A program made the position numbers and the translations under genes. DNA of 64,000 bases. It comes from an uncultured Gammaproteobacteria bacterium (GTDB lineage Bacteria; Patescibacteriota; Patescibacteriia; 2-01-FULL-39-33). Of this stretch, positions 1 to 64,000 are shown piece after piece. Every line of letters begins with the position of its first letter. Position 1 is the stretch's first letter. The notes under the pieces are model-generated. The model made no database searches and was not told the DNA's origin. It was given only the letters and a program-made list of their open reading frames with translations. The stretch covers positions 15,419 through 79,418 of the forward strand of contig CAZHYS010000003.1 of the NCBI GenBank assembly GCA_964536975.1, written 5' to 3'.

Positions 1-659
1 AACAATCCGGCGTTGATTTTTTTACTTCCGGCAATCATGCCTGGAAGAAGAACGGAGCCGACGAAATTTTGAATAATCCCAAAGAGCAGATCATCAGACC
101 CGCCAATTATTTGGCCAAAAAGTCCGGCCTTGGCTATCGGGAGGTGGATTTGACAAACAAGAAATCTCTGGCCAAAAAAATTGGCCAAAATAAGCTGATT
201 GTGGTAAACTTTTTAGGAAGAGTATTCATAGAGGATAAGTTGTCATGTCCTTTTAAGGCTTTTGAGAAAATCATAAAAGCCAATAAAAATGCCGTTTTTA
301 TCGTAGATTTTCATGCTGAAGCTACTTCGGAAAAGGTTGCTTTCGGCCGTTATTTTGACGGCCGGGCGGTAGCGGTTATGGGCACCCATACCCACATTCC
401 GACTGCCGATGAGACTGTTTTTCCCGGCGGGACGGCCTATGTCACTGATGTGGGCATGGTTGGTTATTATGATTCTGTCATTGGCGCCAACAAACAGCAA
501 ATCATAGGGATGTTTTTGGACAAGAAAGTCGGCGGCAGCCACAAGCATGATCTGCCCGAGACTGGTCAGTGCCAATTTAATGCTATTTATTTGGAAATAG
601 ACGAAAAGAAAAAAACAGCCAGAAAAATAAAAAGATTGGATTCAATTATTAAAATCTAA
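1..659 (+). CDS. ymdB: YmdB-like metallophosphoesterase (2',3'-cyclic-nucleotide phosphodiesterase family), 5'-truncated by window edge
   Basis: The frame is open from position 3 (QSGVDFFTSGNHAWKK...). Motifs GNHAW and DFHAEATSEK are typical of the YmdB/TIGR00282 family. Confidence 0.6.
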   Translation, partial: QSGVDFFTSGNHAWKKNGADEILNNPKEQIIRPANYLAKKSGLGYREVDLTNKKSLAKKIGQNKLIVVNFLGRVFIEDKLSCPFKAFEKIIKANKNAVFIVDFHAEATSEKVAFGRYFDGRAVAVMGTHTHIPTADETVFPGGTAYVTDVGMVGYYDSVIGANKQQIIGMFLDKKVGGSHKHDLPETGQCQFNAIYLEIDEKKKTARKIKRLDSIIKI

Positions 660-676
660 TTCATAACGAAAAGCTT

Positions 677-892
677 ATGGGTTTTTGGAACATGTTTGGC
701 GGAAAAGAAAGCGAAGCTGGCTCAACGCCGGTCGCTCCGGAAGAGACTTCAGCAGCCGAAACTTCCATGGACGAGGCGGAATCCACTGACGCCGCTCCGG
801 AGCAAGAGGTTGAGTCCGCGGATTCTTCTACCGGGGATACAACCGAAGAAGCCGCCACCTCAAGTGAAGGAGAAGTAGAAGGCCAAGAGTAA
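677..892 (+). CDS. small highly acidic hypothetical protein (71 aa, E/S/T/A-rich)
   Basis: ORF located between ymdB and hup. It is low complexity and I see no recognisable domain. Confidence 0.3.
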   Translation: MGFWNMFGGKESEAGSTPVAPEETSAAETSMDEAESTDAAPEQEVESADSSTGDTTEEAATSSEGEVEGQE

Positions 893-932
893 TAAATTGG
901 CTAAATAATAATAAAAGAAAGGAGGCAGCCAA

Positions 933-1280
933 ATGAACAAATCGGAATTATCGGAAAAAATATCCGAGCGACCCGGCGGTCTCAATAAGGCCCAGGTTGA
1001 ATCTGTCATTGACGGTTTCATTGATATCACCACCAGTGAATTGAAAAAAGGCGGCGAAGTCGCTTTGACCGGTTTTGGCACTTTTTCGGCTAGGAAACGG
1101 AAGGGGCGGGAAGGCATAAATCCCAGAAATCCCCAGGAAAAAATCACTATTCCGGCCGTCGTGGTTGCCAAATTTAAAGCCGGAAAACACTTGAAGGATG
1201 CTTTAAAAGGCGACCTGGATCGACCGGAGGCAATCTCCGAGCCCGAACCGGCAGCCGTTGAGCCATCACCTGAAGCATAA
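933..1280 (+). CDS. hup: HU/IHF family nucleoid DNA-binding protein with Pro/Glu-rich C-terminal tail
   Basis: The sequence MNKSELSEKISE...GFGTFSARKRKGREGINPRNPQEKITIPA matches the HU fold signature. An aaaggagg RBS lies 8 nt upstream. Confidence 0.85.
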   Translation: MNKSELSEKISERPGGLNKAQVESVIDGFIDITTSELKKGGEVALTGFGTFSARKRKGREGINPRNPQEKITIPAVVVAKFKAGKHLKDALKGDLDRPEAISEPEPAAVEPSPEA

Positions 1281-1299
1281 AGATTTTTGTCTGAAAAAA

Positions 1300-1350
1300 A
1301 TCACCCCTCTTTAAGCGAGTTAATCGCGTTTAAAGAGGGGTGATTTATTT
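1300..1350. terminator. intrinsic terminator hairpin after hup
   Basis: The inverted repeat atcacccctctttaa...ttaaagaggggtgat is followed by a T-run. Confidence 0.55.
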
Positions 1351-1352
1351 TA

Positions 1353-1425
1353 TGCGCCCACCAGGGCTCGAACCTGGGACCGTTTGCTTAAGAGGCAACT
1401 GCTCTACCAACTGAGCTATGGGCGC
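1353..1425 (-). tRNA. tRNA-Lys (anticodon CTT)
   Basis: The reverse complement folds as a cloverleaf: GCGCCCA acceptor, AGTTGGTAGAGC D-arm, anticodon loop cTCTTaa, TTCGAGC T-loop. A CCA tail is not encoded. Confidence 0.8.
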
Positions 1426-1452
1426 GCGTTTTATGAAATTATCGGTGTGTGT

Positions 1453-1484
1453 CTATTAGGACTCGAACCTATAGCCTTCTGGTT
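1453..1484 (-). repeat. orphan duplicate of the T-arm/anticodon-stem portion of tRNA-Arg(TCG)
   Basis: The 27-nt stretch ggactcgaacctatagccttctggt is identical to 1508-1534 inside the intact tRNA. The copy lacks acceptor ends. Confidence 0.6.
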
Positions 1485-1495
1485 TTCCGTAAAAA

Positions 1496-1569
1496 TGCGC
1501 CCGACAGGACTCGAACCTATAGCCTTCTGGTCCGAAGCCAGACGCTCTATCCAATTGAGCTACGGGCGC
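1496..1569 (-). tRNA. tRNA-Arg (anticodon TCG)
   Basis: The reverse complement reads GCGCCCG-TA-GCTCAATTGGATAGAGC-G-TCTGG-cTTCGga-CCAGA...TTCGAGT...CGGGCGC-A. Confidence 0.8.
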
Positions 1570-1624
1570 ATATTATTTTATTTAAAACAGCCATGGCTAA
1601 ATTTATCGCAACATTTTCCAACTC

Positions 1625-1690
1625 GTCTGCTCGTCTCGCGTCGGCGCGAGCCGAGGCGGAAGCTATGGGCACGCTTGATTATCTAACTCG
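1625..1690. repeat. hairpin (ctcgcgtcggcgcgag) + 'ccgaggcggaagcta' + copy of tRNA-Lys 5' end (agctatgggc)
   Basis: The same architecture recurs at 9183-9452 and 23752-23800, each time with the local tRNA's 5' end. Confidence 0.55.
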
Positions 1691-1726
1691 TTCATTTTAG
1701 CATATTAGGAGAAAAAAATCAATCCG

Positions 1727-1759
1727 CCCAAGGCGGATTGATTTTTTGATCAGAAGAGA
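1727..1759. terminator. bidirectional intrinsic terminator (downstream of pilT)
   Basis: The palindrome aatcaatccgcccaaggcggattgatt has T-runs on both strands. Confidence 0.6.
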
Positions 1760-1762
1760 TGA

Positions 1763-2794
1763 CTACCCTCTGATCTCGTAAGTATTCAAATCGTAAGTTT
1801 CTTTGCTGATAATATCTTTTTTGTAAAGATCTTCCAATGATTTATCCATCGTGACCATGCCTTCCCTGGCGCTGGTTTGGATAGTGGTCTTGATTTGAGC
1901 GATCTTATTTTCCCTAATCAGGTTGGAAATAGCTGGGGTATTAATAAGTATTTCTCTGGCTGCCGCCCGCCCGCCGCCATTTTTTGGCACCAATCTTTGC
2001 GAGACTATTGCCTTCAAAGTAATAGAAATCTGCATCCGGATTTGATTTTGCTGATGCGGCGGAAAAATATCAATAATACGATCAATGGTTTGAGCGGCGC
2101 TATAGGTGTGGAGTGTTGCAAACACCAAATGGCCGGTTTCCGCCAAGGTAATGGTGGTGGCAATGGTCTCCAAATTTCTCATTTCGCCGACCATAATGAC
2201 ATTTGGATCTTGCCGCAAGACATGGATAAGGCCGTTTTGAAATGATAACATGTCTTCCCCCAACTGTCTTTGGCGAATAATGCTTTTAATCGGTTTGAAA
2301 ACAAATTCAATCGGATCTTCCAGGGTGATGATATTGGTATTGCGATTTTGATTGATATAATTTATCATTGCCGCTAAAGAAGTGGATTTGCCGCAGCCGG
2401 TCGGACCAGTAACCAAGATCAGTCCTCGATCAAGATTGCATATATCATAAAGCGTTTGGGGCATTTCTATTTCTTCCATCGTCGGAATTTCCGAGGGAAT
2501 AGTTCTGGCTGACAGGCCGATATTACCTTTTTCCCAATGGATATTGACACGGAAACGCGACTCGTCGGATGTTTGGTAGGCAAAGTCCAGTTCTTTTTCA
2601 ATGGAAAACTTTTTGAATTGATTGCTGTCAATCATTGTGGAAACCAGAGACTCAATTTCTTTACCGTTAAGCGCTTTTTTGCCAATCGGTCTAAGCTCGC
2701 CGTCAATTCTGACAAACGGAGGCAAATCGGCGATCAGATGGAAATCCGAAGCGTTTTCTTTGACCGCTCCTTGAAGCAGGCTGTTTATATCCAT
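1763..2794 (-). CDS. pilT: type IV pilus retraction ATPase PilT (twitching motility)
   Basis: Walker A motif GPTGCGKST is present. The sequence matches the PilT/PilU family across its 343 aa. Confidence 0.85.
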   Translation of the reverse strand: MDINSLLQGAVKENASDFHLIADLPPFVRIDGELRPIGKKALNGKEIESLVSTMIDSNQFKKFSIEKELDFAYQTSDESRFRVNIHWEKGNIGLSARTIPSEIPTMEEIEMPQTLYDICNLDRGLILVTGPTGCGKSTSLAAMINYINQNRNTNIITLEDPIEFVFKPIKSIIRQRQLGEDMLSFQNGLIHVLRQDPNVIMVGEMRNLETIATTITLAETGHLVFATLHTYSAAQTIDRIIDIFPPHQQNQIRMQISITLKAIVSQRLVPKNGGGRAAAREILINTPAISNLIRENKIAQIKTTIQTSAREGMVTMDKSLEDLYKKDIISKETYDLNTYEIRG

Positions 2795-2816
2795 GGTGGT
2801 ATGTTAATTTATTTAA

Positions 2817-3515
2817 TTAATTCCACTTTTTCTTTTTGAGCGCTTTCTTGGCCGCTTCTATCTGCGCCTCTTGCTTGCTGGAGCCGCTGCCATCAGCGAT
2901 CATTTCTTTGTCCAAGAAAACACCGACACGGAAAGTCTTATTGTGGTCGGGACCGGCGGATTCCAGTACTTTGTAGCTAGGCGTGATACCGGAAATTTCC
3001 TGGGCTTTTTCTTGGAATCGACTTTTTGGGTCAATATACAGCTTATTTTCTATGATTTCTTCCAGTCCGGTCAGGATGTTTTTTTCAATGAATTTTTTGG
3101 CTTCTTTAATGCCTTGATCGATATAAATAGCACCAATGACCGCCTCCATAGCATTAGCCAAGATGTATTGTCTAGCTTTGGAGTTTGAATCCTTGCTTTC
3201 CCCCCGGCTCATTCTGATGAATTGCTCCAGCTCCATTTTTTTGGCGATCTGTGCCAGATTGACGCCATTGACCAGGCTGGCGCGCCAATTGGTCAATTCG
3301 CCTTCGGGATTGGGGTATTTTTGGTATAAATGTTCGGTGACCACTAGTTCCAAAACGGCATCGCCGAGAAACTCTAATCTTTCGTTATGATCAAGTTTGA
3401 ATTCCGGATGCTCATTGAGATAGGAACGGTGGGTAATAGCCTCGGTCAGAATGTTTTTATCTTTGAAACGGACATTAATTGTTTTTTCCAGTTTGCTAAT
3501 GTCTTTCATTGCCAT
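2817..3515 (-). CDS. rnc: ribonuclease III
   Basis: The catalytic signature ERLEFLGDAVL and a C-terminal dsRBD are present. The ORF track extends the N-terminus to 3647, but that extension overlaps nusB. The ATG at 3515 (MAMKDISK) lies 7 nt after the nusB stop. Confidence 0.8.
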   Translation of the reverse strand: MAMKDISKLEKTINVRFKDKNILTEAITHRSYLNEHPEFKLDHNERLEFLGDAVLELVVTEHLYQKYPNPEGELTNWRASLVNGVNLAQIAKKMELEQFIRMSRGESKDSNSKARQYILANAMEAVIGAIYIDQGIKEAKKFIEKNILTGLEEIIENKLYIDPKSRFQEKAQEISGITPSYKVLESAGPDHNKTFRVGVFLDKEMIADGSGSSKQEAQIEAAKKALKKKKWN

Positions 3516-3522
3516 TGGTTGG

Positions 3523-3990
3523 TTAATTTTGTGTTTCCGGTTTGGCGGCCGGTTTGGGATTTTTTTTGTCAATTTCTTTTTCACCCATATTTTTGTAAAC
3601 CGCGCCCAAAACTCCATTGACGAACTTGCCTGACGACTCGCCGCCAAAGGTCTTAGCCAGCTCTATGGCCTCATTGATGGCGACCTTGGCCGGAATATTG
3701 TCGTCAAATTTCAGCTCATAAATTCCAAGCCGCAAGACATTGCGGTCAACGATAGTAATCTGATTAAGCGGCCACTCCGGGGCGAATTTGGCGATTAGTC
3801 CGTCAATGCTTGTTTTGTATTCTATCACCCCTTGGGTCAGGTGCTTGATAAATCCGCCGTCGTCAAATTCCGGAGCGAAAGCTTTTTTGTTTTCCTCCAA
3901 GAGAGAATCAAGGTTTTGTTTTTGGCCATTGAAGTCCCATTGGTATAAGACTTGGACGGCGATGGTGCGAGCTAAATGTCGGTTAGACAT
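3523..3990 (-). CDS. nusB: transcription antitermination factor NusB
   Basis: NusB family similarity ([17 protein letters not shown]...). Confidence 0.85.
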
Positions 3991-4056
3991 CGGAAAATTT
4001 GATTAATTTTGATCCAAGCAAATTTAAGGCAAAATTATAATAATCCGGAAATGTGT

Positions 4057-4326
4057 TTATTTTTTTGATTCCTTCCCTTCTTTTTGAATCTCTTTTTCCT
4101 TGGCTTTGGCCTTGCGGTCTTGTTCTTTTTGCTTCAAAGTTTTTTTCTTGGTCTTAATTGCCAAAACTGCCTTGCCTTTATAGGTGCCGCAAAAAGCGCA
4201 GGCATGATGAGGTTGTTTTGGTTTGCCGCACTTGGGGCAGGTGTGTAGAGAAGTTTTTTTCAAGGCAAAATGCGATGCTCTTCGTCTTTTGGAACTCTTT
4301 GTTCTTTTCTGGCTGGGTAAACCCAT
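4057..4326 (-). CDS. rpmF: 50S ribosomal protein L32 with Lys-rich C-terminal extension
   Basis: The core MGLPSQKRTKSSKRRRASH...CPKCG...CAFCG contains the L32 zinc ribbon. Confidence 0.8.
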   Translation of the reverse strand: MGLPSQKRTKSSKRRRASHFALKKTSLHTCPKCGKPKQPHHACAFCGTYKGKAVLAIKTKKKTLKQKEQDRKAKAKEKEIQKEGKESKK

Positions 4327-4498
4327 AGTTTTAAAAAAATAATTTGTTAATTATCCCGCGTTATTCGTCTGGCTATTTGGGGCAAGGCGAGCCGCGGGCT
4401 CTTTTGTTTACAAGCTAATTATAACAGAAAGAAATATTTTTTTCAAGAAAAGGCCGGCTCCCGATTGGAGTCGACCCTTAGTCTGGCTATGGCCTTTC

Positions 4499-4954
4499 TT
4501 AGGCCTCTGATTCAATTGCAGCGGGATTAACGCGAGACCACTGTTCTCCTTCGCCAAGATAGCCCATCGCTGCAAGGGATGTTTGGAAGTCGTAACAATT
4601 CAGACAGTGAACGGAGCAGGTGGCTCCATCCTCGTTCATTGTTGTAACAGACCCCTCCGTGCAGGTTGCAGCTGTTTTCAATAGGACGGCGAAGTCGCCC
4701 GGCAAAATCACCTTGCCGCACTTGGCGCATTTGATCGCCCCCTTCGTTAAACAGTCTGGACAGAATTTTGGTCTCACAAACCATGGCGGGTGAATTTCCG
4801 TCCTTTTGCCGAACACCACAATGACTTGGCGGACTTTTCGGCATTTGTGTCCGCAGCCGGCGGTCACTTCCCGGCACAGGAAAAACATCAGGCCAAATGG
4901 CGCCGCGATGATAACCAGAACCAGTAATATAAAACCCCAGTCGTTCGGCTGCAT
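4499..4954 (-). CDS. hypothetical membrane-anchored Cys-rich (multi CxxC) protein
   Basis: It has an N-terminal TM helix and five CxxC-like pairs. An aaggagg RBS lies 8 nt upstream. GC is above that of its neighbours. Confidence 0.5.
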   Translation of the reverse strand: MQPNDWGFILLVLVIIAAPFGLMFFLCREVTAGCGHKCRKVRQVIVVFGKRTEIHPPWFVRPKFCPDCLTKGAIKCAKCGKVILPGDFAVLLKTAATCTEGSVTTMNEDGATCSVHCLNCYDFQTSLAAMGYLGEGEQWSRVNPAAIESEA

Positions 4955-5029
4955 TTTCGTTCCTCCTTAATGCGTTGCAGTCATGTTTCAGTTCCCGACA
5001 ATCTATTATATCTCAAATATCGCAGTTTG

Positions 5030-6067
5030 TCAACCCTTTAAAGTCGCGAGGAATGTTTGCAATTCTAGCGGCAGGTTGCTTGCAAAATGATATTGTTTTC
5101 CATCTGGTCCAGCAAAAGACAGCTCGCCCGCGTGGAGGAAAATTCTACCCGGGTCGGATTTTATTTTTTGTTTTCTGGCTTTGTATAATTTGTCGCCGAC
5201 TATCGGGTGACCGTAAGCCAGAAGATGGACGCGGATTTGGTGGGTACGGCCGGTGAGAATCTGGACTTCCAGCAGAGTATAATTTTTGTATCTTTTCACC
5301 ACCTTAAAAATAGTAAGCGCTTTTTTGCCTTCGTCCGCCTCGTTATCTTCACTGTTCGGCCGCGCGGCAAACAGCCCTTGTTTGGTGGAAGATCGGCTGA
5401 TGGGGAAATTTATTTCTGCGCTGTCGGCCGCGATTTCTCCGATGACTAAGGCAGAATATTTTTTGACAATAGTATGGTTTTTGAATTGCTGTTTGAAGTA
5501 ATCAAAAGCATCCTGCGTCCGCGGAACAATCATTAATCCGGAGACTTCCTTGTCCAAGCGGTGGACAATGCTGGCGCGCGCCGGATCTTCGCCGATTTTT
5601 TTCAACTCCGGATATTTGTCTGTCAGTAAATCCACCAACGTGTCGGTTTCTTCCTTGTCGGTCGGGTGAACCAGAATTCCCGCCGGTTTTTCAATAATAA
5701 GGAAGTCGGGGTTGTCGCTTATCACGGTTACTTTTTTGAATGGTTTGCCGGACTTTGAGGCGGGCGCGAGGGAAATCTTTTTTCCAGTAATCGGTAACTT
5801 GTGATCAGTAATCAGTAATTGAGTTTTTTTACTTGGAGTTTTCGCTTTTAGTTTTTCGTTTTTCGTTTTTCGCTTGATGTGGTCGCCCTCTTTAAGAAAA
5901 CAATGGACACTGGTCGGTTTATTATTGACTGAAATTTCTTTATTTAAAATTATTTTTTTGATTTGGGAGCGGGAAATGCCGGGAAGTTTTTCGGACAAAA
6001 AAACATCTAGCCGTTTTTTGGCATCCTGACTAGTTGCGGTAAAGGTGATATCATTGTTTGAAGGCAT
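5030..6067 (-). CDS. RluA-family 23S rRNA pseudouridine synthase (S4 domain + catalytic domain) with low-complexity in-frame insert
   Basis: It has an S4 N-terminus (RLDVFLSEKLPGISRSQIKKII) and the HRLDKEVSG catalytic motif. The insert at about 5790-5880 is built from word repeats gtaatcagtaat and cgtttttcgttttt. Confidence 0.8.
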   Translation of the reverse strand: MPSNNDITFTATSQDAKKRLDVFLSEKLPGISRSQIKKIILNKEISVNNKPTSVHCFLKEGDHIKRKTKNEKLKAKTPSKKTQLLITDHKLPITGKKISLAPASKSGKPFKKVTVISDNPDFLIIEKPAGILVHPTDKEETDTLVDLLTDKYPELKKIGEDPARASIVHRLDKEVSGLMIVPRTQDAFDYFKQQFKNHTIVKKYSALVIGEIAADSAEINFPISRSSTKQGLFAARPNSEDNEADEGKKALTIFKVVKRYKNYTLLEVQILTGRTHQIRVHLLAYGHPIVGDKLYKARKQKIKSDPGRIFLHAGELSFAGPDGKQYHFASNLPLELQTFLATLKG

Positions 6068-6135
6068 GAATTATTTTTTGGTATTTTTAAAATTAGTTTT
6101 ATTCTTGGAATCACTATTTCGCATTTTTTTCAAAA

Positions 6136-7662
6136 TTAATTTTGACTGTGCAGAAGACGCTTTCGTTCCTCTTCGTAGAAGGCAATATCCGGGTGCATGT
6201 TTTTCAATTCTTTCGCCGGCAATTCATTTAATTCCTTTATCCTTTCGGCCAGATATTTTTCATTATTTTTTTCCGGGTTTTCCAATACTTCGCCCAGTAG
6301 CGCATTGAGAATCAGTCCTATTTGCGGTCCGGGTGAGATACTCAATATTTCCATCACCTTGCTACCGTCGGTTTTGAGCATCTTGGGGCTGATGGGATCA
6401 AGCTGGACTTCTTTGAGCCGGCGTTCCAATTCCACCAGCTTCCACGGTTTGGCTTTTGGCCGGCCCATGCCCAGTCGGTCGCAAATGCGCAGATTGATAA
6501 AATCCTCAACATTGTCTTTGCCCAGTCGGTTGAGTAGTCGTCGCACTCCTGCGTCGCTGACGATATCCAACGCGTAATAAAACATATGATAGCGGACCAA
6601 GTGGACGACGCTCTTGATAATGTCGTTGGAATAATTAAGCCGCTTTAGGATTTGCTTTGTTTGGTGGGCGCCCTCTTGGTCGTGATTATAAAAGGTGGCG
6701 TCGCCGTCCTTGATTTGTTTGGTTCTTGGCTTGCCGACATCATGAAACAAAGCGGCCAATCTTATCTCCAATTTGTAATTTCTTTCTGCCGCCGCGCCGA
6801 GCGATCGGACATTATGATCAAATACTTCGTAAATGTGAGCTTTATTTTGTTTGACACCAACTCCATTTTCCAGCTCTGGTATCAATTCTTTGAGCAGGCC
6901 GATTTTTTGCATCAGGCGGATGCCGGCCTCGGCCCGCTCCGACATAATGATTTTGGTCAGCTCTTCATTGACCCGTTCAGCCGGCAGAGTGGCGATTTTT
7001 TTTGCTTTTTTACTGATGGTGGCCAAGGTTTCCTTCTCAATATCAAAGTCCAGTTGGCAGGCGAAACGCACCGCCCGCAGCATTCTGGTATAATCTTCCT
7101 GGAATCTTTTTTCCGGCTTGCCGATGGCGCGGATTATTTTTTTGTCCAAATCTTTGAGTCCGTCAAACTCATCAATTAGTTTTTTGTTTTTAATGTCCCA
7201 GGCCAAAGCGTTGACGGTAAAGTCGCGGCGGGAGAGATCTTTTTCAATCGGCAGATTTTTATCGCTCTGGATTTCAAAGTCTTGATAACCGCCAGACATG
7301 CCGGCTTTTTCCGTCCGCGGCAAAGCAATTTCAATCGGGTTGGCGCCGGTTATTTTGCTTGCTTTTGCCGATGAGACCTTCGCTTTCGCGGGGATGAATT
7401 TGAAGACGCCAAAACTTTTGCCGACAAGGTTGACTTCACCTAGATCTGACAAGAATTTTTCCAAGTCCTTAGCGTCCACTTTGCCGACGACAAAATCAAA
7501 GTCTTTCGTGTCACGGCCGATGATGATGTCGCGAGTCGCGCCGCCGACCAAATAAATTTCCGCTGCCGGAAAGGATTTGAGCAATTTTTTGACAAAACCG
7601 AAATCTTTCTGCTTCAACGCAGACTCTTGCCAAACGGTTAATTTTTTTTCAATATTTTCCAT
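6136..7662 (-). CDS. cca: CCA-adding tRNA nucleotidyltransferase with HD domain
   Basis: It has a PolyA-pol head (LVGGATRDIIIGRDTKDFDFVV) and an HD motif (LAALFHDVGKP). Confidence 0.8.
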   Translation of the reverse strand: MENIEKKLTVWQESALKQKDFGFVKKLLKSFPAAEIYLVGGATRDIIIGRDTKDFDFVVGKVDAKDLEKFLSDLGEVNLVGKSFGVFKFIPAKAKVSSAKASKITGANPIEIALPRTEKAGMSGGYQDFEIQSDKNLPIEKDLSRRDFTVNALAWDIKNKKLIDEFDGLKDLDKKIIRAIGKPEKRFQEDYTRMLRAVRFACQLDFDIEKETLATISKKAKKIATLPAERVNEELTKIIMSERAEAGIRLMQKIGLLKELIPELENGVGVKQNKAHIYEVFDHNVRSLGAAAERNYKLEIRLAALFHDVGKPRTKQIKDGDATFYNHDQEGAHQTKQILKRLNYSNDIIKSVVHLVRYHMFYYALDIVSDAGVRRLLNRLGKDNVEDFINLRICDRLGMGRPKAKPWKLVELERRLKEVQLDPISPKMLKTDGSKVMEILSISPGPQIGLILNALLGEVLENPEKNNEKYLAERIKELNELPAKELKNMHPDIAFYEEERKRLLHSQN

Positions 7663-7727
7663 GAAATTTATGGCTATCTATGCTATTATAACCTTAAGAA
7701 ATATAAAAATGGTTAATTTATATTGAC

Positions 7728-7833
7728 GCCCCCCCTCCTTGTTTGAAGGAGGGGGAAGGGGGGAGGTTTTAAAGTATTAAAATTAGGTTTATTCTAACCC
7801 TCTCCTATCCTCCCCCTTCAGACAAGGGGGAGG
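7728..7833. repeat. two copies of the CCCCTCC...GGAGGGG hairpin repeat
   Basis: Copy 1 is ccccctccttgtttgaaggagggggaaggggggagg. Copy 2 is cctcccccttcagacaagggggagg. Confidence 0.7.
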
Positions 7834-7919
7834 AAAATAAGGTGAAAAGAATCAATGATTATTATAAGTATTATTGTATCATAAGTTTATTATTTTAGCT
7901 TAAATTAAGCGTAAAGTCA

Positions 7920-8678
7920 ATGATCAAGCTAAGCATCATCATCCCGGCGCTCAACGAAGAACGGTTTTTGCCGTTTCTTCTTACCTCCATCAAGAATCAG
8001 AATTTTGCCGAGGCCGAGGTCATTATTGCTGACGCCGGTTCTACCGACCGGACACTGGAGATTGCCGACAAATTCCAGGCCAGGGTGGTGTCTGGCGGTA
8101 TGCCGGCGGTGGGTCGCAATCACGGCGCCGCGGTCGCCGCGGGAGGGTGGCTGTTGTTTTTGGATTCGGATGTTATTTTGCCCAAGAGCTTTTTGGCGGA
8201 TATTTTGACCAGAGCGGAGGAAAAACAGATTGATGTCGCTTCTTGCGCCGTGGTGCCTCTTAGCGACAAAAATATTGATCTCATTCTTCATGATGTGGTC
8301 AATGCCTATATGTCGCTGACCCAATATTTTTACCCTCACGCGCCGGGTTTTTGCATTTTGATCAAAAAATCGTTGCACCAAAAAATCGGCGGCTTTGACG
8401 AACAGCTCAAATTGGCCGAAGACCATAATTATGTCAAACGGGCGAAAGAGGAGGGTAAATTCCGCATTCTGCAAAAACCGAAAATATTCGTTTCCGTTCG
8501 CCGACTGGAAGCCGACGGCCGGCTCAATATTTCCACCAAGTATCTTTTGTGTGAAGCGTACCGTCTGCTTCTGGGCGAGATTGACACGGATATTTTCAAA
8601 TACAAGTTTGGGCATTATAATGAAAAAGAAAAAGAGAGATTTATTGATCGGATAAAAAATAAATTACACTTGAAATAA
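7920..8678 (+). CDS. family 2 glycosyltransferase
   Basis: The N-terminus (MIKLSIIIPALNEERFLP...) and DxD-region motifs are typical of GT2. Confidence 0.8.
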   Translation: MIKLSIIIPALNEERFLPFLLTSIKNQNFAEAEVIIADAGSTDRTLEIADKFQARVVSGGMPAVGRNHGAAVAAGGWLLFLDSDVILPKSFLADILTRAEEKQIDVASCAVVPLSDKNIDLILHDVVNAYMSLTQYFYPHAPGFCILIKKSLHQKIGGFDEQLKLAEDHNYVKRAKEEGKFRILQKPKIFVSVRRLEADGRLNISTKYLLCEAYRLLLGEIDTDIFKYKFGHYNEKEKERFIDRIKNKLHLK

Positions 8679-8680
8679 AA

Positions 8681-8706
8681 ACATCCGCCTCGGGCGGATG
8701 TTTTCT
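8681..8706 (+). terminator. intrinsic terminator after the GT2 gene
   Basis: The hairpin acatccgcctcgggcggatgt is followed by tttct. Confidence 0.55.
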
Positions 8707-8712
8707 ACTGTA

Positions 8713-9057
8713 ATCAATAAGGGTGGTCGCTAGTGGAGTCGCTTGCCTCGCCGAAGCTTTGCGAAGGCGGGAACCACTATTCCTGGACAGCGCTGGATGC
8801 TTACTATGGTCGCATCCATCGACGCTCTCCCGAGAATTCGGGATCGCTTCTGTCCGTCTCGTCAGCTATGGCTGACTTCGACCCTTCCCGATTCATCGGG
8901 ACGCTCTTTCTTTCCGTGACGCTAAGCGCGGCATTAATGGAATTGTTATGAAAGTGTGGTCGCTAGTGGAGTCGAACCACTGACCTTCCCGATTCATCGG
9001 GACGCTCTTTCTTTCCGTGACGCTAAGCGCGGCATTAATGGAATTGTTATGAAAGTG
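8713..9057. repeat. tandem and dispersed duplications of the tRNA-Val 3' end (100-bp unit x2 plus a diverged third copy)
   Basis: The 28-nt tRNA 3' end tggtcgctagtggagtcgaaccactgac occurs at 8958-8985 and in the real gene at 9058-9085. The unit 8885-8985 is repeated at 8986-9085. A partial copy lies at 8723-8741, next to a tcgccgaagctttgcgaaggcgg hairpin. Confidence 0.7.
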
Positions 9058-9131
9058 TGGTCGCTAGTGGAGTCGAACCACTGACCTCATCCACGTCAAG
9101 GATGCGCTCTAACCAACTGAGCTAAGCGACC
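9058..9131 (-). tRNA. tRNA-Val (anticodon GAC)
   Basis: The reverse complement reads GGTCGCT-TA-GCTCAGTTGGTTAGAGC-G-CATCC-tTGACgt-GGATG...GGTTCGACTCC...AGCGACC-A. Confidence 0.8.
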
Positions 9132-9182
9132 GTAATACTTATTTTAATAAAATTCTCAAAATAATTTGAAAATAGTGGTCAT

Positions 9183-9452
9183 TCTTTAAATATGCTTGTC
9201 TCGCCGTAGCCTTGGCGAAGGCGGAAGCTAAGCGACCAAATATCTAATTCCGGTAAGTTTTTAAAATTATTTAAAGACGTTGTCTACTCTTTAAATATGC
9301 TTGTCTCGCCGTAGCCTTGGCGAAGGCGGAAACTAAGCGACCAAATATCTAATTCCGGTAAGTTTTTAAAATTATTTAAAGACGTTGTCTACTCTTTAAA
9401 TATGCTTGTCTCGCCGTAGCCTTGGCGAAGGCGGAAACTAAGCGACCGTAAT
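9183..9452. repeat. about 2.6 copies of a 105-bp tandem repeat; each unit = hairpin tctcgccgtagccttggcgaaggcgga + agctaagcgacc (tRNA-Val 5' end)
   Basis: The units start at 9183, 9288 and 9393 and are near-identical. A single a/g difference separates copy 1 from copy 2. Confidence 0.75.
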
Positions 9453-9499
9453 CAAGAGTATCTTAGTAAAAAAATTGCCAATTGTCAAAGATTTTGCAG

Positions 9500-9572
9500 T
9501 AGGCCAGGGTGGATTTGAACCACCGACATCTACGTTATAAGCGTAGCGCTCTAACCCCTGAGCTACTGGCCC
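9500..9572 (-). tRNA. tRNA-Ile-like (anticodon TAT)
   Basis: The reverse complement reads GGGCCAG-TA-GCTCAGGGGTTAGAGC-G-CTACG-cTTATaa-CGTAG...GGTTCAAATCC. The 5-bp anticodon stem CTACG/CGTAG is perfect, so the anticodon reads UAU. Confidence 0.65.
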
Positions 9573-9624
9573 ATATTAATTATATTCTAAACATTTGTAA
9601 CTAATTTTATCACAACACCTTCTA

Positions 9625-9732
9625 GCCCCGCCTGCCCGCCTCGCGTCGGCGCGAGCCGAGGCGGAAAATACTATTCATTATTTTTTTGTCTTTAAACCCC
9701 TCCCTACCCTCCCCTTCGGATAATGGGAGGGA
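9625..9732. repeat. hairpin ctcgcgtcggcgcgag + ccgaggcggaa motif, followed by a CCTCC hairpin repeat (ccctccccttcggataatgggaggg)
   Basis: Both parts are members of the two repeat families seen throughout the window. Confidence 0.6.
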
Positions 9733-9800
9733 AAAAAGAAATATCACCTCTCTAAATATACTTCATTGTCGTTATTTTTTCAAGCTCTTTCAGTGAGTTT

Positions 9801-10946
9801 TTAAATCTTTTTCAGGAAATTATTGATCTCTTCAACAATTTCTCGCTCCGCCTCCACGAGCGATTTTCCAAACAGAGAAAATTTTGCCAAGTCAGCGTTG
9901 CCTTCAGAATTAAATCTTTTCGCCATCTCCCGTGAGTCAATGCTTTTGACGGAATAAAGCAAGCAGTCAATGCTTGTTTTGTTCAAGTCGCTATTTTCAT
10001 AGATGAGAGCGATAATTTCCGTTTTGGGCATGGTGGCAATAAGTTCCTCCACAACATCGGCAACCTCTTCCGGCGTGGTGGAAGTCTCCAAGAAATCTTG
10101 GCGGGAAATAGTGGACCAGACGACACGGCCATTGTCTTCGCTGTTGAGTCGCGAGAGTATCCGCCCCCACAATTTCAGGGTGGACAAAAATCGAGTTTGG
10201 TATAAATTTTGGATGATTTGCTCGCGCCGAGCTCCGCTAGCGATAAGTAATCCGGCCAGATTGAGAGTTCGCGGGGTTACTTCGGCGGTTTTAAAGTTTT
10301 TAGTCGCGCTGATTACGCCTGCTAGCAGGCTGGTGGCGATATTTTCATCAATCAGGCGTTCGTCCATATCCTTCACCAGCTGATAGACGATTTCCGAAGT
10401 TGAGGCGGCGGATAGATCGGTTAGGTTGATATCGCCATAATGCTCGTTTTTGTTGGAGTGATCCAAATTGATTTTTGGCGTGGCAAAAAAGAAATCGGAA
10501 TTTTTTTTGTATACGTCGCCAAGCGATTCCAGGTCAGGCGTATTGAGTAGAAAAATCAGATCGTATTTGAAGTCGGCGGCGGCAGTAGTGACATTTTGAT
10601 CTTGGAGTTTTCCTTCTTCTGGCGTAATATAAAAATTCAGTCGCCCATCCTCGCGGTCGTAATAAAATTCACCGACTTTTATCTGAGCCGTATCCACGCT
10701 AACAACGAATTTTTGGAGATTTTTGAGTTGGTTTTTGATTTTGTCCAGCGGTAGGAACGATAGGCTCGGTTTCGGCCGAAAATCCTGGCAGACAACGTCA
10801 ACGTTTTTTCCCATTTTTTCCAGTGCTTGCGCCAACGCCAAGCCGGCGGCGATGGCGTCGCCAGTCCATTCTTGCCGGAAAGCGACCATGATCGCTCGGC
10901 TTCTTTTGATTAGCTCCAATGTTTGCTGGGTTGGATTCAAGGCCAT
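9801..10946 (-). CDS. DHH/DHHA1-family phosphoesterase-like protein (NrnA-like; catalytic motifs look partly degenerate)
   Basis: The N-terminus AIMVAFRQEWTGDAIAAGLALAQALEKMGKNVDVV aligns to the DHH domain. It reads LDHS instead of DHH, and the GGGH-like motif is weak. Confidence 0.55.
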   Translation of the reverse strand: MALNPTQQTLELIKRSRAIMVAFRQEWTGDAIAAGLALAQALEKMGKNVDVVCQDFRPKPSLSFLPLDKIKNQLKNLQKFVVSVDTAQIKVGEFYYDREDGRLNFYITPEEGKLQDQNVTTAAADFKYDLIFLLNTPDLESLGDVYKKNSDFFFATPKINLDHSNKNEHYGDINLTDLSAASTSEIVYQLVKDMDERLIDENIATSLLAGVISATKNFKTAEVTPRTLNLAGLLIASGARREQIIQNLYQTRFLSTLKLWGRILSRLNSEDNGRVVWSTISRQDFLETSTTPEEVADVVEELIATMPKTEIIALIYENSDLNKTSIDCLLYSVKSIDSREMAKRFNSEGNADLAKFSLFGKSLVEAEREIVEEINNFLKKI

Positions 10947-11009
10947 AATAAAAAGGTAATTAAGTGATTTTAGCGAAAATCATCATGACTGTCAACCATT
11001 GTTTCCAAT

Positions 11010-11038
11010 TTGAAAAAAAACAGAAAATCGGGTAGAAT
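11010..11038 (+). promoter_or_regulatory. sigma70-like promoter for valS (ttgaaa-17-tagaat)
   Basis: The -35 ttgaaa is at 11010-11015 and the -10 tagaat at 11033-11038, with a 17-nt spacer. The valS ATG is 24 nt downstream. Confidence 0.5.
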
Positions 11039-11062
11039 ACAGTTATTCTAACTATATAAATT

Positions 11063-13750
11063 ATGTCCAAAATAGAACTGCCAAAATCGTATGACGCGTC
11101 GCTGGTAGAAGACGCGATTTACAAGTCCTGGGAGGAGTCGGGCTTTTTTAATCCTGACAATCTACCTGGTCGGCGGAAAGAAAAATTCGTCATCTCTATG
11201 CCGCCGCCCAATGTCACCGGCATTCTTCATCTTGGCCACGCTTTGGAAAATTCTTTGATGGATGTGGCGGTTCGCTATCAGCGGATGAAGGGCAAGAAAG
11301 CCTTGTTAGTGCCGGGCACCGATCATGCCGCTATCGCTACCCAAGCCCGGGTGGAAGATATGTTGAAAAAAGAGGGCATCAAAAATCCTCGGCAAGAGCT
11401 CGGCCGGGAAAAATTATTGGCAAAAATTCGCGAGTACGCCGAAAGTTCTAAGAAAACAATTTTATCGCAAATAAAGAAAATGGGCACCAGCTGTGACTGG
11501 TCGCGTTTGGCCTACACTTTTGATGAGCAAAGATCAAAAGCGGTTAATACCTTATTTGAAAAGATGTATAAGGATGGTTTGGTTTATCGCGGTTATCGGG
11601 TGATTAATTGGTCGGTCAAAGGGCAATCAACCTGTTCAGATGATGAGCTGGTGTATATTGATCAAAAAACCAAAGTTTGGACATTTAAATACGCCAAAGA
11701 TTTTCCCATTCCGATTGCCACTACTCGGCCGGAAACCAAGCTAGGCGACACGGCAGTGGCCGTCCATCCCGACGACGAACGCTACCAAAAATATATCGGC
11801 CAAAAATTTACCGTGGATGTCGGCGCCAGAAATCCGCTGACAATTACGATTATTGCTGACAAGAATGTTGATCCGGCTTACGGTACTGGCGCGGTTGGCG
11901 TTACTCCGGCGCATAGCCAGATTGACTATGAAATGTATCAGGCCAACAAAGATATTGGCATTATTCAGGTAATTGGCTCCGATGGGCGGATGACTCCGGC
12001 GGCGGGAGCGGCTTACGCCGGTTTGACTATTGGTGAAGCGCGGGAGAAATTTGTCGCTTGGCTCAAAGAAAATGATTTATTTATCAAAGAAGAAGAAATT
12101 ACCAACAGCGTCGGCACTTCTGATCGTTTTGGCGACGTGGTGGAATCACTGCCGATGGAACAGTGGTTTATTGATGTCAACAAAGAAATTCCCGGCCGTG
12201 GTAAAAGTTTGAAAGATTTGATGCGCGAGGCAATAACTACTGGTCACAACGGCGACAAAAATAAAATTATTAATATTACACCGGAAAGATTTAAGAAAGT
12301 TTATTTGCAAAGAATTGATAATCTATATGATTGGAATATATCCCGGCAGATTTGGTGGGGACATCGGATTCCAGTGTGGTACGAGAAAAATTCAAATGTC
12401 AAAAGTCAAAATTCAAAAGCCGACAAAGAAGATATTTATATCGGCGAAAATCCGCCGACAGAAGGAGAGTGGATTCAAGATGAAGATACTCTGGATACCT
12501 GGTTCTCTTCCGGTTCCTGGACTTTTTCCACGCTTGGTTGGCCCCAAAGAACCAAGGATCTCAAAGAATTTCACCCAACGACTTGGATGCAAATGGGTTA
12601 TGAGATTATATTTTTGTGGCTGGTTAGAATGATTTTACTTTCCACCTACGCGCTGGATGATATTCCTTTTCAAGATGTTTATATCCATGGCATCCTGCGT
12701 GACAAAAACGGCAAAAAGTTTTCCAAGTCGGCCGGCAATGGCCTGGACCCCTTGGAAATTATCGGTCAATATGGCACCGATGCTTTGCGACTGTCTCTTA
12801 TCAAGGGTATTACTCCGGGGAACGACGCCAGGTTTTATGAAGAAAAGGTGGCGGGCGCCCGGAATTTTGTCAATAAATTATGGAATATTGCCAGATATAT
12901 CTTACAGACTGTTGATGATGTAAAAATTATCAAAAAAGAACCCAAAACCAGAACACTTGCTGATGAGTGGATTTTACGCGACTTGTCTTCCGCTATTACC
13001 GCCGCCACGCAAGCGCTGGACGATTATTCTTTTTCATCAGCCGCGGAGAAGCTCCACGAATTTACCTGGAATGATTTTGCCGATTGGTATCTGGAGATCG
13101 CCAAGATTGAAGGCGGCAAAGATGAGATTCTGCTCTATGTCCTGCGGAACTTATTGAAATTGTGGCATCCATTTTGTCCTTTTGTCACGGAAGAAATTTG
13201 GAAAAACCTTCATGACAAAGATTTGTTAATAGTAGAAAAATGGCCGACTGTTTGGATTGATTCGGGTAAAAAGAGCCAAAAAATCAATGAAGACATAGAA
13301 TGTTTTATCGGCGTAGTCAAGGCCATTCGCAATTTGCGCAGCGAATCCAACATTGAACCGGCAAAATTAGCCGCGGTGAAAATAATCGCCAAGGAGAAAA
13401 AGGACTTGCTGGCCAGTCAGCAGGAAATAATTAAAAAATTATCTCGCTGTGAAAGTATAGAGATAATAGACGATGCCCAGCCGATCAAAGACAGCGCCGT
13501 CGCGGTTGTCGGCGGGGTTGAGGTTCATCTTATTCTGGCGGGACTTATAGATATTGCCGCGGAGAGACAAAGGCTGGAAAAAGAAATCGTTCAAGCGGAG
13601 AACTATATCAAAAATATAAATCTCAAATTGTCCAACAAGCAGTTCATTGACAACGCGCCCAAGGATGTGGTAGAAAAGGAGCAGGAGAAACTGGCCGAGC
13701 AACAGAGCCGGCTGGAAAAACTGAAAACTCAACTGGAAAAACTTGCTTGA
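11063..13750 (+). CDS. valS: valyl-tRNA synthetase
   Basis: It has HIGH-region PPNVTGILHLGHA and KMSKS-region KFSKSAGNG. The 895-aa length and C-terminal coiled-coil are typical of ValRS. Confidence 0.85.
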   Translation: MSKIELPKSYDASLVEDAIYKSWEESGFFNPDNLPGRRKEKFVISMPPPNVTGILHLGHALENSLMDVAVRYQRMKGKKALLVPGTDHAAIATQARVEDMLKKEGIKNPRQELGREKLLAKIREYAESSKKTILSQIKKMGTSCDWSRLAYTFDEQRSKAVNTLFEKMYKDGLVYRGYRVINWSVKGQSTCSDDELVYIDQKTKVWTFKYAKDFPIPIATTRPETKLGDTAVAVHPDDERYQKYIGQKFTVDVGARNPLTITIIADKNVDPAYGTGAVGVTPAHSQIDYEMYQANKDIGIIQVIGSDGRMTPAAGAAYAGLTIGEAREKFVAWLKENDLFIKEEEITNSVGTSDRFGDVVESLPMEQWFIDVNKEIPGRGKSLKDLMREAITTGHNGDKNKIINITPERFKKVYLQRIDNLYDWNISRQIWWGHRIPVWYEKNSNVKSQNSKADKEDIYIGENPPTEGEWIQDEDTLDTWFSSGSWTFSTLGWPQRTKDLKEFHPTTWMQMGYEIIFLWLVRMILLSTYALDDIPFQDVYIHGILRDKNGKKFSKSAGNGLDPLEIIGQYGTDALRLSLIKGITPGNDARFYEEKVAGARNFVNKLWNIARYILQTVDDVKIIKKEPKTRTLADEWILRDLSSAITAATQALDDYSFSSAAEKLHEFTWNDFADWYLEIAKIEGGKDEILLYVLRNLLKLWHPFCPFVTEEIWKNLHDKDLLIVEKWPTVWIDSGKKSQKINEDIECFIGVVKAIRNLRSESNIEPAKLAAVKIIAKEKKDLLASQQEIIKKLSRCESIEIIDDAQPIKDSAVAVVGGVEVHLILAGLIDIAAERQRLEKEIVQAENYIKNINLKLSNKQFIDNAPKDVVEKEQEKLAEQQSRLEKLKTQLEKLA

Positions 13751-13775
13751 TGGTTGGTTTTTCAAGGAGGTGAAG

Positions 13776-14027
13776 ATGAAATTGCACGCGTTAACTATTT
13801 TTGTCGTTGTTGTTTACAACATCGCGGCGGTTGTTATTGGATGCGTTTTGGCGCTCAATTCGCAGATGGCCGCGTATGTTATTTGGGGGGCCATTGTGGT
13901 CTTTTTTGCCAATATGGCAATTAATATCATCTGCGCGCTTATCATCCCGGCCAGCTGGGTGGCTAAGTATTCTGGCGTGGCCAAAGCCCACGAAATGGCT
14001 CGTCGCGAAGAGACTATTGGCGATTGA
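13776..14027 (+). CDS. small 2-TM hypothetical membrane protein
   Basis: An aggagg RBS lies directly upstream of the ATG at 13776. The protein is hydrophobic. The ORF track starts at 13743, overlapping the valS stop. Confidence 0.45.
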   Translation: MKLHALTIFVVVVYNIAAVVIGCVLALNSQMAAYVIWGAIVVFFANMAINIICALIIPASWVAKYSGVAKAHEMARREETIGD

Positions 14028-14053
14028 CCAGCGCAAAATCGGATTTCCCGCCG

Positions 14054-14087
14054 GGGAGGCGCGCGCAGGCCTCCCCTTATTTTTTTC
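14054..14087 (+). terminator. intrinsic terminator
   Basis: The hairpin ggggaggcgcgcgcaggcctcccc is followed by ttattttttt. Confidence 0.6.
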
Positions 14088-14111
14088 AATCAAATCTGTT
14101 AAAATATAATT

Positions 14112-15332
14112 ATGGCAAAAATAATAACCGACGAACCAAAAATAGAAGAGCTTTTGACGCGGGGAGTGGAGAATGTCTATCCTGACAAGGCGTCACTCAA
14201 AAAACTGCTTGCTTCTGGCCGGCAGATTACTTTGTATTGCGGCTACGATCCCACCGCGCCGACCCTTCATATCGGCCATGGCATTACTGTCCGCAAGTTG
14301 GCCAAATTTCAACAGTTGGGACACAAGGTGATTTTTTTGTTCGGCGATTTTACCGCCCAAATCGGCGACCCGACTGATAAGCTGGCGGCGAGAAAGCCGC
14401 TTACTCACGCCCAGGTTTTGAGCAATCTGAAAAATTGGAAAAAACAGATTAAAAACATTATCAATTTGCGACAGACGGAATTTAAGTTTAATTCCCGCTG
14501 GCTCGGCCGGTTGAAGTTTGCCGATTTAGTCAGGCTTTCCTCGCATTTTACCGCCCAGCAGATGCTGGCGCGGGGGATGTTCAAGGAGCGGATGAGCCAG
14601 GGCAAAGATCTCTATCTCAATGAATTCTTGTATCCGATGATGCAGGCATACGATAGCGTGGCGATGGATGTGGATTTGGAAATCGGCGGCAACGATCAGA
14701 TGTTTAATATGCTGGCCGGCCGGGATTTGATGAAGAAAATGAAAAACAAAGAAAAATTCGTCTTAACAACCAAACTACTTGAAGATCCGACCGGCAAGAA
14801 AATGGGCAAGTCCGAAGGCAATATGATTACCTTGGAGGATGCGCCGGCCGATATGTACGGCAAGGTGATGAGCTGGCCAGATGAAATGATTTTGCCGGCT
14901 TTGGAAATTCTGACCGATATATCAATGGAAGAAATCAAAGCGATTGGCAAAGAAATTTCTGCTGGCGCCAATCCTCGTGACGCCAAGATGAAGCTGGCTT
15001 ATGAAGTGGTCCGAATTTATCTGGGAGAAAAGTCCGCTCAGTTTGGCGCCGAGAATTTCAAGCGTGTTTTCCAAGAAGGCGACAAGCCCAAAGACATTCC
15101 GACCGTGTGCATAGAAGACAAGGATGGCAAGATTGGCGTTTTGGATTTATTTGTCAAAGCTGGGCTTGCCAAAAGCAACAGCGAGGTTCGTCGCCTAATA
15201 AAAGAAGGCGCCATCAGAATAAATGACGACAAAGTGACTAGTGATGAATTGGAGCTAGACATCTCATCGGATGAGCTCCTATTGCAACGCGGCAAAAAAC
15301 AATTTGTAAAAGCGATCAAAAAATCAAAATAG
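14112..15332 (+). CDS. tyrS: tyrosyl-tRNA synthetase (with C-terminal S4 domain)
   Basis: It has the HIGH motif (PTAPTLHIGHG) and the KMSKS motif (KMGKSEGN), and an S4 domain at the C-terminus. A tataat box ends 1 nt before the ATG, so the transcript may be leaderless. Confidence 0.8.
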   Translation: MAKIITDEPKIEELLTRGVENVYPDKASLKKLLASGRQITLYCGYDPTAPTLHIGHGITVRKLAKFQQLGHKVIFLFGDFTAQIGDPTDKLAARKPLTHAQVLSNLKNWKKQIKNIINLRQTEFKFNSRWLGRLKFADLVRLSSHFTAQQMLARGMFKERMSQGKDLYLNEFLYPMMQAYDSVAMDVDLEIGGNDQMFNMLAGRDLMKKMKNKEKFVLTTKLLEDPTGKKMGKSEGNMITLEDAPADMYGKVMSWPDEMILPALEILTDISMEEIKAIGKEISAGANPRDAKMKLAYEVVRIYLGEKSAQFGAENFKRVFQEGDKPKDIPTVCIEDKDGKIGVLDLFVKAGLAKSNSEVRRLIKEGAIRINDDKVTSDELELDISSDELLLQRGKKQFVKAIKKSK

Positions 15333-15339
15333 TTATTGT

Positions 15340-15428
15340 AGAGACGCATCCCGAGTACTCGGGATGCGTCTCTCATGTGAGTAAACCAAAATACTCTGCC
15401 TCAATAATCGTGGCAGAGTATTTTGAGA
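15340..15428. terminator. two hairpins between convergent tyrS and sdpI-like genes
   Basis: Hairpin 1 is agagacgcatcccgagtactcgggatgcgtctct. Hairpin 2 is aaaatactctgcc...ggcagagtatttt, with a T-run on the minus strand. Confidence 0.5.
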
Positions 15429-15442
15429 TTGTTGATTCTTAT

Positions 15443-16111
15443 TTATTTTTCTATTTTTCGTTCTTGCCTGAATAGCCAATAAGAATAACCAAAGCTGCCG
15501 GCCACAACTACTACGATTCCCAAGATAAAAATCGGAATTGCCAGAGATTCGGGGAGGTGAGGGATAATCATCATTATAATTCCTAAAGTTACAAACAACC
15601 AGCCGCCGACGCGATGAGTTTTGTTCCAGACGTTTTCCGACGACATCGTCCAAGGAGTTCTAATGCCCACAAACCAATTGTATTTTATTTTGCCCAGATA
15701 ATTACCAATGATAATAAATAGCGCGCCGACGCCCAGTGAAGTGGTGACGCCGATATTGATCGGGTAGCCGATATTGAACAGGCCGGTCGCCAAATAAATC
15801 AAAGCCATAAATAAAACAATCAGACTTTTGAATAAGTGGTAAGTTTTGGCGAATTCCTGGTAACGTTCTTTCTTGGGATCAAAATAGGGAAGAACCAGGA
15901 ACATGATATATATTGCCGCTATCAAAAAGGGGAAGAAAAAGGCGCCAAAGGATTTGTCTCCCCAATTGTCCGGTTGGCCCTGGAAGTTCCAGTGGATGGC
16001 GATCCGATCGGGAAAACGGGGGAAAAAGTAAAAGCTGGCGACAACACAGACGATAACCGCGAGTATCGGCAGCAGTTCAGTCTTTAATGTTGGTTTGAGC
16101 GGTGAAGACAT
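15443..16111 (-). CDS. SdpI/YhfL-family (DUF1648) membrane immunity-like protein
   Basis: It has 5-6 TM helices and the architecture of the SdpI family. It lies immediately downstream of an ArsR-like gene, as in B. subtilis sdpRI. Confidence 0.6.
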   Translation of the reverse strand: MSSPLKPTLKTELLPILAVIVCVVASFYFFPRFPDRIAIHWNFQGQPDNWGDKSFGAFFFPFLIAAIYIMFLVLPYFDPKKERYQEFAKTYHLFKSLIVLFMALIYLATGLFNIGYPINIGVTTSLGVGALFIIIGNYLGKIKYNWFVGIRTPWTMSSENVWNKTHRVGGWLFVTLGIIMMIIPHLPESLAIPIFILGIVVVVAGSFGYSYWLFRQERKIEK

Positions 16112-16143
16112 ATGTTTAAATGTTAAGCGATTAATTACGCCGC

Positions 16144-16410
16144 TTATTTGGTTTTCAAAAATTTGACGATTTTTTCGGCCACATCCTGGATAACGCTAAG
16201 ATTGAGGGAATACAGAATTTGCTGACCATCGCGGCGGCCGCTGATGAGGTCGGCTTTTTTAAGGATGTCCAAATGATGAGATAATGTCGCCATGGTGATA
16301 TCCAAGTTTTTTCCGATCTCTGAAACTGACATTTCCCGTTTTTTCAAGAGATCAATGATTTTTTGCCGGTTTGGCTCGGATAAGGCGGCAAAAGTTTTGG
16401 CCAGCAGCAT
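16144..16410 (-). CDS. ArsR/SmtB-family transcriptional regulator (SdpR-like)
   Basis: It has a winged HTH (LSEPNRQKIIDLL...MSVSEIGKNLDITMATLSHHLDILKKADLI). Confidence 0.75.
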   Translation of the reverse strand: MLLAKTFAALSEPNRQKIIDLLKKREMSVSEIGKNLDITMATLSHHLDILKKADLISGRRDGQQILYSLNLSVIQDVAEKIVKFLKTK

Positions 16411-16443
16411 AGGATAGATATTTAGATGTATATCTAAATATTA

Positions 16444-16472
16444 ACAAAACAAAAACCCCCTGTCAAGAGGGG
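16444..16472 (-). terminator. intrinsic terminator after the 544-aa membrane protein gene
   Basis: The hairpin ccccctgtcaagaggggg is followed by a T-run on the minus strand. Confidence 0.5.
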
Positions 16473-16487
16473 GCTTGGCTCCATTGG

Positions 16488-18122
16488 CTATTCGGCGATT
16501 TCTTCCTTTTTCTCATTGATAAACGAGACGGTTTTTTCCAAAAACTCCACCAGCATTTTGAACGGCGTTTCAATGATAAAATCCAGGATATACAAGAAGA
16601 TGTTGATTTTGGAAAAATTGGTGGAGAAAAATCGGCCGACGCGGATAATCGGCAGAGAAACAATGTCCACAAGCAAATTAATAAGATTATCTTTGCGCGG
16701 AACGACGGAAAGCTGTTTGGCGAGAGAGCGCAGTCGAAAACCGAAAAAACTGACGACAGTAAGAAAGAATACGAATAGTATCCCGCTCAAGATGTTGAAA
16801 TTCAGTCTTTGCAAGACAGCGACGACAATTCCAAAGGACACGCCAAACATTATTAAATAGATAAAATTAAACACAAAATATCCGGCCGACCCCTTGTCCA
16901 TTAGCTTTTTCGGTTTGAATATCAGATTTCTATCCTGATTATAGATGATCTTTTTTATTTCAGTAATAATAATATTGGTGTTTTTCACGCCAGGAATACG
17001 GATAGCCATGGCGATGATTGACATTAAAATCGGATGAAAAGAGATATTTATTATAAGCGCTTGCCAATTGATATGTTTGGCAATAAGAACATCATAAGGC
17101 AACTCCAGAATAAAAGCCAGGATTGTCTTGGTGAAAAAAATATAAATTATCACTCGGATGATCGTGCCCAATAGTTTGCTTTTTATCCGCGCCTGATCGG
17201 ATCTTACAATTTCTTTGATTTTTTCCTCCAGCTCATCAGAATTGGCAATAAGGGAATTGATGTTTTTTGGATTTTTATCAACAAGTTCTTTGATAATAGT
17301 GAAAAAAACCGCTTGTGTTTTGGCCGCTCGGCTCAATTGGAACGCGAAAGGATGCGACAAATTTTTATTGATTCGGCCATAAATCGTGGCAATATCTCGA
17401 CAGAATTCTTTTATCTCTACTTCTGTCGCCTGCCGCCAATTTGGCAGGTATAATTTTAGCAGGGCGTATCTTAGCGCCGGCAAATCGGCTTTATTGAGGT
17501 TTTTGAGAGTGGCGATGTAGAGTTGGAGATTTTTTTCCTTCTCGTCGATTTTGGTATTGGCAAAATGAAGATTCTCTACCAAATGAGAATACATCAGGTT
17601 GGCCGCCGCCTCGTCCTTGCGGCTTTGGACCGGTGATAGGAATTCATTGATTTCGCAGGAGGCAATGCCTACTGTCCAGGCAATCGCTTTCTTGGCCTGG
17701 GGCAACTCCTCTTTGGCAATATAATTGACGATGAGCAGATATTTTTCTATCACTCTGGCCAATTCGTCAATAACCGTCTCCGGCAGTTGGTCATTGGGCA
17801 GATATTTGGCGCGGATAAATTCGTAGACGAGGGTCTGGCTGATTTTTTGCGCCTGGCCTTCCTGCAGGAATAAAATCTGCCGCCGTAGGATTCGCTCAAT
17901 CGCGTTGCGGCGGACCAAGTGTTCTTCGTTGTAGTCAATGGCATTGCGGAATTTTTCATAAAAAAAACCGAGCTTGGAGACCAATTGGCTCAGTTTTATT
18001 TTTTCAACATTGTCGGGAATCGGTTGTTCATGGCTGTGAAGGTAGGTGTCTATCAGCCATTTGATTTCATTGCTTATTTCCATAGATAACTCCATTATAG
18101 CCTTTTTGGTCGGCTTTTTCAA
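16488..18122 (-). CDS. hypothetical protein: about 330-aa cytoplasmic N-domain + C-terminal multi-TM domain
   Basis: The ORF is long and uninterrupted and the C-terminal half is hydrophobic. I cannot assign a domain. Confidence 0.5.
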   Translation of the reverse strand: MKKPTKKAIMELSMEISNEIKWLIDTYLHSHEQPIPDNVEKIKLSQLVSKLGFFYEKFRNAIDYNEEHLVRRNAIERILRRQILFLQEGQAQKISQTLVYEFIRAKYLPNDQLPETVIDELARVIEKYLLIVNYIAKEELPQAKKAIAWTVGIASCEINEFLSPVQSRKDEAAANLMYSHLVENLHFANTKIDEKEKNLQLYIATLKNLNKADLPALRYALLKLYLPNWRQATEVEIKEFCRDIATIYGRINKNLSHPFAFQLSRAAKTQAVFFTIIKELVDKNPKNINSLIANSDELEEKIKEIVRSDQARIKSKLLGTIIRVIIYIFFTKTILAFILELPYDVLIAKHINWQALIINISFHPILMSIIAMAIRIPGVKNTNIIITEIKKIIYNQDRNLIFKPKKLMDKGSAGYFVFNFIYLIMFGVSFGIVVAVLQRLNFNILSGILFVFFLTVVSFFGFRLRSLAKQLSVVPRKDNLINLLVDIVSLPIIRVGRFFSTNFSKINIFLYILDFIIETPFKMLVEFLEKTVSFINEKKEEIAE

Positions 18123-18216
18123 TGGCTGGTTGTCATTAGTATTTTTGCCAGATGATTTAAAAAGAAAAAATCCGTTCCGAAACCCCTCGGAACGGATGAC
18201 GTGACATATAAGGCGG

Positions 18217-18420
18217 TTATGTCCGCCTCGTTTGTCTTTCTTGAAGGTATAAATCCCAACTGGTTTGCGCTTCAGAGATATTATTGGCTCCTATCGCCTT
18301 ATTGTGAAATTCCCAGTTCGAGTGCGTCAGGGCCATGCCTCGTAAGAACTCCAAGGCATTGTCTTCCCTCAACCTTTCCGGAGTGTTTGGCGGGCGTAGA
18401 TATGCCGGCGTTATGCTCAT
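18217..18420 (-). CDS. small hypothetical protein (67 aa)
   Basis: A strong taaggaggtg RBS lies 5 nt before the ATG. A hairpin plus T-run terminator follows at 18168-18200. GC is higher than in the flanks. Confidence 0.45.
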   Translation of the reverse strand: MSITPAYLRPPNTPERLREDNALEFLRGMALTHSNWEFHNKAIGANNISEAQTSWDLYLQERQTRRT

Positions 18421-18583
18421 AAGCCACCTCCTTAGTCATATTTGTACCGTACTGCGCCTCCTTTTACTTAAAGATATTATAAAATTTTCATCGTCTTTTG
18501 CAAACAGTTTTTGTCAATAGTCGGCCAAGACTTTCGTCGGATGTGCTATAATGATAAAGTCAGTTGGCAAAAAGCCGAAAAAT

Positions 18584-20068
18584 ATGAAAAATAGTAAAAA
18601 AGTCATTATTATTGGCGCCGGTCCGGGCGGCCTGACCAGCGGCATGATTTTGTCCCATCGGGGACTTGATGTATCTATTTTTGAGAAAAATGATTATTTG
18701 GGCGGTCGCAATGGAGCTATTTCTGAACAGGGATTTGTCTTTGATATTGGGCCGACTTTTTTGATGATGAAATATATTTTGGATGAGATGTTTGAGCTGT
18801 CCGGCCGACGAAGTGGCGACTATCTGGATTTTTACGAGCTTGATCCGATGTATCACCTCAAATTTTCCGATTTTGAATTACCGGTCAGCGCCAACCCTGA
18901 CAAGATGAGGCAAGCAATCAAAAAATATTTTCCCGGCGAGGAAGCCGGCTTAGATAAATTTATTGCCAAAGAAAAAAAACGCTTTGAAAAAGTCGTTGCT
19001 TGTTTTGAAAAAGATTATTCTGATTTTTATCACATGGTCGCGCCGCCGCTTCTGCCGGCCATTCCCCATTTATCTCTCGGCCGGTCGCTGTATCGGGAAT
19101 TAGGATCATATTTTCATAGCGATAAGCTGAAAATCGCTTTTACTTTCCAGGCCAAATACCTTGGCATGAGTCCGTGGCAATGCCCGGCGGCCTTTATGAT
19201 TATTCCTTACATTGAGCATCGATTCGGCATCTATCATGTTAAGGGCGGCCTTAGTAAGATTTCCGAGGCGATGGCCAAGGTGATCAGAGAAGACGGCGGC
19301 AAGATAAATTTGTCTTCACCGGTAAAAAGAGTGATAACAGAAAAGAAAAAAGCAGTCGGAGTAGAACTTGCCGATGGCAGCCGGATTTTTGGCGATTATA
19401 TTATTATCAATGCTGACTTTTCTCAAGCGATGACGACTCTGTTTGAGCCGGGCTTTCTCAAAAAATATGCTCCGGCAAAGATTATGAAAAAGAGATATTC
19501 TTGTTCCACCTTCATGCTCTATCTCGGCCTGGACAAGATTTATGACGAGCCGCATCATAAAATTATCATTGCTGACGACTACAAGAACAACATTGACAAG
19601 ATCTCAAAGCATCAGCCACTGAAAGATGATTTTTCCATTTATGTCAGGAATGCCAGTATTACTGATCCGACTTTGGCCCCGGCCGGCAAATCGGCAGTTT
19701 ATGTTTTGGTGCCGGTAGCCAACAATAAGAGCGGAATTGATTGGAATACCGAAAAAGAATATTTTCGGGACAAGGTGATGGAGATAATCAAGCGCCGCAC
19801 TTCCATGAGTGATATTGAAAGCCACGTTGAGCTTGAAAAAATAATAACACCTCTTGACTGGGCCGAAGAAAGAGATGTTTATTTGGGCGCCACTTTTAAT
19901 TTATCTCACAACCTATCTCAAATGCTTTATTTTCGCCCGCATAACAAGTTTGAAGAGGCGGGCAACTGTTTTTTGGTGGGTGGTGGCACTCATCCGGGCA
20001 GCGGCTTGCCGACGATTTATGAGTCCGGAAGGATCACGGCCGATTTGATAAGTAAATTAACCAAATAA
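18584..20068 (+). CDS. phytoene desaturase (CrtI)-family FAD-dependent oxidoreductase
   Basis: It has the dinucleotide-binding motif VIIIGAGPGGLTSGMILSHRGLDVSIFEKNDYLGGR. The ORF-track start at 18551 overlaps an extended -10 (tgctataat at 18543-18551), so I use the ATG at 18584. Confidence 0.7.
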   Translation: MKNSKKVIIIGAGPGGLTSGMILSHRGLDVSIFEKNDYLGGRNGAISEQGFVFDIGPTFLMMKYILDEMFELSGRRSGDYLDFYELDPMYHLKFSDFELPVSANPDKMRQAIKKYFPGEEAGLDKFIAKEKKRFEKVVACFEKDYSDFYHMVAPPLLPAIPHLSLGRSLYRELGSYFHSDKLKIAFTFQAKYLGMSPWQCPAAFMIIPYIEHRFGIYHVKGGLSKISEAMAKVIREDGGKINLSSPVKRVITEKKKAVGVELADGSRIFGDYIIINADFSQAMTTLFEPGFLKKYAPAKIMKKRYSCSTFMLYLGLDKIYDEPHHKIIIADDYKNNIDKISKHQPLKDDFSIYVRNASITDPTLAPAGKSAVYVLVPVANNKSGIDWNTEKEYFRDKVMEIIKRRTSMSDIESHVELEKIITPLDWAEERDVYLGATFNLSHNLSQMLYFRPHNKFEEAGNCFLVGGGTHPGSGLPTIYESGRITADLISKLTK

Positions 20069-20094
20069 AAAAACTAATTAATAAATCAAAAACC

Positions 20095-20886
20095 ATGAAA
20101 AAAATTATTTTTGGCGGAGGGTTGGCGGCGTTTGTTGGCATAGTTGTTTTCGCCGGCGCTGTTTCGGCGGCGGACAATGGCCAAAAGAGCCAAAACCAGA
20201 ATCAAAATCAAATTGAAGCCAGACAGGATTGCGAAGGCGGCGATTCAAATTCAGATTGCGTAGGAAGCGACGAACCGATTCTGATAACAGCGCAAGAGCA
20301 GGAAAGAGAAAGGGAGAGGATTAATAATACGGCAGGCTCATCTACTGCTACTACTACACCCGGACTGATAAGGGCGAGAAACATTCAGGAGCTTCAAGAA
20401 GCCATTAGGACGGCCAGGGAGGAATTCAAAGAAGAGTTGGACGCCCTGAAAGATCAGCGGAAAAAGGAAGTCCTGGAAAAACAAAATGCCGTTCGCGAAG
20501 CGGTTCATGCTCTGTTGGCTTCTGAGGATTTGACTGGCGGTATCGGCGAGCAGGTCTCGGCGATCGCGCGGGAGTTTAATAATTCCGTGGAAAAAACCAT
20601 TGCCAATGAGGAACGGATAAACAATCGCAACCGCGTGGCCAGATTTTTCTTGGGCGGCGACAAGGAAGCGGCTCGGGAAATGCAGCAGGAAGTCAATCAA
20701 AACATGGAAAGACTGAATAATTTGCAAGAATTGTATGATAATTGCAATTGCGATGAAGCGGTAAAAAATCTAATCCAAGAGCAGATCCAAAATATTGAAC
20801 AAGAGCAGGAAAGATTGCAGCAAGTGGTTGAAAATCAATCAGCTAAGGGAGTCTGGGGCTGGATAAAAGGATTATTTGGCCGATAG
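20095..20886 (+). CDS. secreted Q/N/E-rich coiled-coil hypothetical protein
   Basis: It has a signal peptide (MKKIIFGGGLAAFVGIVVFAGAVSAA) and a low-complexity coiled-coil region. Confidence 0.55.
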   Translation: MKKIIFGGGLAAFVGIVVFAGAVSAADNGQKSQNQNQNQIEARQDCEGGDSNSDCVGSDEPILITAQEQERERERINNTAGSSTATTTPGLIRARNIQELQEAIRTAREEFKEELDALKDQRKKEVLEKQNAVREAVHALLASEDLTGGIGEQVSAIAREFNNSVEKTIANEERINNRNRVARFFLGGDKEAAREMQQEVNQNMERLNNLQELYDNCNCDEAVKNLIQEQIQNIEQEQERLQQVVENQSAKGVWGWIKGLFGR

Positions 20887-20913
20887 ACACGGATTATTGT
20901 TACTTTTTTTATT

Positions 20914-20943
20914 AAAACCGCCCGAGCATTCAGGCGGTTTTTT
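20914..20943 (+). terminator. intrinsic terminator
   Basis: The hairpin aaaaccgcccgagcattcaggcggtttttt. Confidence 0.6.
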
Positions 20944-21082
20944 GTCTCTTGATTTTTTATGCCAGAAGGTGTAAAACTGAAAGCAGTAAATGGGTCATTC
21001 ACAATTTGGAAGAAGTTGGGAGAGAGGCGGGAATATCTGTTCCCGCGAAACGCCATGAGAGAGGAAAAAAAGGAGATAAGTC

Positions 21083-22510
21083 ATGTCAGGACAAACGGGA
21101 ACAGAGTTGACGGAAGTTGTCGGGCAAGGAGTAGGTGGTGTGTTGGGAGGGTTTTTGGCCGTTGTTTTAGGCCGGAGAGACGGCGGATCAAATGGCGACG
21201 GGCACATCAACCCTGAGACTTTTTTGACCGCCGGCCAAGAGTCGGGATTCAGGATTGATATGGCCGGCATGCTCGGTGGTGTCCTCGATGCCCAATTAGC
21301 CAATGTCGTATCCATGGAGGCGGCATGCCAAAAGATGAGAGAGCGGATCGAGGCGAGCCGGGTATTGGTTGCTGGACTAACCGTTGGTGTTGAGCCGGCG
21401 GTCAAACCGCCCGAGCCGGAGGAGGACGGCCGGAGTCCGACCAAAAAAGAAGAGGAAAAAGCGGCTGGCACCGAAACGGAACAGTCGGATGAGGCTATTG
21501 CCAAAATGTCGGCGCCGGAACACATCGTCTCAGTTTTGAAGCCCATTAAGGGCAGGGCGGTTGTTGAAGTCGCTCATATTAAGACCGAAGGAGTCAAACG
21601 CGGTGTATCGGCGATGAGCATTAACTCTGCCTTACATTGCCTTCAGCAGGCGGATGCCATTGAAAGAGTTGGCCGTGGCACGATCCGCAAGGCAGCGGGC
21701 TGGAAAGATTATTTGGTTAAGTTTCTTTCCAGACACAAGAAAAATGGCAAACCCAGGGATGGCGCGATTCCGGTCAAATGTTGCCAAAGTGCGCGAACCG
21801 ACGCCCCACAAAAACAGACAAAGTCTGTACCGAAACCCCCGGGTGTTTCTCGCCGTCGTTCCGGCCCAACCTTATTTGGCCTAACCAAGGACATTTTGGC
21901 CGCAGAGTATCCGGAAGGGCTGACTTATCAGGAGATTGCCGAGCGGCTCTGCGCCTCTGCCGATTTTCCCAACAAAGACAATGACAGCGTCGTCAATCAG
22001 TTGATGACGATGGCTTGTCAACATAAGGAGGATTTTGTCAGAAGCAAAGAACGGCCTGTTCGGTTGACATTGGTTGTGTCGGGAGTGTCGGAAGAAGCGT
22101 TACCGTCGGCCGAAGACGATATTTTTGGCAGTGGGCGGATTCAAGCGTCGCCGGCGCCTGAAAAAAAGTCGGCAAAAGATCGCCTGCAGGAGCGCTTGCG
22201 CGGAAGGAAAAATGTCGGCCATGCATTTGAGCCGGATGCTCCTTCGCTTAATCGCCCCAAAGATGAAGCTGGGCGAGCTGCCTGGATGAAAGCGATTGAA
22301 CAGGTGGTCAATCATACGGAACACTCCCAAATGTCGCGCGACGACATTGCCGCCGTGTTTATGGGGAATAAAAGCCGATTCTTCTGCGTAAACGCGGAAT
22401 TGGATCCGAGCCAGATCAGAGATATCGTCTCAACGACGATAAATGATATGATTCGGACCAAAAAACTGCGGACCTGTTCCCCCGGCATCGTGACGACAGG
22501 AACTTTCTGA
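21083..22510 (+). CDS. hypothetical protein (475 aa), compositionally atypical (higher GC); possible winged-helix/HARE-HTH-like segment
   Basis: An aaggag RBS lies 7 nt upstream and a terminator follows at 22530-22566. The segment GLTKDILAAEYPEGLTYQEIAERL looks HTH-like. No catalytic motif is recognised. Confidence 0.5.
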   Translation: MSGQTGTELTEVVGQGVGGVLGGFLAVVLGRRDGGSNGDGHINPETFLTAGQESGFRIDMAGMLGGVLDAQLANVVSMEAACQKMRERIEASRVLVAGLTVGVEPAVKPPEPEEDGRSPTKKEEEKAAGTETEQSDEAIAKMSAPEHIVSVLKPIKGRAVVEVAHIKTEGVKRGVSAMSINSALHCLQQADAIERVGRGTIRKAAGWKDYLVKFLSRHKKNGKPRDGAIPVKCCQSARTDAPQKQTKSVPKPPGVSRRRSGPTLFGLTKDILAAEYPEGLTYQEIAERLCASADFPNKDNDSVVNQLMTMACQHKEDFVRSKERPVRLTLVVSGVSEEALPSAEDDIFGSGRIQASPAPEKKSAKDRLQERLRGRKNVGHAFEPDAPSLNRPKDEAGRAAWMKAIEQVVNHTEHSQMSRDDIAAVFMGNKSRFFCVNAELDPSQIRDIVSTTINDMIRTKKLRTCSPGIVTTGTF

Positions 22511-22529
22511 CAGTTGGATATCACCAAGT

Positions 22530-22566
22530 CCGCGTAGCAGGCAAAGTGCTTGCTACGCGGTTTTTT
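22530..22566 (+). terminator. intrinsic terminator
   Basis: The hairpin ccgcgtagcaggcaaagtgcttgctacgcgg is followed by tttttt. Confidence 0.65.
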
Positions 22567-22817
22567 GTTGGGTTATTTTTGTAATAAACTCCGCTCATAG
22601 AGATAGGAATGGCGGGGCTGATCTGGACGCGGATCGGCCCTTTTGTTTTTTGTAAAACCATCCTCCAATTATGTGGTTTCATCCCACAACAAATTTAATA
22701 CACTTTTTTAAAAATAGGGCCAGAAGTTTTTTAATAAATTCAAGTCATTGGATATTGTTTTAAAATTAAAAATTAAAAATTGGAAATTACAAAACAGCCC
22801 AAACGGGCTGTTTTGTC

Positions 22818-23075
22818 TGTGGGTGGCTACTGGGATAATCTTCGCGAATCGCCAACAGAAACTTGGCGATTTGCTCCGCCCTGGGTGGCGGCCAATCCTG
22901 CTCGCTTCGCCGAATCTAGGCGAGCGCCAGCCCTGCCTGCCGGCAGGCAGCTCGGATCGGCCTGAAGTTTCGCTTTGGCGCTCGCCTTCCGTCTCGCTTC
23001 TCGCTCAACTTGCCACCCGTTCAACTCCCGACCCAAATTAAAAAGATGGACAAAATAATGTCCATCTTTTTAATT
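22818..23075. repeat. GC-rich about 240-bp segment bounded by a direct repeat of the tRNA-His 3' end, with an inverted partial copy and central palindrome
   Basis: The string gggtggctactggga at 22822-22836 matches 23078-23092 in the tRNA. The stretch 23010-23040 is an imperfect inverted copy (...caactcccgacccaaatt). The palindrome aaaagatggacaaaataatgtccatctttt lies at 23041-23071. Confidence 0.6.
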
Positions 23076-23149
23076 TGGGTGGCTACTGGGAGTTGAACCC
23101 AGACTAACGGGACCACAACCCGCTGTTCTACCGCTAAACTATAGCCACC
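23076..23149 (-). tRNA. tRNA-His (anticodon GTG, encoded G-1)
   Basis: The reverse complement reads G-GTGGCTA...GCGGG-tTGTGgt-CCCGT...GGTTCAACTCC...TAGCCAC-C. Confidence 0.75.
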
Positions 23150-23273
23150 ATATAATAACACTTAACAATTAACATTTAACTGATGCGCTATTCTTGGCAA
23201 TTAATCATTAGCAATTTACAGTATAACTTCAGACCGGTTAAAGGTTAACTGTCAATTGTTAACTATTAACTTA

Positions 23274-23345
23274 TGCCCCCAGTAGGAATCGAACCTACAT
23301 CACAGGTTCCGGAAACCTGCGTTCTATCCATTGAACTATGAGGAC
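23274..23345 (-). tRNA. tRNA-Arg (anticodon CCG)
   Basis: The reverse complement reads GTCCTCA-TA-GTTCAATGGATAGAAC-G-CAGGT-tTCCGga-ACCTG...GGTTCGATTCC. The acceptor stem has two G-U pairs. Confidence 0.7.
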
Positions 23346-23368
23346 GATTGCCTGACGGGATCGGGCGG

Positions 23369-23442
23369 CGTCCGCGGCAGGATTCGAACCTGCGACCTAC
23401 AGCTTAGAAGGCTGTTGCTCTATCCAGCTGAGCTACGCGGAC
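23369..23442 (-). tRNA. tRNA-Arg (anticodon TCT)
   Basis: The reverse complement reads GTCCGCG-TA-GCTCAGCTGGATAGAGC-A-ACAGC-cTTCTaa-GCTGT...GGTTCGAATCC...CGCGGAC-G. Confidence 0.8.
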
Positions 23443-23509
23443 ATGATCAACTTACTATTATTATTAATTTGTAAGTTTTGCCAGTATTATATATGCTTTA
23501 GCACCGTTG

Positions 23510-23800
23510 CATTTTCCTCCCCCTTTACAAGGGGGAGGTAGGAGGGGGTAAATTAATTATGATATTTACCTCAATTACCCCTCCCTAACCCGTTCCTGGG
23601 CAGAGCTAATCGCTCCCAATGGTCGCGATTATCTACGCTCGCTTCGCATCGCTTCTGCCCGTCCTTCGGACCCCTTATAAATGGGAGGGAAAGAATAATC
23701 GTAAACAATGCTAACAATTTTTATAATTAAATTTTTAAAATTTTATTTCTTTACTCGTCTCGCCGTAGCCTTGGCGAAGGCGGAAGCTACGCGGACATAA
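23510..23800. repeat. CCTCC hairpin repeats (23516-23549, 23671-23690) and hairpin + cgaaggcggaagcta + tRNA-Arg(TCT) 5'-end copy (23752-23795)
   Basis: The string ctcgtctcgccgtagccttggcgaaggcggaagctacgcggac matches the tRNA 5' end (g)agctacgcggac at 23432-23442. Confidence 0.65.
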
Positions 23801-23994
23801 TGATTCTCTTAGAAAAAATAACTGTAAATAACTGTCAAAACCAAAAAGAATTCTATAGGGCATAAATCATGATAACAGTTTTTTGGGCAAAAGTCAATTG
23901 ATTTTTTTCGGATTATCTGGTAAAATTTGTTTGTTCAAAAGAGGGGGCATAATGTTGGCAGAAACACCCTCCAAATATAAATTAACTCCCAAAT

Positions 23995-24498
23995 ATGATA
24001 GAAGCCATCAAAAAAAGGCGGTCAGTAAGGAAATATCTCAATCAGGATATTTCCGAAGACCAACTGAAGGAGATTTTGACTGCGGCGATGTATGCGCCGT
24101 CGGCCAATGCTATTTATCCTTGGGATTTGATCGTAGTTCGGCGGAGCGAGACTAAGGAACTTTTGTCCAAGACGACCCCTTGGTCGGCCCATGCCAAGGA
24201 CGCAGCCGTGGTAATTGTCGTCGTCGGCAACGAAGAAGAAAGCCCCGACTGGGTGGAGGATTGCGCCATTGTCGCCGAACATATCTGGCTGGCGGCGGCT
24301 GAGCAAAATCTGTCCAGTTGCTGGATTCAGATCCGCGGCAATGATAATGCCGAAAAGGATGTCAAAGAGCTTCTCAATATTCCCCAGAAATATCGGGTTT
24401 TATGCCTGATGCCGATTGGCGCGCCGACTCAAGAGCCGGAAGAGCATGGTGAAACGGATTTTAATAAGAGTCGGGTAAAAAATGAGAAATACAAGTAA
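23995..24498 (+). CDS. nitroreductase-family protein
   Basis: It has KRRSVRKY...AAMYAPSANA motifs typical of the NADH-oxidase/nitroreductase fold. Confidence 0.75.
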   Translation: MIEAIKKRRSVRKYLNQDISEDQLKEILTAAMYAPSANAIYPWDLIVVRRSETKELLSKTTPWSAHAKDAAVVIVVVGNEEESPDWVEDCAIVAEHIWLAAAEQNLSSCWIQIRGNDNAEKDVKELLNIPQKYRVLCLMPIGAPTQEPEEHGETDFNKSRVKNEKYK

Positions 24499-24514
24499 AA
24501 TCATCAGTAAAAAA

Positions 24515-24538
24515 AGGAGCCAAAACGGCTCTTTTTTT
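24515..24538 (+). terminator. intrinsic terminator
   Basis: The hairpin aggagccaaaacggctcc is followed by a T-run. Confidence 0.55.
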
Positions 24539-24645
24539 GTCTCTTGACAAAGATTTGTAAATATGATATAATTATATATAGTACGTAATATTAAATAGCA
24601 GGGTGCTGTGGTGCGACAGCGGCAAACAATAAGGAGGATTTGCCG

Positions 24646-25095
24646 ATGTATGAAAGGAAGGATAAGTTAGTCCGGCAGGCGCGTGATTTGTTGGCTAAGG
24701 CGGGCTATAAGATTTCTGCCCGCCGAATAAACCGTGCCTTCACTTTTTCAAGCAAGTCGAGTGATCAATCCGGCAGTCACGCATTGTGGGGCGCGCTTCA
24801 AAATGCCAACCCCACAATTCTGGCGCGAAAGCTGGAGGCACGAGGGGTGGTCTTTCGTGGCAAGGTAGCGGTCGGCCGAAGGCATGACAGCAACAATCCC
24901 ACCCGCGCCTGGCGAGGAGGAAAAAGAGGGACAAAGGGAGTCAAATTATCCCCGCCAAAGAAAGAGCCAACCGTGCCGACTGTCGAGATGTCCGTCGAAA
25001 TTGAGGATGGGAATATCTGTCCCAACCCAAACTGCGGATATCACGACCCCAGCCCCGAAGCGACCAGGTGTCCCAGTTGCGGGACACTCTACTAA
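24646..25095 (+). CDS. hypothetical basic protein with C-terminal C4 zinc ribbon (CPNPNC...CPSCG); higher GC
   Basis: An aggagg RBS lies before the ATG at 24646. Its composition is atypical. Confidence 0.45.
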   Translation: MYERKDKLVRQARDLLAKAGYKISARRINRAFTFSSKSSDQSGSHALWGALQNANPTILARKLEARGVVFRGKVAVGRRHDSNNPTRAWRGGKRGTKGVKLSPPKKEPTVPTVEMSVEIEDGNICPNPNCGYHDPSPEATRCPSCGTLY

Positions 25096-25211
25096 ACTCC
25101 GCTTCATCACGCGGCCTAACTGATCAAACGCGATCGACCGGGCCGCTTATTTTTTTGTCTAAAAATTTTATTTTAGTTATAATTAACACAAGCGAAATCA
25201 ATCAAAATTTT

Positions 25212-25436
25212 ATGTGGAGCGGCAAAATCAAAAAAAATCCGCCGGTCTATACCGACAACCCGGTCAAGAAAACCATGTTGCAAAAAGTGATGCGGCCAAA
25301 GGATTGGGTGATGCTGGGGATACTTCTTGTTGTGTCGGCGGTATGCTGGACTTGGGTCTGGCGGGCCTATCAAGAGCCATTTGTCTATGATGATTTCTTC
25401 ATCTCTTCGGATATTTCCGCGGAGGCCGGCGCGTAA
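25212..25436 (+). CDS. small hypothetical 1-TM protein
   Basis: An internal ATG of ORF 25068-25436 is followed by a TM segment (MLGILLVVSAVCWTWVW). The support is weak. Confidence 0.25.
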   Translation: MWSGKIKKNPPVYTDNPVKKTMLQKVMRPKDWVMLGILLVVSAVCWTWVWRAYQEPFVYDDFFISSDISAEAGA

Positions 25437-25446
25437 TTTCATCGGT

Positions 25447-25475
25447 TGACAAAAGGCAAAAAATGTAATAAGATA
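25447..25475 (+). promoter_or_regulatory. sigma70-like promoter for rpsO (ttgaca-17-taagat) followed by a structured leader
   Basis: ttgaca and taagat are separated by a 17-nt spacer. The downstream leader contains tggcggcttgattccgccgg, a possible S15 autoregulatory structure. Confidence 0.5.
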
Positions 25476-25560
25476 GACCCATAACAATTAATGGCGATTT
25501 TCTTGGTTTTGGCGGCTTGATTCCGCCGGTTACTCGGAAAATCGTGACAAGGGGTTACCC

Positions 25561-25920
25561 ATGATTGACAAAAAAAAGAAGCAGCAAATCATCAAAAAGT
25601 TTGCTATTCACGACAACGACACCGGCTCTTCCGAAGTGCAAATAGCGCTACTCACGGAAGAAATCAAGAATCTGACCGAGCATTTGAAAAATCACAAGAA
25701 AGATTTTTCCTCCCGCCGGGGGTTGTTGCGCAAAGTTTCCGAACGGCGCAAGTTGTTGCGTTATTTGGAAAAAGAGAATTTAGAAAGCTTTGAGGAGTTG
25801 GTCAAAAAGCTCAAACTCAAAATTGCCAGACGCACTGACGAGATGGCGGAGATTATAGAAGAAGAGCTGGCTGAAGAAAAAAACATTGACGCGGAAGAAG
25901 ATGGCGGGGAGGAGAATTAA
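25561..25920 (+). CDS. rpsO: 30S ribosomal protein S15 with acidic C-terminal extension
   Basis: The core GSSEVQIALLTEEIKNLTEHLKNHKKDFSSRRGLLRKVSERRKLLRYL is the S15 signature. Confidence 0.85.
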   Translation: MIDKKKKQQIIKKFAIHDNDTGSSEVQIALLTEEIKNLTEHLKNHKKDFSSRRGLLRKVSERRKLLRYLEKENLESFEELVKKLKLKIARRTDEMAEIIEEELAEEKNIDAEEDGGEEN

Positions 25921-26080
25921 TATTCTCCTCTTTGCTGTTTTAAAATAATAAAAACAATTAATTAACGCGAATCGATCAAGGCGATTATTTATTTGAAAGC
26001 AAGCGGATTGTTTGGACAAGGACCAAAGATTCCGATTGTCTTCAAATAAATGCCCGATCGATTCCAGAAAGGAATTTTTT

Positions 26081-28351
26081 ATGTCTAATGTGCAGAAGTT
26101 TGAAATGGATTGGGCTGGCCGCAAGTTGTCCGTAGAATTCGGACGCTTGGCCGACCAGGCTAACGCCGCTTGTCTTGTTTCTTATGGCGAGACAGTCGTT
26201 TTGGCGACAGCCGTGATGGGCAAAGAGCCGAGAGAGGGCGTTGACTTTCTCCCCTTCCAGGTGGAGATGGCGGAGAAGATGTATGCCGCCGGCAAAATCA
26301 AAGGTTCGCGATTTGTAAAACGCGAGGGCAAGCCGACCGACAACGCCATTTTGGACGCGCGGATGATTGATCGTGGCTTACGTCCATTATTCAATCAGAA
26401 AATTAGAAATGAAATCCAGGTCGTCGTCACCACCTTGTCTTATGATGATGAAAATCCGGCGGATGTTCTGGCGATTACCGCCGCCGCCATTGCCTTGCAC
26501 GCGTCCGACATTCCTTGGAATGGTCCGTTGGCCGGTTTGGCCATTGGCCGGATCGCCGGACAATTTGTCATTAATCCGACTGTTGCTCAGATAGAACAAT
26601 CGGATTTAAAACTGGTCGTTTCCGTGGTTGGTGATCGGATTGTGATGATTGACGCTGATTTTCAACAGGCGACCGAAGAGGATGCCGCCGCCGCGTTTGA
26701 GTTGGCAATCAAAGAAGCTCGTCCGGTGTTGGAATTCATTGAAAAAATTCGCGAGACAGTCGGCAAAGCCAAGCAAGATGAAAACAAGCTGATTGAGGCG
26801 GCGCAAGCGGCCGGCGAAGTTTCCTTGGCGGAAAAGGAAGCGGCTTTTGATGAAGCCAAGAAATTTTTCGCGCCGCAACTGGAAAAGTATCTGTTCAATC
26901 GGCCGCGCGGCACTAAGAGGGAACGCAAAGAAGTGGCCAAAGTATTGCTTGATGAGTTTGTTGAAAAAATAAAACAAGACGGCCGGCATGAAGAAATAAT
27001 CAATTATGTCAAAGATAATTTTGAAGCTTATCTGGAAGAAGAAGTCAGCCGGGCGATTTTGGAACGCGATTTGCGCGTGGACGGCCGCCGTTTGGATCAG
27101 ATCCGGCCGCTCTCTTGCCAAGTCGGCATCTTGCCGCGCACCCATGGCACCGGGTTGTTCAGCCGCGGTGAGACGCAAGTATTGTCAGTCGTGACCTTGG
27201 GCGCTCCCGGCGACGCGCAGATCCTTGATGAAATGACCGAAGACGATACCAAAAAGCATTATCTTCATTTTTACAATTGTCCGCCTTATTCTTTCGGCGA
27301 GGCGGGTCGGTTTGGCAGCCCTGGTCGGCGGGAAATCGGCCACGGCGCGCTCGCGGAAAAAGCGCTTTTGCCAGTGTTGCCGTCAAAAGAAGAATTCCCT
27401 TATACTATCATGGTCGTGTCTGAAGTGATGGGCTCCAACGGCTCTTCTTCCATGGCTTCTACCTGCGGCTCCACTTTATCACTGATGGATGCGGGCGTGC
27501 CAATCAAGAGTCCGGTGGCCGGTATTGCTATGGGTCTAGTTTCTCGCGGCGACAAATACAAGATTTTGACTGATTTGCAGGATTTGGAAGACGGTGAAGG
27601 CGGCATGGATTTCAAGGTGGCCGGCACCAAGGATGGCATTACCGCCATTCAGATGGACACCAAGACCAGTGGCTTAAACTTGGATATTTGCCGCCAGACT
27701 TTGGCGCAAGCTAAGAAAGCGCGCTTGGAGATATTGGATGAAATAATCAAGACGATTTCCTCACCGCGGCCAGATTTATCGCAGTATGCCCCGCGCATTG
27801 AAACTATGCGAATCAATCCTGACAAAATCAGGGATGTCATTGGCAGCGGCGGCAAGATTATCAATGAGATTATTGCTGTCTGCGATGTCCAGATTGATAT
27901 TGAAGACGACGGTTTGGTCACTATTACCAGCAACAATCCTGAAGGCATGAAGAAGGCGATTAAATGGGTTGAAGATTTGACCAAAGAAATACAAGTCGGC
28001 GAAGTTTACACCGGCAAAGTGGTACGATTGATGGATTTTGGCGCTTTTGTGGAAATTTTGCCCGGCCGGGACGGTATGGTTCATATTTCCGAGTTTGCCA
28101 ATCATCGCGTGGACAAGATTTCCGACGTTGCCAATATCGGCGACACTCTGACTGTTAAAGTGATTGAAATAGACGGCCAGGGACGAGTAAATTTGTCCGT
28201 CAAGCAAGCCGACCCGAATTATGATCCGGCCAGCGATCCCAAAAATGGCGCCGGCCATAGTAATGGCGGCTATCGCGGCAATAATGATCGCCGCAACGGC
28301 GGCCGCGGCTTTTCCGATCGGCCGCGGAAAAAATTCGGCTTCCGCCGGTAG
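26081..28351 (+). CDS. pnp: polynucleotide phosphorylase (PNPase) with RGG-rich C-terminal tail
   Basis: It has two RNase PH domains plus KH and S1 domains. The start MSNVQKF is preferred over the upstream in-frame ATG at 26012. Confidence 0.85.
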   Translation: MSNVQKFEMDWAGRKLSVEFGRLADQANAACLVSYGETVVLATAVMGKEPREGVDFLPFQVEMAEKMYAAGKIKGSRFVKREGKPTDNAILDARMIDRGLRPLFNQKIRNEIQVVVTTLSYDDENPADVLAITAAAIALHASDIPWNGPLAGLAIGRIAGQFVINPTVAQIEQSDLKLVVSVVGDRIVMIDADFQQATEEDAAAAFELAIKEARPVLEFIEKIRETVGKAKQDENKLIEAAQAAGEVSLAEKEAAFDEAKKFFAPQLEKYLFNRPRGTKRERKEVAKVLLDEFVEKIKQDGRHEEIINYVKDNFEAYLEEEVSRAILERDLRVDGRRLDQIRPLSCQVGILPRTHGTGLFSRGETQVLSVVTLGAPGDAQILDEMTEDDTKKHYLHFYNCPPYSFGEAGRFGSPGRREIGHGALAEKALLPVLPSKEEFPYTIMVVSEVMGSNGSSSMASTCGSTLSLMDAGVPIKSPVAGIAMGLVSRGDKYKILTDLQDLEDGEGGMDFKVAGTKDGITAIQMDTKTSGLNLDICRQTLAQAKKARLEILDEIIKTISSPRPDLSQYAPRIETMRINPDKIRDVIGSGGKIINEIIAVCDVQIDIEDDGLVTITSNNPEGMKKAIKWVEDLTKEIQVGEVYTGKVVRLMDFGAFVEILPGRDGMVHISEFANHRVDKISDVANIGDTLTVKVIEIDGQGRVNLSVKQADPNYDPASDPKNGAGHSNGGYRGNNDRRNGGRGFSDRPRKKFGFRR

Positions 28352-28388
28352 TCAAAGAATCACCTTATTGATATAGATTGCGTTTTTA

Positions 28389-29732
28389 ATGATATCTTTT
28401 AATCTCAAAAACAATTCCCTCCGTGGCAAAACCGCCCTTTTGCTTTTGGCGGGGATTGTTTTTTTGTCATTTTTTTCTTTTTCCGTTTACAATCAATATT
28501 TTGCCGATACCATTAGCCGCTATGTTCCGGCCGAAGCGGCGTTTTATGTCCGCTTTAGCCTGCCGAAGATAAAGAGCCGGGCAGAACTGTCCGATTTGGC
28601 ATCGCGGACAGTCACTGAAGTCTTATCGCCGCAATTGACGGAAGATTATTTTGATATCTCGCCGGTCAAGAGAGAGTTAGCAATAGTCGGCGCGGTCGCA
28701 AATGGCGAAATTCATCCGGCGGTTATCATTCGGACTGATCGGCCGGGCAAGACAGAGGAGTTTTTCAAAGAGCGCGGGATTTCTTATAAATTTTTGGCTG
28801 GAAATTATCTGGTCGCCGCCAATCGGCCGGAAACATTGGATTTTTTTTCATCTGACCGGACAGATATCTCAGGATTAATCAAGAGCAAGTTTTCCCGTCG
28901 ATCGTCCGTCAATGTTTTTATTTCTTCTTCTGCCGGAAGCGAACTAATTAAGGACAGTTTTTCTTGGAACATATTTTTGGCTGGTTTGGATTTGTCCAGC
29001 GATATTTTTGCTAATGCTCGGGTAAAAGGCGGCCGGCTGGAAGCGACAATTATTGGCAAAGAAAGCGGTCGCGCTGACATTCCCGACAAAATTGGCGATT
29101 TTGATTTTGTTTTGTCCACGGGGGATTTTTCCGCTTTGGCCGACAAATTCTCCGCCCAATTATCATCTGTTTCTTCTGCCGCCGAAAACAATTGGGCGTG
29201 GTGGCGGGAGCGTTATTTCGGCGAAGCTGGCAAAGATGTTTTTGGCCGGCAGCTGGTTTTTGCCGCCGCTGGTACTGGCCGCGGTTCCGGTTGGCCGGTC
29301 AGTGATTTTGATTTTTGTCTTAACGTCTATTTTCCCGACGAGGCGGCGCTGGCAGCCAATTTGCCTATTTGGGAAGAGACGATCAAAAAAATCATCGCTG
29401 AGCGGTTTTTTTCCCGGCAGTCGGTTTGGCTGGATGACGGCACCAGAGTAGTGGAGTATAGGCCGCTTTATTCCCGGCTGGATTATGGCCAGGATGGAGA
29501 TCTCAAAATCATTTCCGCTACCTCTACCAGTGAAGAAATTAGTATTTTTTATGCTTCCGCCGGTCCGGTTTTACGCATTTCCAACAACAAATCTCTGTCC
29601 TGCGATAATTTAGGAGGCGATGGCGATTATATAAAATGGAACACGTCTTTGGCGCCGTTTTATCAGCCGTTTGATTTTCTCAATGCTTTTAAGCAGATAG
29701 AGGCATCAGGGGACAAAGTGATTTTTAGATAA
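28389..29732 (+). CDS. hypothetical N-terminally membrane-anchored protein (447 aa)
   Basis: The ORF is long and has an N-terminal TM helix. I recognise no domain. Confidence 0.5.
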   Translation: MISFNLKNNSLRGKTALLLLAGIVFLSFFSFSVYNQYFADTISRYVPAEAAFYVRFSLPKIKSRAELSDLASRTVTEVLSPQLTEDYFDISPVKRELAIVGAVANGEIHPAVIIRTDRPGKTEEFFKERGISYKFLAGNYLVAANRPETLDFFSSDRTDISGLIKSKFSRRSSVNVFISSSAGSELIKDSFSWNIFLAGLDLSSDIFANARVKGGRLEATIIGKESGRADIPDKIGDFDFVLSTGDFSALADKFSAQLSSVSSAAENNWAWWRERYFGEAGKDVFGRQLVFAAAGTGRGSGWPVSDFDFCLNVYFPDEAALAANLPIWEETIKKIIAERFFSRQSVWLDDGTRVVEYRPLYSRLDYGQDGDLKIISATSTSEEISIFYASAGPVLRISNNKSLSCDNLGGDGDYIKWNTSLAPFYQPFDFLNAFKQIEASGDKVIFR

Positions 29733-29873
29733 TTCTGCTAAATTTAGCGAAAAAATATTTTTTAATCAACATTGTGAATAATATGTTGATAACTTGACAA
29801 GAACAGTTTTTTATTTTGGTGGATAAGTTTGGAATAACTTTATTTTTTGTTTAAAATTAGCCGTTATTTCATA

Positions 29874-29902
29874 TTGACCAGGTATTTGGAAAATGCTATA
29901 AT
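29874..29902 (+). promoter_or_regulatory. strong sigma70-like promoter (ttgacc-17-tataat with TG extended -10)
   Basis: ttgacc is at 29874-29879, then the 17-nt spacer aggtatttggaaaatgc, then tataat at 29897-29902. It points toward the GC-rich structured region and the dksA-like gene. Confidence 0.55.
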
Positions 29903-29999
29903 TAACATAGAAACGATAAAAACGCACCTTTAATCATCTGAAAAGTTGTCCTAAATGACCGTTTAAGACAGTTTTTCGCTTTTTACTATTCGCTTTATT

Positions 30000-30230
30000 C
30001 CCGGCGGGCGTGACTGCTTGCCGCCATTCCGAGGTTTGTCTCGGCCCAAAAAGAGAGCCTACAGCCGGCGCACAGTAGAAGGCAATAGTACCTTAGAATC
30101 TCTCCCGGTCAGAGAGATGCTTTCACTGGCGCGAGGTTGCGCGGATTTTTGCTTGCCGTTTTGGCGTTCAAAACGGCAGACAAACCGGTCTCGAGGCCTG
30201 TAGGCTCAAGAAGCCCACAATATTAATATA
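30000..30230 (+). ncRNA. candidate structured ncRNA or long structured leader (GC-rich, multiple hairpins)
   Basis: It contains hairpins ccgag-gtttgt-ctcgg, tctctc-ccggtca-gagaga, cgcg-aggttg-cgcg and ccgtttt-ggcgttc-aaaacgg. There are long-range complements gagcctacag/ctgtaggctc and ggtttgtct/agacaaacc. GC is far above the AT-rich flanks. It lies downstream of the promoter at 29874-29902. I could not match it to a known RNA class. Confidence 0.35.
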
Positions 30231-30378
30231 CAAATATAAATATGGGGTGTACGCTTGAGCCTCTTTTGTTTTCTCAAAAAATTTGTTATATTTAACTAAA
30301 CATAAATTTGCTTCATATAAGGAGGGCTCATTGCTGCGGCTTATAAAGGCCGCAGTCAAATTAATTTCTAACCATTTT

Positions 30379-30759
30379 ATGGACGAGAAAATTCTCCAAG
30401 AGCTGAAAAATCAGCTTGAAGAAAAAAAAGAAAGAATAATCGCCAACTTAGAAAGCATCGGCAATCGAGTGAAGGGCGATGACAACGATGAGATAAATTA
30501 CAACGCCGAGTTTCCCGATTACGGCGATTCCAGCGAGGACAGCGCGGTGGAAGTGGCTGATTATACCAAAAATTTGTCTTTTGAACGGGGGCTAGAAGGC
30601 GAATTGCGCGACGTGGAAGCGGCGCTCAAAAAAATAGCAGAAGGGGGATATGGTATTTGCAAGCACTGCGGCAAGCAGATAGAGCTGGAGCGATTGAAGA
30701 TCCGCCCCGAATCATCTTCTTGCGTCGCCTGCAAACAAGCGCTCAAGAATGGGGAATGA
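30379..30759 (+). CDS. DksA/TraR-family C4-type zinc-finger protein
   Basis: It has CKHCGKQIELERLKIRPESSSCVACK (CxxC-17-CxxC) and an N-terminal coiled coil. The ORF track starts earlier at 30283. Confidence 0.65.
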   Translation: MDEKILQELKNQLEEKKERIIANLESIGNRVKGDDNDEINYNAEFPDYGDSSEDSAVEVADYTKNLSFERGLEGELRDVEAALKKIAEGGYGICKHCGKQIELERLKIRPESSSCVACKQALKNGE

Positions 30760-30763
30760 AATT

Positions 30764-30797
30764 CCCTCCCCTTTACAAGGGGAGGGAAGGGAGGGGT
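30764..30797. repeat. CCTCC hairpin repeat copy
   Basis: The sequence is ccctcccctttacaaggggagggaagggagggg. Confidence 0.7.
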
Positions 30798-30845
30798 AAA
30801 ATAATGGAATAATATTTTCTTTTTTCAAGTGACAAAAAAGGATTT

Positions 30846-31331
30846 ATGAAGTTAATATATTTAAAAATTAATTCACTTAATGGTATAAAATTATTTTTCC
30901 TAAATCTGATTACTATTTTTTTATTTATCATTGACCGTTTGGCCAAAAAAATATTCTTCGCTAATCGCGAAGAGTATTTTATTTTCGGCGATTTTTTGCG
31001 GCTCAAGCTGGCGCTTAACTCCGGCATCGCTTTTGGCATCAGGTTGGATGCCATTGTCATCGCGATTTTTTATGTTGTTATTTTCTTGGTTTTGGTTTGG
31101 TTTTTGGCGGATGCCGTCAAAGAGCGACGGTATTTTGTGGTTTTTTGTCTTGGCCTCGTCATTGCCGGCGCTTTTTCCAACTTGCTTGATAGGTTATATG
31201 TCGGCCAAGTGATTGATTATATTGACGTCAAATATTTCAGTGTCTTCAACTTGGCGGACGCGATGATTGTTGGGGGAGTGATGGGGATTTTTGGGAAGGG
31301 TATTAATTTTAAGATTTTTAGTAAAAAGTAA
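30846..31331 (+). CDS. lspA: lipoprotein signal peptidase II
   Basis: It has four TM helices and the conserved FNLADAMI/VGG region. Confidence 0.75.
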   Translation: MKLIYLKINSLNGIKLFFLNLITIFLFIIDRLAKKIFFANREEYFIFGDFLRLKLALNSGIAFGIRLDAIVIAIFYVVIFLVLVWFLADAVKERRYFVVFCLGLVIAGAFSNLLDRLYVGQVIDYIDVKYFSVFNLADAMIVGGVMGIFGKGINFKIFSKK

Positions 31332-31484
31332 TACTATTTTAATAACCTAAAGTGGGATGTCGTGTTTACTTATTAAATATGGTATAATAAAGACAATCGA
31401 GATAAATAGCATATAAATACATTAAAAGTGACAAGTTAAAATACATCATGGTAGAAAAGTAAGAATGATACTAAAACCTTTAAA

Positions 31485-32015
31485 ATGGATTGTATGAGTT
31501 CGATTTGTATTAGTTTGATTATAAGTACCTTATTAACTTGGGGGGTTGGATTATCAATTCCATTAATTCTCCGTTTTTTAGTTTTTAAAAAACCAGTCGG
31601 TAAGATAACCGCTGTCGGCATAGTTTTTCTTAATTGGTTTTTTGATTTATGTTTTTTTATTGCGATTGGCAGTGAAAGTAAGACACACGGAGCTTTATTT
31701 CTTGTAGCCCTTGTTTCTTATGGAATACTTCGCGGTAAAGATGGCGTGAATAAGGTATTAAAGAAAAAAGATAACGAAGAATCTAAACCCCAACCTTTTT
31801 TAGAAAATGTAAAACCGATTGGTTCTCCAGAAGAATACGAGGATAGCATTTACAAGAGTTTAAGGAGCTTGAAAGAAGGGCATAATAATAATGATCTTGA
31901 AAAAATGATAATTAAGAAAATAAAAAGGGATAGTATCGCCAATAATAACTCCTATTATTCGGAAGATTGGCAAATTCATTACGCTAAAGAAAGAATTATG
32001 GATAAATTAAAATAA
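31485..32015 (+). CDS. hypothetical membrane protein (AT-rich island)
   Basis: It has 3-4 TM helices. GC is much lower than in the surroundings. Confidence 0.45.
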   Translation: MDCMSSICISLIISTLLTWGVGLSIPLILRFLVFKKPVGKITAVGIVFLNWFFDLCFFIAIGSESKTHGALFLVALVSYGILRGKDGVNKVLKKKDNEESKPQPFLENVKPIGSPEEYEDSIYKSLRSLKEGHNNNDLEKMIIKKIKRDSIANNNSYYSEDWQIHYAKERIMDKLK

Positions 32016-32033
32016 TATAAATAATAACTTTTT

Positions 32034-33116
32034 ATGAAAAAATTATTTATTATCCCACTACTATTATTGGCCTTTAGCTTTAATGAGGCGAAAGCATTTG
32101 GTTCTTTTAAATTGATTGATTTTAAATTAGAAAAAACAGGAATGGTGGGGGTTCCTTTTAGTGAATATATAAATTATATTTATAGTGGTGACTATTATTC
32201 CAAAATTTCAGTCATCGGTGCAAAGATACCAAATGGTTTAACTCTCGGATCAATTAATTATGGAACAAATGGAGTGGATTCGGTTAAATTAAGTATAACA
32301 CCTAAAGAATCTGGAGTGTATCCTTTAACATTAATTTTAACTGATAATAATGGCGCTGTATTAAGCCAACCGTTTAATTTTACTGTTAGTGATAACTCTT
32401 ATAGTATAATTACAACCGCTTTGCCAAGCGCTATGACTGGAAAACAATATGATGGGGTTATTAAATTAAAATATTTTGGTTTAGATAATCCAGTAACTGT
32501 TATGTTAGATGGTGATGGATTGTCTAAATTATGTCTGTATCCTAGAACAACGGTGATTTCTACAGATTACTCGTCTGGTTTTCCAGAAGAGACCATAGAG
32601 GTGTCTTTTTCTGGTTTGCCATGTTCGGCAGGACAATATACGGTAACACTTTATGTTGGAGAGGAAAAAGCTAAAAAGTACACTCTTTATATAGAAAAAA
32701 ACCCCAGCATTGCAACGGGGGAGTCAGAAGAGTCTGCTACGGCCGGTGTAGACAGCACGGAGGTATCATTAAATGTTCGAGAAAGATTGATAAAAACAAA
32801 GGACAATCCAGCCGTATATTTATTAGAGAATGGAGCTAGGAGATTATTTGTTAATTTTGATACTTACTACAGTTGGTATGGAAATGATTTTTCTTCCGTT
32901 GAAGAAATAAGTCAAGATGAATTCGACGATTTATCTTTAGGTAAAAATGTGGTAGTAAAATCTAATAGCTATATTAAATTTGAAAACGGCAATTCGATAT
33001 ACCGTATTCAAGATGATGTAAATATTTGCAAAACTATTGAAACTCCGAATAATTTTTACTTAATACAGACAGCATTTGAAATGGATTACACTAGAACAGG
33101 AGACTGCTTAGAGTAA
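32034..33116 (+). CDS. hypothetical secreted protein (AT-rich island)
   Basis: It has a signal peptide (MKKLFIIPLLLLAFSFNEAKA) and is beta-rich. I recognise no domain. Confidence 0.5.
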   Translation: MKKLFIIPLLLLAFSFNEAKAFGSFKLIDFKLEKTGMVGVPFSEYINYIYSGDYYSKISVIGAKIPNGLTLGSINYGTNGVDSVKLSITPKESGVYPLTLILTDNNGAVLSQPFNFTVSDNSYSIITTALPSAMTGKQYDGVIKLKYFGLDNPVTVMLDGDGLSKLCLYPRTTVISTDYSSGFPEETIEVSFSGLPCSAGQYTVTLYVGEEKAKKYTLYIEKNPSIATGESEESATAGVDSTEVSLNVRERLIKTKDNPAVYLLENGARRLFVNFDTYYSWYGNDFSSVEEISQDEFDDLSLGKNVVVKSNSYIKFENGNSIYRIQDDVNICKTIETPNNFYLIQTAFEMDYTRTGDCLE

Positions 33117-33399
33117 GCCATATAAATAAGCCAGTATTAAATTCAGTCGCCAGTTTTTTATAAAGAATATTTATTTTATTTAATCATTCGTCTTTGTTGT
33201 CTTAAAATAGAATTAATACTTAACTAGACTAAAGATATTTAGATTTTATAAAAAAAGGAAATTGGTCGTCTATCTTAATAAAACAAGATTCCATAATAAC
33301 AATATAACCCCAAGCATTTGGGGTTATATTGTGTTAAAATTACCATAAGCTATTAGTTATTAGCAATTATCTATACGCCATAAGCCATAAGTTATTTCC

Positions 33400-34926
33400 A
33401 TGTCCTCCAAAATTTTTTCCGCGGCCATCATCGGTCTTGATTGCGAAGTGGTGGAAGTGGAAGCGGACAATTCGCCGCACGGCCAGCCCGGCATCCATAT
33501 CGTCGGTCTGCCGGACAAGGCAGTTGATGAGTCCAAGAGCCGGGTGTATAGCGCGGTTAGGAATTCCGGCTTGGAATTTCCGCGCGGCAATGTCACTGTC
33601 AATCTGGCGCCGGCCGATCTCAAAAAGGTCGGCACTTATTATGACTTGCCTATAGCCGTAGCTTGCCTTGAGCAAAGCAGTGAGGTTGACTTGACCGGCT
33701 GGCGGGAAAACAGCCTGTTTGTCGGCGAGTTGGCGCTGGGCGGCGACTTGCGGCCAATTGCCGGTGTTTTATCAATCGCTCTGATGTGCCGCCGCCGCGG
33801 AATCAAGAATATTTTTTTGCCGCGCGGCAATGCCGCCGAGGCGGGACTTGTCAAGGAGATAAATATCTACCCCTTGGACAACTTGCGGCAGCTATATCAG
33901 CATTTCAAAAGTATTGAGCCAATCGGCGAGTTTGTCGCCGGCGATTACTTTTCTGCCGCTGCCGATTTTTGCCCGGATTTTGACATGTCTTCCATCAAGG
34001 GACAAGAGCAGGCCAAGCGCGCTTTGGAAATCGCCGCCGCCGGCAGCCACAACATTCTGATGTCTGGCCCGCCCGGCTCGGGCAAAACCATGCTCGCCAA
34101 AGCAATGTCTTCAATTTTGCCGCGAATGACGATGGAAGAAAGCCTGGAAGTGACTAAGATTCACAGCGCCGCCGGCGTTTTGGCCAAAGATCAGCCGCTT
34201 ATCACCGATCGCCCGTTCCGTTCGCCTCATCACACCGCTTCGGCCATTGCCTTGGTCGGCGGCGGTTCGTGGCCGCGGCCGGGCGAAATCTCTTTGGCGC
34301 ATCGCGGCGTTCTGTTTCTGGATGAATTTTTGGAATTTCCGAAAACCGTTTTGGAAAACTTGCGTCAGCCGTTGGAAGACGGCATTGTGACTGTCTCGCG
34401 CGTTGCCGGCACGATCAGGTTTCCGGCTAAGTTTGTTCTGGTGGCGGCAATGAACCCGTGCCCTTGCGGTTATCTGTCCGATCCGGACAAGGAGTGTATT
34501 TGCAGTCAAAGCCAGGTAGTCAGTTATCAAAAAAAAGCATCCGGTCCGTTGCTTGATCGGATTGATATTCATATTGAAGTGCCGCGGCAGAGCTTTGACA
34601 AATTGGAGGCGACTGAAATCGGCGAATCATCGGCTGTCATCAGGGAGCGGGTGCAAAAGGCGAGAGATCGGCAGCTGTGGCGATTTGCCGAAGACAATAT
34701 TATTAACAATTCGGAAATGGGCAGCCGGCAGATTGAGAAGTATTGCCAACTGGACAATGATAGCCGCCAATTATTGCGGCAGGCCGTGGACAAGTTTCAT
34801 TTGTCGGCCAGGTCATTTCATCGGATTTTGAAATTGGCGCGGACCATTGCCGATTTGGCCGAGAGCGAAAAGATAATGACCGAACACTTGGCGGAGAGCT
34901 TGCAGTATCGGCCGAGAGTGGAGTAG
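33400..34926 (+). CDS. comM: YifB/ComM-family Mg-chelatase-like AAA+ ATPase
   Basis: It has a Lon-like N-domain and the Walker A motif GPPGSGKT, and the C-terminus matches the ComM family. Confidence 0.85.
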   Translation: MSSKIFSAAIIGLDCEVVEVEADNSPHGQPGIHIVGLPDKAVDESKSRVYSAVRNSGLEFPRGNVTVNLAPADLKKVGTYYDLPIAVACLEQSSEVDLTGWRENSLFVGELALGGDLRPIAGVLSIALMCRRRGIKNIFLPRGNAAEAGLVKEINIYPLDNLRQLYQHFKSIEPIGEFVAGDYFSAAADFCPDFDMSSIKGQEQAKRALEIAAAGSHNILMSGPPGSGKTMLAKAMSSILPRMTMEESLEVTKIHSAAGVLAKDQPLITDRPFRSPHHTASAIALVGGGSWPRPGEISLAHRGVLFLDEFLEFPKTVLENLRQPLEDGIVTVSRVAGTIRFPAKFVLVAAMNPCPCGYLSDPDKECICSQSQVVSYQKKASGPLLDRIDIHIEVPRQSFDKLEATEIGESSAVIRERVQKARDRQLWRFAEDNIINNSEMGSRQIEKYCQLDNDSRQLLRQAVDKFHLSARSFHRILKLARTIADLAESEKIMTEHLAESLQYRPRVE

Positions 34927-35225
34927 GATGGCTAGTTTATAAAGTTAGAAAGTTTTTAAAGTTTATAAAGTAAATATATTTTGTAATCAGTAATAGTAAT
35001 TCTATAAAAACACCCATTCTGAGCACTCGGGATGGGTGTTTATTAGTGTTCTATGTTTCGTGATTTATGTTTCGTGATTTCCCGAGTCGCGAGTTACGAG
35101 TTCCGTTACCGATTACCGATTACTGATTACCATCTTACAGATGGTTCGGCTTCGCTCACCACAAGCTTTATAGACTTTATGACTTTCGACTTTCGACTAT
35201 CTAATATAATTCAACGGATTGACGC
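34927..35225. repeat. word-like short tandem repeats (tttataaagt, cgtgattt, acgagt, taccgattac, gactttcgac) plus a terminator hairpin
   Basis: Repetitive 8-12-mers recur here. Hairpin cacccattctgagcactcgggatgggtg at 35017-35044. Confidence 0.6.
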
Positions 35226-36510
35226 GGCTGCCATTGATGCGGACTTCAAAGTGCAGGTGCGGGCCGGTTGATCGGCCGGTCGTACCCTCGGCCATAATCA
35301 CCTGGCCGCGGCTGACCTTGTCGCCGACCTTGACATAAATCTGGCTGGCGTGTCCATACAATGTCGTGGTGCCGCCGCCATGGTCAATTGTCACATTATA
35401 GCCATAGCCGGTCCTAAGATATTGGACGCGGGTGACAATACCATCTTCGGCGGCGTAAATCGGCTTGCCTTGGCCGCAAGCGATGTCCAAACCGGTGTGC
35501 AGCCAGCCGCGGTAGTATTGGGTGATGCGACGGCAAGAGCTCGGCCATTGCAGTTTGCTGCTGGAAACAGCTGCCGGAGCAGTATTGGTCGGCGCGCTGG
35601 CAACCGCCGGAGTGCTGTAAGTTCTCGGTTTGGCAGTATAGACGACGCGGCCTCCGGGCACCATAAGAATGTCCCCGACTACCAAAAGTTCGTCATCAAT
35701 ATTATTAAAATCCTTAATGGCGTCGGCAGTAGCCTCGTATTTTTGAGCAATAGCTTTGATGGTATCGCCTTTTTTGACTGTATGAATGACACCGGAGGTC
35801 GGCGGGATGATGAGTTTTTGTCCGGGTTTAATGTAAGAAGTGGACGACAAATTATTGGCCCACAAAATAGTATTGACAGAGATATTAAAACTGGTGGCAA
35901 TAGCTCCAATGGAGTCACCTTCTTTGACAATATATTCTTGAATGCTGGTTTTGGTGATTTTTGCCGCTTCAGTGCTGGCTAAATCCGGCTTGACCAAGGT
36001 ACTGCCGCCTTCGGTCATAGCCAATTCCGAGCCGTACTGACCCTGATAAATGTCGTCCTCATTCATCTGTGATTGCGACAATAGATCGCGCGAAAGATAT
36101 GAACTTTTTTCCAAATAGCTGTTGCCGGTGATTTCTTCTGACGCCATTGTTGAGTCTTCAATTATTTCCAGATTCTCCACGCCGACAAGATCATAGATTA
36201 GAGCGCCTTGGCCGTAATCCTCCTCGTTATTGCCATAAGCAAAGATATTGGAAGTGACGACAAACAGTGAAATAACGATGACAACGACATGGACAATGTA
36301 TCTATTGGAGAACAACAAAATGACTTTTTCCATTTGGCCGGAAGTCTTTTTGGCGATTTTGTTTTTTGTCAGCAGATAACGGCCGAAAAAGGGAATTATT
36401 ATCAGTCGGAAAAAGATTTTTGCGACAGACAAAAATGGGCCTTTAAACAGCTTTAAAAGGCGCCAAATCATTTTTGCCAAAAATTCCAAACCAGTGATGG
36501 TCAGCGTCAA
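35197..36510 (-). CDS. M23-family metallopeptidase with two LysM domains and N-terminal membrane anchor
   Basis: The LysM domains (VKEGDSIGAIATSFNISVNTI; VKKGDTIKAIAQKYEATADAI) and the M23 motifs HTGLDIA...HLHFE are present. Confidence 0.8.
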   Translation of the reverse strand: MTLTITGLEFLAKMIWRLLKLFKGPFLSVAKIFFRLIIIPFFGRYLLTKNKIAKKTSGQMEKVILLFSNRYIVHVVVIVISLFVVTSNIFAYGNNEEDYGQGALIYDLVGVENLEIIEDSTMASEEITGNSYLEKSSYLSRDLLSQSQMNEDDIYQGQYGSELAMTEGGSTLVKPDLASTEAAKITKTSIQEYIVKEGDSIGAIATSFNISVNTILWANNLSSTSYIKPGQKLIIPPTSGVIHTVKKGDTIKAIAQKYEATADAIKDFNNIDDELLVVGDILMVPGGRVVYTAKPRTYSTPAVASAPTNTAPAAVSSSKLQWPSSCRRITQYYRGWLHTGLDIACGQGKPIYAAEDGIVTRVQYLRTGYGYNVTIDHGGGTTTLYGHASQIYVKVGDKVSRGQVIMAEGTTGRSTGPHLHFEVRINGSRVNPLNYIR

Positions 36511-36643
36511 AAACCGAATCGCGATTTTTCTAATAGATGATTTAATAATGGTGGTTTAAGTATTGAAACCTTGATTTTGATTATAAAATTATGAGGTTTT
36601 TTTGTCAATTGGTTTAAATGGCTTTTTGTGTTAAATTATTAAT

Positions 36644-37549
36644 ATGGATCAAGAAAAAATCAGCCAAAATATTATTCAGATAGTCTGCTATTTTGACCTG
36701 TTTGACTATCCTTTGACAGCAATAGAGATTCATAAGTGGCTGCCGGTCAAGGCGGGTTTGGCCGAGGTGGTCGCGGCTTTGAATTCATCCTGGTTTAATG
36801 GCAAAATTGATTGCCGCGACGGCCTGTATTTTCTTTTCGGTCGCCATGATTTGCCGGCCTTGCGCGGTCGCCGCTATCTCTTGGCTGAACGGAAATTCCG
36901 TCGGGCGATTTTTTTGGCAAAAATTTTTTCCCATTTTCCTTATATACGCGCGATCGCGATTTCCGGATCGCTTGCCTATTCCAATGCCCGGCCGGAGAGC
37001 GATATTGATTTATTCATCGTCGCCGCCAAGGGTCGGGCTTGGACGACGCGGTTTTTTGTCAATTCTTTTTTGTCTGTCTTCAATCTGCGGCCGCGTGGCG
37101 ACAATCGCCGCGACAAGATCTGCGCCAGTTTTTTTGTCGCCGCCGACGGGTTGGATTTGAGTTTTATCCGGCATTACCGCGAGGATATTCATTTTGCCTA
37201 TTGGCTGTCGCAGTTTGTTTTTTTGTTTGGCGATGAGGCCGGATTTTTTGCCGCCAATAGCTGGCTGGCCGATTGTTTGCCGAATTTTTATCCTTTCTCT
37301 CTTTCCGCCCGCCGCCGGCTTTCCGGTCGCGCTCTTAGTTGGGACTGGCTAGCCGCCTGGCTGCCAGAAAATTTTTTTCGCAAAATCCAATTGATTATTT
37401 TGCCTCGCCGATATTTGGCGCTCGCCGCCGCCGGCCAAGATGTGGTTTTGTCGGACCAAATGATCAAGATTCACACCGGCGCCAAGGGCCGGCAGGTGGC
37501 AGAAAGGTTAGCGCAAAAAATTGAATCAATTATAAAATCAAATGGATAA
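36644..37549 (+). CDS. nucleotidyltransferase-domain protein
   Basis: It has the minimal NTase motif GSLAYSNARPESDIDLFIV. Confidence 0.55.
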   Translation: MDQEKISQNIIQIVCYFDLFDYPLTAIEIHKWLPVKAGLAEVVAALNSSWFNGKIDCRDGLYFLFGRHDLPALRGRRYLLAERKFRRAIFLAKIFSHFPYIRAIAISGSLAYSNARPESDIDLFIVAAKGRAWTTRFFVNSFLSVFNLRPRGDNRRDKICASFFVAADGLDLSFIRHYREDIHFAYWLSQFVFLFGDEAGFFAANSWLADCLPNFYPFSLSARRRLSGRALSWDWLAAWLPENFFRKIQLIILPRRYLALAAAGQDVVLSDQMIKIHTGAKGRQVAERLAQKIESIIKSNG

Positions 37550-38924
37550 TCTTCGCAAAATAATTGACGGTCTGGTTTATCTTTTCGTCTTTTTACTGCC
37601 TTGGCAAACCGTTTGGATTGTGGAGGAAAGATTTTTGGGCGGCGCCAAGTGGCAGGCCGGCACAGTCGCTATTTACGGCACGGAGATCTTGTTGTGGCTG
37701 ATCATTATTTTGTCGTTGGTCGTTTGGGCTAAAGAAAAAAACAACAAAATGTCTTTTGATTCTTTCCGATCATCTATTACCAATCACTATTTGCCCGTCA
37801 CTGGTTACTCGTTGCTAATTTCTATTTTCCTTCTCTGCTCCCTCCTCTCAATTTTTTGGTCCGGCGATAAGCAGTTGGCGCTCTATTGGTGGATCAAGCT
37901 GGCTGAAGGCATCGTGCTATTTTTTGTTGTTTCATTCGGACGTCTCCGCGTCAGAAAAATCTGTTGGCCGCTCGCTCTATCTGGCGCTGTCCAAGGCGTT
38001 TTGGCGATTTGGCAATTTTTGGTCCAGGAAGTAGCGCCTAATAAGTGGCTCGGCTTGGCCGCGCATTTGCCCGCTGAATTGGGAACGGCCGTTGTGGCCA
38101 CATCGGACGGCCGCTGGCTTCGGGCTTATGGCGCTTTTTCTCATCCGAATATTTTGGGTGGATTTTTGGCAATTAGTTTTTTTGCCACCCTTTTTTTGTA
38201 TCTGAACTATCGTCCCGGCGGCCGGAAAATTATATTAGCGTCGTCTTTATTGGCTATCTCCGGCGGATTATTTTTCAGTTTTTCCCGCAGCGCGTGGCTA
38301 GCGGCAGTGACGGCTTATGGCGTATGGCCTATGGCGTATGGCCTATGGCGTATGGCCTATGGCGTATGGCCTATAGCAAATAGCAAATGGCAAATGGCCG
38401 GCAACAAAAAATTTTTGGAAATTATCAAACCGACATTGTATCTGCTTTTTGTTTTTTTGGTTTTATTCTCTATTTATCGCCCGCTGGTAGCGGCGCGCGT
38501 CGTTTCCAGTGACCGATTGGAGATAAAATCCGTTCAAGAGCGGCTAGACTCTGTTGCTAACGCCGAGCAAATGGTTAAAAGTCATTGGCTTGCCGGAGTT
38601 GGCATCGGTAATTATACTTTTTCGCTTCATCAAAAGAATCCCGGCTTGCCCGCCTTTGCCTATCTGCCGGCGCACAATCTGTATCTTTTGATCGCGGTCG
38701 AGCTGGGCCTGGTCGGCAGCTTGATTTTTCTGGCGATAATCGCATCTTTTTTTCTGTCCGCTTGGCGCCGATCACCCCGGGAGTTTTGGCCGGCAATCTT
38801 TCTGGCGATAATTTTGATCTTGGGCTGTTTTGACCATTACTTTTGGACCAGCTATTCCGGGCTCATGCTATGGTGGCTGACAGCGGCGCTAATTGTAAAA
38901 AAAGAGCCAGATAGCGGCTCTTGA
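37542..38924 (+). CDS. O-antigen ligase/polymerase (Wzy_C)-family membrane protein with an in-frame tandem-repeat insert
   Basis: It is polytopic and has a Wzy_C-like loop. A 14-bp tandem repeat sits at 38306-38396. Confidence 0.55.
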   Translation: MDNLRKIIDGLVYLFVFLLPWQTVWIVEERFLGGAKWQAGTVAIYGTEILLWLIIILSLVVWAKEKNNKMSFDSFRSSITNHYLPVTGYSLLISIFLLCSLLSIFWSGDKQLALYWWIKLAEGIVLFFVVSFGRLRVRKICWPLALSGAVQGVLAIWQFLVQEVAPNKWLGLAAHLPAELGTAVVATSDGRWLRAYGAFSHPNILGGFLAISFFATLFLYLNYRPGGRKIILASSLLAISGGLFFSFSRSAWLAAVTAYGVWPMAYGLWRMAYGVWPIANSKWQMAGNKKFLEIIKPTLYLLFVFLVLFSIYRPLVAARVVSSDRLEIKSVQERLDSVANAEQMVKSHWLAGVGIGNYTFSLHQKNPGLPAFAYLPAHNLYLLIAVELGLVGSLIFLAIIASFFLSAWRRSPREFWPAIFLAIILILGCFDHYFWTSYSGLMLWWLTAALIVKKEPDSGS

Positions 38925-38965
38925 CAGTCGCCCCTCCCTTGGGATAAAATGAGATTGGAAAACAT

Positions 38966-38992
38966 TTAGCACTCTAAATTATAGAGTGCTAA
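38966..38992 (+). promoter_or_regulatory. CIRCE operator (HrcA binding site) upstream of groES
   Basis: The sequence ttagcactc-taaattata-gagtgctaa is a perfect match to the CIRCE consensus TTAGCACTC-N9-GAGTGCTAA. Confidence 0.85.
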
Positions 38993-39028
38993 ATTATCTC
39001 AATTTAATAATAATTTCAGCTAAAATCT

Positions 39029-39304
39029 ATGACTATCAAACCGATTGGCGACCGCATTTTGGTCAAGCCGGTGACAGAAGAAGAAGTCACCAAATCCGGA
39101 ATTGTTTTGCCTGATAGTATTGATAAGGAAAAGAAAGCCGAAGGCGAAATCATCGCGCTCGGCGGCGGCGAGAAAGTCGCGCCGCTGGGATTATCCGTTG
39201 GTCAGAAAGTCCTTTTCGGCAAATACGCCGGCGAGGAAGTGAAAGTCGGCGATGACGAGTACAAGATTCTGAATCATGACGACATTTTGGCAGTCGTTGA
39301 ATAA
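39029..39304 (+). CDS. groES: co-chaperonin GroES
   Basis: The sequence IKPIGDRILVKP...GEIIALGGG matches GroES. Confidence 0.9.
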   Translation: MTIKPIGDRILVKPVTEEEVTKSGIVLPDSIDKEKKAEGEIIALGGGEKVAPLGLSVGQKVLFGKYAGEEVKVGDDEYKILNHDDILAVVE

Positions 39305-39441
39305 ATAATTAAATCGCAAATTAAATATCTTCTCTTTGTCTGAAGGAGACACCTCCATTCCCCCCCCCTCCTTGTCTGAAGGATGGGGGCGGGGGGAGGT
39401 AAAATCAATAATTACAATTAAAATTAAAAATTATAAATTAA

Positions 39442-41085
<1,644 letters not shown>

Positions 41086-41139
41086 GTATTAGTCCAAAGT
41101 TTATAAAGTTATAAAGTTCATAAAGTCAGGATTTGGAGG

Positions 41140-41480
41140 TGTAGGGGCGGGCAGCAGTTCCCCCTCCTTGTTTGAAGGAGGGGGTAGGGGGAGGTAGGGA
41201 AGGGATATTTTCCGACAACTCCTCCGCCCGAATCCGTAGAAGACGGGGCATGCCCCGTCTTTTTTGGTGTTATTATTGTTTTACCGCGGCGGACTTGGCA
41301 ATCCTATTTCCATACTGTCATCCCGACTAAGTCCGCCACGGCGGACGCATAGAGGGATCCCTCGGCTGCGCATTTCAATCGGGATCGCCATGGTTGTCCG
41401 TCCCAAAGACTCACAATAGCAGTATTTGCCGATTCCACGGATTATAATGTTTATCTGCCGTCGCGGATTCGTAGATTTGT
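41140..41480. repeat. composite repeat: about 110-bp CCTCC-hairpin element (also at 62570-62745), gacggggcatgccccgtc palindrome (also at 56955), and gtcatcccga...gggatccctcg / tccgccacggcggac elements (also at 63240-63600)
   Basis: The stretch 41146-41262 aligns with 62586-62700. The shared core is gttccccctcct..aggagggggtagggggaggt.gggaagggatattt.ccgacaa...cgtaga.gacg. Confidence 0.7.
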
Positions 41481-41574
41481 AATTAATTCGTAGATTTGTG
41501 GGGGATCAATGTTCCATTTTTTGTAATTTCATGCTATAATATTCTAAACTTCGCTAAAAAATAATCCTTAGCGT

Positions 41575-44001
41575 ATGACCAAGAGGTTGCCACTTTTTAT
41601 CCTGCCGATTTTGATGTTGGGAGGATTTTTTGTTTGCGCGGATTTCGCTCGCGCCGCTGATTATGATATTACCGGTACGGAAGTTTGGGAGGGCGGGCAG
41701 ACCATCGTCGTTGACCAGCTTCTAAGCGTCAATGTGACCGGCAAGTTGACTATCAAGCCGGGGACACTGATCAAGATGGGTGAGGGCGCGGCGATTATTG
41801 TTCGCGGCGAATTGATTATTGAAGGCGCGGCCGACAATCCGGTGGTAATCACTTCGCTCAAAGACGATAGTATCGGCGGTGACACCAATGGCGACGGCAG
41901 TGCCACTGTGGCAGCACCCGGCGATTGGTGGACTGTCGCCATCGCCTATCCGACGTCCAAATTTTTTGCTGATTACACGGTCATTCGGTACGGCGGCGGA
42001 CTAAACGGAACCATTGACAGTGTGATCATGTCCATGTCGGCCCAAGAAGTGAAGATAGACCACAGCACTATCGTTGACAACGCCGGCACCATCAGCAATC
42101 GCGTGGATAATTTTCATCTCAATAATTCCAATGTTTACGCTTTTTACGCCGACGAAGGCGAAATGAGCGGCATCAACAACACCGGCGAAGCGGCGATTGA
42201 TTTGACAAATAATTATTGGGGACATCCGGACGGCCCGACGACCGTGGCGGATTATATAAACGGCGACATCAAGGGGACGCTTGTAATGGGCGAGGCAAAT
42301 TATGAGCCGTACAACAGCGAAAAAATAATTTATTCCCGCCGGATTGATCCGGTCATTGTCATTCCGGGAATTTTGGGAAGCTGGAAAGTGAATGGCGAGT
42401 GGCGGTTGGACCCTATCTTGGGTACCTACAACAATCTGATGGAGGCGTTTATCTCCGCCGGCTACTATGAGCCGACTTGGGCAAATTGGCTCTTGGGTCG
42501 CAAGCCGACCCTATTTGCTTTTCCGTATGACTGGCGGCAGGACAACGCTATCACCGCGGATATGCTCAAGGAAAAAATTCAGGAGGTGAAGGAGAAATCC
42601 GGCCGCGACAAAGTGGATATTGTCGCGCATTCAATGGGCGGACTGGTGGCGCGGGCGTACATACAGAGCGACGATTATCAAAACGATGTGGATCAGGTGA
42701 TTTTTCTCGGCACGCCACATTTGGGGTCGGTGGATAGTTACAATAGAAGAGAAGGTGCTTATTTTGGAAATAAACCAATAGATTTTTTATTTAAAACAGT
42801 TTTTCAATTAGAGGCCAATGCCAACGGCTATTTGAGCTTGGTTGACTATATTAGAAATGAAGTGCCGACGGTCGGCCAATTATTGCCGATCTATGATTAT
42901 CTGAAAGACAAAACCGCCGGCGTTTGGCAACTCCGAAGCTATCCGACCAATTATCCACGAAATGAATTTTTGGAAGGCCTCAACTCCGCCGACAGGTTGT
43001 CGCGTTTGACCCAGCGGACAAATGTCACCAATATCATTGGTAATATAAGTGAAGGCACCTTGCGCTATATCCGAGTCGTTCCCGACCCAAATACCAAGGA
43101 CAAACTGTGGCAATACGGCTATCCGGAAAATCTGCGGGACAATGAAAATTCTTTTGAGTCGGCAGACGGCGACGGCACTGTCTCTGCCAACAGTTCTAAT
43201 GCGATTTCCGACGCGCGCATGATTGAGCTGTCCGGCGATCATCTGGCGCTCCCCACTCTCGCCCAGCAGGATGTGATTGAAGCTTTGACTGGCCGGCGGC
43301 CGACCGCGTATCTTGATAACGCGCAAGCTTACAATGCCCGCCGTTGGACTATTTTGCGGGTGTATTCGCCGGTGGATTTCGTGGTTATTGATCCGCTTGG
43401 CCGCCGCGTGGGCAAGGATTTTGCCAATAGCACGACGACCAATGAGATTGCCGGCGCGTTTTATACCGGCTTTGACAGCGAAGTGGAATTTGTCGCCATT
43501 CCCGATCCCGTGGACGGCGAGTATCGGGTGGAGCTTCAGGGTGTTGATGGCGGTGGCGAATACAAGCTGGCAGTGAGCTTTGTTGACGAAGATAATGCGT
43601 CTCTTAACAGCGAAGCGGAAGTGAAGTCGTTTATCGCCGCCGGCGCCGTTGATAGCTTCACGGTTGATTATAGCGCGTCTTCTACCGCCGAGCCGTCTTT
43701 TGAGTCGGAAGTTGATTTTGCCAAGTTGATAGATATTACCAATGCTCTATACGAGCAAAAGGAGATAGCCAAAAAAGAAATTTACAAGATCTTGATCAAT
43801 GATTTCCGCCAGCTGGAGAAAAACTACAATCAAATGGATGGCAAGCACAAGCTCAAAGATAAAATCTTGGAAAAATATATCATCGTCCGCTTGGAAATTA
43901 TCAAGAAAAGCCTGGAGCTGTATCAGCGCCATAAATGGATTTCTACTACCGCCAAAAATGTGCTCGTTTCAAATATAAATTTGTTAATTAATAAATTTTA
44001 A
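41575..44001 (+). CDS. secreted alpha/beta-hydrolase (lipase/PGAP1/LCAT-like GxSxG: VAHSMGGLVARAY) with N-terminal beta-helix-like domain
   Basis: It has a signal peptide, an N-terminal repeat-rich domain, a Ser hydrolase motif and a C-terminal coiled coil. Confidence 0.6.
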   Translation: MTKRLPLFILPILMLGGFFVCADFARAADYDITGTEVWEGGQTIVVDQLLSVNVTGKLTIKPGTLIKMGEGAAIIVRGELIIEGAADNPVVITSLKDDSIGGDTNGDGSATVAAPGDWWTVAIAYPTSKFFADYTVIRYGGGLNGTIDSVIMSMSAQEVKIDHSTIVDNAGTISNRVDNFHLNNSNVYAFYADEGEMSGINNTGEAAIDLTNNYWGHPDGPTTVADYINGDIKGTLVMGEANYEPYNSEKIIYSRRIDPVIVIPGILGSWKVNGEWRLDPILGTYNNLMEAFISAGYYEPTWANWLLGRKPTLFAFPYDWRQDNAITADMLKEKIQEVKEKSGRDKVDIVAHSMGGLVARAYIQSDDYQNDVDQVIFLGTPHLGSVDSYNRREGAYFGNKPIDFLFKTVFQLEANANGYLSLVDYIRNEVPTVGQLLPIYDYLKDKTAGVWQLRSYPTNYPRNEFLEGLNSADRLSRLTQRTNVTNIIGNISEGTLRYIRVVPDPNTKDKLWQYGYPENLRDNENSFESADGDGTVSANSSNAISDARMIELSGDHLALPTLAQQDVIEALTGRRPTAYLDNAQAYNARRWTILRVYSPVDFVVIDPLGRRVGKDFANSTTTNEIAGAFYTGFDSEVEFVAIPDPVDGEYRVELQGVDGGGEYKLAVSFVDEDNASLNSEAEVKSFIAAGAVDSFTVDYSASSTAEPSFESEVDFAKLIDITNALYEQKEIAKKEIYKILINDFRQLEKNYNQMDGKHKLKDKILEKYIIVRLEIIKKSLELYQRHKWISTTAKNVLVSNINLLINKF

Positions 44002-44006
44002 AATTT

Positions 44007-44402
44007 ATGAAAATAAATTGGTCAAAAATTTTAATTTCATATTTTTCGGTGTTAATTTTGGTAGTTTTCTTAAGCTCAGTCGCTGCCATCGTTTTTGCGG
44101 GTAATTTGTATCAGTCTATATTCAGTCCCGTTTATAACTCTGGTTTATTAACCTTAGGAGGAGAAGGTTTGGATACCTTTTTAGGTGGCTTTTTGTTGTC
44201 ATATGCTTTATTATTGCCTTTACTATCATTCCTTATCATTTCCAGTAAAAAATGGATTTGTTGGCTTATTTTTATAATTCCATTCTTATTTTTCTTTTTA
44301 ACTGATAGCAAATGGTTTTCATGCTTCATCATCCTCACTATCCTCGGCGGCCTCATCGGCTGGCTGATTAAGTTGGTTTACACAAAGATCAAAAAACAGT
44401 AA
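44007..44402 (+). CDS. hypothetical 4-TM membrane protein
   Basis: It is hydrophobic and lies 5 nt after the preceding gene. Confidence 0.45.
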   Translation: MKINWSKILISYFSVLILVVFLSSVAAIVFAGNLYQSIFSPVYNSGLLTLGGEGLDTFLGGFLLSYALLLPLLSFLIISSKKWICWLIFIIPFLFFFLTDSKWFSCFIILTILGGLIGWLIKLVYTKIKKQ

Positions 44403-44404
44403 AA

Positions 44405-44790
44405 CCATTTTCCCTCCCCTTTATAAGGGGAGGGCAGGGAGGGGTATTATCACCCTGTCCGCCTTTATATTACGAACGAGGGAGCCTTTATAATTCTTCC
44501 CCCTCCTTACGAAGGAGGGGGTAGGGGGAGGTCAGATTAATTTATCCCCCCAATTTTTCCTCCCCTTACCAAGGGGAGGAGCCTGCCCTGAGCGAAGCCG
44601 AATGGGTATCTCCCCCCCCCTTGTTCTAAAGAAGGCATCTCTGTTCTTCCCCCTCCTTACGAAGGAGGGGGTAGGGGGAGGTCAGATTAATTTATTTCCA
44701 CCGCCCCCGCCAAAACCGATTACAATTTTGGCGACCCCTCCTTCGGACAAGGAGGGGTAATAAAAATACGAGGGGAGGGTTTTTTATGTG
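44405..44790. repeat. cluster of at least 5 CCTCC hairpin repeats incl. an exact 54-bp duplication (44504-44545 = 44644-44697)
   Basis: Member sequences are ccctcccctttataaggggaggg, ccccctccttacgaaggagggggtagggggagg (twice), cctccccttaccaaggggagg and cccctccttcggacaaggagggg. The shared motif cctgccctgagcgaagccgaatgg is also at 52150 and 57590. Confidence 0.8.
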
Positions 44791-44805
44791 TAATAGATGT
44801 GATTG

Positions 44806-44841
44806 ATCTCCGGAGATGTCTCCATAGATATCTCCGGAGAT
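44806..44841. repeat. left boundary palindrome atctccggagat-gtctccatagat-atctccggagat
   Basis: It contains two perfect 12-bp palindromes. The right-hand counterpart is at 50951-50974. Confidence 0.7.
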
Positions 44842-44910
44842 TTTTAGTTTGACTTTTGGAGCCGAAAGTGGGAAAATTATGGTATTAATTTAATTCTTGT
44901 TTCCAAAATT

Positions 44911-46944
44911 ATGGCAAAAATCTTAGAAATCATCAAAGACTCAAGTTATAATCTTTCAATTTTTGATCAGAAACTGATTGACGAGCTGGAAGGTAAAGTC
45001 ACCACAAAAGACGGCAAATCTTATGTTGTTTGCGCTATCCGAGATAAAGAAATAATTTTGAAGCCGGAGGAGGTTGTCCGCCAGCTCTATGCGATGAAAC
45101 TGCTTGAAGATTACGGCTATCCAAAACAAAGAATCAAATTTGAACACGCAATCCATTTTGGCCGTGAGGTAAAATCTGCCGACATTGTTATTTTTGACAA
45201 AGACCGCCCGACTGTTGAATACATCATTGTTGAAATTAAAAAACCAAAACTCCAAGACGGAAAAAACCAGCTCCGCTCCTACACCAACGCCACTGGTGCG
45301 CCGATTGCCGTTTGGACCAATGGTGGACAAATTTCGCATTACAACCGCAAAGACCCAAATTACTTTGAAGACATTACCGATATTCCAAAAGCCGACCAAA
45401 CGCTTGAAGATATTTTGAAAGAAAGATTTACTCTTAAAGACTTAATCATCAAAGACAAAATCCCGAACGAGGGGAAATCGCTCAAAACCATTATTCAGGA
45501 AATGGAAGATGAAGTTTTGGCAAATGCGGGCGTAGATGTCTTTGAAGAAGTTTTTAAACTTATTTTCACCAAACTGTACGATGAATTACAGAGCAAAAAA
45601 GACAAAATGCGTCTGGAAATTTATCTTGAGGATAAATTAAGCAAAGAAGATCGCGGAGATTATGACAAAGTAAAAGAAATTTTGGCAAAAATTGACGATT
45701 CCAGTTTCAGAGTTTTGGAATTTAGAAACACAGGTCAATCCGAGAGCGAACTAAAAAATAAAATTCAAAAACTTTTTGACGAAGCCAAAGCCAAATGGCC
45801 GGGCGTTTTTGACGAAGCAAGCCAAATTCAGCTTTCGCCCTCTCATCTTTCCGTCAGCGTTTCCAGTTTGCAGGATATAAAACTTTTCAATTCCAATCTG
45901 CAAATCATAGACGAAGCCTTTGAATACTTGGTCAATAAATCATCAAAAGGCGAAAAAGGCCAATACTTCACGCCTCGTCATGTGATTGATATGTGCGTCA
46001 AAATGCTCAATCCGAAAGCTGGCGAATACATGGTAGATACTGCCGCCGGTTCTTGCGGATTTACCGTTCATACGATTTTTCAAATCACCGGACATTTATT
46101 CCAAAACACCGACATTTCCGAGGAAGAAAAAGAAAATGTGCTTAAAGTATTCGGTATTGATTTTGATGAAAAAGTCGTGCGCGTTGCTCGCACTTTAAAC
46201 TTGATCGCCGGAGACGGAAATACCAACGTTTTACATCTCAACAATCTTGATTATGAACGCTGGAATGAATCAATCCAAAATCGCGACTGGCTGGAAGTGT
46301 ACGGAGCGGGATTAAAACGCCTCGAAGCTCTACAAAAAGATAAAAGTTCCTACAAAGAATTTAATTTTGATATTCTCATGGCAAATCCGCCATTTGCCGG
46401 AGACATCAAAGAATCGCGCATAATCCACAAATACGATCTTGGCTACAACGAAAAAAACAAACCAAAATCAAAAGTTGGGCGCGATATTTTGTTTATCGAA
46501 AGAAACTTAAACTTTTTGAAGCCGGGCGGAAGAATGGCGATTGTTTTACCACAAGGCCGTTTTAATAATACTTCTGACAAGGCAATTCGCGAGTATATCG
46601 CCGAAAAAGGCAGAATCCTTGCCGTAGTCGGGCTTCATGTAAACACTTTTAAACCGCACACGGGAACAAAAACCAGCGTGCTTTTTGTGCAGAAATGGGA
46701 CGACAAGCTTTGCCCGAAAGTGGAGGATTATCCGATTTTCTTTGCCGTTTCCGAAAAATCCGGCAAGGACAATTCCGGCGAGTATGTTTTCGTCAAAAAC
46801 GGCAACAATCAGCCGAAACTAGATAAAAATGGGCACTTGATAATCAATCATGACTTGCACAATCACGACGGCGAATTGCCCGACGGCGTAGCGGAAAAGT
46901 TTATTGAATGGGCGAAGTCGGAAAAATTAAGTTTTTGGAAATAA
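44911..46944 (+). CDS. restriction-modification fusion protein: N-terminal PD-(D/E)xK (HsdR_N-like) domain + gamma-class N6-adenine methyltransferase (BcgI-like Type IIB / Type I HsdM-like)
   Basis: It has the nuclease-like motif ADIVIFD...EYIIVEIKKP. The MTase motif I is VDTAAGSCGF and motif IV is NPPF (LMANPPFAG). No HsdR is nearby. Confidence 0.7.
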   Translation: MAKILEIIKDSSYNLSIFDQKLIDELEGKVTTKDGKSYVVCAIRDKEIILKPEEVVRQLYAMKLLEDYGYPKQRIKFEHAIHFGREVKSADIVIFDKDRPTVEYIIVEIKKPKLQDGKNQLRSYTNATGAPIAVWTNGGQISHYNRKDPNYFEDITDIPKADQTLEDILKERFTLKDLIIKDKIPNEGKSLKTIIQEMEDEVLANAGVDVFEEVFKLIFTKLYDELQSKKDKMRLEIYLEDKLSKEDRGDYDKVKEILAKIDDSSFRVLEFRNTGQSESELKNKIQKLFDEAKAKWPGVFDEASQIQLSPSHLSVSVSSLQDIKLFNSNLQIIDEAFEYLVNKSSKGEKGQYFTPRHVIDMCVKMLNPKAGEYMVDTAAGSCGFTVHTIFQITGHLFQNTDISEEEKENVLKVFGIDFDEKVVRVARTLNLIAGDGNTNVLHLNNLDYERWNESIQNRDWLEVYGAGLKRLEALQKDKSSYKEFNFDILMANPPFAGDIKESRIIHKYDLGYNEKNKPKSKVGRDILFIERNLNFLKPGGRMAIVLPQGRFNNTSDKAIREYIAEKGRILAVVGLHVNTFKPHTGTKTSVLFVQKWDDKLCPKVEDYPIFFAVSEKSGKDNSGEYVFVKNGNNQPKLDKNGHLIINHDLHNHDGELPDGVAEKFIEWAKSEKLSFWK

Positions 46945-46970
46945 ATTATAATTTTAAATTACACAATCTT

Positions 46971-48053
46971 ATGAAGAAAAAAAATATTGAAGAATTAAAT
47001 AATGAATTTTTTGAAAAAGAAGATTCTGACGATGAATCTTTAAAACTTAAAGGGCCAATTATTAGTTATGGGGCGGACTACACTCTCGATTCAATTCGAC
47101 AGTACGTAAATGAGAGTAAGCAAATTATTGTACAGCCAAGCTTCCAAAGAAAATTTGTTTGGGATATAAAAAAGGCCAGCAAATTAATAGAATCTTTCAT
47201 TCTTGGTTATCCCGTGCCGAACATTTTGCTTGGGAGAGATCCTGATACTGAGGTCATGGAAGTAATAGATGGCCAGCAGAGAATTTTATCTATATGCGAC
47301 TTCTTTAAGGGCAGATTTAGAGACGAAAAAGTTTTTAAGTTAGCTGGCGATATTGACCAAAAATTTTTAAACAAAACCTTTGACGACCTAGATGAAGCTA
47401 TTCAAAAGAAATTAAGAAACGCGGTTTTGAAGGCTGTGGTCTTTGTCTATCCAAAAGATGACCCAAATATAAAATTTACAGCATTTCAACGTATTAACAC
47501 GGGGAGCGTTGTTTTAAACCAGCAAGAAATCAGAAACTGCATTTATGGGGGATCGTTAAATGATTTACTATTTAAAATAAATGAATACAACGAAGAATGG
47601 AGAGAACTCCTTGCTAAAAAACCGGATAAAAGAATGAAGGATGTAGAAACAATCTTGAGATTTTTTGCCGCTTACTTTAAAGGAAAAGATTATGAAAAGC
47701 CAATCACTAAATTTCTTAACGAATTTATGAATAAGAATAAAAATCTTTCTGAAGAAAAAGGAGCCGAATGGCAAGAATTATTTAACCAAACACTATCTAT
47801 CATTGTAAAAAATATTGGTAGCTCATTTCCCCGCACATCAAAATCAAAAACATTTAATAGAGCAGTTTTTGAATCTGTTATGACCGCCATAGCAGAACTG
47901 AAGAAAGAAAATAGGCTAAAAGTCAAATATTTAAAACGAAACTATACCAAACTAGTAGAAGATCCTAATTATCTTGATTCGGTAACTTCACAAACTTCCG
48001 ACAAGAAAAACTATAAAAACAGGATTGAAATAGCAATTAAAATGCTCTCGTGA
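46971..48053 (+). CDS. DUF262 (ParB/Srx-like NTPase/nuclease superfamily) domain protein
   Basis: The DGQQR motif (VIDGQQRILSI) is present. The ORF track starts at 46908, overlapping the RM gene stop. I use the ATG at 46971. Confidence 0.65.
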   Translation: MKKKNIEELNNEFFEKEDSDDESLKLKGPIISYGADYTLDSIRQYVNESKQIIVQPSFQRKFVWDIKKASKLIESFILGYPVPNILLGRDPDTEVMEVIDGQQRILSICDFFKGRFRDEKVFKLAGDIDQKFLNKTFDDLDEAIQKKLRNAVLKAVVFVYPKDDPNIKFTAFQRINTGSVVLNQQEIRNCIYGGSLNDLLFKINEYNEEWRELLAKKPDKRMKDVETILRFFAAYFKGKDYEKPITKFLNEFMNKNKNLSEEKGAEWQELFNQTLSIIVKNIGSSFPRTSKSKTFNRAVFESVMTAIAELKKENRLKVKYLKRNYTKLVEDPNYLDSVTSQTSDKKNYKNRIEIAIKMLS

Positions 48054-48063
48054 TTTTATATGT

Positions 48064-48624
48064 ATGAACGTTATTTTGGAAAGAAAAAAATATGTTGTTC
48101 GATTACTCGAGAATATAGAGAATTATCCTTCTACCAATCAATTCAAGCAAGAAATGATGACCTTTTCGTATGTTATAGTTTGTGGCGCTATTGAATTTAT
48201 GACAGAAACCATAATACAAGATTGGTTGAGTAAAACAATCAAACATCATAAAAGCTCATCCTACTATCGGGGGAGAAAATATGTTCAATATTTTTTAGAC
48301 ATTCAATCTCAAGCGCGAGAAAAAAATATTGACGATTTTCATAGTACAAACTTAGATAGCATTAGAAATCTTATTAAAGAGATGGCGGGAGAAACAGCGC
48401 GGAATAAATTTAATAACTTGTTTCAAAGTGCTCAAAACACTTTGGCATTGCAGCCGGATTTAAACGAGAGACTTAAACGAATTACCGATACTCGTCATTA
48501 TTTAGCCCACGGACAAAAAGTCCCAAATGATATACAACCCAATGTCCGGGAATTAAGAGAAGATTTTCTTTTTATATACAAGCATATTATAAATAATATC
48601 AAAAAATGTTTACCAAAAGTATAA
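48064..48624 (+). CDS. hypothetical protein, putative HEPN-like (Rx4H motif RHYLAH near C-terminus)
   Basis: It is alpha-helical with a C-terminal R-x4-H motif. It sits between the MTase and S subunit, like the abortive-infection and PrrC-like passengers of Type I loci. Confidence 0.35.
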   Translation: MNVILERKKYVVRLLENIENYPSTNQFKQEMMTFSYVIVCGAIEFMTETIIQDWLSKTIKHHKSSSYYRGRKYVQYFLDIQSQAREKNIDDFHSTNLDSIRNLIKEMAGETARNKFNNLFQSAQNTLALQPDLNERLKRITDTRHYLAHGQKVPNDIQPNVRELREDFLFIYKHIINNIKKCLPKV

Positions 48625-48631
48625 AATAACT

Positions 48632-50050
48632 ATGCAATATTCAGTTGTAAAATTCAAAGGAGTTTTAGTCGATAATGACATATTCAGATTCGATGCTGAT
48701 TATTTTTATCCAAAATCATACAACCTTTATAAAACGATAATAAATAAAAATTTTGCAAGAGTGAAAGAAAGTTTTAATGTTACAAAATTAGCTGGTTTTG
48801 AATACACCAAATATTTTACTGATCCAAATATCAATTCAGACGATTTCTATATTGTTTTAACCAGTAAGAATATTCAAAACGAAGAATTGGTCTTAAATGA
48901 ATATCTTAAAATTGACAAAAAAGTTGCTGACGAATTTTTGAAGCGTTCTAACCTTAAAAAAGGAGATGTTGTTTTGTCATATACTGGGGAATATAGAAGA
49001 GCATTAGTTCTAGAAGAGAACGATTTTCAACTTGGACCAAATATCTGCCTCATTCGTAGCAAAAATAAAAATATCGATTCTTATTATTTATCTACTTTTT
49101 TAAATTCTAACGCTGGTCAGCTTTTACTTGATCGTGAAAAAACACTTTCTGCACAACCTACTGTCGCGATGTCAAGAATAAGAGAAATACCAATTCCGGT
49201 GTTAGATATAGATTTTCAAAATCGAATTGGTGAAATTATTACATCATCAAAAACAAAAAGAAAATCTGCAAACAATCTCTATTTCCAAGCCGAACAATTA
49301 CTCCTTTCCGACTTGGGGCTTTTGGACTGGAAGCCAAAGCACGAACTGGCTTTTGTCAAAAACTTTTCCGCAACACAAGAATCCGAGCGTTTTGACGCAG
49401 AGTATTTTCAACCAAAATACGAGGAAATCGTTGATGCAGTGAAAAAATACAAAGGTGGATTTGATGAATTGGGCAATTTGGTAAAAATCAAAGACAAGAA
49501 TTTTACGCCCAAAGACAACGAGCAATACAAATACATTGAGCTTGCCAACATTTCATCAAACGGCGAAATAAATGGCTACATTGAAAATTTTGGCAATGAA
49601 CTGCCGTCAAGAGCGCGTCGTAAAGTACAAAAAGGCGATCTGATTGTTTCGTCCATTGAAGGATCACTTGAAAGTATTGCTTTAATAACGGAAGACTGGA
49701 AAAACGCTTTATGCTCCACCGGATTTTTTGCTGTCAATTCAGATAAAATTAATTCCGAAACCTTGCTTATTATATTAAAAACAAAAATCGGGCAATTGCA
49801 ACTAAAGAAAGGTTGCAAAGGAACAATTTTAACCGCTATCGGCAAAGAGGAATTGTCCAAAATAGTTTTGCCAAAAATTGATTCAAAAACGCAACAAGAA
49901 ATCAAAAAGAAAATAACTGAGATGTACGAAACGAAAAAATTATCTAAATCATTACTTGAAATTGCCAAGCGAGGCGTGGAAATGGGAATAGAAAAAGACG
50001 AGCAAGAAGCAGAAAAATGGATCAATAAAGAGGTTAAAAAAATTAATTAA
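48632..50050 (+). CDS. hsdS: restriction-modification specificity (S) subunit with two TRDs
   Basis: It has the HsdS/BcgIB-like duplicated target-recognition architecture and conserved spacer helices. Confidence 0.75.
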   Translation: MQYSVVKFKGVLVDNDIFRFDADYFYPKSYNLYKTIINKNFARVKESFNVTKLAGFEYTKYFTDPNINSDDFYIVLTSKNIQNEELVLNEYLKIDKKVADEFLKRSNLKKGDVVLSYTGEYRRALVLEENDFQLGPNICLIRSKNKNIDSYYLSTFLNSNAGQLLLDREKTLSAQPTVAMSRIREIPIPVLDIDFQNRIGEIITSSKTKRKSANNLYFQAEQLLLSDLGLLDWKPKHELAFVKNFSATQESERFDAEYFQPKYEEIVDAVKKYKGGFDELGNLVKIKDKNFTPKDNEQYKYIELANISSNGEINGYIENFGNELPSRARRKVQKGDLIVSSIEGSLESIALITEDWKNALCSTGFFAVNSDKINSETLLIILKTKIGQLQLKKGCKGTILTAIGKEELSKIVLPKIDSKTQQEIKKKITEMYETKKLSKSLLEIAKRGVEMGIEKDEQEAEKWINKEVKKIN

Positions 50051-50053
50051 CAT

Positions 50054-50950
50054 ATGTCCACCTACTACAACCCAAACAGAGACGCCTCTTGGAACTATGG
50101 CGGAAATAATTGGAAATTAAGCCGGTCAAAGATTGATTTGTTTTTGGAATGTCCAAGATGTTTTTATTTGGATAATAAACTCGGCACAAAGCGAGTGCCC
50201 GGATTCCCTTTTTCTATAAATAGCGCGGTGGATTATCTTTTAAAGCAGGAGTTTGATTCCTATCGTGTTAAAAACGAACAACATCCACTTCAAAAAGAAT
50301 ATGGTATAGATGCTCGGCCAATGTCGCACGCCGAGCTGGATGAATGGCGGCGGAATTTTGGCGGCGTCAGATATCTGCACGAACCGACCGGACTGTTGGT
50401 GACCGGCGCGATTGATGATTTGTGGGTGACTATCCCTCCCACCTCCCCTAGCCCCTCCTCGGGCAGGAGGGGAAAGTTAGAATATTCGGCAAACCCCTCT
50501 GTGTCTCCCCTTGGAAAGGGGAGAAAGTCAGAAGATTTGGCAAACCTCTCCGCGTCTCTCCTTGGAAAGGGGGGAAAGTTTGAGCCGGAATGTATTGTGG
50601 TTGATTATAAAGCTACAGCCAAAGATGAGGCCGTAAAGGAATTAGATAAAGAGTGGCAAGATGGCTACAAACGGCAAATGGAGGTGTACCAGTGGCTACT
50701 GCGGAAAAATGGTTTGAAAGTCTCTGATGTTGGTTATTTTGTTTATTGCACCGGCAAAATGGATCGCCAGGCTTTTGACAAGAAGATTGAATTTGATGTT
50801 AATTTAATTGAACATAGAGGTGATGATTCTTGGGTAGAGAAAACTCTTTTTGACATCAAGAAGTGTCTGGACGGCGACGTCATCCCGAAGTCTGGCAAAA
50901 GTTGTGATTGGTGCGCTTATTTCGCGGCCAGAAAAAAATCAGAAAAATAA
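50054..50950 (+). CDS. Cas4-like / RecB-family PD-(D/E)xK nuclease with 4-Cys cluster, carrying an in-frame insertion of CCTCC hairpin repeats
   Basis: The N-terminal CPRCFY and C-terminal CDWCAY form a CxxC pair. The core reads IVVDYK and the QxxxY-like motif is MEVYQWLL. The inserted repeats lie at 50440-50590 inside the frame. Confidence 0.55.
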   Translation: MSTYYNPNRDASWNYGGNNWKLSRSKIDLFLECPRCFYLDNKLGTKRVPGFPFSINSAVDYLLKQEFDSYRVKNEQHPLQKEYGIDARPMSHAELDEWRRNFGGVRYLHEPTGLLVTGAIDDLWVTIPPTSPSPSSGRRGKLEYSANPSVSPLGKGRKSEDLANLSASLLGKGGKFEPECIVVDYKATAKDEAVKELDKEWQDGYKRQMEVYQWLLRKNGLKVSDVGYFVYCTGKMDRQAFDKKIEFDVNLIEHRGDDSWVEKTLFDIKKCLDGDVIPKSGKSCDWCAYFAARKKSEK

Positions 50951-50974
50951 ATCTCCGGAGACATCTCCGGAGAT
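50951..50974. repeat. right boundary palindrome atctccggagac-atctccggagat
   Basis: It matches the left boundary at 44806-44841. Confidence 0.7.
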
Positions 50975-51058
50975 CGCCAGTTGATTTTTGGTGAATAATG
51001 TGAAAAGATTATAATTGGTAAGAATACAATTAATATATTGGTCGGTGATATTTTAATT

Positions 51059-51559
51059 ATGCATGACAAAGAAAAAAATTACGCTTTTATTGATAGCCAA
51101 AATCTGAACCTGGGAATTCAGAGCTTGGGGTGGAAGTTGGATTACAAAAGATTTAGGATTTATTTGCGGGAGAAGTATGGCGTTGAAGTTGCCTATTTGT
51201 TTATTGGCTATATACCAGGAAATCAGGATTTATATTCATCGCTTCAATCTTGCGGGTATGTTTTGGTTTTCAAGCCGACCATTCCCGATCAGAATGGAAA
51301 TATAAAAGGAAATGTTGATGCCGACTTGGTTTTGCAGGCGTTATTGGATTATGAAAAATATGACAAGGCAGTTATCATCACAAGCGATGGAGATTTTTAT
51401 TCTTTGGTTAAATACTTATATCGGCAGGGCAAATTAAAATTTGTCATGAGCCCATATATCAAAACTTGTTCCATATTGCTCAAGAAAACAGCACAAGAAA
51501 GAATTATTTTTATGGATAATCTAGAGAAAAAACTTAGTTATAATAAAAAACACCGCTAA
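51059..51559 (+). CDS. NYN/LabA-like PIN-fold domain protein (putative RNase)
   Basis: It has YAFIDSQNL, DADLV and ITSDGDF motifs typical of NYN domains. Confidence 0.6.
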   Translation: MHDKEKNYAFIDSQNLNLGIQSLGWKLDYKRFRIYLREKYGVEVAYLFIGYIPGNQDLYSSLQSCGYVLVFKPTIPDQNGNIKGNVDADLVLQALLDYEKYDKAVIITSDGDFYSLVKYLYRQGKLKFVMSPYIKTCSILLKKTAQERIIFMDNLEKKLSYNKKHR

Positions 51560-51670
51560 GGGATGAGGCCCGTAGAGGTATTTTTTATGTGTATTCTGAT
51601 TGTATTATAAAGCGTTTTATAAACTTTGTCAATAGCGGTAAATATTATTAAAATTAAACAATCAAATTCC

Positions 51671-51889
51671 ATGCGAAAATTGGAAAAACAAAACATCCGC
51701 AAGCTCGGCAAGACCGGCCGCGGCGCCAGCATCACCATCACCCTGCCGATTGAAATCATTCGTGATTTAAAATGGCGCGACGGCCAAAATGTTGTGGTCA
51801 CTCGGCGCGGTCAAGGAATCGCGATCAGCGACTGGCCGGCCTCCGCTAAAGCTTCGGCGAGCCGAGGGAAACCGCAAAATAAAAAATAA
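51671..51889 (+). CDS. small AbrB/MazE/SpoVT-like DNA-binding protein
   Basis: The sequence GKTGRGASITITLPIEIIRDLKWRDGQNVVV resembles the swapped-hairpin barrel. Confidence 0.4.
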   Translation: MRKLEKQNIRKLGKTGRGASITITLPIEIIRDLKWRDGQNVVVTRRGQGIAISDWPASAKASASRGKPQNKK

Positions 51890-51962
51890 TATTTTGTAAA
51901 TATAAGAAGTTATTGCATGCCCTTATTCGCGCGAATAGGAGAATAAGAAATATTTATATTTA

Positions 51963-52322
51963 GACCTCCCCTACCTCCTTCTCGTATTTTTATTACCCCT
52001 CATTGTTTGAAGGAGGGGTCGTCAAAATTGTAATCAGTTTGATTTTTCCTCCCCCTTGTTTGAAGGGGGAGGACAGGAGGGGGTGAAAAAATATTAATTA
52101 GACCTCCCCTTACCCCCTCCTTCAGACAAGGAGGGGGAAAAGATGCCAGCTCGGCTTCGCTCAGGGCAGGCTCCCTCCTCCATCCGCCAAAGGCGGACAA
52201 ATGGACAAGGAGGGGGAATAAATCCTGTATCTTTCCCTACCCCCCCCTCACCCCTAATTTTTAGCCCCTAACCCCTAATCGTTAAACGCTAACAGCTAAT
52301 CGCTAATTGCTAATCCCTGTCC
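51963..52322. repeat. cluster of CCTCC hairpin repeats + ctaatcgctaattgcta word repeats (left flank of helicase gene)
   Basis: There are at least 4 hairpin copies, and ccctaacccctaatcgttaaacgctaacagctaatcgctaattgctaatcc runs up to the ATG. Confidence 0.75.
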
Positions 52323-52324
52323 AA

Positions 52325-53992
52325 ATGACCCAAAACGAAGCGTTGGAAATTTTGAAGCTCGGCCACAATGTTTATCTCACCGGTTCGGCCGGCAGTGGCA
52401 AGACATATTTGCTCAACAAGTATGTCGGTTTTTTGAAATCCGCCGGCGCGTCAATCGGCATCACCGCTTCCACCGGCATTGCCGCCAGCCACATCGGCGG
52501 CGTCACCATTCATTCCTGGGCCGGCATCGGCATCAAGGATCGGTTGTCAAAAGGCGATCTCTCCGACTTGCGGCGCAACAACCGAGTGCATCATCGGCTG
52601 GCCAAGGCTGCGGTTCTTATTATTGACGAAATATCAATGCTGGATGCCAAGCGGCTGGATTTGGCGGATATAGTTTGCCGCCGGCTGCGTGAAGACGACC
52701 GGCCGTTCGGCGGCTTGCAAGTGGTGTTGTGCGGCGATTTTTTCCAGCTCCCGCCGGTGAACCGCGGCCCGGGAAAAACCGATTTCGCCCCCGCCTCGGC
52801 GGCTTGGCAAGAATTGGATTTGAAAGTCTGCTATCTGACCGAACAGCATCGCCAGACCGATGACGGCTTTTTGAAAGTTCTAAACGACATCCGCTCCGGC
52901 CTCGCCAATGACGAGACCAAAAAGATTTTAGCCAGCCGGCAGGATCGCGAACCGGCTGGCGATGTTTTTGCCACCAAGCTTTATTCGCACAATTTCAATG
53001 TTGACGCGGTTAATGATTTTCATCTGGCGCAAATAGACGAAGAATCAAGAGTGTATCCGATGTCCGGCTACGGCTCTCATCGGCTGATCGCCGATTTGAA
53101 AAAGAGCTGTCTGGCCAAGGAAGACTTGGAGCTCAAAGAGGGCGCCGCCGTGATGTTTGTCAAAAATAATTTTGAAGAGGGCTACACCAACGGCACGCTC
53201 GGAACGGTGGTCGGCTTTGACGAAGGGAGCGGTTATCCGGTAGTGCGGATAAAATCCGGCCGGAAAATAATCGCCTCGCCGGTTTCTTGGGCGTATGAAT
53301 TGGACGGCGAGGTGATAGCGGTCATCCGCCAGGTTCCCCTGCGATTGGCTTGGGCGATTACCATTCATAAGAGCCAAGGCATGAGCTTGGACGCGGCGGA
53401 AATTGATTTGAGCCGATCATTTGAACGGGGGATGGGCTATGTCGCCCTCTCGCGCGTGCGGTCGCTCTCCGGCATCAAGCTGCTCGGCCTCAATGATTTG
53501 GCGATCAGGGTAAACGAAGAAATACTTCGGCTGGATCAGGATTTGATGGCGCAATCGGAAACGCTCGCGGCCCAGATGCGTGCGGCTGATGGGGCGGAAA
53601 TCGGGGCGAGGCAGGCCGCTTTTTTGCGCGCCATTTCCTCGGCCGATGGGGAGAACAAAGGGGAGAGCAAAAAGGCTTCGCCCAAAAAAGCCAAAGGCGA
53701 AACATACCAAGAGACGAAAAAATTGGTGTTGCAAAAAATGTCCCTTGCCGATATGGCCGCCGCTCGCGGCCTGGTTGAGGGGACGATCATCAGCCATTTG
53801 GAAAAATTGTCGGCCGGCGACAAGCAGCTGGACTTAGATTATTTGCGGCCGGACAGTGATCGATTGGAAACGATCGGGGCGGCGTTTAAAAGGACTGGCG
53901 ACATCGCCCTGGCGCCGGTCCGCGATCTGCTTGGCGAGGATTTTTCTTTTGAGGAATTGCGTTTGGCCAGATTGGTTTTGCGCTTGCTTTAG
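52325..53992 (+). CDS. PIF1/RecD-family (AAA_30) ATP-dependent DNA helicase
   Basis: It has the Walker A motif GSAGSGKT, motif II LIIDEISM, and a C-terminal Pif1 2B/HTH-like region. Confidence 0.75.
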   Translation: MTQNEALEILKLGHNVYLTGSAGSGKTYLLNKYVGFLKSAGASIGITASTGIAASHIGGVTIHSWAGIGIKDRLSKGDLSDLRRNNRVHHRLAKAAVLIIDEISMLDAKRLDLADIVCRRLREDDRPFGGLQVVLCGDFFQLPPVNRGPGKTDFAPASAAWQELDLKVCYLTEQHRQTDDGFLKVLNDIRSGLANDETKKILASRQDREPAGDVFATKLYSHNFNVDAVNDFHLAQIDEESRVYPMSGYGSHRLIADLKKSCLAKEDLELKEGAAVMFVKNNFEEGYTNGTLGTVVGFDEGSGYPVVRIKSGRKIIASPVSWAYELDGEVIAVIRQVPLRLAWAITIHKSQGMSLDAAEIDLSRSFERGMGYVALSRVRSLSGIKLLGLNDLAIRVNEEILRLDQDLMAQSETLAAQMRAADGAEIGARQAAFLRAISSADGENKGESKKASPKKAKGETYQETKKLVLQKMSLADMAAARGLVEGTIISHLEKLSAGDKQLDLDYLRPDSDRLETIGAAFKRTGDIALAPVRDLLGEDFSFEELRLARLVLRLL

Positions 53993-54077
53993 CCGCTTGC
54001 GGCCGCTTGCCTGTTCGCCTGGCGAAACTAAATCATTGTTGTGGTATAATATAAGAATAAATTTGGTTAATTTTTTA

Positions 54078-54232
54078 ACCTCCCCCTACCCTCTCCTTTC
54101 CGCCCAAGGCGGACCGGCTACCCAGGAGGGGGAAGAAATATGGAATTTTTCCCTAATCGCTAATTGCTATCCTAAACGCTAATCGCCAACTCCTAACTCC
54201 TAATTCCTAACTCCTAATTTTTAACCCTAACC
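54078..54232. repeat. CCTCC hairpin + ctaatcgctaattgcta word repeats (right flank of helicase gene)
   Basis: The right flank has cctccccctaccc...tccgcccaaggcggac...ggagggggaag and then ccctaatcgctaattgctatcctaaacgctaatcgcc. Confidence 0.75.
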
Positions 54233-54234
54233 CC

Positions 54235-55164
54235 ATGCTACTCAAAATCAAAGAAGCGCTGTTCCGTCCGCTGGGCGGATTCGTGCCCGCGCCAATCAAG
54301 AATTTTTTCGCCCGGATCAGCCGGTCATTGTGGAAATTGGCGGTGGTCATAATTATCTTGGCTTCCGTTATTATTGTTTATAATGAGGCAATCTATCGGC
54401 TGGCGGATGACGACAGCGACTATTCGGATGAGGCGGTGAGCGAAGAAGAAACCGAAGCTGACGATTGCAATGTCATGGCTATAGAGCTTCATGGGTCGTT
54501 GCTTGACTATATTCCGCCGGAAAGCTTTGATACCGAGGGAAATCTTTTGTTTGATGAGACGGCTTCGGAAAATATTCTTGCCGCTATCAATTCCGCGCGT
54601 GACGACGAGAATATCAAAGCGGTTTTATTGGAAGTTGATTCTTACGGCGGTTCGCCTGTCGCCGGCGAAGAGGTGGCCAACGCTTTGAAAGGGTTGGACA
54701 AGCCGACTGTCGCCATGATTCGCAGTGGCGGGGCCTCGGGCGCCTATTGGGCGGCAACCGGCGCCGACAAGATATTCGCCTCGGCCAATTCCGATGTCGG
54801 CAGTATCGGCGTGACCATGTCTTATGTCAGCGAGGCCGACGAGGAGCTGGACGGAGGCTTGGTTTACAATCAATTGAGCGCCGGCAAATTCAAGGACTCC
54901 GGCGACCCGAACAAGTCGCTCTCCGCCGAGGAGAAAAAAATATTCATGCGGGATGTTAATATTATTCATGAAAATTTCATCGCCGCTGTCGTTGCCAATC
55001 GGAATCTGGATGCCGCCAAGGTGCGGGCGCTGGCCGACGGCTCCACCATGCTCGGGCAGATGGCGCTGGAGAATGGCTTGATTGACGCCATCGGCAGTTA
55101 TGACGAGGCAAAGGAGCATCTCAAAGAAATCATCGGCGAGGAAGCGATTCTCTGCTGGTATTAA
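54235..55164 (+). CDS. sppA: signal peptide peptidase SppA (S49 family, 36K type)
   Basis: It has an N-terminal TM helix and the motif LLEVDSYGGSP...SGGASGAYW...GSIGV. Confidence 0.8.
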   Translation: MLLKIKEALFRPLGGFVPAPIKNFFARISRSLWKLAVVIIILASVIIVYNEAIYRLADDDSDYSDEAVSEEETEADDCNVMAIELHGSLLDYIPPESFDTEGNLLFDETASENILAAINSARDDENIKAVLLEVDSYGGSPVAGEEVANALKGLDKPTVAMIRSGGASGAYWAATGADKIFASANSDVGSIGVTMSYVSEADEELDGGLVYNQLSAGKFKDSGDPNKSLSAEEKKIFMRDVNIIHENFIAAVVANRNLDAAKVRALADGSTMLGQMALENGLIDAIGSYDEAKEHLKEIIGEEAILCWY

Positions 55165-55181
55165 AATAATTTTTAAAAGCA

Positions 55182-55925
55182 ATGCCCATCCTGCTGACTA
55201 AAATAAAAAATCAGATAATTTGTGAATTTTTGCCGCCGGCCAAATCGTCAAATCAGGTGGTGATTTTTTGTTTTGGCATGCCTAGTTATCCTGGCCGGCG
55301 CAGCGAGCTAATGGAATTTTTTTCCAAACGAGGCTATTGGGTTTTTATTCCCCGCTATCGTGGCAGTTGGGAAAGCACGGGTAAATTTTTGGCCAAGTCG
55401 CCGCATCTTGATGTCATAGACATTATCAATCAATTGCCGAAAGGATTTAAAGATTTGTGGAGTGGCGAGAAAAAGAAAATTTTTTCGCCCCAAGTTTTTC
55501 TGATCGGCTCCAGTTTTGGCGGTCCGGCCGCGCTTTTGGCTTCGGCCGACAAGCGAGTCAAAAAAGTAGTTGCCCTAGCGCCGGTGGTGGATTGGCTGAC
55601 GGAAGGTCCGGCTGAACCGCTTGACCATTTAGCTCGGTTTGTTAAAAATGCCTTTACTGGCGCGTATCGTTCGGACGACGATATCTGGAAAAAATTGCGA
55701 GGTGGCAAATTTTATAGTCCGTCATTTTCAGCATCAAAACTCGTCGCCGATAAAATCATGATTTTTCACGCTCGGGATGATGAAGTGGTACCGTTTGGAC
55801 CGACCGCTGAACTGGCGCGAAAAATCGGCGCCAAGTTCGTCCCGCTTGAATCAGGCGGACACGGCTTAGCCAGGCGCATAATGGAGCCGTTTTTTTGGCG
55901 GAAGATCAATAAATTTTTAAAATAA
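55182..55925 (+). CDS. alpha/beta hydrolase (dienelactone hydrolase/prolyl oligopeptidase-like)
   Basis: It has GxSxG (LIGSSFGGPAA) and an Asp/His tail. Confidence 0.65.
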   Translation: MPILLTKIKNQIICEFLPPAKSSNQVVIFCFGMPSYPGRRSELMEFFSKRGYWVFIPRYRGSWESTGKFLAKSPHLDVIDIINQLPKGFKDLWSGEKKKIFSPQVFLIGSSFGGPAALLASADKRVKKVVALAPVVDWLTEGPAEPLDHLARFVKNAFTGAYRSDDDIWKKLRGGKFYSPSFSASKLVADKIMIFHARDDEVVPFGPTAELARKIGAKFVPLESGGHGLARRIMEPFFWRKINKFLK

Positions 55926-55941
55926 ATTTGTGAGAGAAAAA

Positions 55942-56859
55942 ATGTCTTCAATTGAAGAAGAAAATTATGATGTAATGAAAATCACCATGGAGATGATTGG
56001 TAGTGTTTTGGAGTCCTCTGGAATTAGCACGGAAAAAGTTTCTTTTAAAAAAATTTCCAGAGAACAGAACAGCTCGACCAATACTTATATGATTGAGGCC
56101 GGTGGCGAGAGACATGTTTTAAAAATTTTTTCCAATGACGAATTATTCATCTCCAGCCGATTATTTTCATCACTGGCCGAAGAGGGCGGGATATCGGTGC
56201 CCGTTTTATTGAACTCATCGGACGAATGTTCCGACCTGGCGGCAAGCCATTGGATATTATGGGAGTGGTCGGTCGGTCAGCCGATTAATGAAATCAAAGA
56301 TTCGGATAAAAAAACCGCCGCCGCTGTTGAAGCCGGCCGGGTGCTTCGCAAGATGCACGATATTGATGTTAGCGGCGCGAAAGAATCAAATCCAACAGTT
56401 GAATTCTATCGTAAAAAAATAGATAACTTGCCGACAAACGATGTTTTTTCTGATGAGGAAAGAAAAAAGATAGTGAAACTTACTTTAGAAAGCGATGAGA
56501 TATCGTCTTTACAAAGATCGAAATTGATTCATGGAGATATAGCGGGAGATAACATTATTTTTGATGAAGCGACCGGTAAAGCAACTTTTATTGATCCGGG
56601 AGAAATAACCGCCGGAGATCCAATGATGGATTTGGCCGGTTCTCAGCGTCCTCGGCTGAGCCGCGAATTCCGAGAAGGAATTATGGCCGGCTATACAGCA
56701 GAAAAGCCATTGTCCCGGGAAGAGGAGAGTCGTTTTTTGAGATGGCTGCTTTTGAAAAATTTTATTTTCGTCTGTCGGCCTGGCGCAAGGGACAATAAGG
56801 AAGTAGAAAAAACTGTTGCGGATGTCCGTTCATTAATAGAGCAGATTGAAAATTTATAA
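55942..56859 (+). CDS. aminoglycoside/choline-kinase-like phosphotransferase (APH family)
   Basis: It has the Brenner motif LIHGDIAGDNIIFD and the motif FIDPGE. Confidence 0.65.
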   Translation: MSSIEEENYDVMKITMEMIGSVLESSGISTEKVSFKKISREQNSSTNTYMIEAGGERHVLKIFSNDELFISSRLFSSLAEEGGISVPVLLNSSDECSDLAASHWILWEWSVGQPINEIKDSDKKTAAAVEAGRVLRKMHDIDVSGAKESNPTVEFYRKKIDNLPTNDVFSDEERKKIVKLTLESDEISSLQRSKLIHGDIAGDNIIFDEATGKATFIDPGEITAGDPMMDLAGSQRPRLSREFREGIMAGYTAEKPLSREEESRFLRWLLLKNFIFVCRPGARDNKEVEKTVADVRSLIEQIENL

Positions 56860-56924
56860 AAAATCTCGCTAATTAAGTCGCAAAATAAAAAAACTGCCTT
56901 GCCGTGATACCCTGTTTATGTTAT

Positions 56925-57130
56925 GCAATCCCTCGAGTCGCGAGTTCCTTAGAGACGGGGCATGCCCCGTCTCTACAATTATTACCGATTACCGTCTCAC
57001 AGATAGTTCGGCTTTGCTCACCGTTAGCTTTATGGACTTTGCGAGCTTTATAGACTTTATGACTTCATAATTACTGATTACTGATTACCGATTTTCGACT
57101 TTATAGACTTTCGACTTTATGGACTTTACA
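56925..57130. repeat. composite repeat (gagtcgcgagtt, gacggggcatgccccgtc palindrome, taccgattac / gactttatagacttt word repeats)
   Basis: It shares segments with 35050-35215, 41230-41262 and 63560-63600. Confidence 0.65.
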
Positions 57131-57155
57131 GACTTCCGCATGTTATAATACCCTC

Positions 57156-57578
57156 ATGGAAAGCTATAAATCAGCCAAAATCTGGGAGCCGATTGATTTC
57201 ACGGTTTACTTTAAATTTGTCAGATGGTATGTCCTGCTCCTGCTTATTTTGGAAATCGGCTTAAGAATCTTTGTCGGCAATTATCCCAACAGCATTTTTT
57301 TTGAACAAATTGAACTGGTCGCCTGGGCGGTCAGGATTTTGGTTTTTGGCTTTATGGGATTTAAGGTCGTCAAACATTTTGGCCATAGCGCGGCTGTGGC
57401 CGCGATGGCCGGATTCTTGGCCGGCTTCAGTTCAGGGCTGGTCGTCTCGCTTTATCGTTTTTTTGACGGCATCACTGTCTGGAAATTTTTCAACATCATC
57501 ACGGAGACGATCCTGGTCGGCGCTGTCGGCGCGCTCGTGTGTGTGTTGATGATTTTTGTTTTGAGTTTTAAAAAATAA
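57156..57578 (+). CDS. hypothetical 4-TM membrane protein
   Basis: It is hydrophobic. I recognise no domain. Confidence 0.45.
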   Translation: MESYKSAKIWEPIDFTVYFKFVRWYVLLLLILEIGLRIFVGNYPNSIFFEQIELVAWAVRILVFGFMGFKVVKHFGHSAAVAAMAGFLAGFSSGLVVSLYRFFDGITVWKFFNIITETILVGAVGALVCVLMIFVLSFKK

Positions 57579-57582
57579 TAAC

Positions 57583-57690
57583 CACTCCCTATCCCGTTCG
57601 GCTTCGCTCAGGGCAGTCTCCTCCCCTTAGTAAAGGGAGGGGAGAACGGCCCCCAAATAAGGGATGGCAGGAGGGGTAAGGGAGGTTTTT
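57583..57690. repeat. CCTCC hairpin repeat copy with shared cggcttcgctcagggcag motif
   Basis: The sequence is ccctatcccgttcggcttcgctcagggcagtctcctccccttagtaaagggagggg. Confidence 0.7.
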
Positions 57691-57748
57691 TAAAAAAAAT
57701 AGTAGAAGTATTTTTCAAAAAATAATAATTCAAAAATAATTCAAATCT

Positions 57749-58072
57749 ATGTCAGAAACAAAAAAGGTCTCGGCCGAAGAAAAAGTCTGGGGAGCGATCG
57801 CTTATATTTGGATTTTGAGCTTGGTCGCTTTGGCGGCGCGCAAGAATAATGATTTTGTCCGCTTCCACGCCAATCAGGGACTTCTTCTTTTTGTCGCCTC
57901 AATTATTTTCTGGTTCATCCCGATTTTGGGCTGGTTGCTCAACTTGCTCATCGGCGTGATGGCCATTGTCGGCATTGTCAAAGCGCTTCAGGGCAAAAAG
58001 TGGGAATTGCCGGTCGCGGCCGATTTGGCCGATAAATTCGGCAATTGGCTGGTCAAGACTGTCAAATTGTAA
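57749..58072 (+). CDS. DUF4870-family small membrane protein
   Basis: The motif HANQGL sits between TM helices. Confidence 0.5.
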   Translation: MSETKKVSAEEKVWGAIAYIWILSLVALAARKNNDFVRFHANQGLLLFVASIIFWFIPILGWLLNLLIGVMAIVGIVKALQGKKWELPVAADLADKFGNWLVKTVKL

Positions 58073-58093
58073 TTAAAACCATAAATTAATTTC

Positions 58094-59596
58094 ATGAAAA
58101 AGACCAAGATCGTCGCGACGATTGGCCCGGTTTCGGAAACCAAGACGATGATGGAAAAAATGATCAAAGCAGGGATGAATGTCGCCCGGCTTAATTTTTC
58201 CCATGGCACTTACAAGCACCATCAGATGCTCATCAACAATCTTCGCGCCGTCGCCAAAAGATGCAACGATAATATCGCGATCATCCAGGATTTGCAGGGC
58301 CCGCGCATCCGTATCGGCAGTGTCGCCGAGGAGGGAATCAAAGTTGATGAAGGCGAGGAAATTTCATTGGTGCCGGAAAATTATGTCGTGCCGATAAAAG
58401 CGTTGAGCTTGTACATCCCGATTCAGTATCCCGATCTTTATAAAGAAGTCAAAGTCGGTCACCCCATTCTCATTGACGACGCGACGATTGAACTGGAGGT
58501 CGTCAAAATAAAAAATCGCGCCATCAATTGCCGGGTGGTGACCGGCGGCGTCATCAAGACGCACAAGGGCATGAATTTTCCCAAATCCACGATCAAATGT
58601 CCCCCGATTACCGCCAAGGATTGGCAGGATGTGGAGTTCGGCATCAAGAACAAAGTGGATTTCATCGCTTTGTCTTTTGTCAAAGATGCGGCCGACATCG
58701 TCAAACTGCGGAAAAAGATTTTTCTTTTGGAAAAAAAATATTGGAAAGGCGGCAACGGCTACGGTTTCAAATTGGAAAAGCCGACTGCCAAAGGCAAGGT
58801 CGGCGGCGTGCATACGCGGATAATCGCCAAGATAGAACGGCGGGAAGCGATCAAAAACATGGACTCTATTTTGGAAGCAGCTGACGGCATTATGGTCGCC
58901 CGCGGCGATTTGGGCATTGAAGTGCCGTTTGAAAATCTGCCGCTGATTCAGAAGAGCGTCATTGATAAGTGCCGCAAGGCCGGCAAACAGGTGATTGTCG
59001 CTACCCAGATGCTTGATTCTATGATCAGAAATCCGCTTCCTACTCGCGCTGAAGTGTCTGATGTCGCCAACGCGATTTTGGACGGCACGGATGCGATCAT
59101 GCTCTCTGGCGAGACGGCCAGCGGCAAATATCCGCTCAAGGCTGTGCAGGCAATGACTCGGATTGCCGGCGAAGTGGAGAGCCGGCTGATCGCCGAGCAG
59201 GAAGTCAAAGAAGGCGAGTTCAAAAATCTCAATTCCATCACTCAAATAATGAGCTTTGTCGCTCAAGACTTGGCCGAAGACGTCGCTCATGCCAAATTGA
59301 TTGTCTGCGCGACCACCTCCGGCTTTACCGCCCGAAACATTTCCCGTTTTCGCTCCGAGGTGCCGATAGTGGCTATCGCGCCGGCTCAGACGACGGTCAA
59401 TCAGTTGAGTTTGAGCTGGGGAGTCAAGGCGTATCTGGTGCCGTTTACCGCGTCATTCAATTCATTGCTGACAAAAATAAAAAAACTTCTTTTGAACAAG
59501 AAATTGGTGGAAAATGGCGAGACGATTATCGTTGTCGCCGGCCATCCATTCGGTTTCAAAGGCCAGACGAATTTGATAAAAGTGGAGGAGGTCTGA
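58094..59596 (+). CDS. pyk: pyruvate kinase
   Basis: It has MKKTKIVATIGP, the motifs NFSHG and MVARGDLG, and a C-terminal allosteric domain. An about 30-aa Lys/Gly-rich insert lies near 58720-58810. Confidence 0.9.
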   Translation: MKKTKIVATIGPVSETKTMMEKMIKAGMNVARLNFSHGTYKHHQMLINNLRAVAKRCNDNIAIIQDLQGPRIRIGSVAEEGIKVDEGEEISLVPENYVVPIKALSLYIPIQYPDLYKEVKVGHPILIDDATIELEVVKIKNRAINCRVVTGGVIKTHKGMNFPKSTIKCPPITAKDWQDVEFGIKNKVDFIALSFVKDAADIVKLRKKIFLLEKKYWKGGNGYGFKLEKPTAKGKVGGVHTRIIAKIERREAIKNMDSILEAADGIMVARGDLGIEVPFENLPLIQKSVIDKCRKAGKQVIVATQMLDSMIRNPLPTRAEVSDVANAILDGTDAIMLSGETASGKYPLKAVQAMTRIAGEVESRLIAEQEVKEGEFKNLNSITQIMSFVAQDLAEDVAHAKLIVCATTSGFTARNISRFRSEVPIVAIAPAQTTVNQLSLSWGVKAYLVPFTASFNSLLTKIKKLLLNKKLVENGETIIVVAGHPFGFKGQTNLIKVEEV

Positions 59597-59661
59597 AAAT
59601 AGCTAATCAGCTGTTTAGCTTATTAGCTTGTTAGTTGCTTAGCTTTTTAGATTAATTAAAA

Positions 59662-60018
59662 ATGATAAACAGTTACAAAGATTTGATAGTTTGGCAAAAA
59701 GCCATGGATTTGGTTGTTGCTATTTATAGTTTAACTGAAAAATTTCCTTCTTCGGAGGCTTATAATCTAACTTCTCAAATTAGACGTTCGGCCGTATCAA
59801 TTCCTTCAAATATAGCAGAGGGCAGAAGAAGGTCTGGAGTTAATGAATTTCGCCATTTTTTATTTATTGCTTACGCTTCCGGAGCGGAATTGGAAACACA
59901 GATTGAGATAGCCAGGCGGCTGTCTTTTGGAAAAAACCTTGATTTTAATAAAGTCGATGAATTATTAAATGAAGTAATGAAAATGCTCAATAAAATAATT
60001 GGCACTCTTCAATCCTAA
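59662..60018 (+). CDS. four-helix-bundle protein (TIGR02436; '23S rRNA intervening-sequence protein' family)
   Basis: The sequence DLIVWQKAMDLVVAIYSLTEKFP...QIRRSAVSIPSNIAEG is characteristic. The gene is flanked by agctaatcagct direct repeats. Confidence 0.75.
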   Translation: MINSYKDLIVWQKAMDLVVAIYSLTEKFPSSEAYNLTSQIRRSAVSIPSNIAEGRRRSGVNEFRHFLFIAYASGAELETQIEIARRLSFGKNLDFNKVDELLNEVMKMLNKIIGTLQS

Positions 60019-60045
60019 TCAGCTAAAAAGCTAATCAGCTAAAAT

Positions 60046-62421
60046 ATGTCTAAAAATATTCTTTGGTTCAAAGAAGTCGGCATCAAGGATGTCGGCAAGG
60101 TCGGCGGTAAAAACGCTTCTTTGGGTGAAATGTATCGTAAACTTACGCCCAAAGGTGTCGCCATTCCCAATGGTTTTGCTATCACTGCCGGCGCCTACAA
60201 TCATTTTTTGGATCGGGCCAAAATTCGCCGCCCGATTTTTGCTTTGCTCAAAGGTATTAGCAAAGATAATTTGAGCGATCGCGGCCGCAAAATTCGGGAA
60301 ATTATTTTGAGCTCGCGTCTGCCAGCGGATTTGGAAGAAGAAATCGCCGCCGCTTATGGCCGCCTTTCGGCCGGCTATAAAATGTCCGCCGCCGATGTCG
60401 CGGTCCGTTCGTCGGCGACAGCCGAAGATTTGCCGAACGCTTCCTTTGCCGGCCAGCAAGAATCATATCTTAATATCGTCGGTGAAAAAAATCTATTGGA
60501 AGCGGTCAAAAAATGTTTTGCTTCGCTATTTACTGATCGGGCGATTTCCTATCGGATGGATCAAGGATTCAATCATAAAAAAGTTTATCTCTCGGTTTGC
60601 GTCCAGAAGATGATCCGTTCGGACTTGGCGACTTCCGGCGTGATGTTTACCATTGACACCGAGAGCGGCAATAGCAATGTCATCCTCATTAATGCCGCCT
60701 ACGGCCTGGGCGAGTATGTCGTCAAAGGCGTGGTCAATCCCGATGAGTATTATGTTTTCAAAGGAACTCTGGCCAAAGGATATCAGCCGATTATTTCCCA
60801 TCAGGCTGGCGACAAAGCAAAGAAGCTGGTTTACAACTCTGGCGATGGCGAACCGACCAAATCTTTGCCGGTGCCGAAAAATTTGCGGCGCCGTTATGCT
60901 TTGTCTGACAAAGAAATACTCCAGCTTGCCAAGTGGGGGATGGTGATTGAAAAACATTATGGCCGGCCGATGGATATTGAATGGGCCAAAGATGGTCGAA
61001 CAAAAAAATTGTTCATCGTCCAGGCGCGGCCGGAAACAGTCGGCTCGCAAAAGGATCCCAACACCCTGGAAGAGTACAAACTGGATTTATCGGGCAAGGT
61101 GTTGTTTACCGGCGACAGTGTCGGCATGCGAATCGGACAAGGCAAGGTGCGGGTAATAAAAAATGTCAATCAGCTTCATACTTTCAAAGATGGCGAAGTG
61201 CTGGTCGCGCCAATGACTGATCCGGACTGGGAGCCGGTGATGAAAAAAGCGGCGGCGATTGTCACTGATAGCGGTGGTAGGACGTGCCACGCGGCCATAG
61301 TGTCGCGCGAGCTGGGCGTGCCGTGTGTGGTCGGCACCGGCCGGGCGAGCAAGGAAATCAGAAACGGCAAAGAGATTACCGTCTCTTGCGCCGAGGGTGA
61401 AATCGGCAAAGTGTATTCCGGCTTGCTCAAATACAGTGTCAAAAGAACCAACTTGAAAAAGCTGCCTCGCCCCAAAACCAAGATCATGATGAATGTCGGC
61501 AATCCGTACGCCGCGCTGTCTTTCACTTTTATTCCCAACGACGGCGTCGGCCTGGCGCGGGAAGAATTCATCATTACCAATTACATCAAGGTCCATCCGC
61601 TGGCGCTGTTGAATTTTTCCAAAATCAAAACCGCCAAAACAAAAAAGATTATTGAAGCGCTCACTGTCAATCATCCTAAGAAGTCCGATTTTTTCGTGGA
61701 TAAGCTGGCCGAAGGCGTGGGCATGATTGCCGCCGCTTTTTATCCCAAGGATGTCATTATCCGTTTGTCCGATTTCAAATCCAACGAGTATGCCAATCTG
61801 GTCGGCGGCGATGAATTTGAGCCGCAAGAGCCGAACCCGATGATCGGCTGGCGCGGCGCTTCGCGCTACTATGCCGACAAATACAAGGCCGCGTTTGTCT
61901 TGGAGTGCCAGGCGCTCAAAAAAGCTCGTGAGGAATTCGGCCTCAAGAATATCAAGATAATGATCCCATTCTGTCGGACCGTGGAAGAAGGGAAAAAAGT
62001 GATAAAAATAATGGCGGAGAACGGACTTAGGCAAGGCAAGGAGGGACTGGAAGTCTATGTGATGTGCGAAATTCCGTCCAACGTGATTTTGGCTGAAGAA
62101 TTTTCGGATATTTTTGACGGCTTCTCCATCGGCTCAAATGATTTGACGCAGTTGACACTCGGCGTAGACAGGGATTCGGAATTGGTCGCTCATATTTATA
62201 ATGAAAAAAATCAAGCGGTCAAAAATTTGATTTCTCAAGTGATTAGAGTCGCCAAAAAACGCAAACGGAAAATCGGTATTTGCGGCCAGGCGCCGTCGGA
62301 TTTTCCGGACTTTGCTCAATTTTTGGTGCGGGAAGGGATAGATAGCATGTCGCTCGTGCCGGACACAGTCGTCAAAACGACCCTCGCTGTTCTGGCGCAA
62401 GAGAAGAAGGTGAGAAGATAA
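60046..62421 (+). CDS. ppsA: phosphoenolpyruvate synthase (pyruvate, water dikinase)
   Basis: It has the N-terminal ATP-grasp, the central phospho-His domain (TDSGGRTCHAAIVSRELGVPCVVG) and a C-terminal PEP-utilising TIM barrel. Confidence 0.9.
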   Translation: MSKNILWFKEVGIKDVGKVGGKNASLGEMYRKLTPKGVAIPNGFAITAGAYNHFLDRAKIRRPIFALLKGISKDNLSDRGRKIREIILSSRLPADLEEEIAAAYGRLSAGYKMSAADVAVRSSATAEDLPNASFAGQQESYLNIVGEKNLLEAVKKCFASLFTDRAISYRMDQGFNHKKVYLSVCVQKMIRSDLATSGVMFTIDTESGNSNVILINAAYGLGEYVVKGVVNPDEYYVFKGTLAKGYQPIISHQAGDKAKKLVYNSGDGEPTKSLPVPKNLRRRYALSDKEILQLAKWGMVIEKHYGRPMDIEWAKDGRTKKLFIVQARPETVGSQKDPNTLEEYKLDLSGKVLFTGDSVGMRIGQGKVRVIKNVNQLHTFKDGEVLVAPMTDPDWEPVMKKAAAIVTDSGGRTCHAAIVSRELGVPCVVGTGRASKEIRNGKEITVSCAEGEIGKVYSGLLKYSVKRTNLKKLPRPKTKIMMNVGNPYAALSFTFIPNDGVGLAREEFIITNYIKVHPLALLNFSKIKTAKTKKIIEALTVNHPKKSDFFVDKLAEGVGMIAAAFYPKDVIIRLSDFKSNEYANLVGGDEFEPQEPNPMIGWRGASRYYADKYKAAFVLECQALKKAREEFGLKNIKIMIPFCRTVEEGKKVIKIMAENGLRQGKEGLEVYVMCEIPSNVILAEEFSDIFDGFSIGSNDLTQLTLGVDRDSELVAHIYNEKNQAVKNLISQVIRVAKKRKRKIGICGQAPSDFPDFAQFLVREGIDSMSLVPDTVVKTTLAVLAQEKKVRR

Positions 62422-62424
62422 AAT

Positions 62425-62830
62425 TAGTTTATAAAGTCTATAAAGTTCATAAAGTTTGTAAAGTCAGGAACTAGGAGTTAGGAATTAGCGTTTAGCGATT
62501 AGGGGAAAATGCAATAATTATAAAGTCAAAAGCCTATAAAGTTCGTAAAGCTTGTGGTGAGCGAAGTCGAACCATCGGATGTAGTGGCGGGTAGCGGTTC
62601 CCCCTCCTGGTCAGGAGGAGGGGGATAGGGGGAGGTTGGGAAGGGATATTTCCGACAATGCCCCCGCTCGATTCGTAGAGACGCGATTCATCGCGTCTAT
62701 AGTAGAGATGTTCCGATCCCGAGGACTCGGAAGGGGCGCCTCTTTTTGTTTATGGTTGGGGATTTCTTAGGGATGGGGCTCTTGTCTCGCCGTAGCTTAT
62801 GCGAAGGCGGATGCCCCCGTCTGGTTTGAC
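62425..62830. repeat. word repeats (ataaagt), second copy of the about 110-bp CCTCC-hairpin element, gacgcgattcatcgcgtc palindrome, and tctcgccgtagcttatgcgaaggcgga hairpin variant
   Basis: The stretch 62586-62700 aligns with 41146-41262. Confidence 0.7.
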
Positions 62831-62984
62831 TTTTGATTGTTTTCGCGTTATGATTATATTTACGAAAAAAAGAGGAGGATGAGAATTGGAGGATAATAAG
62901 TCTCCGCCCAATCCAATAAAAGAGTCGAGTAGATTTATTTAGTTTTGGGGTATAAGGCAATGAGAAGTGAGAAAGGATGACACG

Positions 62985-63197
62985 ATGGGATTTACGGTCA
63001 CAGTTCTCGGAGAAGAAACGGAGGAACGATTTGAAGGATTTGCCAACCGGAAGGAGGCCGGAGAATTCGCGGGTCCGCATATTGAAATGGGACATCGTTT
63101 CAAAGTCAGGAGAGCTTCGAGAACAAAGAGTCCTTTCGGAAAACACGGGCGACGAACCAGAGTTTGTCATCGTCGTCCCGTGACGAATTGTAAGTAG
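62985..63197 (+). CDS. small basic hypothetical protein (70 aa)
   Basis: An aaagga RBS lies 8 nt upstream of the ATG and a strong terminator follows at 63203-63238. Confidence 0.4.
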   Translation: MGFTVTVLGEETEERFEGFANRKEAGEFAGPHIEMGHRFKVRRASRTKSPFGKHGRRTRVCHRRPVTNCK

Positions 63198-63202
63198 TTT
63201 TT

Positions 63203-63238
63203 CCCGCCCGGGTAAGGTGTCCGGGCGGGTCTTTTTTT
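63203..63238 (+). terminator. intrinsic terminator
   Basis: The hairpin cccgcccgggtaaggtgtccgggcggg is followed by tcttttttt. Confidence 0.65.
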
Positions 63239-63239
63239 A

Positions 63240-63600
63240 CTTTGTCATCCCGAGCAGGGCCGAGGGATCCCTCCACTCCGCCTCCGGCTCCGGTCGGGAT
63301 GACATAATTTTTGATTGCCTCGCCACGGTTCCACCAGAGGCGGACAAGCGGTCGCCCGAGGCTTTCGCCGTGGCGGACATGGCAATTCCATTTTCATCTT
63401 GTCATTGCGAGCGACCGTGAGGGAGTGTGGCAATCCCACATTGATTAATGGTGACTTTTTTAAAACATGGGATCGTCACGTCCGCCACAGCGGACTCGCG
63501 ATGACACAGTATTCCGAGTATCTCAACACAGACGCGATAAATCGCGTCTCTACGGATTTCTATTCCGAGTTACGAGTCGCGAGTTACGAGCCCCAAATAG
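63240..63600. repeat. composite repeat: gtcatcccgag...cgagggatccctc, tccgccacgg...ccgtggcgga, gtcattgcgagcgaccgtgagggag, gacgcgataaatcgcgtc, gagttacgagtcgcgagttacgag
   Basis: It shares modules with 41270-41480 and 56925-57130. Confidence 0.65.
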
Positions 63601-63638
63601 ATTTTGACTTTCCTTTCTCATCCGCCTATCATAAAAGT

Positions 63639-64000
63639 ATGAATTTCTTGCATACATTTGACCCGCAGCCGATTTTTTTGTCGCTCGGACCAATTGCCAT
63701 CCGCTGGTACGGCGTGTTTATCGTGGCAGGGATTCTGGCTGGGCTGATGTTCGCCTTGTGTTTGGCTCGCCGCCGGCAAATCCCTTCTGACGATGTCTAT
63801 GACTTGGCGCTCGGTCTCATTATCTCCGGCATTATCGGCGCACGGCTGTATGAAGTATTATTTATTGAGCCGCTTTACTATTGGCACAATCCGCTCTCGG
63901 TTTTAAAAATCTGGCAAGGCGGTTTGGCGATTCACGGCGCGCTTGCTGGCGGAATTATTTTTTTGTTTTTCTTTTGTCGCCGGAAGAAGATCTCTTTTTG
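63639..64000 (+). CDS. lgt: prolipoprotein diacylglyceryl transferase, 3'-truncated by window edge
   Basis: It has the Lgt N-terminal signature MNFLHTFDPQPIFLSLGPIAIRWYGVFIVAGIL. The frame is open to the end of the window. Confidence 0.75.
   Translation, partial: MNFLHTFDPQPIFLSLGPIAIRWYGVFIVAGILAGLMFALCLARRRQIPSDDVYDLALGLIISGIIGARLYEVLFIEPLYYWHNPLSVLKIWQGGLAIHGALAGGIIFLFFFCRRKKISF

Follow-up and report, generated by a model that had tools for sequence, protein, structure and literature searches.

The Patescibacteria (CPR) have tiny genomes, for which descriptions of mobile elements and structured non-coding RNAs are few. The insert analysed here lies at the 3' end of a tRNA-His gene within a 64-kb stretch of DNA from a bacterium of this group, referred to below as the window. 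It combines features of several described kinds of element, and each of the nearest of these fails at least one defining test. Cis-mobilizable elements (CIMEs) are a documented concept (PMC5704250), and together with other integrase-less derivatives of ICEs and IMEs they share with the present modules direct repeats of a tRNA 3' end, a regenerated tRNA, the lack of integrase and transfer genes, and tandem accretion at the site, as in the arrays around tRNA-Val in the window and the partial upstream copy of the element in contig L097. The modules differ from them in being only about 200-350 bp long, in having a conserved, covarying single-strand structure, in occurring at different tRNAs with matched repeats and an inverted T-arm copy, and in occupying tRNA 5' ends as well; moreover, no related full-size ICE or IME with an integrase was found for them in viral, phage and plasmid collections.

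Integron cassettes with their attC sites, and the folded attP of the CTX phage, resemble the modules in a layout of repeat, cargo, inverted copy, hairpin and repeat, in an imperfect palindrome with an asymmetric bulge whose shape is kept while its sequence varies, and in the formation of arrays. However, the target of the modules is a tRNA terminus rather than attI or dif, the GTTRRRY/RYYYAAC boxes are missing and the cargo is non-coding; the resemblance is architectural only, and a dependence on IntI or Xer would be hypothetical. Candidate attC boxes were rejected on inspection as T-arm sequences (GTTCrAnT), which do not follow the RYYYAAC...GTTRRRY consensus. The omega-RNAs of IscB and IsrB (HEARO) and the RNAs of IS200/IS605 elements, of which non-autonomous copies exist, likewise join a variable target segment of about 16 nt to a GC-rich, highly structured scaffold of about 200 nt and a terminator. 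In contrast to the insertion described here, which regenerates the tRNA, IS200/IS605 elements do not duplicate their target, and the modules have neither a HEARO match in Rfam nor an IscB, IsrB or TnpB gene nearby.

Finally, MITEs, REP-like elements and SINEs are also small, non-coding, structured, trans-dependent and flanked by duplicated target, and 5'-shortened copies are a further likeness to SINEs and LINEs. The 14-17 nt duplicated from a target at the 3' end of a tRNA also bring casposons to mind. The modules have no terminal inverted repeats and no Cas1, on which grounds a casposon-like origin was rejected; they also have no reverse transcriptase, and their copy number in the available sequence is low. 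Targeting of tRNA termini with an inverted copy of the target is absent from the MITE and SINE classes. The modules match no described RNA or mobile-element family.

The tRNA-His locus and its relatives

The features of the locus are as follows (window coordinates; strand where one applies).

22789-22816: bidirectional terminator hairpin native to the tRNA operon (ACAAAACAGCCC/GGGCTGTTTTGT), whose homologue in L110 lies directly after tRNA-His
22820-22835: distal copy of the 16-nt tRNA-His repeat, the original tRNA-His 3' end displaced by the insertion
22836-23030, proposed sense plus: structured core of family 1 (223 bits with covariance model R1; also consensus folds and pair counts)
22844-22874: hairpin H1
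22883-22889 with 23012-23018: helix P1 (GGGTGG/CCACCC), which closes a three-way junction
22890-22898 with 22954-22962: helix P2, whose loop has an extra two-hairpin insertion of 55 nt
22965-22969 with 23007-23011: helix P3
23019-23029, plus: inverted copy GTTCAACTCCC of tRNA-His positions 53-63 (T-loop and 3 nt of the T-stem)
23031-23080: perfect palindrome of 22+22 nt with a 6-nt loop (arms 23031-23052 and 23059-23080)
23076-23091: proximal repeat copy TGGGTGGCTACTGGGA (tRNA positions about 60-75, on the plus strand)
23077-23149, minus: intact tRNA-His(GTG) with G-1 at 23149 (ARAGORN; Rfam tRNA, 64.9 bits)

ARAGORN and Rfam call the tRNA-His(GTG) gene at 23077-23148 on the minus strand. Its last 16 nt, TGGGTGGCTACTGGGA, which run from the T-loop to just beyond the discriminator, occupy two sites in the 64-kb window, one on each side of the insert, at an offset of 256 bp. 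The earlier note on this DNA had described a repeat of 15 nt, which is borne out and in fact one base longer; the concern that it might be too short or too common to matter is dispelled by the 15-mer GGGTGGCTACTGGGA, which occurs just twice in 64 kb (at 22821 and 23077) with up to two mismatches allowed, at a chance expectation of 0.06. No additional tRNA-His end farther away, of the kind that would mark a larger island, was found in the 64-kb window. The bracketed insert comprises 240 bp (22836-23075) with about 61% GC overall, and the contrast in composition noted before holds, insert GC reaching 56-67% against 22-35% in the flanking intergenic DNA. Short internal inverted repeats are present, as had been observed, at three sites: 22844-22855/22863-22874, 22918-22929/22976-22987 and an 18-nt palindrome at 22933-22950. 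The ends of 22836-23075 are not linked by an inverted repeat of the kind that bounds MITEs.

The palindrome abuts tRNA-His with no spare base, its outer bases overlapping the tRNA 3' end. It is as perfect as previously stated, but its arms measure 22+22 nt in place of the 30 bp then given. Its form is terminator-like, and it could serve as a bidirectional hairpin common to the tRNA operon on the minus strand and the putative element RNA on the plus strand. The adjacent GTTCAACTCCC is complementary to 23088-23098 at 11 of 11 positions and fits the family motif GTTCrAnTCCC. When folded as single-stranded DNA, the inverted copy, the palindrome and the tRNA end form one long imperfect hairpin with an asymmetric bulge of 6-8 nt (-34.1 kcal/mol, z -11.9). 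An inverted, internally deleted copy of the tRNA had been proposed on this side of the palindrome, and one half of that proposal stands, in that the T-loop/T-stem part tracks the neighbouring tRNA. The other half does not: GCCACCC, to the left of the inverted copy, was rejected as tRNA-His-derived since it is a motif invariant in the family and is also found beside tRNA-Gly in L012.

The direction of the event is indicated by related genomes. The PNPase encoded in the window is 65-69% identical to that of Ca. Buchananbacteria MAGs, 71-82% identical to that of Logan/ENA contigs and 71-72% identical to those of L110 and L108, and several relatives share synteny for the tRNA-Arg/tRNA-His cluster that lies upstream of rpsO-pnp. 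The empty tRNA-His site that the earlier note had suggested searching for exists in five of them (L011, L012, L014, L108 and L110), where a simple terminator follows tRNA-His after 4-8 nt, and the L110 terminator tacaaaacaccccgttaaggggtgtttt aligns with window positions 22786-22816, immediately beside the distal repeat. Because tRNA-His leads directly into a terminator in these relatives, and that of L110 is homologous to the one in the window, the distal 16-mer is the original tRNA end. About 256 bp have accordingly been added at the tRNA-His 3' end, leaving the gene whole and displacing its original end and terminator. Relatives with the same sequence and no indel, the case envisaged as refuting an insertion, contrast with those seen here, which are without the insert and keep a homologous native terminator. 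Same-strain Logan assemblies are identical in sequence at the locus, with no polymorphism, and the closest relative, L106 (82%), has lost the tRNA cluster from the corresponding position. The Logan contigs that cover the locus end within or beside the tRNA cluster.

A structured core shared by five members

Homologues of the insert, with cores of about 150-230 nt, were detected by BLAST, nhmmer and pattern scanning in four other contigs from Patescibacteria or low-GC metagenomes: L012 (the same contig as L093), which comes from Ca. Buchananbacteria; L095; L097, a 508-kb contig of a Patescibacteria MAG; and L100. In a BLAST of the insert against the loci of relatives, L012 matched between tRNA-Leu and tRNA-Gly. 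Two 17-nt copies of the tRNA-Gly 3' end enclose the homologous GC-rich segment there, with 193 bp between the repeats (the corresponding figure used for the window is 256 bp at tRNA-His), and after the element comes GTTCGATTCCC, a match to the T-loop of tRNA-Gly at 11 of 11 positions. A pattern built from the block common to the insert and L012 retrieved L095, L097 and L100 among metagenome contigs. The other metagenome matches to the pattern, which made up most of them, were discarded as chance hits in high-GC coding DNA. The reading as a protein-coding fragment was rejected in the same way, since a 20-nt match to a viral terminase gene (WVAANPA) and both relaxed viral-pattern matches were of this kind.

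The family, with five known members, is marked by the invariant blocks CCTGGGTGGnnGCCAATCCTGC, TCGGATCGGC and GCCACCCGTTCrAnTCCC. Its covariance model R1 scores the members at 105-223 bits, the window core being the highest at 223 bits, and detects no further copy in the window, nor any in related loci that amount to about 1.7 Mb. The cores have 58-61% GC, as against 28-45% in their genomes. Members agree in a constant 3' part, while the 5' part becomes progressively shorter in the order L097, L095/L100, window and L012, the 5' domain being incomplete in the last two. Terminator hairpins show no homology from one member to another; in the window, L095 and L097 the inverted copy leads into such a hairpin within about 5-15 nt, and L012 has none at the boundary. 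No intact tRNA stands beside the element in L095 and L097. In L097, the DNA beyond the element carries a restriction-modification cassette and an XRE regulator.

The insert is highly structured, with covarying helices, in keeping with the earlier suggestion that it be folded. The consensus fold consists of H1 followed by the three-way junction of P1, P2 and P3, to which fuller members add a helix P0' around H1. In the five-sequence alignment, 92.6% of cells are paired, compared with 29-47% in slid-partner controls, and 11 pairs show compensatory changes (reached in 0 of 500 shuffles), all of them in H1 and P3. P1 and P2 never vary, and support from covariation is thus limited to the other helices; P0' covaries between L095/L100 and L097. 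G.U pairs, which turn into A.C mismatches when the opposite strand is read, arise in five to six independent places on the plus strand only, with one invariant G.U on the minus strand, and a hairpin with a T-run lies 3' of the element on the plus strand in the window, L095 and L097. Because of this wobble tally and the terminator that follows, the plus strand, antisense to the tRNA, is favoured as the RNA sense, and the strand of a core RNA is likely to be the plus strand, opposite the tRNA. The core is probably expressed as RNA. Sigma-70 promoter scans upstream on the plus strand returned no convincing site for such an RNA, and in the window a terminator lies on either side of the core.

Searches of known families gave no identity for the core. 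At the Rfam gathering threshold only seven tRNAs pass in the window, and the cores in L095, L097 and L100 are uncovered; permissive thresholds, applied to the window and the other members, added only tRNAs and spurious miRNA-like hairpin matches. HEARO omega-RNA was rejected, being absent from the Rfam lists even at E<=10 for the window and E<=5 for the other members. A tmRNA, including the permuted form, was likewise set aside: ARAGORN reports none, and the members have neither a tag reading frame nor a stop in common. A retroviral-type primer-binding site, complementary to the mature 3' end including CCA, fits L012 only and misfits the window, L110, L095, L100 and tRNA-Val. Spurious ORF translations of the core had no match at E<=1 in a collection of 5.8 billion proteins, and BLAST of the family against phages and plasmids found nothing. 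A neighbouring ORF of 475 aa is an orphan, its homologue search being empty.

Modules at other tRNA ends

Related modules occur at two further tRNA genes of the window, at both ends of tRNA-Val and at the 5' end of tRNA-Arg(tct), and a duplicated tRNA terminus bounds each of them.

8722-9056, plus: related insert at the tRNA-Val(GAC) 3' end
8722-8740: distal copy of the tRNA-Val end, adjoining the native terminator at 8683-8706
8741-8862: family-2 domain at the tRNA-Val 3' end
9183-9449, plus: 2.5 tandem units of 105 nt upstream of tRNA-Val
23445-23784, plus: insert Y at the tRNA-Arg(tct) 5' end
23516-23538: REP-like hairpin of Y
23564-23667: GC-rich family-2 domain of Y, with homology to the L097 element in its 5' domain
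23757-23784: 28-nt module GTCTCGCCGTAGCCTTGGCGAAGGCGGA of Y
23785-23798: distal copy AGCTACGCGGACAT (tRNA-Arg(tct) positions -2 to 12), with the proximal copy at 23431-23444; the two copies are exact

Since the DNA next to the distal AGCTACGCGGACAT has its homologue in the intergenic region native to L110 and L108, about 354 bp were inserted at the tRNA-Arg(tct) 5' end. The insert at the tRNA-Val 3' end includes a tandem array of two 101-nt units that carries 31 nt of the 3' part of tRNA-Val, and each 105-nt unit upstream of the same gene contains the 28-nt module and, after it, the initial 12 nt of tRNA-Val; units match at 99-100% in both arrays (101 nt x2 and 105 nt x2.5). The 28-nt module is common to the tRNA-Val upstream units and the distal tRNA-Arg fragment site. 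Family 2, modelled as R2, has three known members, namely those at tRNA-Val 3' and tRNA-Arg(tct) 5' in the window and one downstream of tRNA-Arg(tct) in L110 (8356-8500). In L110, the inverted copy GTTCGATTCCTAG matches the T-loop and T-stem of the neighbouring tRNA at 13 of 13 positions and is followed by a terminator hairpin and then the tRNA.

Taken across loci, the direct repeat equals the end of the neighbouring tRNA for His and Gly and, apart from one mismatch, for Arg(tct), and the inverted copy equals the neighbouring T-arm for His (11/11), Gly (11/11) and L110 Arg (13/13), and partly so at tRNA-Val. Repeat lengths are not uniform and range from 14 to 31 nt. The 64-kb window holds one family-1 and two family-2 copies, and about 1.7 Mb of related loci yielded no extra copy. 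In a scan of 73 tRNAs in 1.67 Mb for 14-nt end copies with at most one mismatch within 700 nt, the 3' end recurs downstream at five to six of the 73 and the 5' end upstream at two; both controls, the 3' end upstream and the 5' end downstream, yield 0 of 73. What emerges are conserved, covarying, GC-rich modules at both ends of tRNA genes, bounded by duplicated tRNA termini, and the fragments of tRNA genes that they leave behind are a source of confusion in annotation (compare PMC9897764).

Mobility, mechanism and competing explanations

In the explanation that we hold, with moderate confidence, the insert is one of a family of miniature modules, structured, non-coding and non-autonomous, for which the tRNA termini of Patescibacteria (CPR) are the sites of insertion. 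Its layout comprises a conserved core, a short inverted copy of the target T-loop and T-stem, and an unconserved terminator-like hairpin, and the cores recur at different tRNAs with repeats matched to each one's own tRNA. The alternative offered by the earlier note, a structured small RNA that uses the tRNA end, comes close to the picture given by the comparative data. To judge from strand preference, the modules are probably transcribed antisense to the tRNA. A core RNA of about 200 nt would be made from the strand opposite the tRNA and would end at the shared bidirectional terminator; if its transcript started upstream of the core, the 5' part of the RNA would be antisense to the tRNA 3' end. 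If mobile, the modules would constitute a very small tRNA-targeting element whose matched direct and inverted segments suggest an unusual kind of target recognition.

A scan of the window's 40 larger non-overlapping ORFs, to the exclusion of a dozen shorter ones, revealed no integrase, in particular no tyrosine recombinase or IntI, and neither a transposase nor a reverse transcriptase; any such enzyme would act in trans. IscB or IsrB domains (RuvC with or without HNH) are missing from the neighbouring ORFs, as is a TnpB gene nearby. Insertion would be carried out by an enzyme encoded elsewhere. The repeats and the inverted copy are matched to their targets, which points either to a duplication derived from the target or to a folded hairpin that reproduces the tRNA end, as with integron attC and the CTX phage attP. 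The preferred mechanism, by analogy, is site-specific recombination on a folded hairpin site mimicking the tRNA end, with integron attC, or a cis-mobilizable element reduced to its att sites, as the model. Nearly as likely would be a target-primed process with a staggered cut, in which the repeat would be a target-site duplication. A conventional fixed attP is disfavoured because the repeats are target-matched for every tRNA, and the inverted copy likewise in three clear cases.

Several observations sit uneasily with a mobile family. The apparent copy number is low for a mobile element, the non-homologous terminators suit old resident genes better than recent transposition, and a classical attP model does not explain one core with repeats for different tRNAs. 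Further points against it are the small number of known sequences (five in family 1 and three in family 2), the uneven repeat lengths, the elements of L095 and L097 without an intact neighbouring tRNA, the want of a convincing promoter, and the absence of terminal inverted repeats, a partner enzyme and a circular or excised form.

A bolder form of the proposal, which we regard as doubtful, is that these are non-coding cassettes homing to tRNA ends through nucleic-acid mimicry or target pairing and represent a previously undescribed class. The folded hairpin might reproduce the acceptor/T-arm duplex, or an RNA might carry an anti-3'-end segment together with the T-arm copy. The target would then be set by short matched segments of the element rather than by a fixed, protein-recognised att site, and the cargo would be a new CPR-specific structured RNA.

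Alternatively, the module could be a resident CPR sRNA gene of about 200 nt, with a 5' segment complementary to the tRNA 3' end and a 3' part that mimics the T-arm, acting by pairing, processing, as a decoy or as a guide, with its repeats kept by selection. The repeats are perfect (16/16 and 17/17) even though the distal copy lies outside any gene, the layout is one of a variable 5' segment of 15-17 nt, a conserved scaffold and a terminator, and wobble pairs favour the plus strand. The terminators are unconserved and the stems have drifted by compensation, as in old genes, and core GC (58-61%) stands above that of the genomes (28-45%). However, the distal copy is the original tRNA end beside the original terminator, which implies an origin by insertion rather than by evolution of a guide; no promoter is so positioned that the 5' segment would be transcribed; the 5' domain is incomplete in L012 and the window; and modules at tRNA 5' ends do not suit an anti-3'-end guide. 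We therefore consider a resident gene unlikely. Were it correct, the modules would form a new structured RNA family, and the upstream flank, antisense to the tRNA 3' end, may or may not be part of the RNA.

The earlier note's principal reading, attL/attR remnants of an element integrated at tRNA-His and since decayed, fares differently in its two parts: the insertion and the att-like repeats are supported, and the decay of a larger island is not, as a compact conserved unit recurs. In its full form, in which an island or prophage bearing an integrase was deleted down to 240 bp and the GC-rich DNA is a leftover attP arm, it appears improbable to us. A repeat from the T-loop to the tRNA end is a classical signature of tyrosine integrases. 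The use of tRNA-His by integrative elements in the lineage is suggested by relative L011, in which a 548-aa ORF of a large serine recombinase abuts tRNA-His, with nothing that ties this ORF to the modules, and the restriction-modification cassette and XRE regulator of L097 could be cargo. Yet the integrase that had been looked for is missing from the larger window ORFs that were scanned. Large-island decay is further disfavoured because two independent minimal copies exist, with 256 bp at tRNA-His and 193 bp at the L012 tRNA-Gly between repeats; because in the window, L095 and L097 a terminator stands within about 5-15 nt of the inverted copy, a spacing that random deletion would not repeat; and because the helices covary, which double-stranded, protein-binding arms do not need to do. 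Nor was a related full-size element found in viral, phage and plasmid collections.

Retroposition of the plus-strand RNA in the manner of a SINE, by target-primed reverse transcription at staggered nicks with the repeat as target-site duplication, would account for repeats that are target-derived for every tRNA and mostly 14-17 nt long. It would also fit a right boundary of the window insert that coincides with the end of the terminator T-tract (23075/23076), a constant 3' part with a progressively shorter 5' part resembling 5' truncation, the lack of terminal inverted repeats and the conserved RNA structure. On the other hand, the scanned window ORFs contain no reverse transcriptase, terminator sequences are not shared by the copies, L012 is without a terminator at its boundary, and the model gives no reason to expect an inverted copy of the target ahead of the terminator. 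To our knowledge, retroposition of this kind has not been established in bacteria, and we judge it distinctly improbable here.

A wholly local origin without any mobile element, through replication slippage, template switching or tandem duplication around quasi-palindromic tRNA arms, with the GC-rich segments as ordinary structures of leaders and trailers, agrees with the perfect tandem arrays with tRNA-end pieces that flank tRNA-Val and, by quasi-palindrome correction, with the perfect palindrome arms, but is largely refuted by the same cores at unrelated loci and tRNAs across genomes, and we give it hardly any weight. Local duplication may nevertheless be the source of the tandem arrays and of the perfection of the palindrome.

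Insertions and modules at tRNA-Arg(tct) and tRNA-Val(GAC)

Insertion of structured DNA in the window extends to both sides of the tRNA cluster, with a second insertion lying opposite the tRNA-His end, and modules of related kinds occur at other loci. The corresponding features of the window are as follows:

23431-23444, 23445-23784 and 23785-23798: second insertion, of approximately 354 bp, flanking the tRNA-His cluster opposite the first
8683-9131 and 9132-9449: related material on either side of tRNA-Val(GAC)
23516-23538, 30768-30786, 44416-44434 and 57620-57638: copies of a REP-like hairpin
62540-62830: intergenic stretch with possible module remnants

An exact 14-nt repeat of the tRNA-Arg(tct) 5' end forms both borders of the second insertion, whose cargo comprises a family-2 domain (a GC-rich module related to the tRNA-His insert) and the conserved 28-nt module found next to duplicated tRNA 5' ends. 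The insertion lies between the tRNA operon and its apparent native promoter.

On the 3' side of tRNA-Val(GAC), a family-2 domain is accompanied by a duplicated tRNA end that adjoins the native terminator, and by a perfect array of two 101-nt units that includes 31 nt of the tRNA. On the 5' side, 105-nt units are arranged in 2.5 tandem copies, each of which ends with the initial 12 nt of tRNA-Val.

REP-like hairpins and further tRNA-end fragments

The REP-like G/C hairpin CCTCCCCTTTACAAGGGGAGG with its GGGAGGGG tail occurs at least four times in the window, against a chance expectation of 0.02. At least the copy at 30768 lies shortly past the end of a gene, a zf-dskA ORF that ends at 30759. The intergenic stretch at 62540-62830 harbors a tRNA-3'-end-like fragment with a terminal CCA on the minus strand (approximately 62555-62578). 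It also contains a G/C hairpin, and the 28-nt module recurs there in variant form (62784-62811). No tRNA gene lies nearby, and the stretch may represent a graveyard of the same modules.

In a Ca. Staskawiczbacteria MAG (L079, 8645-8975), the tRNA-Lys 3' end is duplicated over 17 nt at a distance of 299 nt downstream; this copy continues into the T-loop, where two small hairpins (42 nt) separate G57 from A58. In addition, repeated GTTAAC/TTAACT words are abundant in the spacer that separates tRNA-His from the adjacent tRNA-Arg, both in the window (23149-23275), where they build a 32-nt imperfect inverted repeat, and in a relative (L108, 4764-4812).

Surroundings of the tRNA-His locus

Features bordering the locus in the window are:

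21083-22510: 475-aa ORF, 54% GC, directly left of the tRNA-His locus
22530-22560: terminator stem of this ORF
approximately 23760: start of Logan contigs L001-L005
23106-23151: ends of Logan contigs L006-L008

The 475-aa ORF matched only itself among 5.8 billion proteins and contained no Pfam domain, and its terminator stem shares an 11-nt word with the tRNA-Arg(tct) 5' end. In independent Logan assemblies of the window organism, contigs are interrupted at the tRNA cluster and at the inserts that flank it. In a related MAG (L011, 20-1666), a 548-aa ORF, whose start coincides with the contig end, appears on visual inspection of the sequence to resemble a large serine recombinase; it abuts and reads into the tRNA-His 3' end, and probably belongs to an integrated element of conventional type that occupies the tRNA also used by the window insert.

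Defense and restriction-modification genes

44911-51559: defense island of low GC content (32-40%)

The island encodes a fused N6-methylase/HsdR-N protein, GmrSD-N, a HEPN protein, a 472-aa ORF without a domain, a PD-(D/E)XK nuclease, and an NYN domain protein. In the Patescibacteria MAG contig L097, a type II restriction-modification pair and an XRE regulator lie immediately to the right of the family-1 element (homologous to the core of the tRNA-His insert), and, judging from matching ORF translations, similar GC-rich stretches (2700-2790 and 4998-5249) would flank these genes. Since the methylase cluster comprises 18 near-identical members across many contigs, the restriction-modification genes and their flanking stretches may constitute a mobile cassette.

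What the first reader, a model, noticed from the sequence alone, without database searches (positions are those of the whole stretch)
29874..30290. Promoter-driven, hairpin-dense GC-rich RNA element upstream of a DksA/TraR-like gene
A near-consensus promoter (ttgacc-17-TG-tataat) fires into an about 230-nt segment that is an island of high GC in AT-rich DNA. It is packed with stable hairpins and long-range complementary pairs (gagcctacag/ctgtaggctc and ggtttgtct/agacaaacc), including a possible pseudoknot arrangement. A 9-bp stem plus U-rich tract lies at about 30200-30290 before the dksA-like ORF. The only ORFs over it lack RBSs. It is a candidate novel sRNA or cis-regulatory leader. I could not match it to tmRNA, RNase P, SRP or 6S motifs.
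Basis: seen in the sequence. Interest (0 to 1): 0.5.

Follow-up and report, generated by a model that had tools for sequence, protein, structure and literature searches.

The report
New structured RNA gene in CPR bacteria
The flagged stretch is a stand-alone gene for a roughly 360-base, intricately folded non-coding RNA that is conserved in over a hundred related candidate-phyla-radiation (Patescibacteria) sequences, matches no described RNA family, and has no known function.

Summary
These are a near-consensus promoter (29874-29902), a GC-rich hairpin-dense segment, the two long inverted repeats, and a 9-bp stem followed by a U-run.

The element is real and conserved. Iterated profile searches and an RNA-only metagenome scan give 110 distinct homologues in Patescibacteria (Buchananbacteria, Uhrbacteria, "Parcubacteria group").

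Compensatory base changes support five helices: a 5' hairpin, a long-range helix, two 3' hairpins and the terminator. In these, 91.5% of cells pair against 44-50% in slid controls. A covarying 6-7 bp kissing loop bridges the long-range helix.

There is a pseudoknot, but it is a different one.

The RNA has its own promoter (extended -10 in 86/102 homologues) and its own terminator. The downstream DksA/TraR-like gene (dksA below) has a separate promoter. In about 12 of some 80 relatives found through the RNA alone, dksA is displaced or absent. No conserved antiterminator exists. It is therefore a stand-alone RNA gene, not a leader.

Rfam 15 has no match. The paired-termini architecture of RNase P, 6S, SRP and tmRNA is absent.

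DnaA boxes are about 30-fold enriched just upstream of its promoter. Function is unknown; I judge a trans-acting, protein-binding RNA most likely.

The parts
28389..29732 (+). Upstream neighbour: a 447-aa protein with an N-terminal membrane anchor and no Pfam domain. A homologue lies on the same strand about 200 nt upstream of the RNA in 86 of 97 loci.
29773..29826 (-). Three DnaA-box-like 9-mers, each one mismatch from TTATCCACA, at 29773-81, 29784-92 and 29818-26. This is the window's copy of a DnaA-box cluster conserved upstream of the RNA promoter.
29874..29902 (+). RNA promoter: -35 TTGACC, 17-nt spacer holding TG (29894-95), -10 TATAAT (29897-29902).
   Evidence: TGnTAnnnT is present at the RNA start in 86/102 homologues, against 14.5% background.
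29909..30275 (+). Inferred transcript of about 365 nt. The 5' end is inferred from the -10 element and the 3' end from the terminator U-run. The first 30 nt or so are an unconserved AT-rich leader.
   Evidence: Inference. Homology spans 29928-30281.
29940..29977 (+). P1: 5' hairpin, 29940-55 paired with 29962-77 (15 of 16 pairs), loop TGACCG.
   Evidence: (9 of 13 pairs with compensatory change)
29978..29987 (+). P2, 5' strand (GCUUUUUACU). It directly abuts P1.
30074..30083 (+). P2, 3' strand (AGUAGAAGGC). P2 is a 10-bp long-range helix that closes a multi-helix junction.
   Evidence: 95% of cells paired, 5 pairs with compensatory change. A P2 of score 7 or more was located in 101/110 members.
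30003..30025 (+). P3 hairpin inside P2: GGCGG/CCGCC with 13-nt loop GCGUGACUGCUUG. Loop bases 30011-16 (UGACUG) form the kissing contact.
30041..30061 (+). P4b with the conserved 11-nt loop CCAAAAAGAGA (30046-56; family consensus CCAnAAAGAGn). The stem is weak in the window (4 of 5 pairs) and competes with a window-specific hairpin, CCGAG 30029-33 / CTCGG 30040-44.
30098..30118 (+). P5 hairpin just outside P2: 7 bp, loop CCGGUCA. Loop bases 30106-11 (CGGUCA) pair with 30011-16, giving a kissing-loop pseudoknot.
30148..30184 (+). P7 hairpin: TTTGCTTGCCGTTTTG / CAAAACGGCAGACAAA.
   Evidence: (10 of 11 pairs with compensatory change)
30187..30198 (+). P8 small hairpin: GGTC/GGCC with loop TCGA.
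   Evidence: (4 of 4 pairs with compensatory change)
30202..30275 (+). P9: long intrinsic-terminator hairpin (30202-10 / 30254-62) with an AU-rich top, followed by a U-run (30263-75). The stem is unusually conserved in sequence (GGCGCAAG...CUUGCGCC).
   Evidence: (100% of cells paired, 8 of 9 pairs with compensatory change)
30284..30292 (+). Separate extended -10 promoter (TGTTATATT) for the dksA-like gene, immediately after the RNA terminator.
30379..30759 (+). DksA/TraR C4 zinc-finger gene (126 aa from the ATG). It is not part of the RNA. Its 5' UTR holds an SD-like AAGGAGGG (30319-26) and a hairpin (30334-58).

Best explanation
This is a stand-alone gene for a roughly 360-nt structured non-coding RNA of a family not described so far. 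It is characteristic of Buchananbacteria- and Uhrbacteria-type Patescibacteria.

Shown or supported here:
- A sigma-70 promoter with an extended -10 starts transcription near 29909. Conserved DnaA boxes lie 130-170 nt upstream of the -10.
- The RNA folds into a 5' hairpin (P1) abutting a long-range helix (P2).
- P2 closes a junction that holds P3 and a hairpin presenting an almost invariant 11-nt loop, CCAnAAAGAGn.
- The loop of P3 forms a 6-7 bp kissing contact with the loop of P5, which lies just outside P2. This locks the 5' domain into a pseudoknot.
- Two to three further hairpins follow, then a long intrinsic-terminator hairpin that ends the transcript near 30272.
- The dksA-like gene that follows is transcribed from its own promoter.

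Inferred, not shown:
- The RNA acts in trans, most likely as a protein-binding or scaffold RNA, rather than by controlling the gene next to it.
- Its expression is tied to DnaA.
For: Homology:
- nhmmer from the window alone finds the element upstream of dksA in relatives.
- Iteration finds it in 48 of 81 sequences, always on the + strand.
- In total there are 110 distinct sequences.

Structure:
- 91.5% of cells pair, against 44-50% with slid partners. 38 of 50 pairs carry compensatory changes, and 0 of 500 shuffles reach any measure.
- A second clade gives the same P1 and P2.
- The kissing loop has more than 15 distinct complementary sequence pairs. On a structure-blind alignment of 69 members, 85% of cells pair against 8-39% slid, with TA/CG, GC/AT and CG/AT double changes.

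Strand:
- G-U pairs dominate several columns, for example UG in 13 of 17 and 10 of 17 sequences in P2.
- Promoter and terminator orientation agree with the + strand.

Independence from dksA:
- The RNA's own promoter is conserved in 86/102 homologues.
- A -35/-10 or extended -10 promoter lies between the terminator and dksA in the loci inspected.
- In the RNA-only sample, an extra ORF separates the RNA from dksA, or other genes follow it: a CCA-adding-enzyme-like gene, RNase HII, or lspA.
- There is no conserved antiterminator.

Not a known family or a gene:
- No Rfam hit in the window at E up to 10, none at gathering score in 40 related loci, and none in 5 of those loci rescanned at E up to 0.5.
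- No tmRNA and no conserved ORF.

DnaA boxes:
- 66 of 78 upstream regions hold a perfect box, 3.9 per kb against 0.13 per kb, with one orientation and a preferred distance.
Against: - No expression data. The transcript ends are inferred from sequence only.
- Trans action and protein binding are inferred by elimination. No partner is identified.
- Gene order is very stable (pnp, 447-aa protein, RNA, dksA, lspA). A functional link to dksA, including partial read-through control, is therefore not excluded.
- In this genome a perfect 10-bp complement to the terminator's 5' arm exists (30055-64). It is unlikely by chance (my rough estimate, about 1e-3) and could act as a local antiterminator.
- Alignments of the variable central part are imperfect.
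- Relatedness inflates the shuffle controls, although the slid controls do not suffer from this.
Confidence: 0.62

Rival explanations
1. It is a cis-acting leader (riboswitch or attenuator). The 5' domain senses a ligand or protein and decides whether transcription stops at the 30202-30275 terminator or reads through into dksA-lspA.
For: - The layout is promoter, structured RNA, terminator, gene.
- dksA follows within 50-250 nt in about 85% of members retrieved through the RNA alone.
- A junction plus kissing-loop domain resembles large aptamers. This comparison is from my own knowledge, not a test.
- The terminator stem is conserved in sequence.
- In the window, a 10-bp complement to the terminator's 5' arm exists.
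Against: - A separate dksA promoter follows the terminator in the loci inspected.
- Three covarying hairpins lie between the putative aptamer and the terminator.
- Complementarity to the terminator arm is no better than for shuffled arms, 6.43 against 6.27, and its position is inconsistent.
- Some members are followed by unrelated genes or have an extra ORF inserted.
- There is no match to any riboswitch or leader model.
Confidence: 0.15
2. It is a highly divergent copy of a known universal or mobile RNA (RNase P RNA, 6S RNA, SRP RNA, tmRNA, or a group I intron) that the Rfam models fail to recognise in this phylum.
For: - Its size (about 360 nt), strong promoter, broad conservation and pseudoknot fit a housekeeping RNA.
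- A 2026 paper reports that Rfam's group I intron model misses some introns in Patescibacteria tRNA genes (PMC13011429).
Against: - Both termini form local hairpins supported by covariation: P1, and P9 with 100% of cells paired. There is no 5'/3' terminal helix of the kind that RNase P, 6S, SRP and tmRNA all have.
- No Rfam hit of any of these families even at E up to 10.
- No tmRNA found by ARAGORN.
- No tRNA halves flank the element. By reading the alignments against motifs I recalled from memory, I saw no D-arm, no T-arm, no RNase P P4 motif and no SRP domain IV motif.
Confidence: 0.05
3. It is a chance-structured intergenic spacer, or a small-protein gene.
For: - The MFE z-score is equal on both strands.
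- A 61-codon ORF overlaps the element.
Against: - 110 distinct homologues with compensatory changes.
- The ORF is not conserved: no tblastn hit at the homologous place.
- The alignments show many insertions and deletions.
Confidence: 0.02

Closest known systems
raiA motif RNA (Firmicutes and Actinobacteria; an orphan structured ncRNA)
   Same: It is a stand-alone, complex-folded ncRNA with pseudoknots, kept next to a stress or regulatory gene but transcribed on its own, with unknown biochemical function. What I say about raiA is from my own knowledge.
   Different: There is no sequence or structure match, since the Rfam scans found nothing. The phylum differs, and this RNA is longer: about 360 nt here, against roughly 200 nt for raiA as I recall it.
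6S RNA and Ms1 (RNA-polymerase-binding RNAs)
   Same: It is probably an abundant stand-alone RNA driven by a strong sigma-70 promoter. It sits beside a gene for an RNA-polymerase-binding factor (DksA family), so an RNA polymerase link is conceivable.
   Different: As I recall it, 6S is a rod whose 5' and 3' ends pair around a central bubble. Here both ends are local hairpins and the body is a junction plus kissing loop. No 6S model matches.
Large riboswitch aptamers with a junction plus kissing loop (cobalamin, lysine)
   Same: The 5' domain is a helix-closed junction in which one internal hairpin loop kisses a hairpin placed just 3' of the closing helix. From memory, this is topologically like L5-L13 of cobalamin riboswitches. 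A terminator follows further downstream.
   Different: There is no B12 box and no match to any riboswitch model. Three extra conserved hairpins precede the terminator. There is no conserved antiterminator, and the downstream gene has its own promoter.
Group I introns in Patescibacteria tRNA and rRNA genes
   Same: The phylum, the size range, and a long-range helix crossed by a second pairing are shared.
   Different: There are no flanking tRNA or rRNA exons. The element has its own promoter and terminator. There is no RF00028 hit at E up to 10.

Membership tests
6S RNA | The 5' and 3' ends pair into a closing stem around a large central bubble (rod shape). | tested here: not met
   The termini form separate local hairpins, P1 and P9, both supported by covariation.
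6S RNA | Match to an Rfam 6S model. | tested here: not met
   No hit at E up to 10. None at gathering score in 40 related loci.
6S RNA | Binds the RNA polymerase holoenzyme and templates pRNA synthesis. | not testable with these tools
   Biochemical.
RNase P RNA (bacterial) | A P1 terminal helix, a P4 pseudoknot with conserved motifs, and a match to an Rfam model. | tested here: not met
   There is no terminal helix and no Rfam hit. The P4 motif as I recalled it from memory was not seen on reading the consensus.
tmRNA | A tRNA-like acceptor and T-arm formed by the termini, plus a tag reading frame. | tested here: not met
   ARAGORN finds only 7 tRNAs in the window and none at this site. No Rfam hit.
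SRP RNA | A domain IV helix with the conserved loop motifs, paired termini, and a match to an Rfam model. | tested here: not met
   No Rfam hit. The termini are not paired.
Group I intron | Interrupts a host gene (tRNA, rRNA or CDS exons on both sides). | tested here: not met
   The flanks are a promoter and a terminator. By reading I saw no tRNA halves.
Group I intron | Match to the group I covariance model. | tested here: not met
   No RF00028 hit at E up to 10. Caveat: that model is reported to miss some Patescibacteria introns (PMC13011429).
Transcription-attenuating riboswitch or leader | A conserved alternative pairing (antiterminator) that competes with the terminator. | tested here: not met
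   The best complement to the terminator's 5' arm scores 6.43, against 6.27 for shuffled arms, over 100 members, and its position is inconsistent. The window's 10-bp pair is not conserved.
Transcription-attenuating riboswitch or leader | The regulated gene depends on the leader's promoter, with no promoter in between. | tested here: not met
   A -35/-10 or extended -10 promoter lies between the terminator and dksA in the loci inspected. These are sequence matches only; activity was not measured.
Transcription-attenuating riboswitch or leader | Constant association with one gene or pathway. | tested here: inconclusive
   About 85% of members retrieved through the RNA alone have dksA within 250 nt. 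The exceptions have other genes downstream or an inserted ORF.
Stand-alone structured ncRNA gene (generic) | Own promoter, own terminator, conserved secondary structure with covariation, and no conserved ORF. | tested here: met
   promoter; terminator and helices; kissing loop; no conserved ORF.
Stand-alone structured ncRNA gene (generic) | A discrete transcript is detected. | not testable with these tools
   No transcriptome data are available here.

The most novel reading that the evidence does not exclude
This is a new class of large, complex-folded RNA specific to a major branch of the candidate phyla radiation. Its transcription is wired to the replication initiator DnaA, and its gene is kept between PNPase and a DksA-family factor. 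It would be a growth-state or replication-coupled regulatory ribonucleoprotein (a functional analogue of 6S RNA built on an unrelated fold), or a ribozyme, in organisms with minimal regulatory repertoires.
Probability: 0.25. Interest if true: 0.85.

Novelty: new variant of a known kind. Interest (0 to 1): 0.66.

Why it matters
Large, intricately folded bacterial RNAs of unknown function are rare. In the past such RNAs have turned out to be ribozymes, RNP scaffolds or self-assembling RNA particles.

This one is abundant in groundwater and sediment metagenomes. It is conserved across several candidate phyla of the poorly understood, mostly uncultured Patescibacteria, and it is missing from Rfam.

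The work here provides:
- a covariation-supported fold that includes a pseudoknot;
- an invariant exposed loop to target experimentally;
- an unexpected conserved DnaA-box cluster at the promoter, which makes a link between replication status and RNA-based regulation directly testable.

It would also improve annotation of a 600-nt "empty" intergenic region in hundreds of metagenome-assembled genomes (MAGs).

Tried and rejected
- Rfam. I ran gathering-score scans of the whole window and of 40 related loci, and permissive scans (E up to 10 on the element, E up to 0.5 on 5 of those 40 loci). They found only tRNAs and sub-threshold noise: snoRNA-like matches and an S15-leader-like match over the dksA 5' UTR.
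- tmRNA and tRNA by ARAGORN. None at the site.
They are not conserved. AGACAAA belongs to the local hairpin P7 instead.
- A possible pairing of the conserved AAAGAG loop with the CCUCUUU at the terminator's 3' side. It was not consistent across L004, L012, L015 and L027 by inspection, so I dropped it.
- A weak complementarity between the 3' side of P4b and the terminator's 5' arm in clade 1 (67-74% paired, no compensatory change in one of its two segments). By my reading it is absent in clade 2, so I dropped it as a conserved antiterminator.
- An origin of replication as the explanation for the DnaA boxes. GC skew is positive over the whole 64 kb with no switch, and the boxes keep a fixed orientation and distance to the promoter.
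- A coding reading. The ORFs are not conserved.
- Automated extraction of the P3 and P5 loops by local folding. It failed at first because the P2 3' strand was misplaced. I repaired it by locating P2 through complementarity.
- Identity of the 447-aa upstream protein. There is no Pfam domain, and the word-indexed homologue search returned only the protein itself. I did not attempt a structure prediction, because an alignment of admissible sequences could not be assembled.
- Literature. Seven full-text searches found no description of this RNA.

Full report
**What is in the window**

The finding lies in a 600-nt intergenic region (29733-30330). On its left is a 447-aa hypothetical protein gene. 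On its right is a DksA/TraR zinc-finger gene (Pfam PF01258; called dksA below), followed by lspA. A PNPase gene (pnp) lies further upstream. Protein homologues place the organism in Patescibacteria, close to Candidatus Buchananbacteria.

**Check of the observation**

- Promoter: TTGACC-17-TATAAT with an upstream TG scores 11 of 12.
- Base composition: 29950-30200 has 50-58% GC, against 21-30% in the flanking spacer. That is simply the GC level of coding DNA here.
- Inverted repeats: both long repeats are perfect and cross each other.
- Terminator: a 9-bp stem (30202-10 / 30254-62) is followed by a U-run.
- Stability: the fold is more stable than shuffles (z = -3.9), but equally so on the opposite strand, so this alone says little.

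Rfam gives nothing, either at gathering score or at E up to 10. ARAGORN finds no tmRNA.

**Homologues**

I fetched 80 genome loci through an alignment of DksA-like proteins.
- nhmmer with the window's element alone found it upstream of dksA in several of them.
- Iteration converged on 48 of 81 sequences. Every hit is on the strand of dksA, 50-250 nt upstream of it.
- To remove the bias of fetching by dksA, I scanned the metagenome collection with a DNA pattern made only of RNA motifs: TTCTYTACT, then AAAAYAAAA, then GGTWGAGR.
- About 80 of the 120 stretches returned are true family members by the profile.
- Together this gives 110 distinct sequences.
- Record titles name Buchananbacteria, Uhrbacteria and "Parcubacteria group" MAGs.

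**Structure**

RNAalifold on 17 relatives of the window, and separately on 16 members of a second clade, gave the same backbone. In window coordinates, verified:
- P1: 29940-55 / 29962-77.
- P2: 29978-87 / 30074-83. It starts directly after P1.
- P7: 30148-63 / 30169-84.
- P8: 30187-90 / 30195-98.
- P9, the terminator: 30202-10 / 30254-62.

Counting these pairs gave the following:
- 91.5% of cells pair, against 44-50% when partners are slid by 1-3 columns.
- 38 of 50 pairs carry changes on both sides.
- None of 500 shuffles reaches any measure.

Many pairs are G-U (for example UG in 13 of 17 and 10 of 17 sequences in P2). This fixes the + strand as the transcribed one.

Inside P2 lie two further elements:
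- Hairpin P3 (30003-25).
- A hairpin that presents the most conserved unpaired sequence of the family, the 11-nt loop CCAnAAAGAGn (window 30046-56).

Just outside P2 lies hairpin P5 (30098-118).

**The real pseudoknot**

The loops of P3 and P5 are complementary, and they change together across the family. Examples:

| P3 loop | P5 loop |
|---|---|
| CUGACU | AGUCAG |
| GCUGGC | GUCAGC |
| GUUGAC | GUCAAC |
| GCUAAC | GUUAGC |
| GCCGAC | GUCGGC |
| ACCGAC | GUCGGU |
| GCCGAUC | GAUUGGC |
| CCGAU | AUCGG |
| GUUGGU | ACCAAC |
| UCGAAC | GUUCGA |
| UGGGC | GCCCA |
| UGAGCU | AGCUCA |
| GGAGC | GCUCC |

In the window the pair is UGACUG (30011-16) with CGGUCA (30106-11).

On a MAFFT alignment of 69 non-redundant members, made without regard to structure, 85% of cells pair against 8-39% for slid partners. 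Double changes are TA/CG (34 and 13), GC/AT (45 and 5) and CG/AT (43 and 3).

One of their arms, AGACAAA, belongs to P7. The 10-bp pair is unique to this genome. The idea of a pseudoknot was right; the pairs were wrong.

**Gene or leader?**

Four observations argue for an independent gene.
1. The RNA's promoter is conserved. An extended -10 sits at the RNA start in 86 of 102 homologues, against 14.5% of random 140-nt windows. A TTGACA-like -35 is visible in most of the regions listed.
2. A second promoter follows the terminator. In the window it is TGTTATATT at 30284-92. In other loci it is a clear TTGACA-17-TATAAT.
3. In the sample retrieved through the RNA alone, about 85% have dksA just downstream. 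In the remainder, an extra ORF is inserted (L095, L130), or the next gene is a CCA-adding-enzyme-like gene (L097, L101, L115), lspA (L145) or RNase HII (L141, L173).
4. There is no conserved antiterminator. The best complement of the terminator's 5' arm anywhere upstream scores 6.43 on average, against 6.27 for shuffled arms, and falls at inconsistent places.

The overlapping ORFs are not conserved.

**Comparison with known RNAs**

RNase P RNA, 6S RNA, SRP RNA and tmRNA all pair their 5' and 3' ends. Here each end is a local, covarying hairpin. None of their models, nor any other Rfam model, matches the window or the 40 related loci.

A 2026 paper shows that Rfam's group I intron model misses some introns in Patescibacteria tRNA genes (PMC13011429). 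This element, however, has a promoter and a terminator at its ends and no tRNA halves.

Seven full-text literature searches found no description of it.

The nearest analogues in kind are orphan structured RNAs such as the raiA motif RNA. This comparison is from my own knowledge.

**Context that may bear on function**

- Gene order is very stable: pnp, a 420-480 aa membrane-anchored protein without known domains (86 of 97 loci), the RNA, dksA, lspA.
- The 260 nt upstream of the RNA hold a perfect DnaA box (TTATCCACA) in 66 of 78 distinct loci. That is 3.9 per kb, against 0.13 per kb over all 1.4 Mb fetched.
- The boxes lie almost always in one orientation and peak 130-170 nt upstream of the -10.
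- The window has three one-mismatch boxes at 29773-29826.
- GC skew does not switch anywhere in the window, so this is not a replication origin.

**Mechanism**

Shown:
- Conservation of the element.
- The fold, including the pseudoknot.
- The transcribed strand.
- Its own promoter-like and terminator elements.
- A separate promoter-like element for dksA.

Inferred:
- The transcript ends.
- Action in trans as a protein-binding or scaffold RNA that exposes the CCAnAAAGAG loop.
- Control of its promoter by DnaA.

I put about 0.9 on "stand-alone structured ncRNA of a new family" and about 0.5 on "acts in trans as an RNP", which gives 0.62 for the combined statement. A cis-attenuator role for dksA keeps about 0.15. 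The main reasons are the tight synteny and the window-specific 10-bp complement to the terminator arm.

**Verdict**

It is a new family of roughly 360-nt RNA with a covarying pseudoknot, widespread in a CPR lineage, whose function is unknown.

Noticed in passing
window 29773-29826; e.g. L033:2336-2375; the 260 nt upstream of the RNA in 78 loci: A DnaA-box cluster is conserved upstream of the RNA promoter. A perfect TTATCCACA is present in 66/78 loci, a 30-fold enrichment. The boxes have one orientation and peak 130-170 nt upstream of the -10. In some Uhrbacteria-type loci two boxes form a palindrome that also looks like the terminator of the upstream gene.
   Followed up: partly
window 28389-29732 and the gene upstream of the RNA in 86/97 loci: A fast-evolving family of 420-480 aa proteins with an N-terminal membrane anchor and no Pfam domain is linked to the RNA as tightly as dksA is. 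It stays upstream even where dksA is missing (L097, L130, L145, L197).
   Followed up: partly
L034:2540-2900, L042:2480-2810, L053:2560-2910, L069:2540-2890: In Magasanikbacteria-type loci the same slot upstream of dksA holds a different ORF-free, GC-rich stretch with promoters on both sides (shared GGCTGACTnTTGCC...GGCAGnAG..AGTCCG). It has no Rfam match. Whether it is a very divergent relative or another RNA is open. L033, L063, L038 and L070 carry a longer variant that keeps a P2-like pairing.
   Followed up: partly
window 30319-30358; L001:2954-3042: The dksA 5' UTR has an SD-like AAGGAGGG about 53 nt before the ATG, followed by a strong conserved hairpin (CTGCGGC...GCCGCAG). It gives weak, sub-threshold S15-leader-like Rfam matches in both the window and L001. 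It may be a separate translational control element.
   Followed up: no
window 9499-9572 (- strand): ARAGORN calls a tRNA-Ile with anticodon TAT. As far as I recall, this is uncommon in bacteria, which usually decode AUA with a lysidine-modified CAT tRNA.
   Followed up: no
window 28200-28351 (C-terminus of PNPase, 26012-28351): The PNPase carries an arginine/glycine-rich C-terminal tail (GGYRGNNDRRNGGRGFSDRPRKKFGFRR). This looks like an extra RNA-binding extension.
   Followed up: no
window 30055-30064 with 30198-30207: A perfect 10-bp complement to the terminator's 5' arm exists only in this genome, scoring 10 against a family mean of 6.4. It could give this species a local alternative fold that competes with termination.
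   Followed up: partly
clade-2 members, e.g. L022:2680-2700: A conserved A-rich hairpin loop (AAAACAAAAACAAAA) inside P2 is among the most conserved words of the family (21-25 of 48 genome members). It is replaced by a short GUUUGU-loop hairpin in the window's clade.
   Followed up: partly

Follow-up and report, generated by a model that had tools for sequence, protein, structure and literature searches.

Chromosomal defence hotspots and islands, in which conserved flanks enclose variable content, are known from E. coli, Acinetobacter and others (PMC10121019, PMC11723918). Type II restriction-modification (R-M) systems can be regulated by a controller, or C-protein, at C-boxes (PMC8053105), and the type IIB enzymes BcgI and BsaXI have the architecture (RM)2S (PMC11997821). 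Defence genes are also found embedded in R-M systems (bioRxiv 10.1101/2024.01.29.577857), and PD-T4-2 consists of a DUF262 protein and a HEPN protein, for which the family PF18735 is given (Vassallo et al. 2022, summarised in PMC10952713).

The locus described here lies in a window of 64,000 nucleotides, the whole stretch of DNA that was analysed, and represents one allele of a defence hotspot that varies between strains, in the genome of a Paceibacteria-like CPR bacterium (Patescibacteria), directly upstream of an AbrB/MazE-fold regulator gene. As in the described hotspots, near-identical flanks enclose unrelated R-M and type IV occupants of foreign composition, with an IS element in one allele. 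It differs in belonging to an ultra-small CPR genome in which neither an integrase nor a tRNA anchor was found at the locus, and in its boundaries, a conserved promoter and repeat arrays that go with the small regulator gene. With moderate confidence, and from sequence comparison, we favour a reading in which the arrays would be operators of the AbrB-like protein and the promoter a platform for foreign cassettes.

Gene content of the cassette

A sequence-only reading of the window had described two unique palindromic sites enclosing five co-directional defence genes, with a NYN and an AbrB-like gene just beyond the right one; motif counts and open reading frames bear out this arrangement (Table 1).

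Table 1. Features of the defence locus, in positions of the 64-kb window
Feature	Position	Strand	Evidence or description
Left CCTCC/GGAGG hairpin modules (REP-like)	44403..44805		exact 52-nt duplicate 44494-44545 / 44644-44695
Left array: ATCTCCGGAGAT GTCTCCATAGAT ATCTCCGGAGAT	44806..44841		three tandem 12-bp units, middle unit degenerate
Cassette promoter TTGACT-N17-GAAAAT-TATGGTATTAA	44849..44888	+	single copy in window
RM fusion: HSDR_N_2 + N6_Mtase	44911..46944	+	Pfam PF13588 8e-27, PF02384 3e-34
DUF262/GmrSD_N (ParB-like NTPase)	46971..48053	+	Pfam PF03235 7e-29; DGQQR motif
HEPN, RiboL-PSP type	48064..48624	+	Pfam PF18735 7e-8; R-x5-H motif = RITDTRH
Type I-like specificity (S) subunit, two target-recognition domains	48632..50050	+	PADLOC Specificity_I 1.5e-33, two stretches
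Cas4-like PD-(D/E)XK nuclease, CxxC...CxxC cysteines	50054..50950	+	Pfam PDDEXK_1 3e-11, Cas_Cas4 0.002
Right array: ATCTCCGGAGAC ATCTCCGGAGAT	50951..50974		two tandem 12-bp units, directly past stop codon of last cassette gene
NYN-domain (PIN-like) protein	51059..51559	+	Pfam PF01936 2e-14; GC 34.5%
AbrB/MazE-fold (SpoVT-AbrB superfamily) protein, 72 aa	51671..51889	+	Pfam PF04014, Foldseek
Right CCTCC/GGAGG hairpin modules	51947..52290		in part inverted copy of left cluster

The first gene encodes an N-terminal PD-(D/E)XK nuclease domain, in which D91...E107-x-K109 is intact, fused to a gamma-type N6-adenine methyltransferase. Together with a separate HsdS-like subunit carrying two target-recognition domains (TRDs), and with no HsdR, this is the composition of BcgI and BsaXI, and a core of that kind would account for the missing HsdR. 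M-S pairs without HsdR are also present on plasmids and viral contigs, and the S subunit is 26% identical to the one beside a homologous M gene on a Klebsiella plasmid. The best PDB match of the fusion is RM.BsaXI (8.5e-17), in an alignment limited to the methyltransferase domain, and the type IIB assignment is drawn from domain architecture alone. The cassette differs from BcgI/BsaXI further in that PADLOC classifies the fusion as a type I methyltransferase (MTase_I PDLC03034, 1e-288), that the nearest NCBIfam models are the MADS models MAD2 (297 bits, under the cut-off of 720) and, for the S subunit, MAD5 (110 bits, under the cut-off of 400), and that two embedded genes separate M and S.

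These two genes encode a DUF262 protein with DGQQR, then a RiboL-PSP HEPN protein with Rx5H, as in PD-T4-2, and lie between M and S in the manner of embedded systems like PrrC. The HEPN protein is predicted to be the RNase effector partner of the DUF262 protein. Unlike in PD-T4-2, it has no PADLOC match, and the score of the DUF262 protein is slightly better for NsnA of Menshen (3e-67) than for PD-T4-2_A (4e-60). A possible start of the DUF262 reading frame is at 46908, while gene callers choose 46971. The Cas4-like nuclease scores 24 bits against TIGR00372, under the cut-off, and its gene contains, from 50462, an in-frame tandem repeat made of hairpin modules (period 51 nt, ~2.4 copies). Taken together, the genes look like an RM fusion and S subunit of BcgI/BsaXI-like type, a DUF262/HEPN pair resembling PD-T4-2 that is embedded between them, and a Cas4-like nuclease.

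Foreign origin and replacement of the cassette

The GC content was 36.8% in the cassette and 34.5% in the NYN gene, compared with 48-50% in the flanks and 53% in the AbrB-like gene. The cassette is compositionally the most deviant 6 kb of the window, and in the tetranucleotide analysis that had been suggested for the island this stretch likewise gave the largest distance. The methyltransferase is 86-96% identical across more than 120 clusters, with labels including Uhr-, Falkow-, Harrison-, Magasanik- and Peregrinibacteria; for the neighbouring Pif1 helicase the identity is 53% at most. Composition and methyltransferase identity point clearly to horizontal acquisition of the present ~6.1-kb occupant.

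In related Paceibacterota with flanks of 97-99.8% identity, unrelated cassettes were found at the position of the window cassette, directly upstream of the same AbrB/MazE-fold gene. The four alternative R-M or type IV cassettes were DpnII-type, type III, Mrr and EcoRI-like/GmrSD. In the relatives L106 and L109, flanks of 99.8% and 97.5% identity surround unrelated cassettes of 6.2-6.3 kb, and the right flanks of L100 and L103 are 98.4% identical. The window shares its right flank with these relatives (73-78% nucleotide identity for the S49 peptidase and Hydrolase_4 genes, 76-86% for the AbrB region), and the strain variant L116 (97% identical) shares the right-array arrangement of the window. 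The comparison with related genomes thus revealed replacement of the cassette, and a block that is syntenic and universal among relatives, named beforehand as an observation that would speak against an exchanged cassette, is clearly not what they contain. The part of the sequence-only reading that concerned a foreign, exchangeable block therefore stands; the part that took the palindromes for a signature of mobility is not supported in that form.

The conserved promoter

A promoter module precedes the first cassette gene of the window. It was found once per locus in L103/104, L105-108 and L109/110, each time shortly before the gene that opens the cassette (type III Mod, Mrr and EcoRI-like methyltransferase), and was absent from 80 other CPR loci. 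It is kept upstream of four unrelated cassettes, and the sequences part company right after ...GGTAwTAA, so that the variable DNA on the left begins after the conserved promoter and not at the array. About 31 of 36 positions of the module are identical between L106 and L109, although their left flanks are 99.8% identical.

We propose that this sigma-70-type promoter, TTGACT-N17-GAnAAT-TAkGGTAwTAA, would read into whichever cassette occupies the site. Insertion and replacement of cassettes would take place in the interval from the platform promoter to the regulator gene, most likely by homologous recombination in the conserved flanks, and this would explain why arrays bracket them. The left array is 7 nt upstream of the promoter in the window and 7 to ~60 nt upstream among relatives, in which a separate hairpin terminator fills the place between; in L109 a single unit stands in place of the left array. 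This does not fit a precise activator geometry.

The arrays in the window

With one mismatch or none, ATCTCCGGAGAT occurs four times in the window, always within the two arrays (chance expectation 0.15 in 64 kb; none of 100 shuffles reached four). Left and right arrays share an exact match of 19 nt within the window genome, and also within L103; across genomes the matches are 6-8 nt. For the left array a 17-bp hairpin is predicted, with TTTTAGTTT after it, which resembles a terminator on the plus strand (-27.6 kcal/mol, z -5.45), and the right array is terminator-like on the minus strand (-24 kcal/mol, z -4.8).

Hairpins of this strength, the terminator score of the left array and the start of the right array at the stop codon of the last gene would all fit palindromes that act at the RNA level alone, as intrinsic, partly bidirectional terminators or REP-like hairpins; they would then enclose the block simply as the ends of one operon, like the nearby CCTCC hairpins. 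Perfect arrays also lie away from any promoter, in L088 between convergent genes and in L086 after a tRNA, with A7-8/T5-7 flanks like those of bidirectional terminators. The separate hairpin terminator that relatives have between array and promoter also speaks for this explanation. We regard it as quite unlikely. The right site has no U-tract on the coding strand, and L006, L112 and L113 have the array ahead of a gene, after its -10 box and before its ATG, instead of at a 3' end. The exact 12-mer is kept between genomes whose neighbouring proteins share just 43-53% identity and was absent, as were such tandem arrays, from the other 79 CPR helicase loci (~1.15 Mb searched). In the digester lineages the arrays (ATCTCCATACAT x2) are non-palindromic direct repeats that fold at 0 kcal/mol and still keep their position; what is conserved in the arrays is a DNA repeat and not an RNA hairpin. 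The palindromic left array of the window genome may in addition act as a terminator hairpin, which would shield the promoter from upstream read-through.

The arrays in other genomes

Close homologues of the AbrB-like gene were examined in seven other lineages (L006/L090, L099-102, L103-104, L105-108, L109-111, L112 and L113), and all seven have tandem 12-bp units of ATCTCC type before the gene, two to three of them, starting 0 to ~120 nt upstream. The window is the exception in that the NYN gene intervenes; its right array is the counterpart of the array directly before the AbrB-like gene in the relatives. In L006, L112 and L113 defence genes are absent near the array, and these three and L105 have it downstream of a -10-like box and upstream of the ATG, which is the position of an autorepressor operator. 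More distant family members (37-44% identity) have other tandem 12-bp palindromic units directly before the ATG, of the GCTACGTAGCAT type in L030 and L050 and of the ATGAACGTTCAT type in L007. Within the close clade, ITIT/FTIT proteins pair with CCGGAG units and VYLT/IYLT proteins with CCATAC units.

Search beyond the window thus tied the palindrome to AbrB-like genes and found it without islands, which had also been named beforehand as an observation against the first reading. Several findings speak against it as a mark of mobility: the arrays that precede the AbrB-like gene with no cassette nearby, those at terminator-like positions (L086, L088), the variation of array sequence between family branches and the left limit of the variable DNA. 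Being tied to the AbrB-like gene even without cassettes, sometimes unfoldable and different in sequence by family branch, the arrays are best read as operators, most likely of the neighbouring AbrB-type regulator rather than ends of a mobile element; this apparent link is a correlation, and phylogeny confounds it in part.

The regulatory positions of the sites at both ends of the R-M operon are also circumstantial evidence that they might be targets or methylation-sensitive sites of the encoded enzyme, with methylation feeding back on cassette expression. This can hardly be the case: the units adjoin AbrB-like genes in genomes with different or no R-M systems, neither the cassette nor the rest of the window contains a further copy of the 10-mer core, and in type I and IIB systems an S subunit with two TRDs specifies a site that is bipartite and asymmetric, unlike a 12-bp palindrome.

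Another explanation, possible but unlikely, is that the arrays are recombination sites. Cassettes with one array and the promoter would integrate at a resident array beside the AbrB-like gene, in a Campbell-type or an integron/pdif-like manner and by host recombinases or RecA, and the array would be duplicated at each cassette junction; the AbrB-like protein would be an accessory factor or merely the neighbour of the attachment site. Arrays are present at both ends of the window cassette and of the type III cassette of L103, their 19-nt matches being in direct orientation, and a further array-hairpin-array of L109 falls exactly on the border of two gene blocks, an internal junction of its cassette. 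Both observations would also follow if recombination had duplicated arrays. The right-hand homology between strains with different cassettes starts at the array (L106 9957 / L109 9840), every cassette comes with a promoter module of its own, and the methyltransferase is near-identical across CPR groups. L088 resembles an array-only ('empty') site after a hydrolase/membrane-protein pair that also precedes the window's left array, and in L093 one array adjoins a xerD-like gene.

However, no recombinase gene was found in or beside the island, and arrays precede AbrB-like genes in housekeeping contexts without cassettes. In L103 and L106 the left arrays are inverted unit pairs and the right arrays direct repeats, and hence not simple duplicates; between Mrr and the DpnII system of L105-108 no array was found. 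The 12-bp units are unlike the 11-6-11 layout of dif sites, and the long near-identical flanks allow homologous recombination by double crossover, which accounts for the replacements without a special site. Integron platforms (intI-attI-Pc with attC-bounded cassettes) and Acinetobacter pdif modules resemble the locus in the fixed promoter, the interchangeable, mostly promoter-less cassettes, the short imperfect palindromic repeats at cassette junctions and the conserved gene at one end. They differ in that the locus has no adjacent tyrosine recombinase, that its tandem units are not attC or dif-like, and that its repeats stay at the conserved gene, encoding a 57-72 aa DNA-binding protein, even without cassettes. 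Since L109 has the extra array at an internal junction, it is conceivable that the arrays are crossover points in addition to operators.

The proposed AbrB-like regulator and the NYN gene

The AbrB-like protein has the homologues P0001-P0010, and its family comprises 360 representatives of 50%-identity clusters. PF04014 matches 10 of 10 family members (best 7e-6), with the window protein under the gathering score. The top Foldseek matches of this protein are AbrB, SpoVT, MazE and VapB, all weak (E-values 0.1-1), and its AF2 model has a low confidence score (pLDDT 62). We propose that it is a DNA-binding, array-binding regulator encoded by the conserved anchor gene. Like AbrB and the antitoxins MazE and VapB, this small swapped-hairpin-type protein would bind repeated sites in its own promoter cooperatively; unlike for MazE and VapB, a cognate toxin gene is absent downstream here, and the PF04014 similarity is below threshold. 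In the digester relatives a 63-aa extremely acidic protein is encoded directly downstream, reminiscent of the AbbA anti-repressor (bioRxiv 10.1101/2024.08.12.607668).

On the operator reading, the protein would bind the arrays of 12-bp ATCTCC-type units, and the right array would be its ancestral promoter-proximal operator. With the left array 7 nt upstream of the cassette promoter, a resident host regulator would control a foreign cassette, functionally like a C-protein/C-box circuit. Both arrangements have tandem palindromic operators, putative ones here, before the regulator's own gene and beside the R-M promoter, and the predicted logic in both is that a toxic enzyme is expressed late or at a limited level. 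Here, however, the putative regulator has the AbrB/MazE fold and not HTH, the unit period is 12 bp, and the gene of the putative regulator is a conserved resident beside R-M cassettes that are exchanged.

The NYN gene is a separate acquisition; its insertion parted the array from the AbrB-like gene, and a decayed remnant of the NYN module is found in L099-L102. In the window the array precedes NYN and is ~700 nt upstream of the AbrB-like gene, and autoregulation of the latter may have been lost in this genome. The gene has its own promoter-like site, TTGTCA-17-TAAAAT (51626-51654), without an array.

Hairpin repeat clusters

The left border is preceded by the densest hairpin cluster of the window, as had been noticed before (44412-44760, five hairpins). 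A second cluster, not stressed at that time, lies at 51960-52260, and a 60-nt arm of the left cluster (44713-44772) is inverted relative to 51981-52040 with 92% identity. Hairpin modules recur in many other intergenic regions of the window, at about 7730, 23516, 30764, 41161, 54080, 57600 and 62600, and are therefore a genome-wide dispersed repeat family and not specific to the island.

Repeats at the borders of the cassette

Allowing at most one mismatch, ATCTCCGGAGAT was found in four copies in the 64 kb window, all of them within two tandem arrays, the second of which starts at the first base past the stop codon of the final cassette gene. The expectation is approximately 0.15 copies per window, and four copies were reached in none of 100 shuffles. 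The sequence-only reading had placed a palindrome at only two sites, with five co-directional genes between them, a NYN gene and an AbrB-like gene after them and the densest hairpin cluster of the window ahead of the left border. The copy positions and the ORFs, the last of them small and AbrB/MazE-like, agree with this description, and five CCTCC/GGAGG hairpins at 44412-44760 form the densest cluster. An Rfam scan of 43900-52500 gave no match exceeding the gathering score.

Features of the window and of the retrieved loci (L numbers). Positions given without a locus are those of the window.
Feature	Location	Content	Remark
Left array	44806-44841	three tandem 12-bp units: ATCTCCGGAGAT GTCTCCATAGAT ATCTCCGGAGAT	direct reading
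RM fusion	44911-46944	PD-(D/E)XK domain and N6-adenine methyltransferase	
S subunit	48632-50050	HsdS-like, two TRDs	PADLOC Specificity_I 1.5e-33, two stretches
Cas4-like nuclease	50054-50950	PD-(D/E)XK	last cassette gene
Right array	50951-50974	two units: ATCTCCGGAGAC ATCTCCGGAGAT	direct reading
63-aa acidic ORF	L099 1931-2122; L103 10190-10381; L105 5259-5450; L109 10213-10404		
Cassette upstream of AbrB-like gene	L100	DpnII-type II system	
Cassette upstream of AbrB-like gene	L103/104	type III system	
Cassette upstream of AbrB-like gene	L105-108	IS, Mrr and DpnII system	
Cassette upstream of AbrB-like gene	L109/110	EcoRI-like MTase, NYN, GmrSD-HNH, others	
Array	L099-102	ATCTCCACACAC ATCTCCATAGAT ATCTCTATACAT	
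Array	L103/104	ATCTCTATACAT ATCTATATACAT	
Array	L105-108	ATCTCCATACAT twice	
Array	L109-111	GTCTCTATAGAT ATCTCCATACAT	
Array	L112	ATCTCCATACAT ATCTCCGGAGAT GTCTCTATACAT	
Array	L113	ATCTCCGGAGTT TACTCTGGAGTA AACTCCGGAGAT	abuts ATG
Distant-member array	L030 and two L050 paralogues	GCTACGTAGCAT-type	housekeeping contexts
Distant-member array	L007	ATGAACGTTCAT-type	housekeeping contexts

A second hairpin cluster (51960-52260) is partly an inverted copy of the left one. The two copies, 60 nt long and 92% identical (44713-44772 and 51981-52040), enclose a 7.2-kb segment holding the cassette, the NYN gene and the AbrB-like gene, and an inversion of this segment between them is conceivable. A contig of the Logan collection, L001, covers window positions 44669-52022; it starts inside an exact 52-nt duplicate (44644-44695) and ends within the right-hand arm of the inverted repeat. 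As specific borders in the manner of transposon-like terminal inverted repeats the clusters were rejected, because the hairpin modules recur in many other intergenic regions and thus represent a genome-wide REP-like family. The same CCTCC/GGAGG modules make up an in-frame tandem repeat of the Cas4-like ORF, located within 50441-50614 (51-nt period, approximately 2.4 copies from 50462) and encoding PPTSPSPSSGRRGKLEYSANPSVSPLGKGRKSEDLANLSASLLGKGGKFE; a REP-like element was thus apparently inserted into the coding sequence with the frame kept. The Cas4-like protein with this repeat is identical across independent Logan contigs.

Gene content of the cassette

The nuclease domain of the RM fusion (PF13588, residues 52-159) has D91...E107-I-K109 intact, and its methyltransferase domain matched PF02384 (3e-34, residues 332-611). 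A PADLOC-type scan, proposed by the sequence-only reading, identified the R-M models MTase_I (1e-288) and Specificity_I in the block together with PD-T4-2_A and NsnA matches. The cassette thereby has the HsdM-type N6-adenine methyltransferase and the two-TRD HsdS of a type I system, and neither Pfam nor PADLOC revealed a ResIII/helicase R subunit corresponding to HsdR (SF2 helicase/translocase and nuclease). The sole helicase nearby is of Pif1 type, housekeeping-like, located outside the island and conserved in 80 CPR genomes.

The best solved relative of the RM fusion was RM.BsaXI (PDB match 8.5e-17, confined to the methyltransferase domain), and BsaXI is a type IIB enzyme with (RM)2S architecture (PMC11997821). 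BcgI and BsaXI combine an RM fusion with a separate HsdS-like subunit without HsdR, as was found here for the single RM polypeptide (N-terminal PD-(D/E)XK and gamma-class N6-methyltransferase) and the S subunit. Homologous M-S pairs without R were detected on a Klebsiella plasmid (M 53% and S 26% identity) and on 14 viral contigs, the viral methyltransferase homologues being 46-73% identical and their M-S pairs having nothing embedded. The third gene of the Klebsiella locus was considered as a Cas4-like homologue and rejected as not homologous. Fusion architecture, absence of HsdR, BsaXI as the best solved relative and the R-less pairs together point to a cassette core of the BcgI/BsaXI-like type IIB, a prediction from architecture under which the enzyme would cut on either side of a bipartite recognition site.

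Membership in MADS was rejected. In NCBIfam, M was closest to MAD2 (297 bits against a cut-off of 720) and S to MAD5 (110 against 400), and in the PADLOC scan of the eight proteins of 44911-53992 the only mad models matched were mad2 and mad5, both more weakly than the R-M models.

Two genes are embedded between M and S, the first for a DUF262 protein and the second for a HEPN protein. The DUF262 protein contains DGQQR and matched PD-T4-2_A (4.3e-60 over residues 27-380 of 381) and, slightly better, NsnA (3.4e-67). The 186-aa HEPN protein was recognised by Pfam PF18735 (7e-8, 33 bits, cut-off 28.4), carries the Rx5H motif and was without a PADLOC match at 1e-3. PD-T4-2 is defined by the pair of DUF262 and PF18735 HEPN domains (PMC10952713), which the cassette may likewise encode. 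In Menshen (NsnABC), NsnA is followed by the ABC-ATPase NsnB and the effector NsnC (PMC12065111); membership was rejected here, as no ATPase gene is present and the HEPN gene directly follows the DUF262 gene. The position of the two genes fits the pattern of embedded defence genes in type I R-M loci (bioRxiv 10.1101/2024.01.29.577857).

Foreign origin and the defence hotspot

The GC content was 36.8% in the cassette and 34.5% in the NYN gene, compared with 48-50% for the flanking DNA and 53% for the AbrB-like gene. Tetranucleotide analysis, likewise proposed beforehand, found the distance of the cassette stretch to be the largest of all 6-kb windows. A second low-GC patch (32-34%) at 31001-33116, whose ORFs 31485-32015 and 32034-33116 had no Pfam match, may be another foreign insertion.

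For the methyltransferase of the RM fusion, homologues with 86-96% identity fall into more than 120 distinct clusters formed at 90% identity (P0011-P0130); some carry the labels Uhr-, Falkow-, Harrison-, Magasanik- and Peregrinibacteria, and one is on a 3.28-Mb contig. Among GTDB species representatives the downstream Pif1 helicase had matches only in Patescibacteria, at 53% identity at most. The difference argues for a very recent and wide horizontal spread of one type IIB-like RM gene over several CPR groups. Exact-match look-ups with the proteins of the flanking genes and with P0001, an AbrB-like homologue, returned nothing or short Logan contigs only.

Loci of Paceibacterota from digesters (L100 and L103-110 among them) share the right flank of the window, with 73-78% nucleotide identity in the S49 peptidase and Hydrolase_4 genes (54235-55925) and 76-86% in the AbrB region. 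With that of the window, five different cassette sets were found immediately upstream of the AbrB-like gene, which marks this position as a defence hotspot. The flanks of L106 and L109 were 99.8% (3.5 kb) and 97.5% (2.9 kb) identical around unrelated inserts of 6.2-6.3 kb, with the right-hand homology starting at the array, and in L100 and L103 a 98.4% identical right flank begins 17-26 nt before the AbrB ATG. The defence cassette proposed by the sequence-only reading to be recombinationally exchanged is directly supported by these flanks; the palindromes as the signature of its mobility were not supported as stated, since arrays precede AbrB-like genes also where a cassette is lacking.

In L099-102, the array and the complete AbrB gene are separated by a truncated 5′ fragment of the AbrB gene and by a NYN remnant with an internal deletion, a homologue of the NYN module of the window. 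NYN is thus itself a variable insertion between the putative operator and regulator gene. An exact look-up of the NYN protein brought up only a 97% variant with an unchanged arrangement, hence no presence/absence polymorphism of NYN was seen by this route.

A promoter shared by unrelated cassettes

The window has a single copy of a module of the form TTGACT-N17-GAnAAT-TAkGGTAwTAA, located at 44849-44888 and 7 nt past the left array, and each relative locus also has one, always directly ahead of the first cassette gene regardless of which gene this is. It was not found in 80 other CPR loci, and sequence divergence sets in immediately past it. In the relatives a hairpin terminator separates the left array from the promoter, a role which the palindromic left array of the window can itself take. 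A promoter common to four unrelated cassettes suggests that control over R-M expression rests with the host rather than with the incoming element.

Arrays beside AbrB-like genes

The 72-aa protein encoded after NYN scored 19 bits (E 0.0014) against PF04014, where the gathering score is 24.7, and all ten family members matched this model (best 7.4e-6). Its AF2 monomer model was of low confidence (pLDDT 62), with AbrB, SpoVT, MazE, VapB and Sso7c4 as top but weak Foldseek matches in the PDB (E 0.13-1, TM 0.34-0.44), and a PDB sequence search with the family profile gave no meaningful match. On these matches the protein is probably AbrB/MazE-like, in a family counting 360 cluster representatives at 50% identity, most of them 55-65 aa long. 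A separate promoter-like site precedes its gene (plus strand, 51626-51654, TTGTCA-17-TAAAAT). This site is overlapped by a perfect sigma-70 consensus on the minus strand (51604-51632, TTGACA-17-TATAAT, 12/12), antisense into the 3′ end of NYN, and L099/L100 contain a related segment.

Synteny around the Pif1 helicase was mostly lost in the GTDB genomes, the best identity being only 53%. The sole yield was L006, from a Buchananbacteria MAG, which exposed the link between AbrB and the arrays: a 75%-identical AbrB-like gene adjoins the helicase, no R-M genes are nearby, and the array ATCTCCAGAGAT ATCTCCGGAGAT ATCTCTGGAcct sits between a TATAAT box and the ATG. Close homologues of the 72-aa protein were then collected with their genomic contexts. 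In seven of seven other lineages, two or three tandem 12-bp units of the ATCTCC type were present, starting 0 to approximately 120 nt upstream of the AbrB-like gene. In 1.46 Mb of collected sequence, tandem units were confined to the upstream regions of AbrB-like genes, the left ends of cassettes, the window with its Logan contigs and those loci that a search for the pattern had itself brought up; none was seen in the remaining 79 CPR helicase loci, and no array was found in the viral collection. An AbrB 'hit' in that collection, L117 (n = 1), was a spurious 19-aa match on a high-GC contig. No defence genes are near the arrays of L006, L112 and L113, and it is hardly credible that the arrays are target sites of an R-M system.

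More distant family members (37-44% identity) have different tandem 12-bp palindromic units immediately before the ATG. An array between the −10 box and the ATG, with units differing by family branch, is a classical hallmark of an autoregulatory operator. The best reading, favoured with moderate confidence, is a defence hotspot with a horizontally acquired composite cassette, the palindromes being putative operator arrays of the adjacent AbrB-type regulator, with one array at the promoter conserved ahead of the cassettes and its counterpart at what would be the ancestral promoter of the regulator.

That the arrays serve as terminators only is improbable. The predicted folding is strong in the window (−27.6 and −24 kcal/mol); the left array forms a 17-pair hairpin plus TTTAGTTT and, followed by TTTTAGTTT, scored as a terminator, while the right array is terminator-like on the minus strand only. 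Against a purely regulatory role, L088 (2762-2785) and L086 (1228-1251) have perfect double palindromes with A7-8 and T5-7 runs resembling bidirectional terminators. The L086 array follows a tRNA gene; that of L088, from the same genome as L006, is located between convergent genes, right behind homologues of the hydrolase/membrane-protein pair found ahead of the left array in the window. The arrays of the digester lineages, however, are direct, non-palindromic repeats folding at 0 kcal/mol, and the conserved feature is a 12-bp periodic DNA motif.

A role as recombination sites is also rather unlikely. Also speaking against a purely regulatory role, left and right arrays share an exact stretch of 19 nt in the window and in L103, compared to 6-8 nt across genomes, and in L109 two gene blocks of the cassette meet at an additional array-hairpin-array; duplication of arrays by recombination could give both. 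On the other hand, left arrays are inverted unit pairs and right arrays direct repeats in L103 and L106, and the long near-identical flanks are enough for homologous replacement. In integrons, attC-type sites bound each cassette and an intI tyrosine recombinase is adjacent, whereas here the sites are 12-bp tandem units, absent in L105-108 from the junction of Mrr with the DpnII system and found at an internal cassette junction in the single case of L109, and no recombinase was present among the genes of 31.5-57 kb.

Significance and relation to known systems

The Patescibacteria (CPR) have tiny genomes with few recognisable regulators, and to our knowledge almost nothing is known of how they acquire and control phage defence. 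Precedents exist for defence hotspots, for C-box-like control and for embedded defence genes; what is new is the CPR setting, together with the putative AbrB-fold regulator with branch-specific 12-bp arrays and the shared promoter platform. In C-protein R-M systems an HTH (Xre-type) gene lies inside the operon, whereas the cassette encodes no HTH protein and the candidate regulator is AbrB-like and outside it. The putative operator arrays come with a concrete candidate regulator, a putative AbrB-fold family of 57-72 aa whose 12-bp arrays differ by branch.

A more speculative and rather unlikely reading is that the AbrB-type protein, arrays and promoter form a dedicated CPR 'plug-in' platform that captures and controls restriction and defence cassettes. 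Cassettes bearing one array and the promoter would be captured at the resident array, which would thereby be duplicated, and would then come under the control of the resident regulator. If true, this would be an integron-like site of acquisition and expression working without an integron integrase, and would account for the 86-96% identity of an RM gene between CPR groups. Capture mediated by the arrays, if it occurs, would amount to a new mechanism of cassette exchange.

Additional observations

The digester relatives encode an extremely acidic 63-aa protein (MEEDLEDYQDHIDEFGDDQPDEDV...) after the AbrB-like gene, where the window has hairpin repeats and the Pif1 helicase instead. AbbA is an acidic anti-repressor of B. 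subtilis AbrB, and the 63-aa protein is reminiscent of it.

Eight matches to the tandem palindrome from soil metagenomes (L084, L087, L089, L091, L094, L096, L097 and L098; 66-69% GC) were set aside as dispersed long inverted repeats of an unrelated organism. Their arms are at least 54 nt long, the centre is 80-90 nt, the inner ends are the identical 24-mer ATCTCCGGAGATATCTCCGGAGAC, and they look like a REP/MITE-like family. An inversion between L084 and L094 was rejected, the two being one locus in opposite orientations.

In L093 (2126-2149), a perfect double palindrome lies in the intergenic stretch between two divergent genes, rpsO and one for a xerC/D-like tyrosine recombinase, and rpsO is followed by a NYN/LabA-like gene (motif-only annotation). 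A direct repeat of approximately 320 nt (98%) with a single ATCTCCGGAGAT unit, at 170-290 and 3650-3760 in L109, flanks radical-SAM and 150-aa genes, which border the hotspot on its left side in the digester relatives. Finally, nine ATCTCCGGAGAT-like units with irregular spacing are found within approximately 650 nt (210-865) of L085, a 1.4-kb metagenome contig, in apparently non-coding sequence of higher GC, and resemble an iteron or centromere-like cluster.
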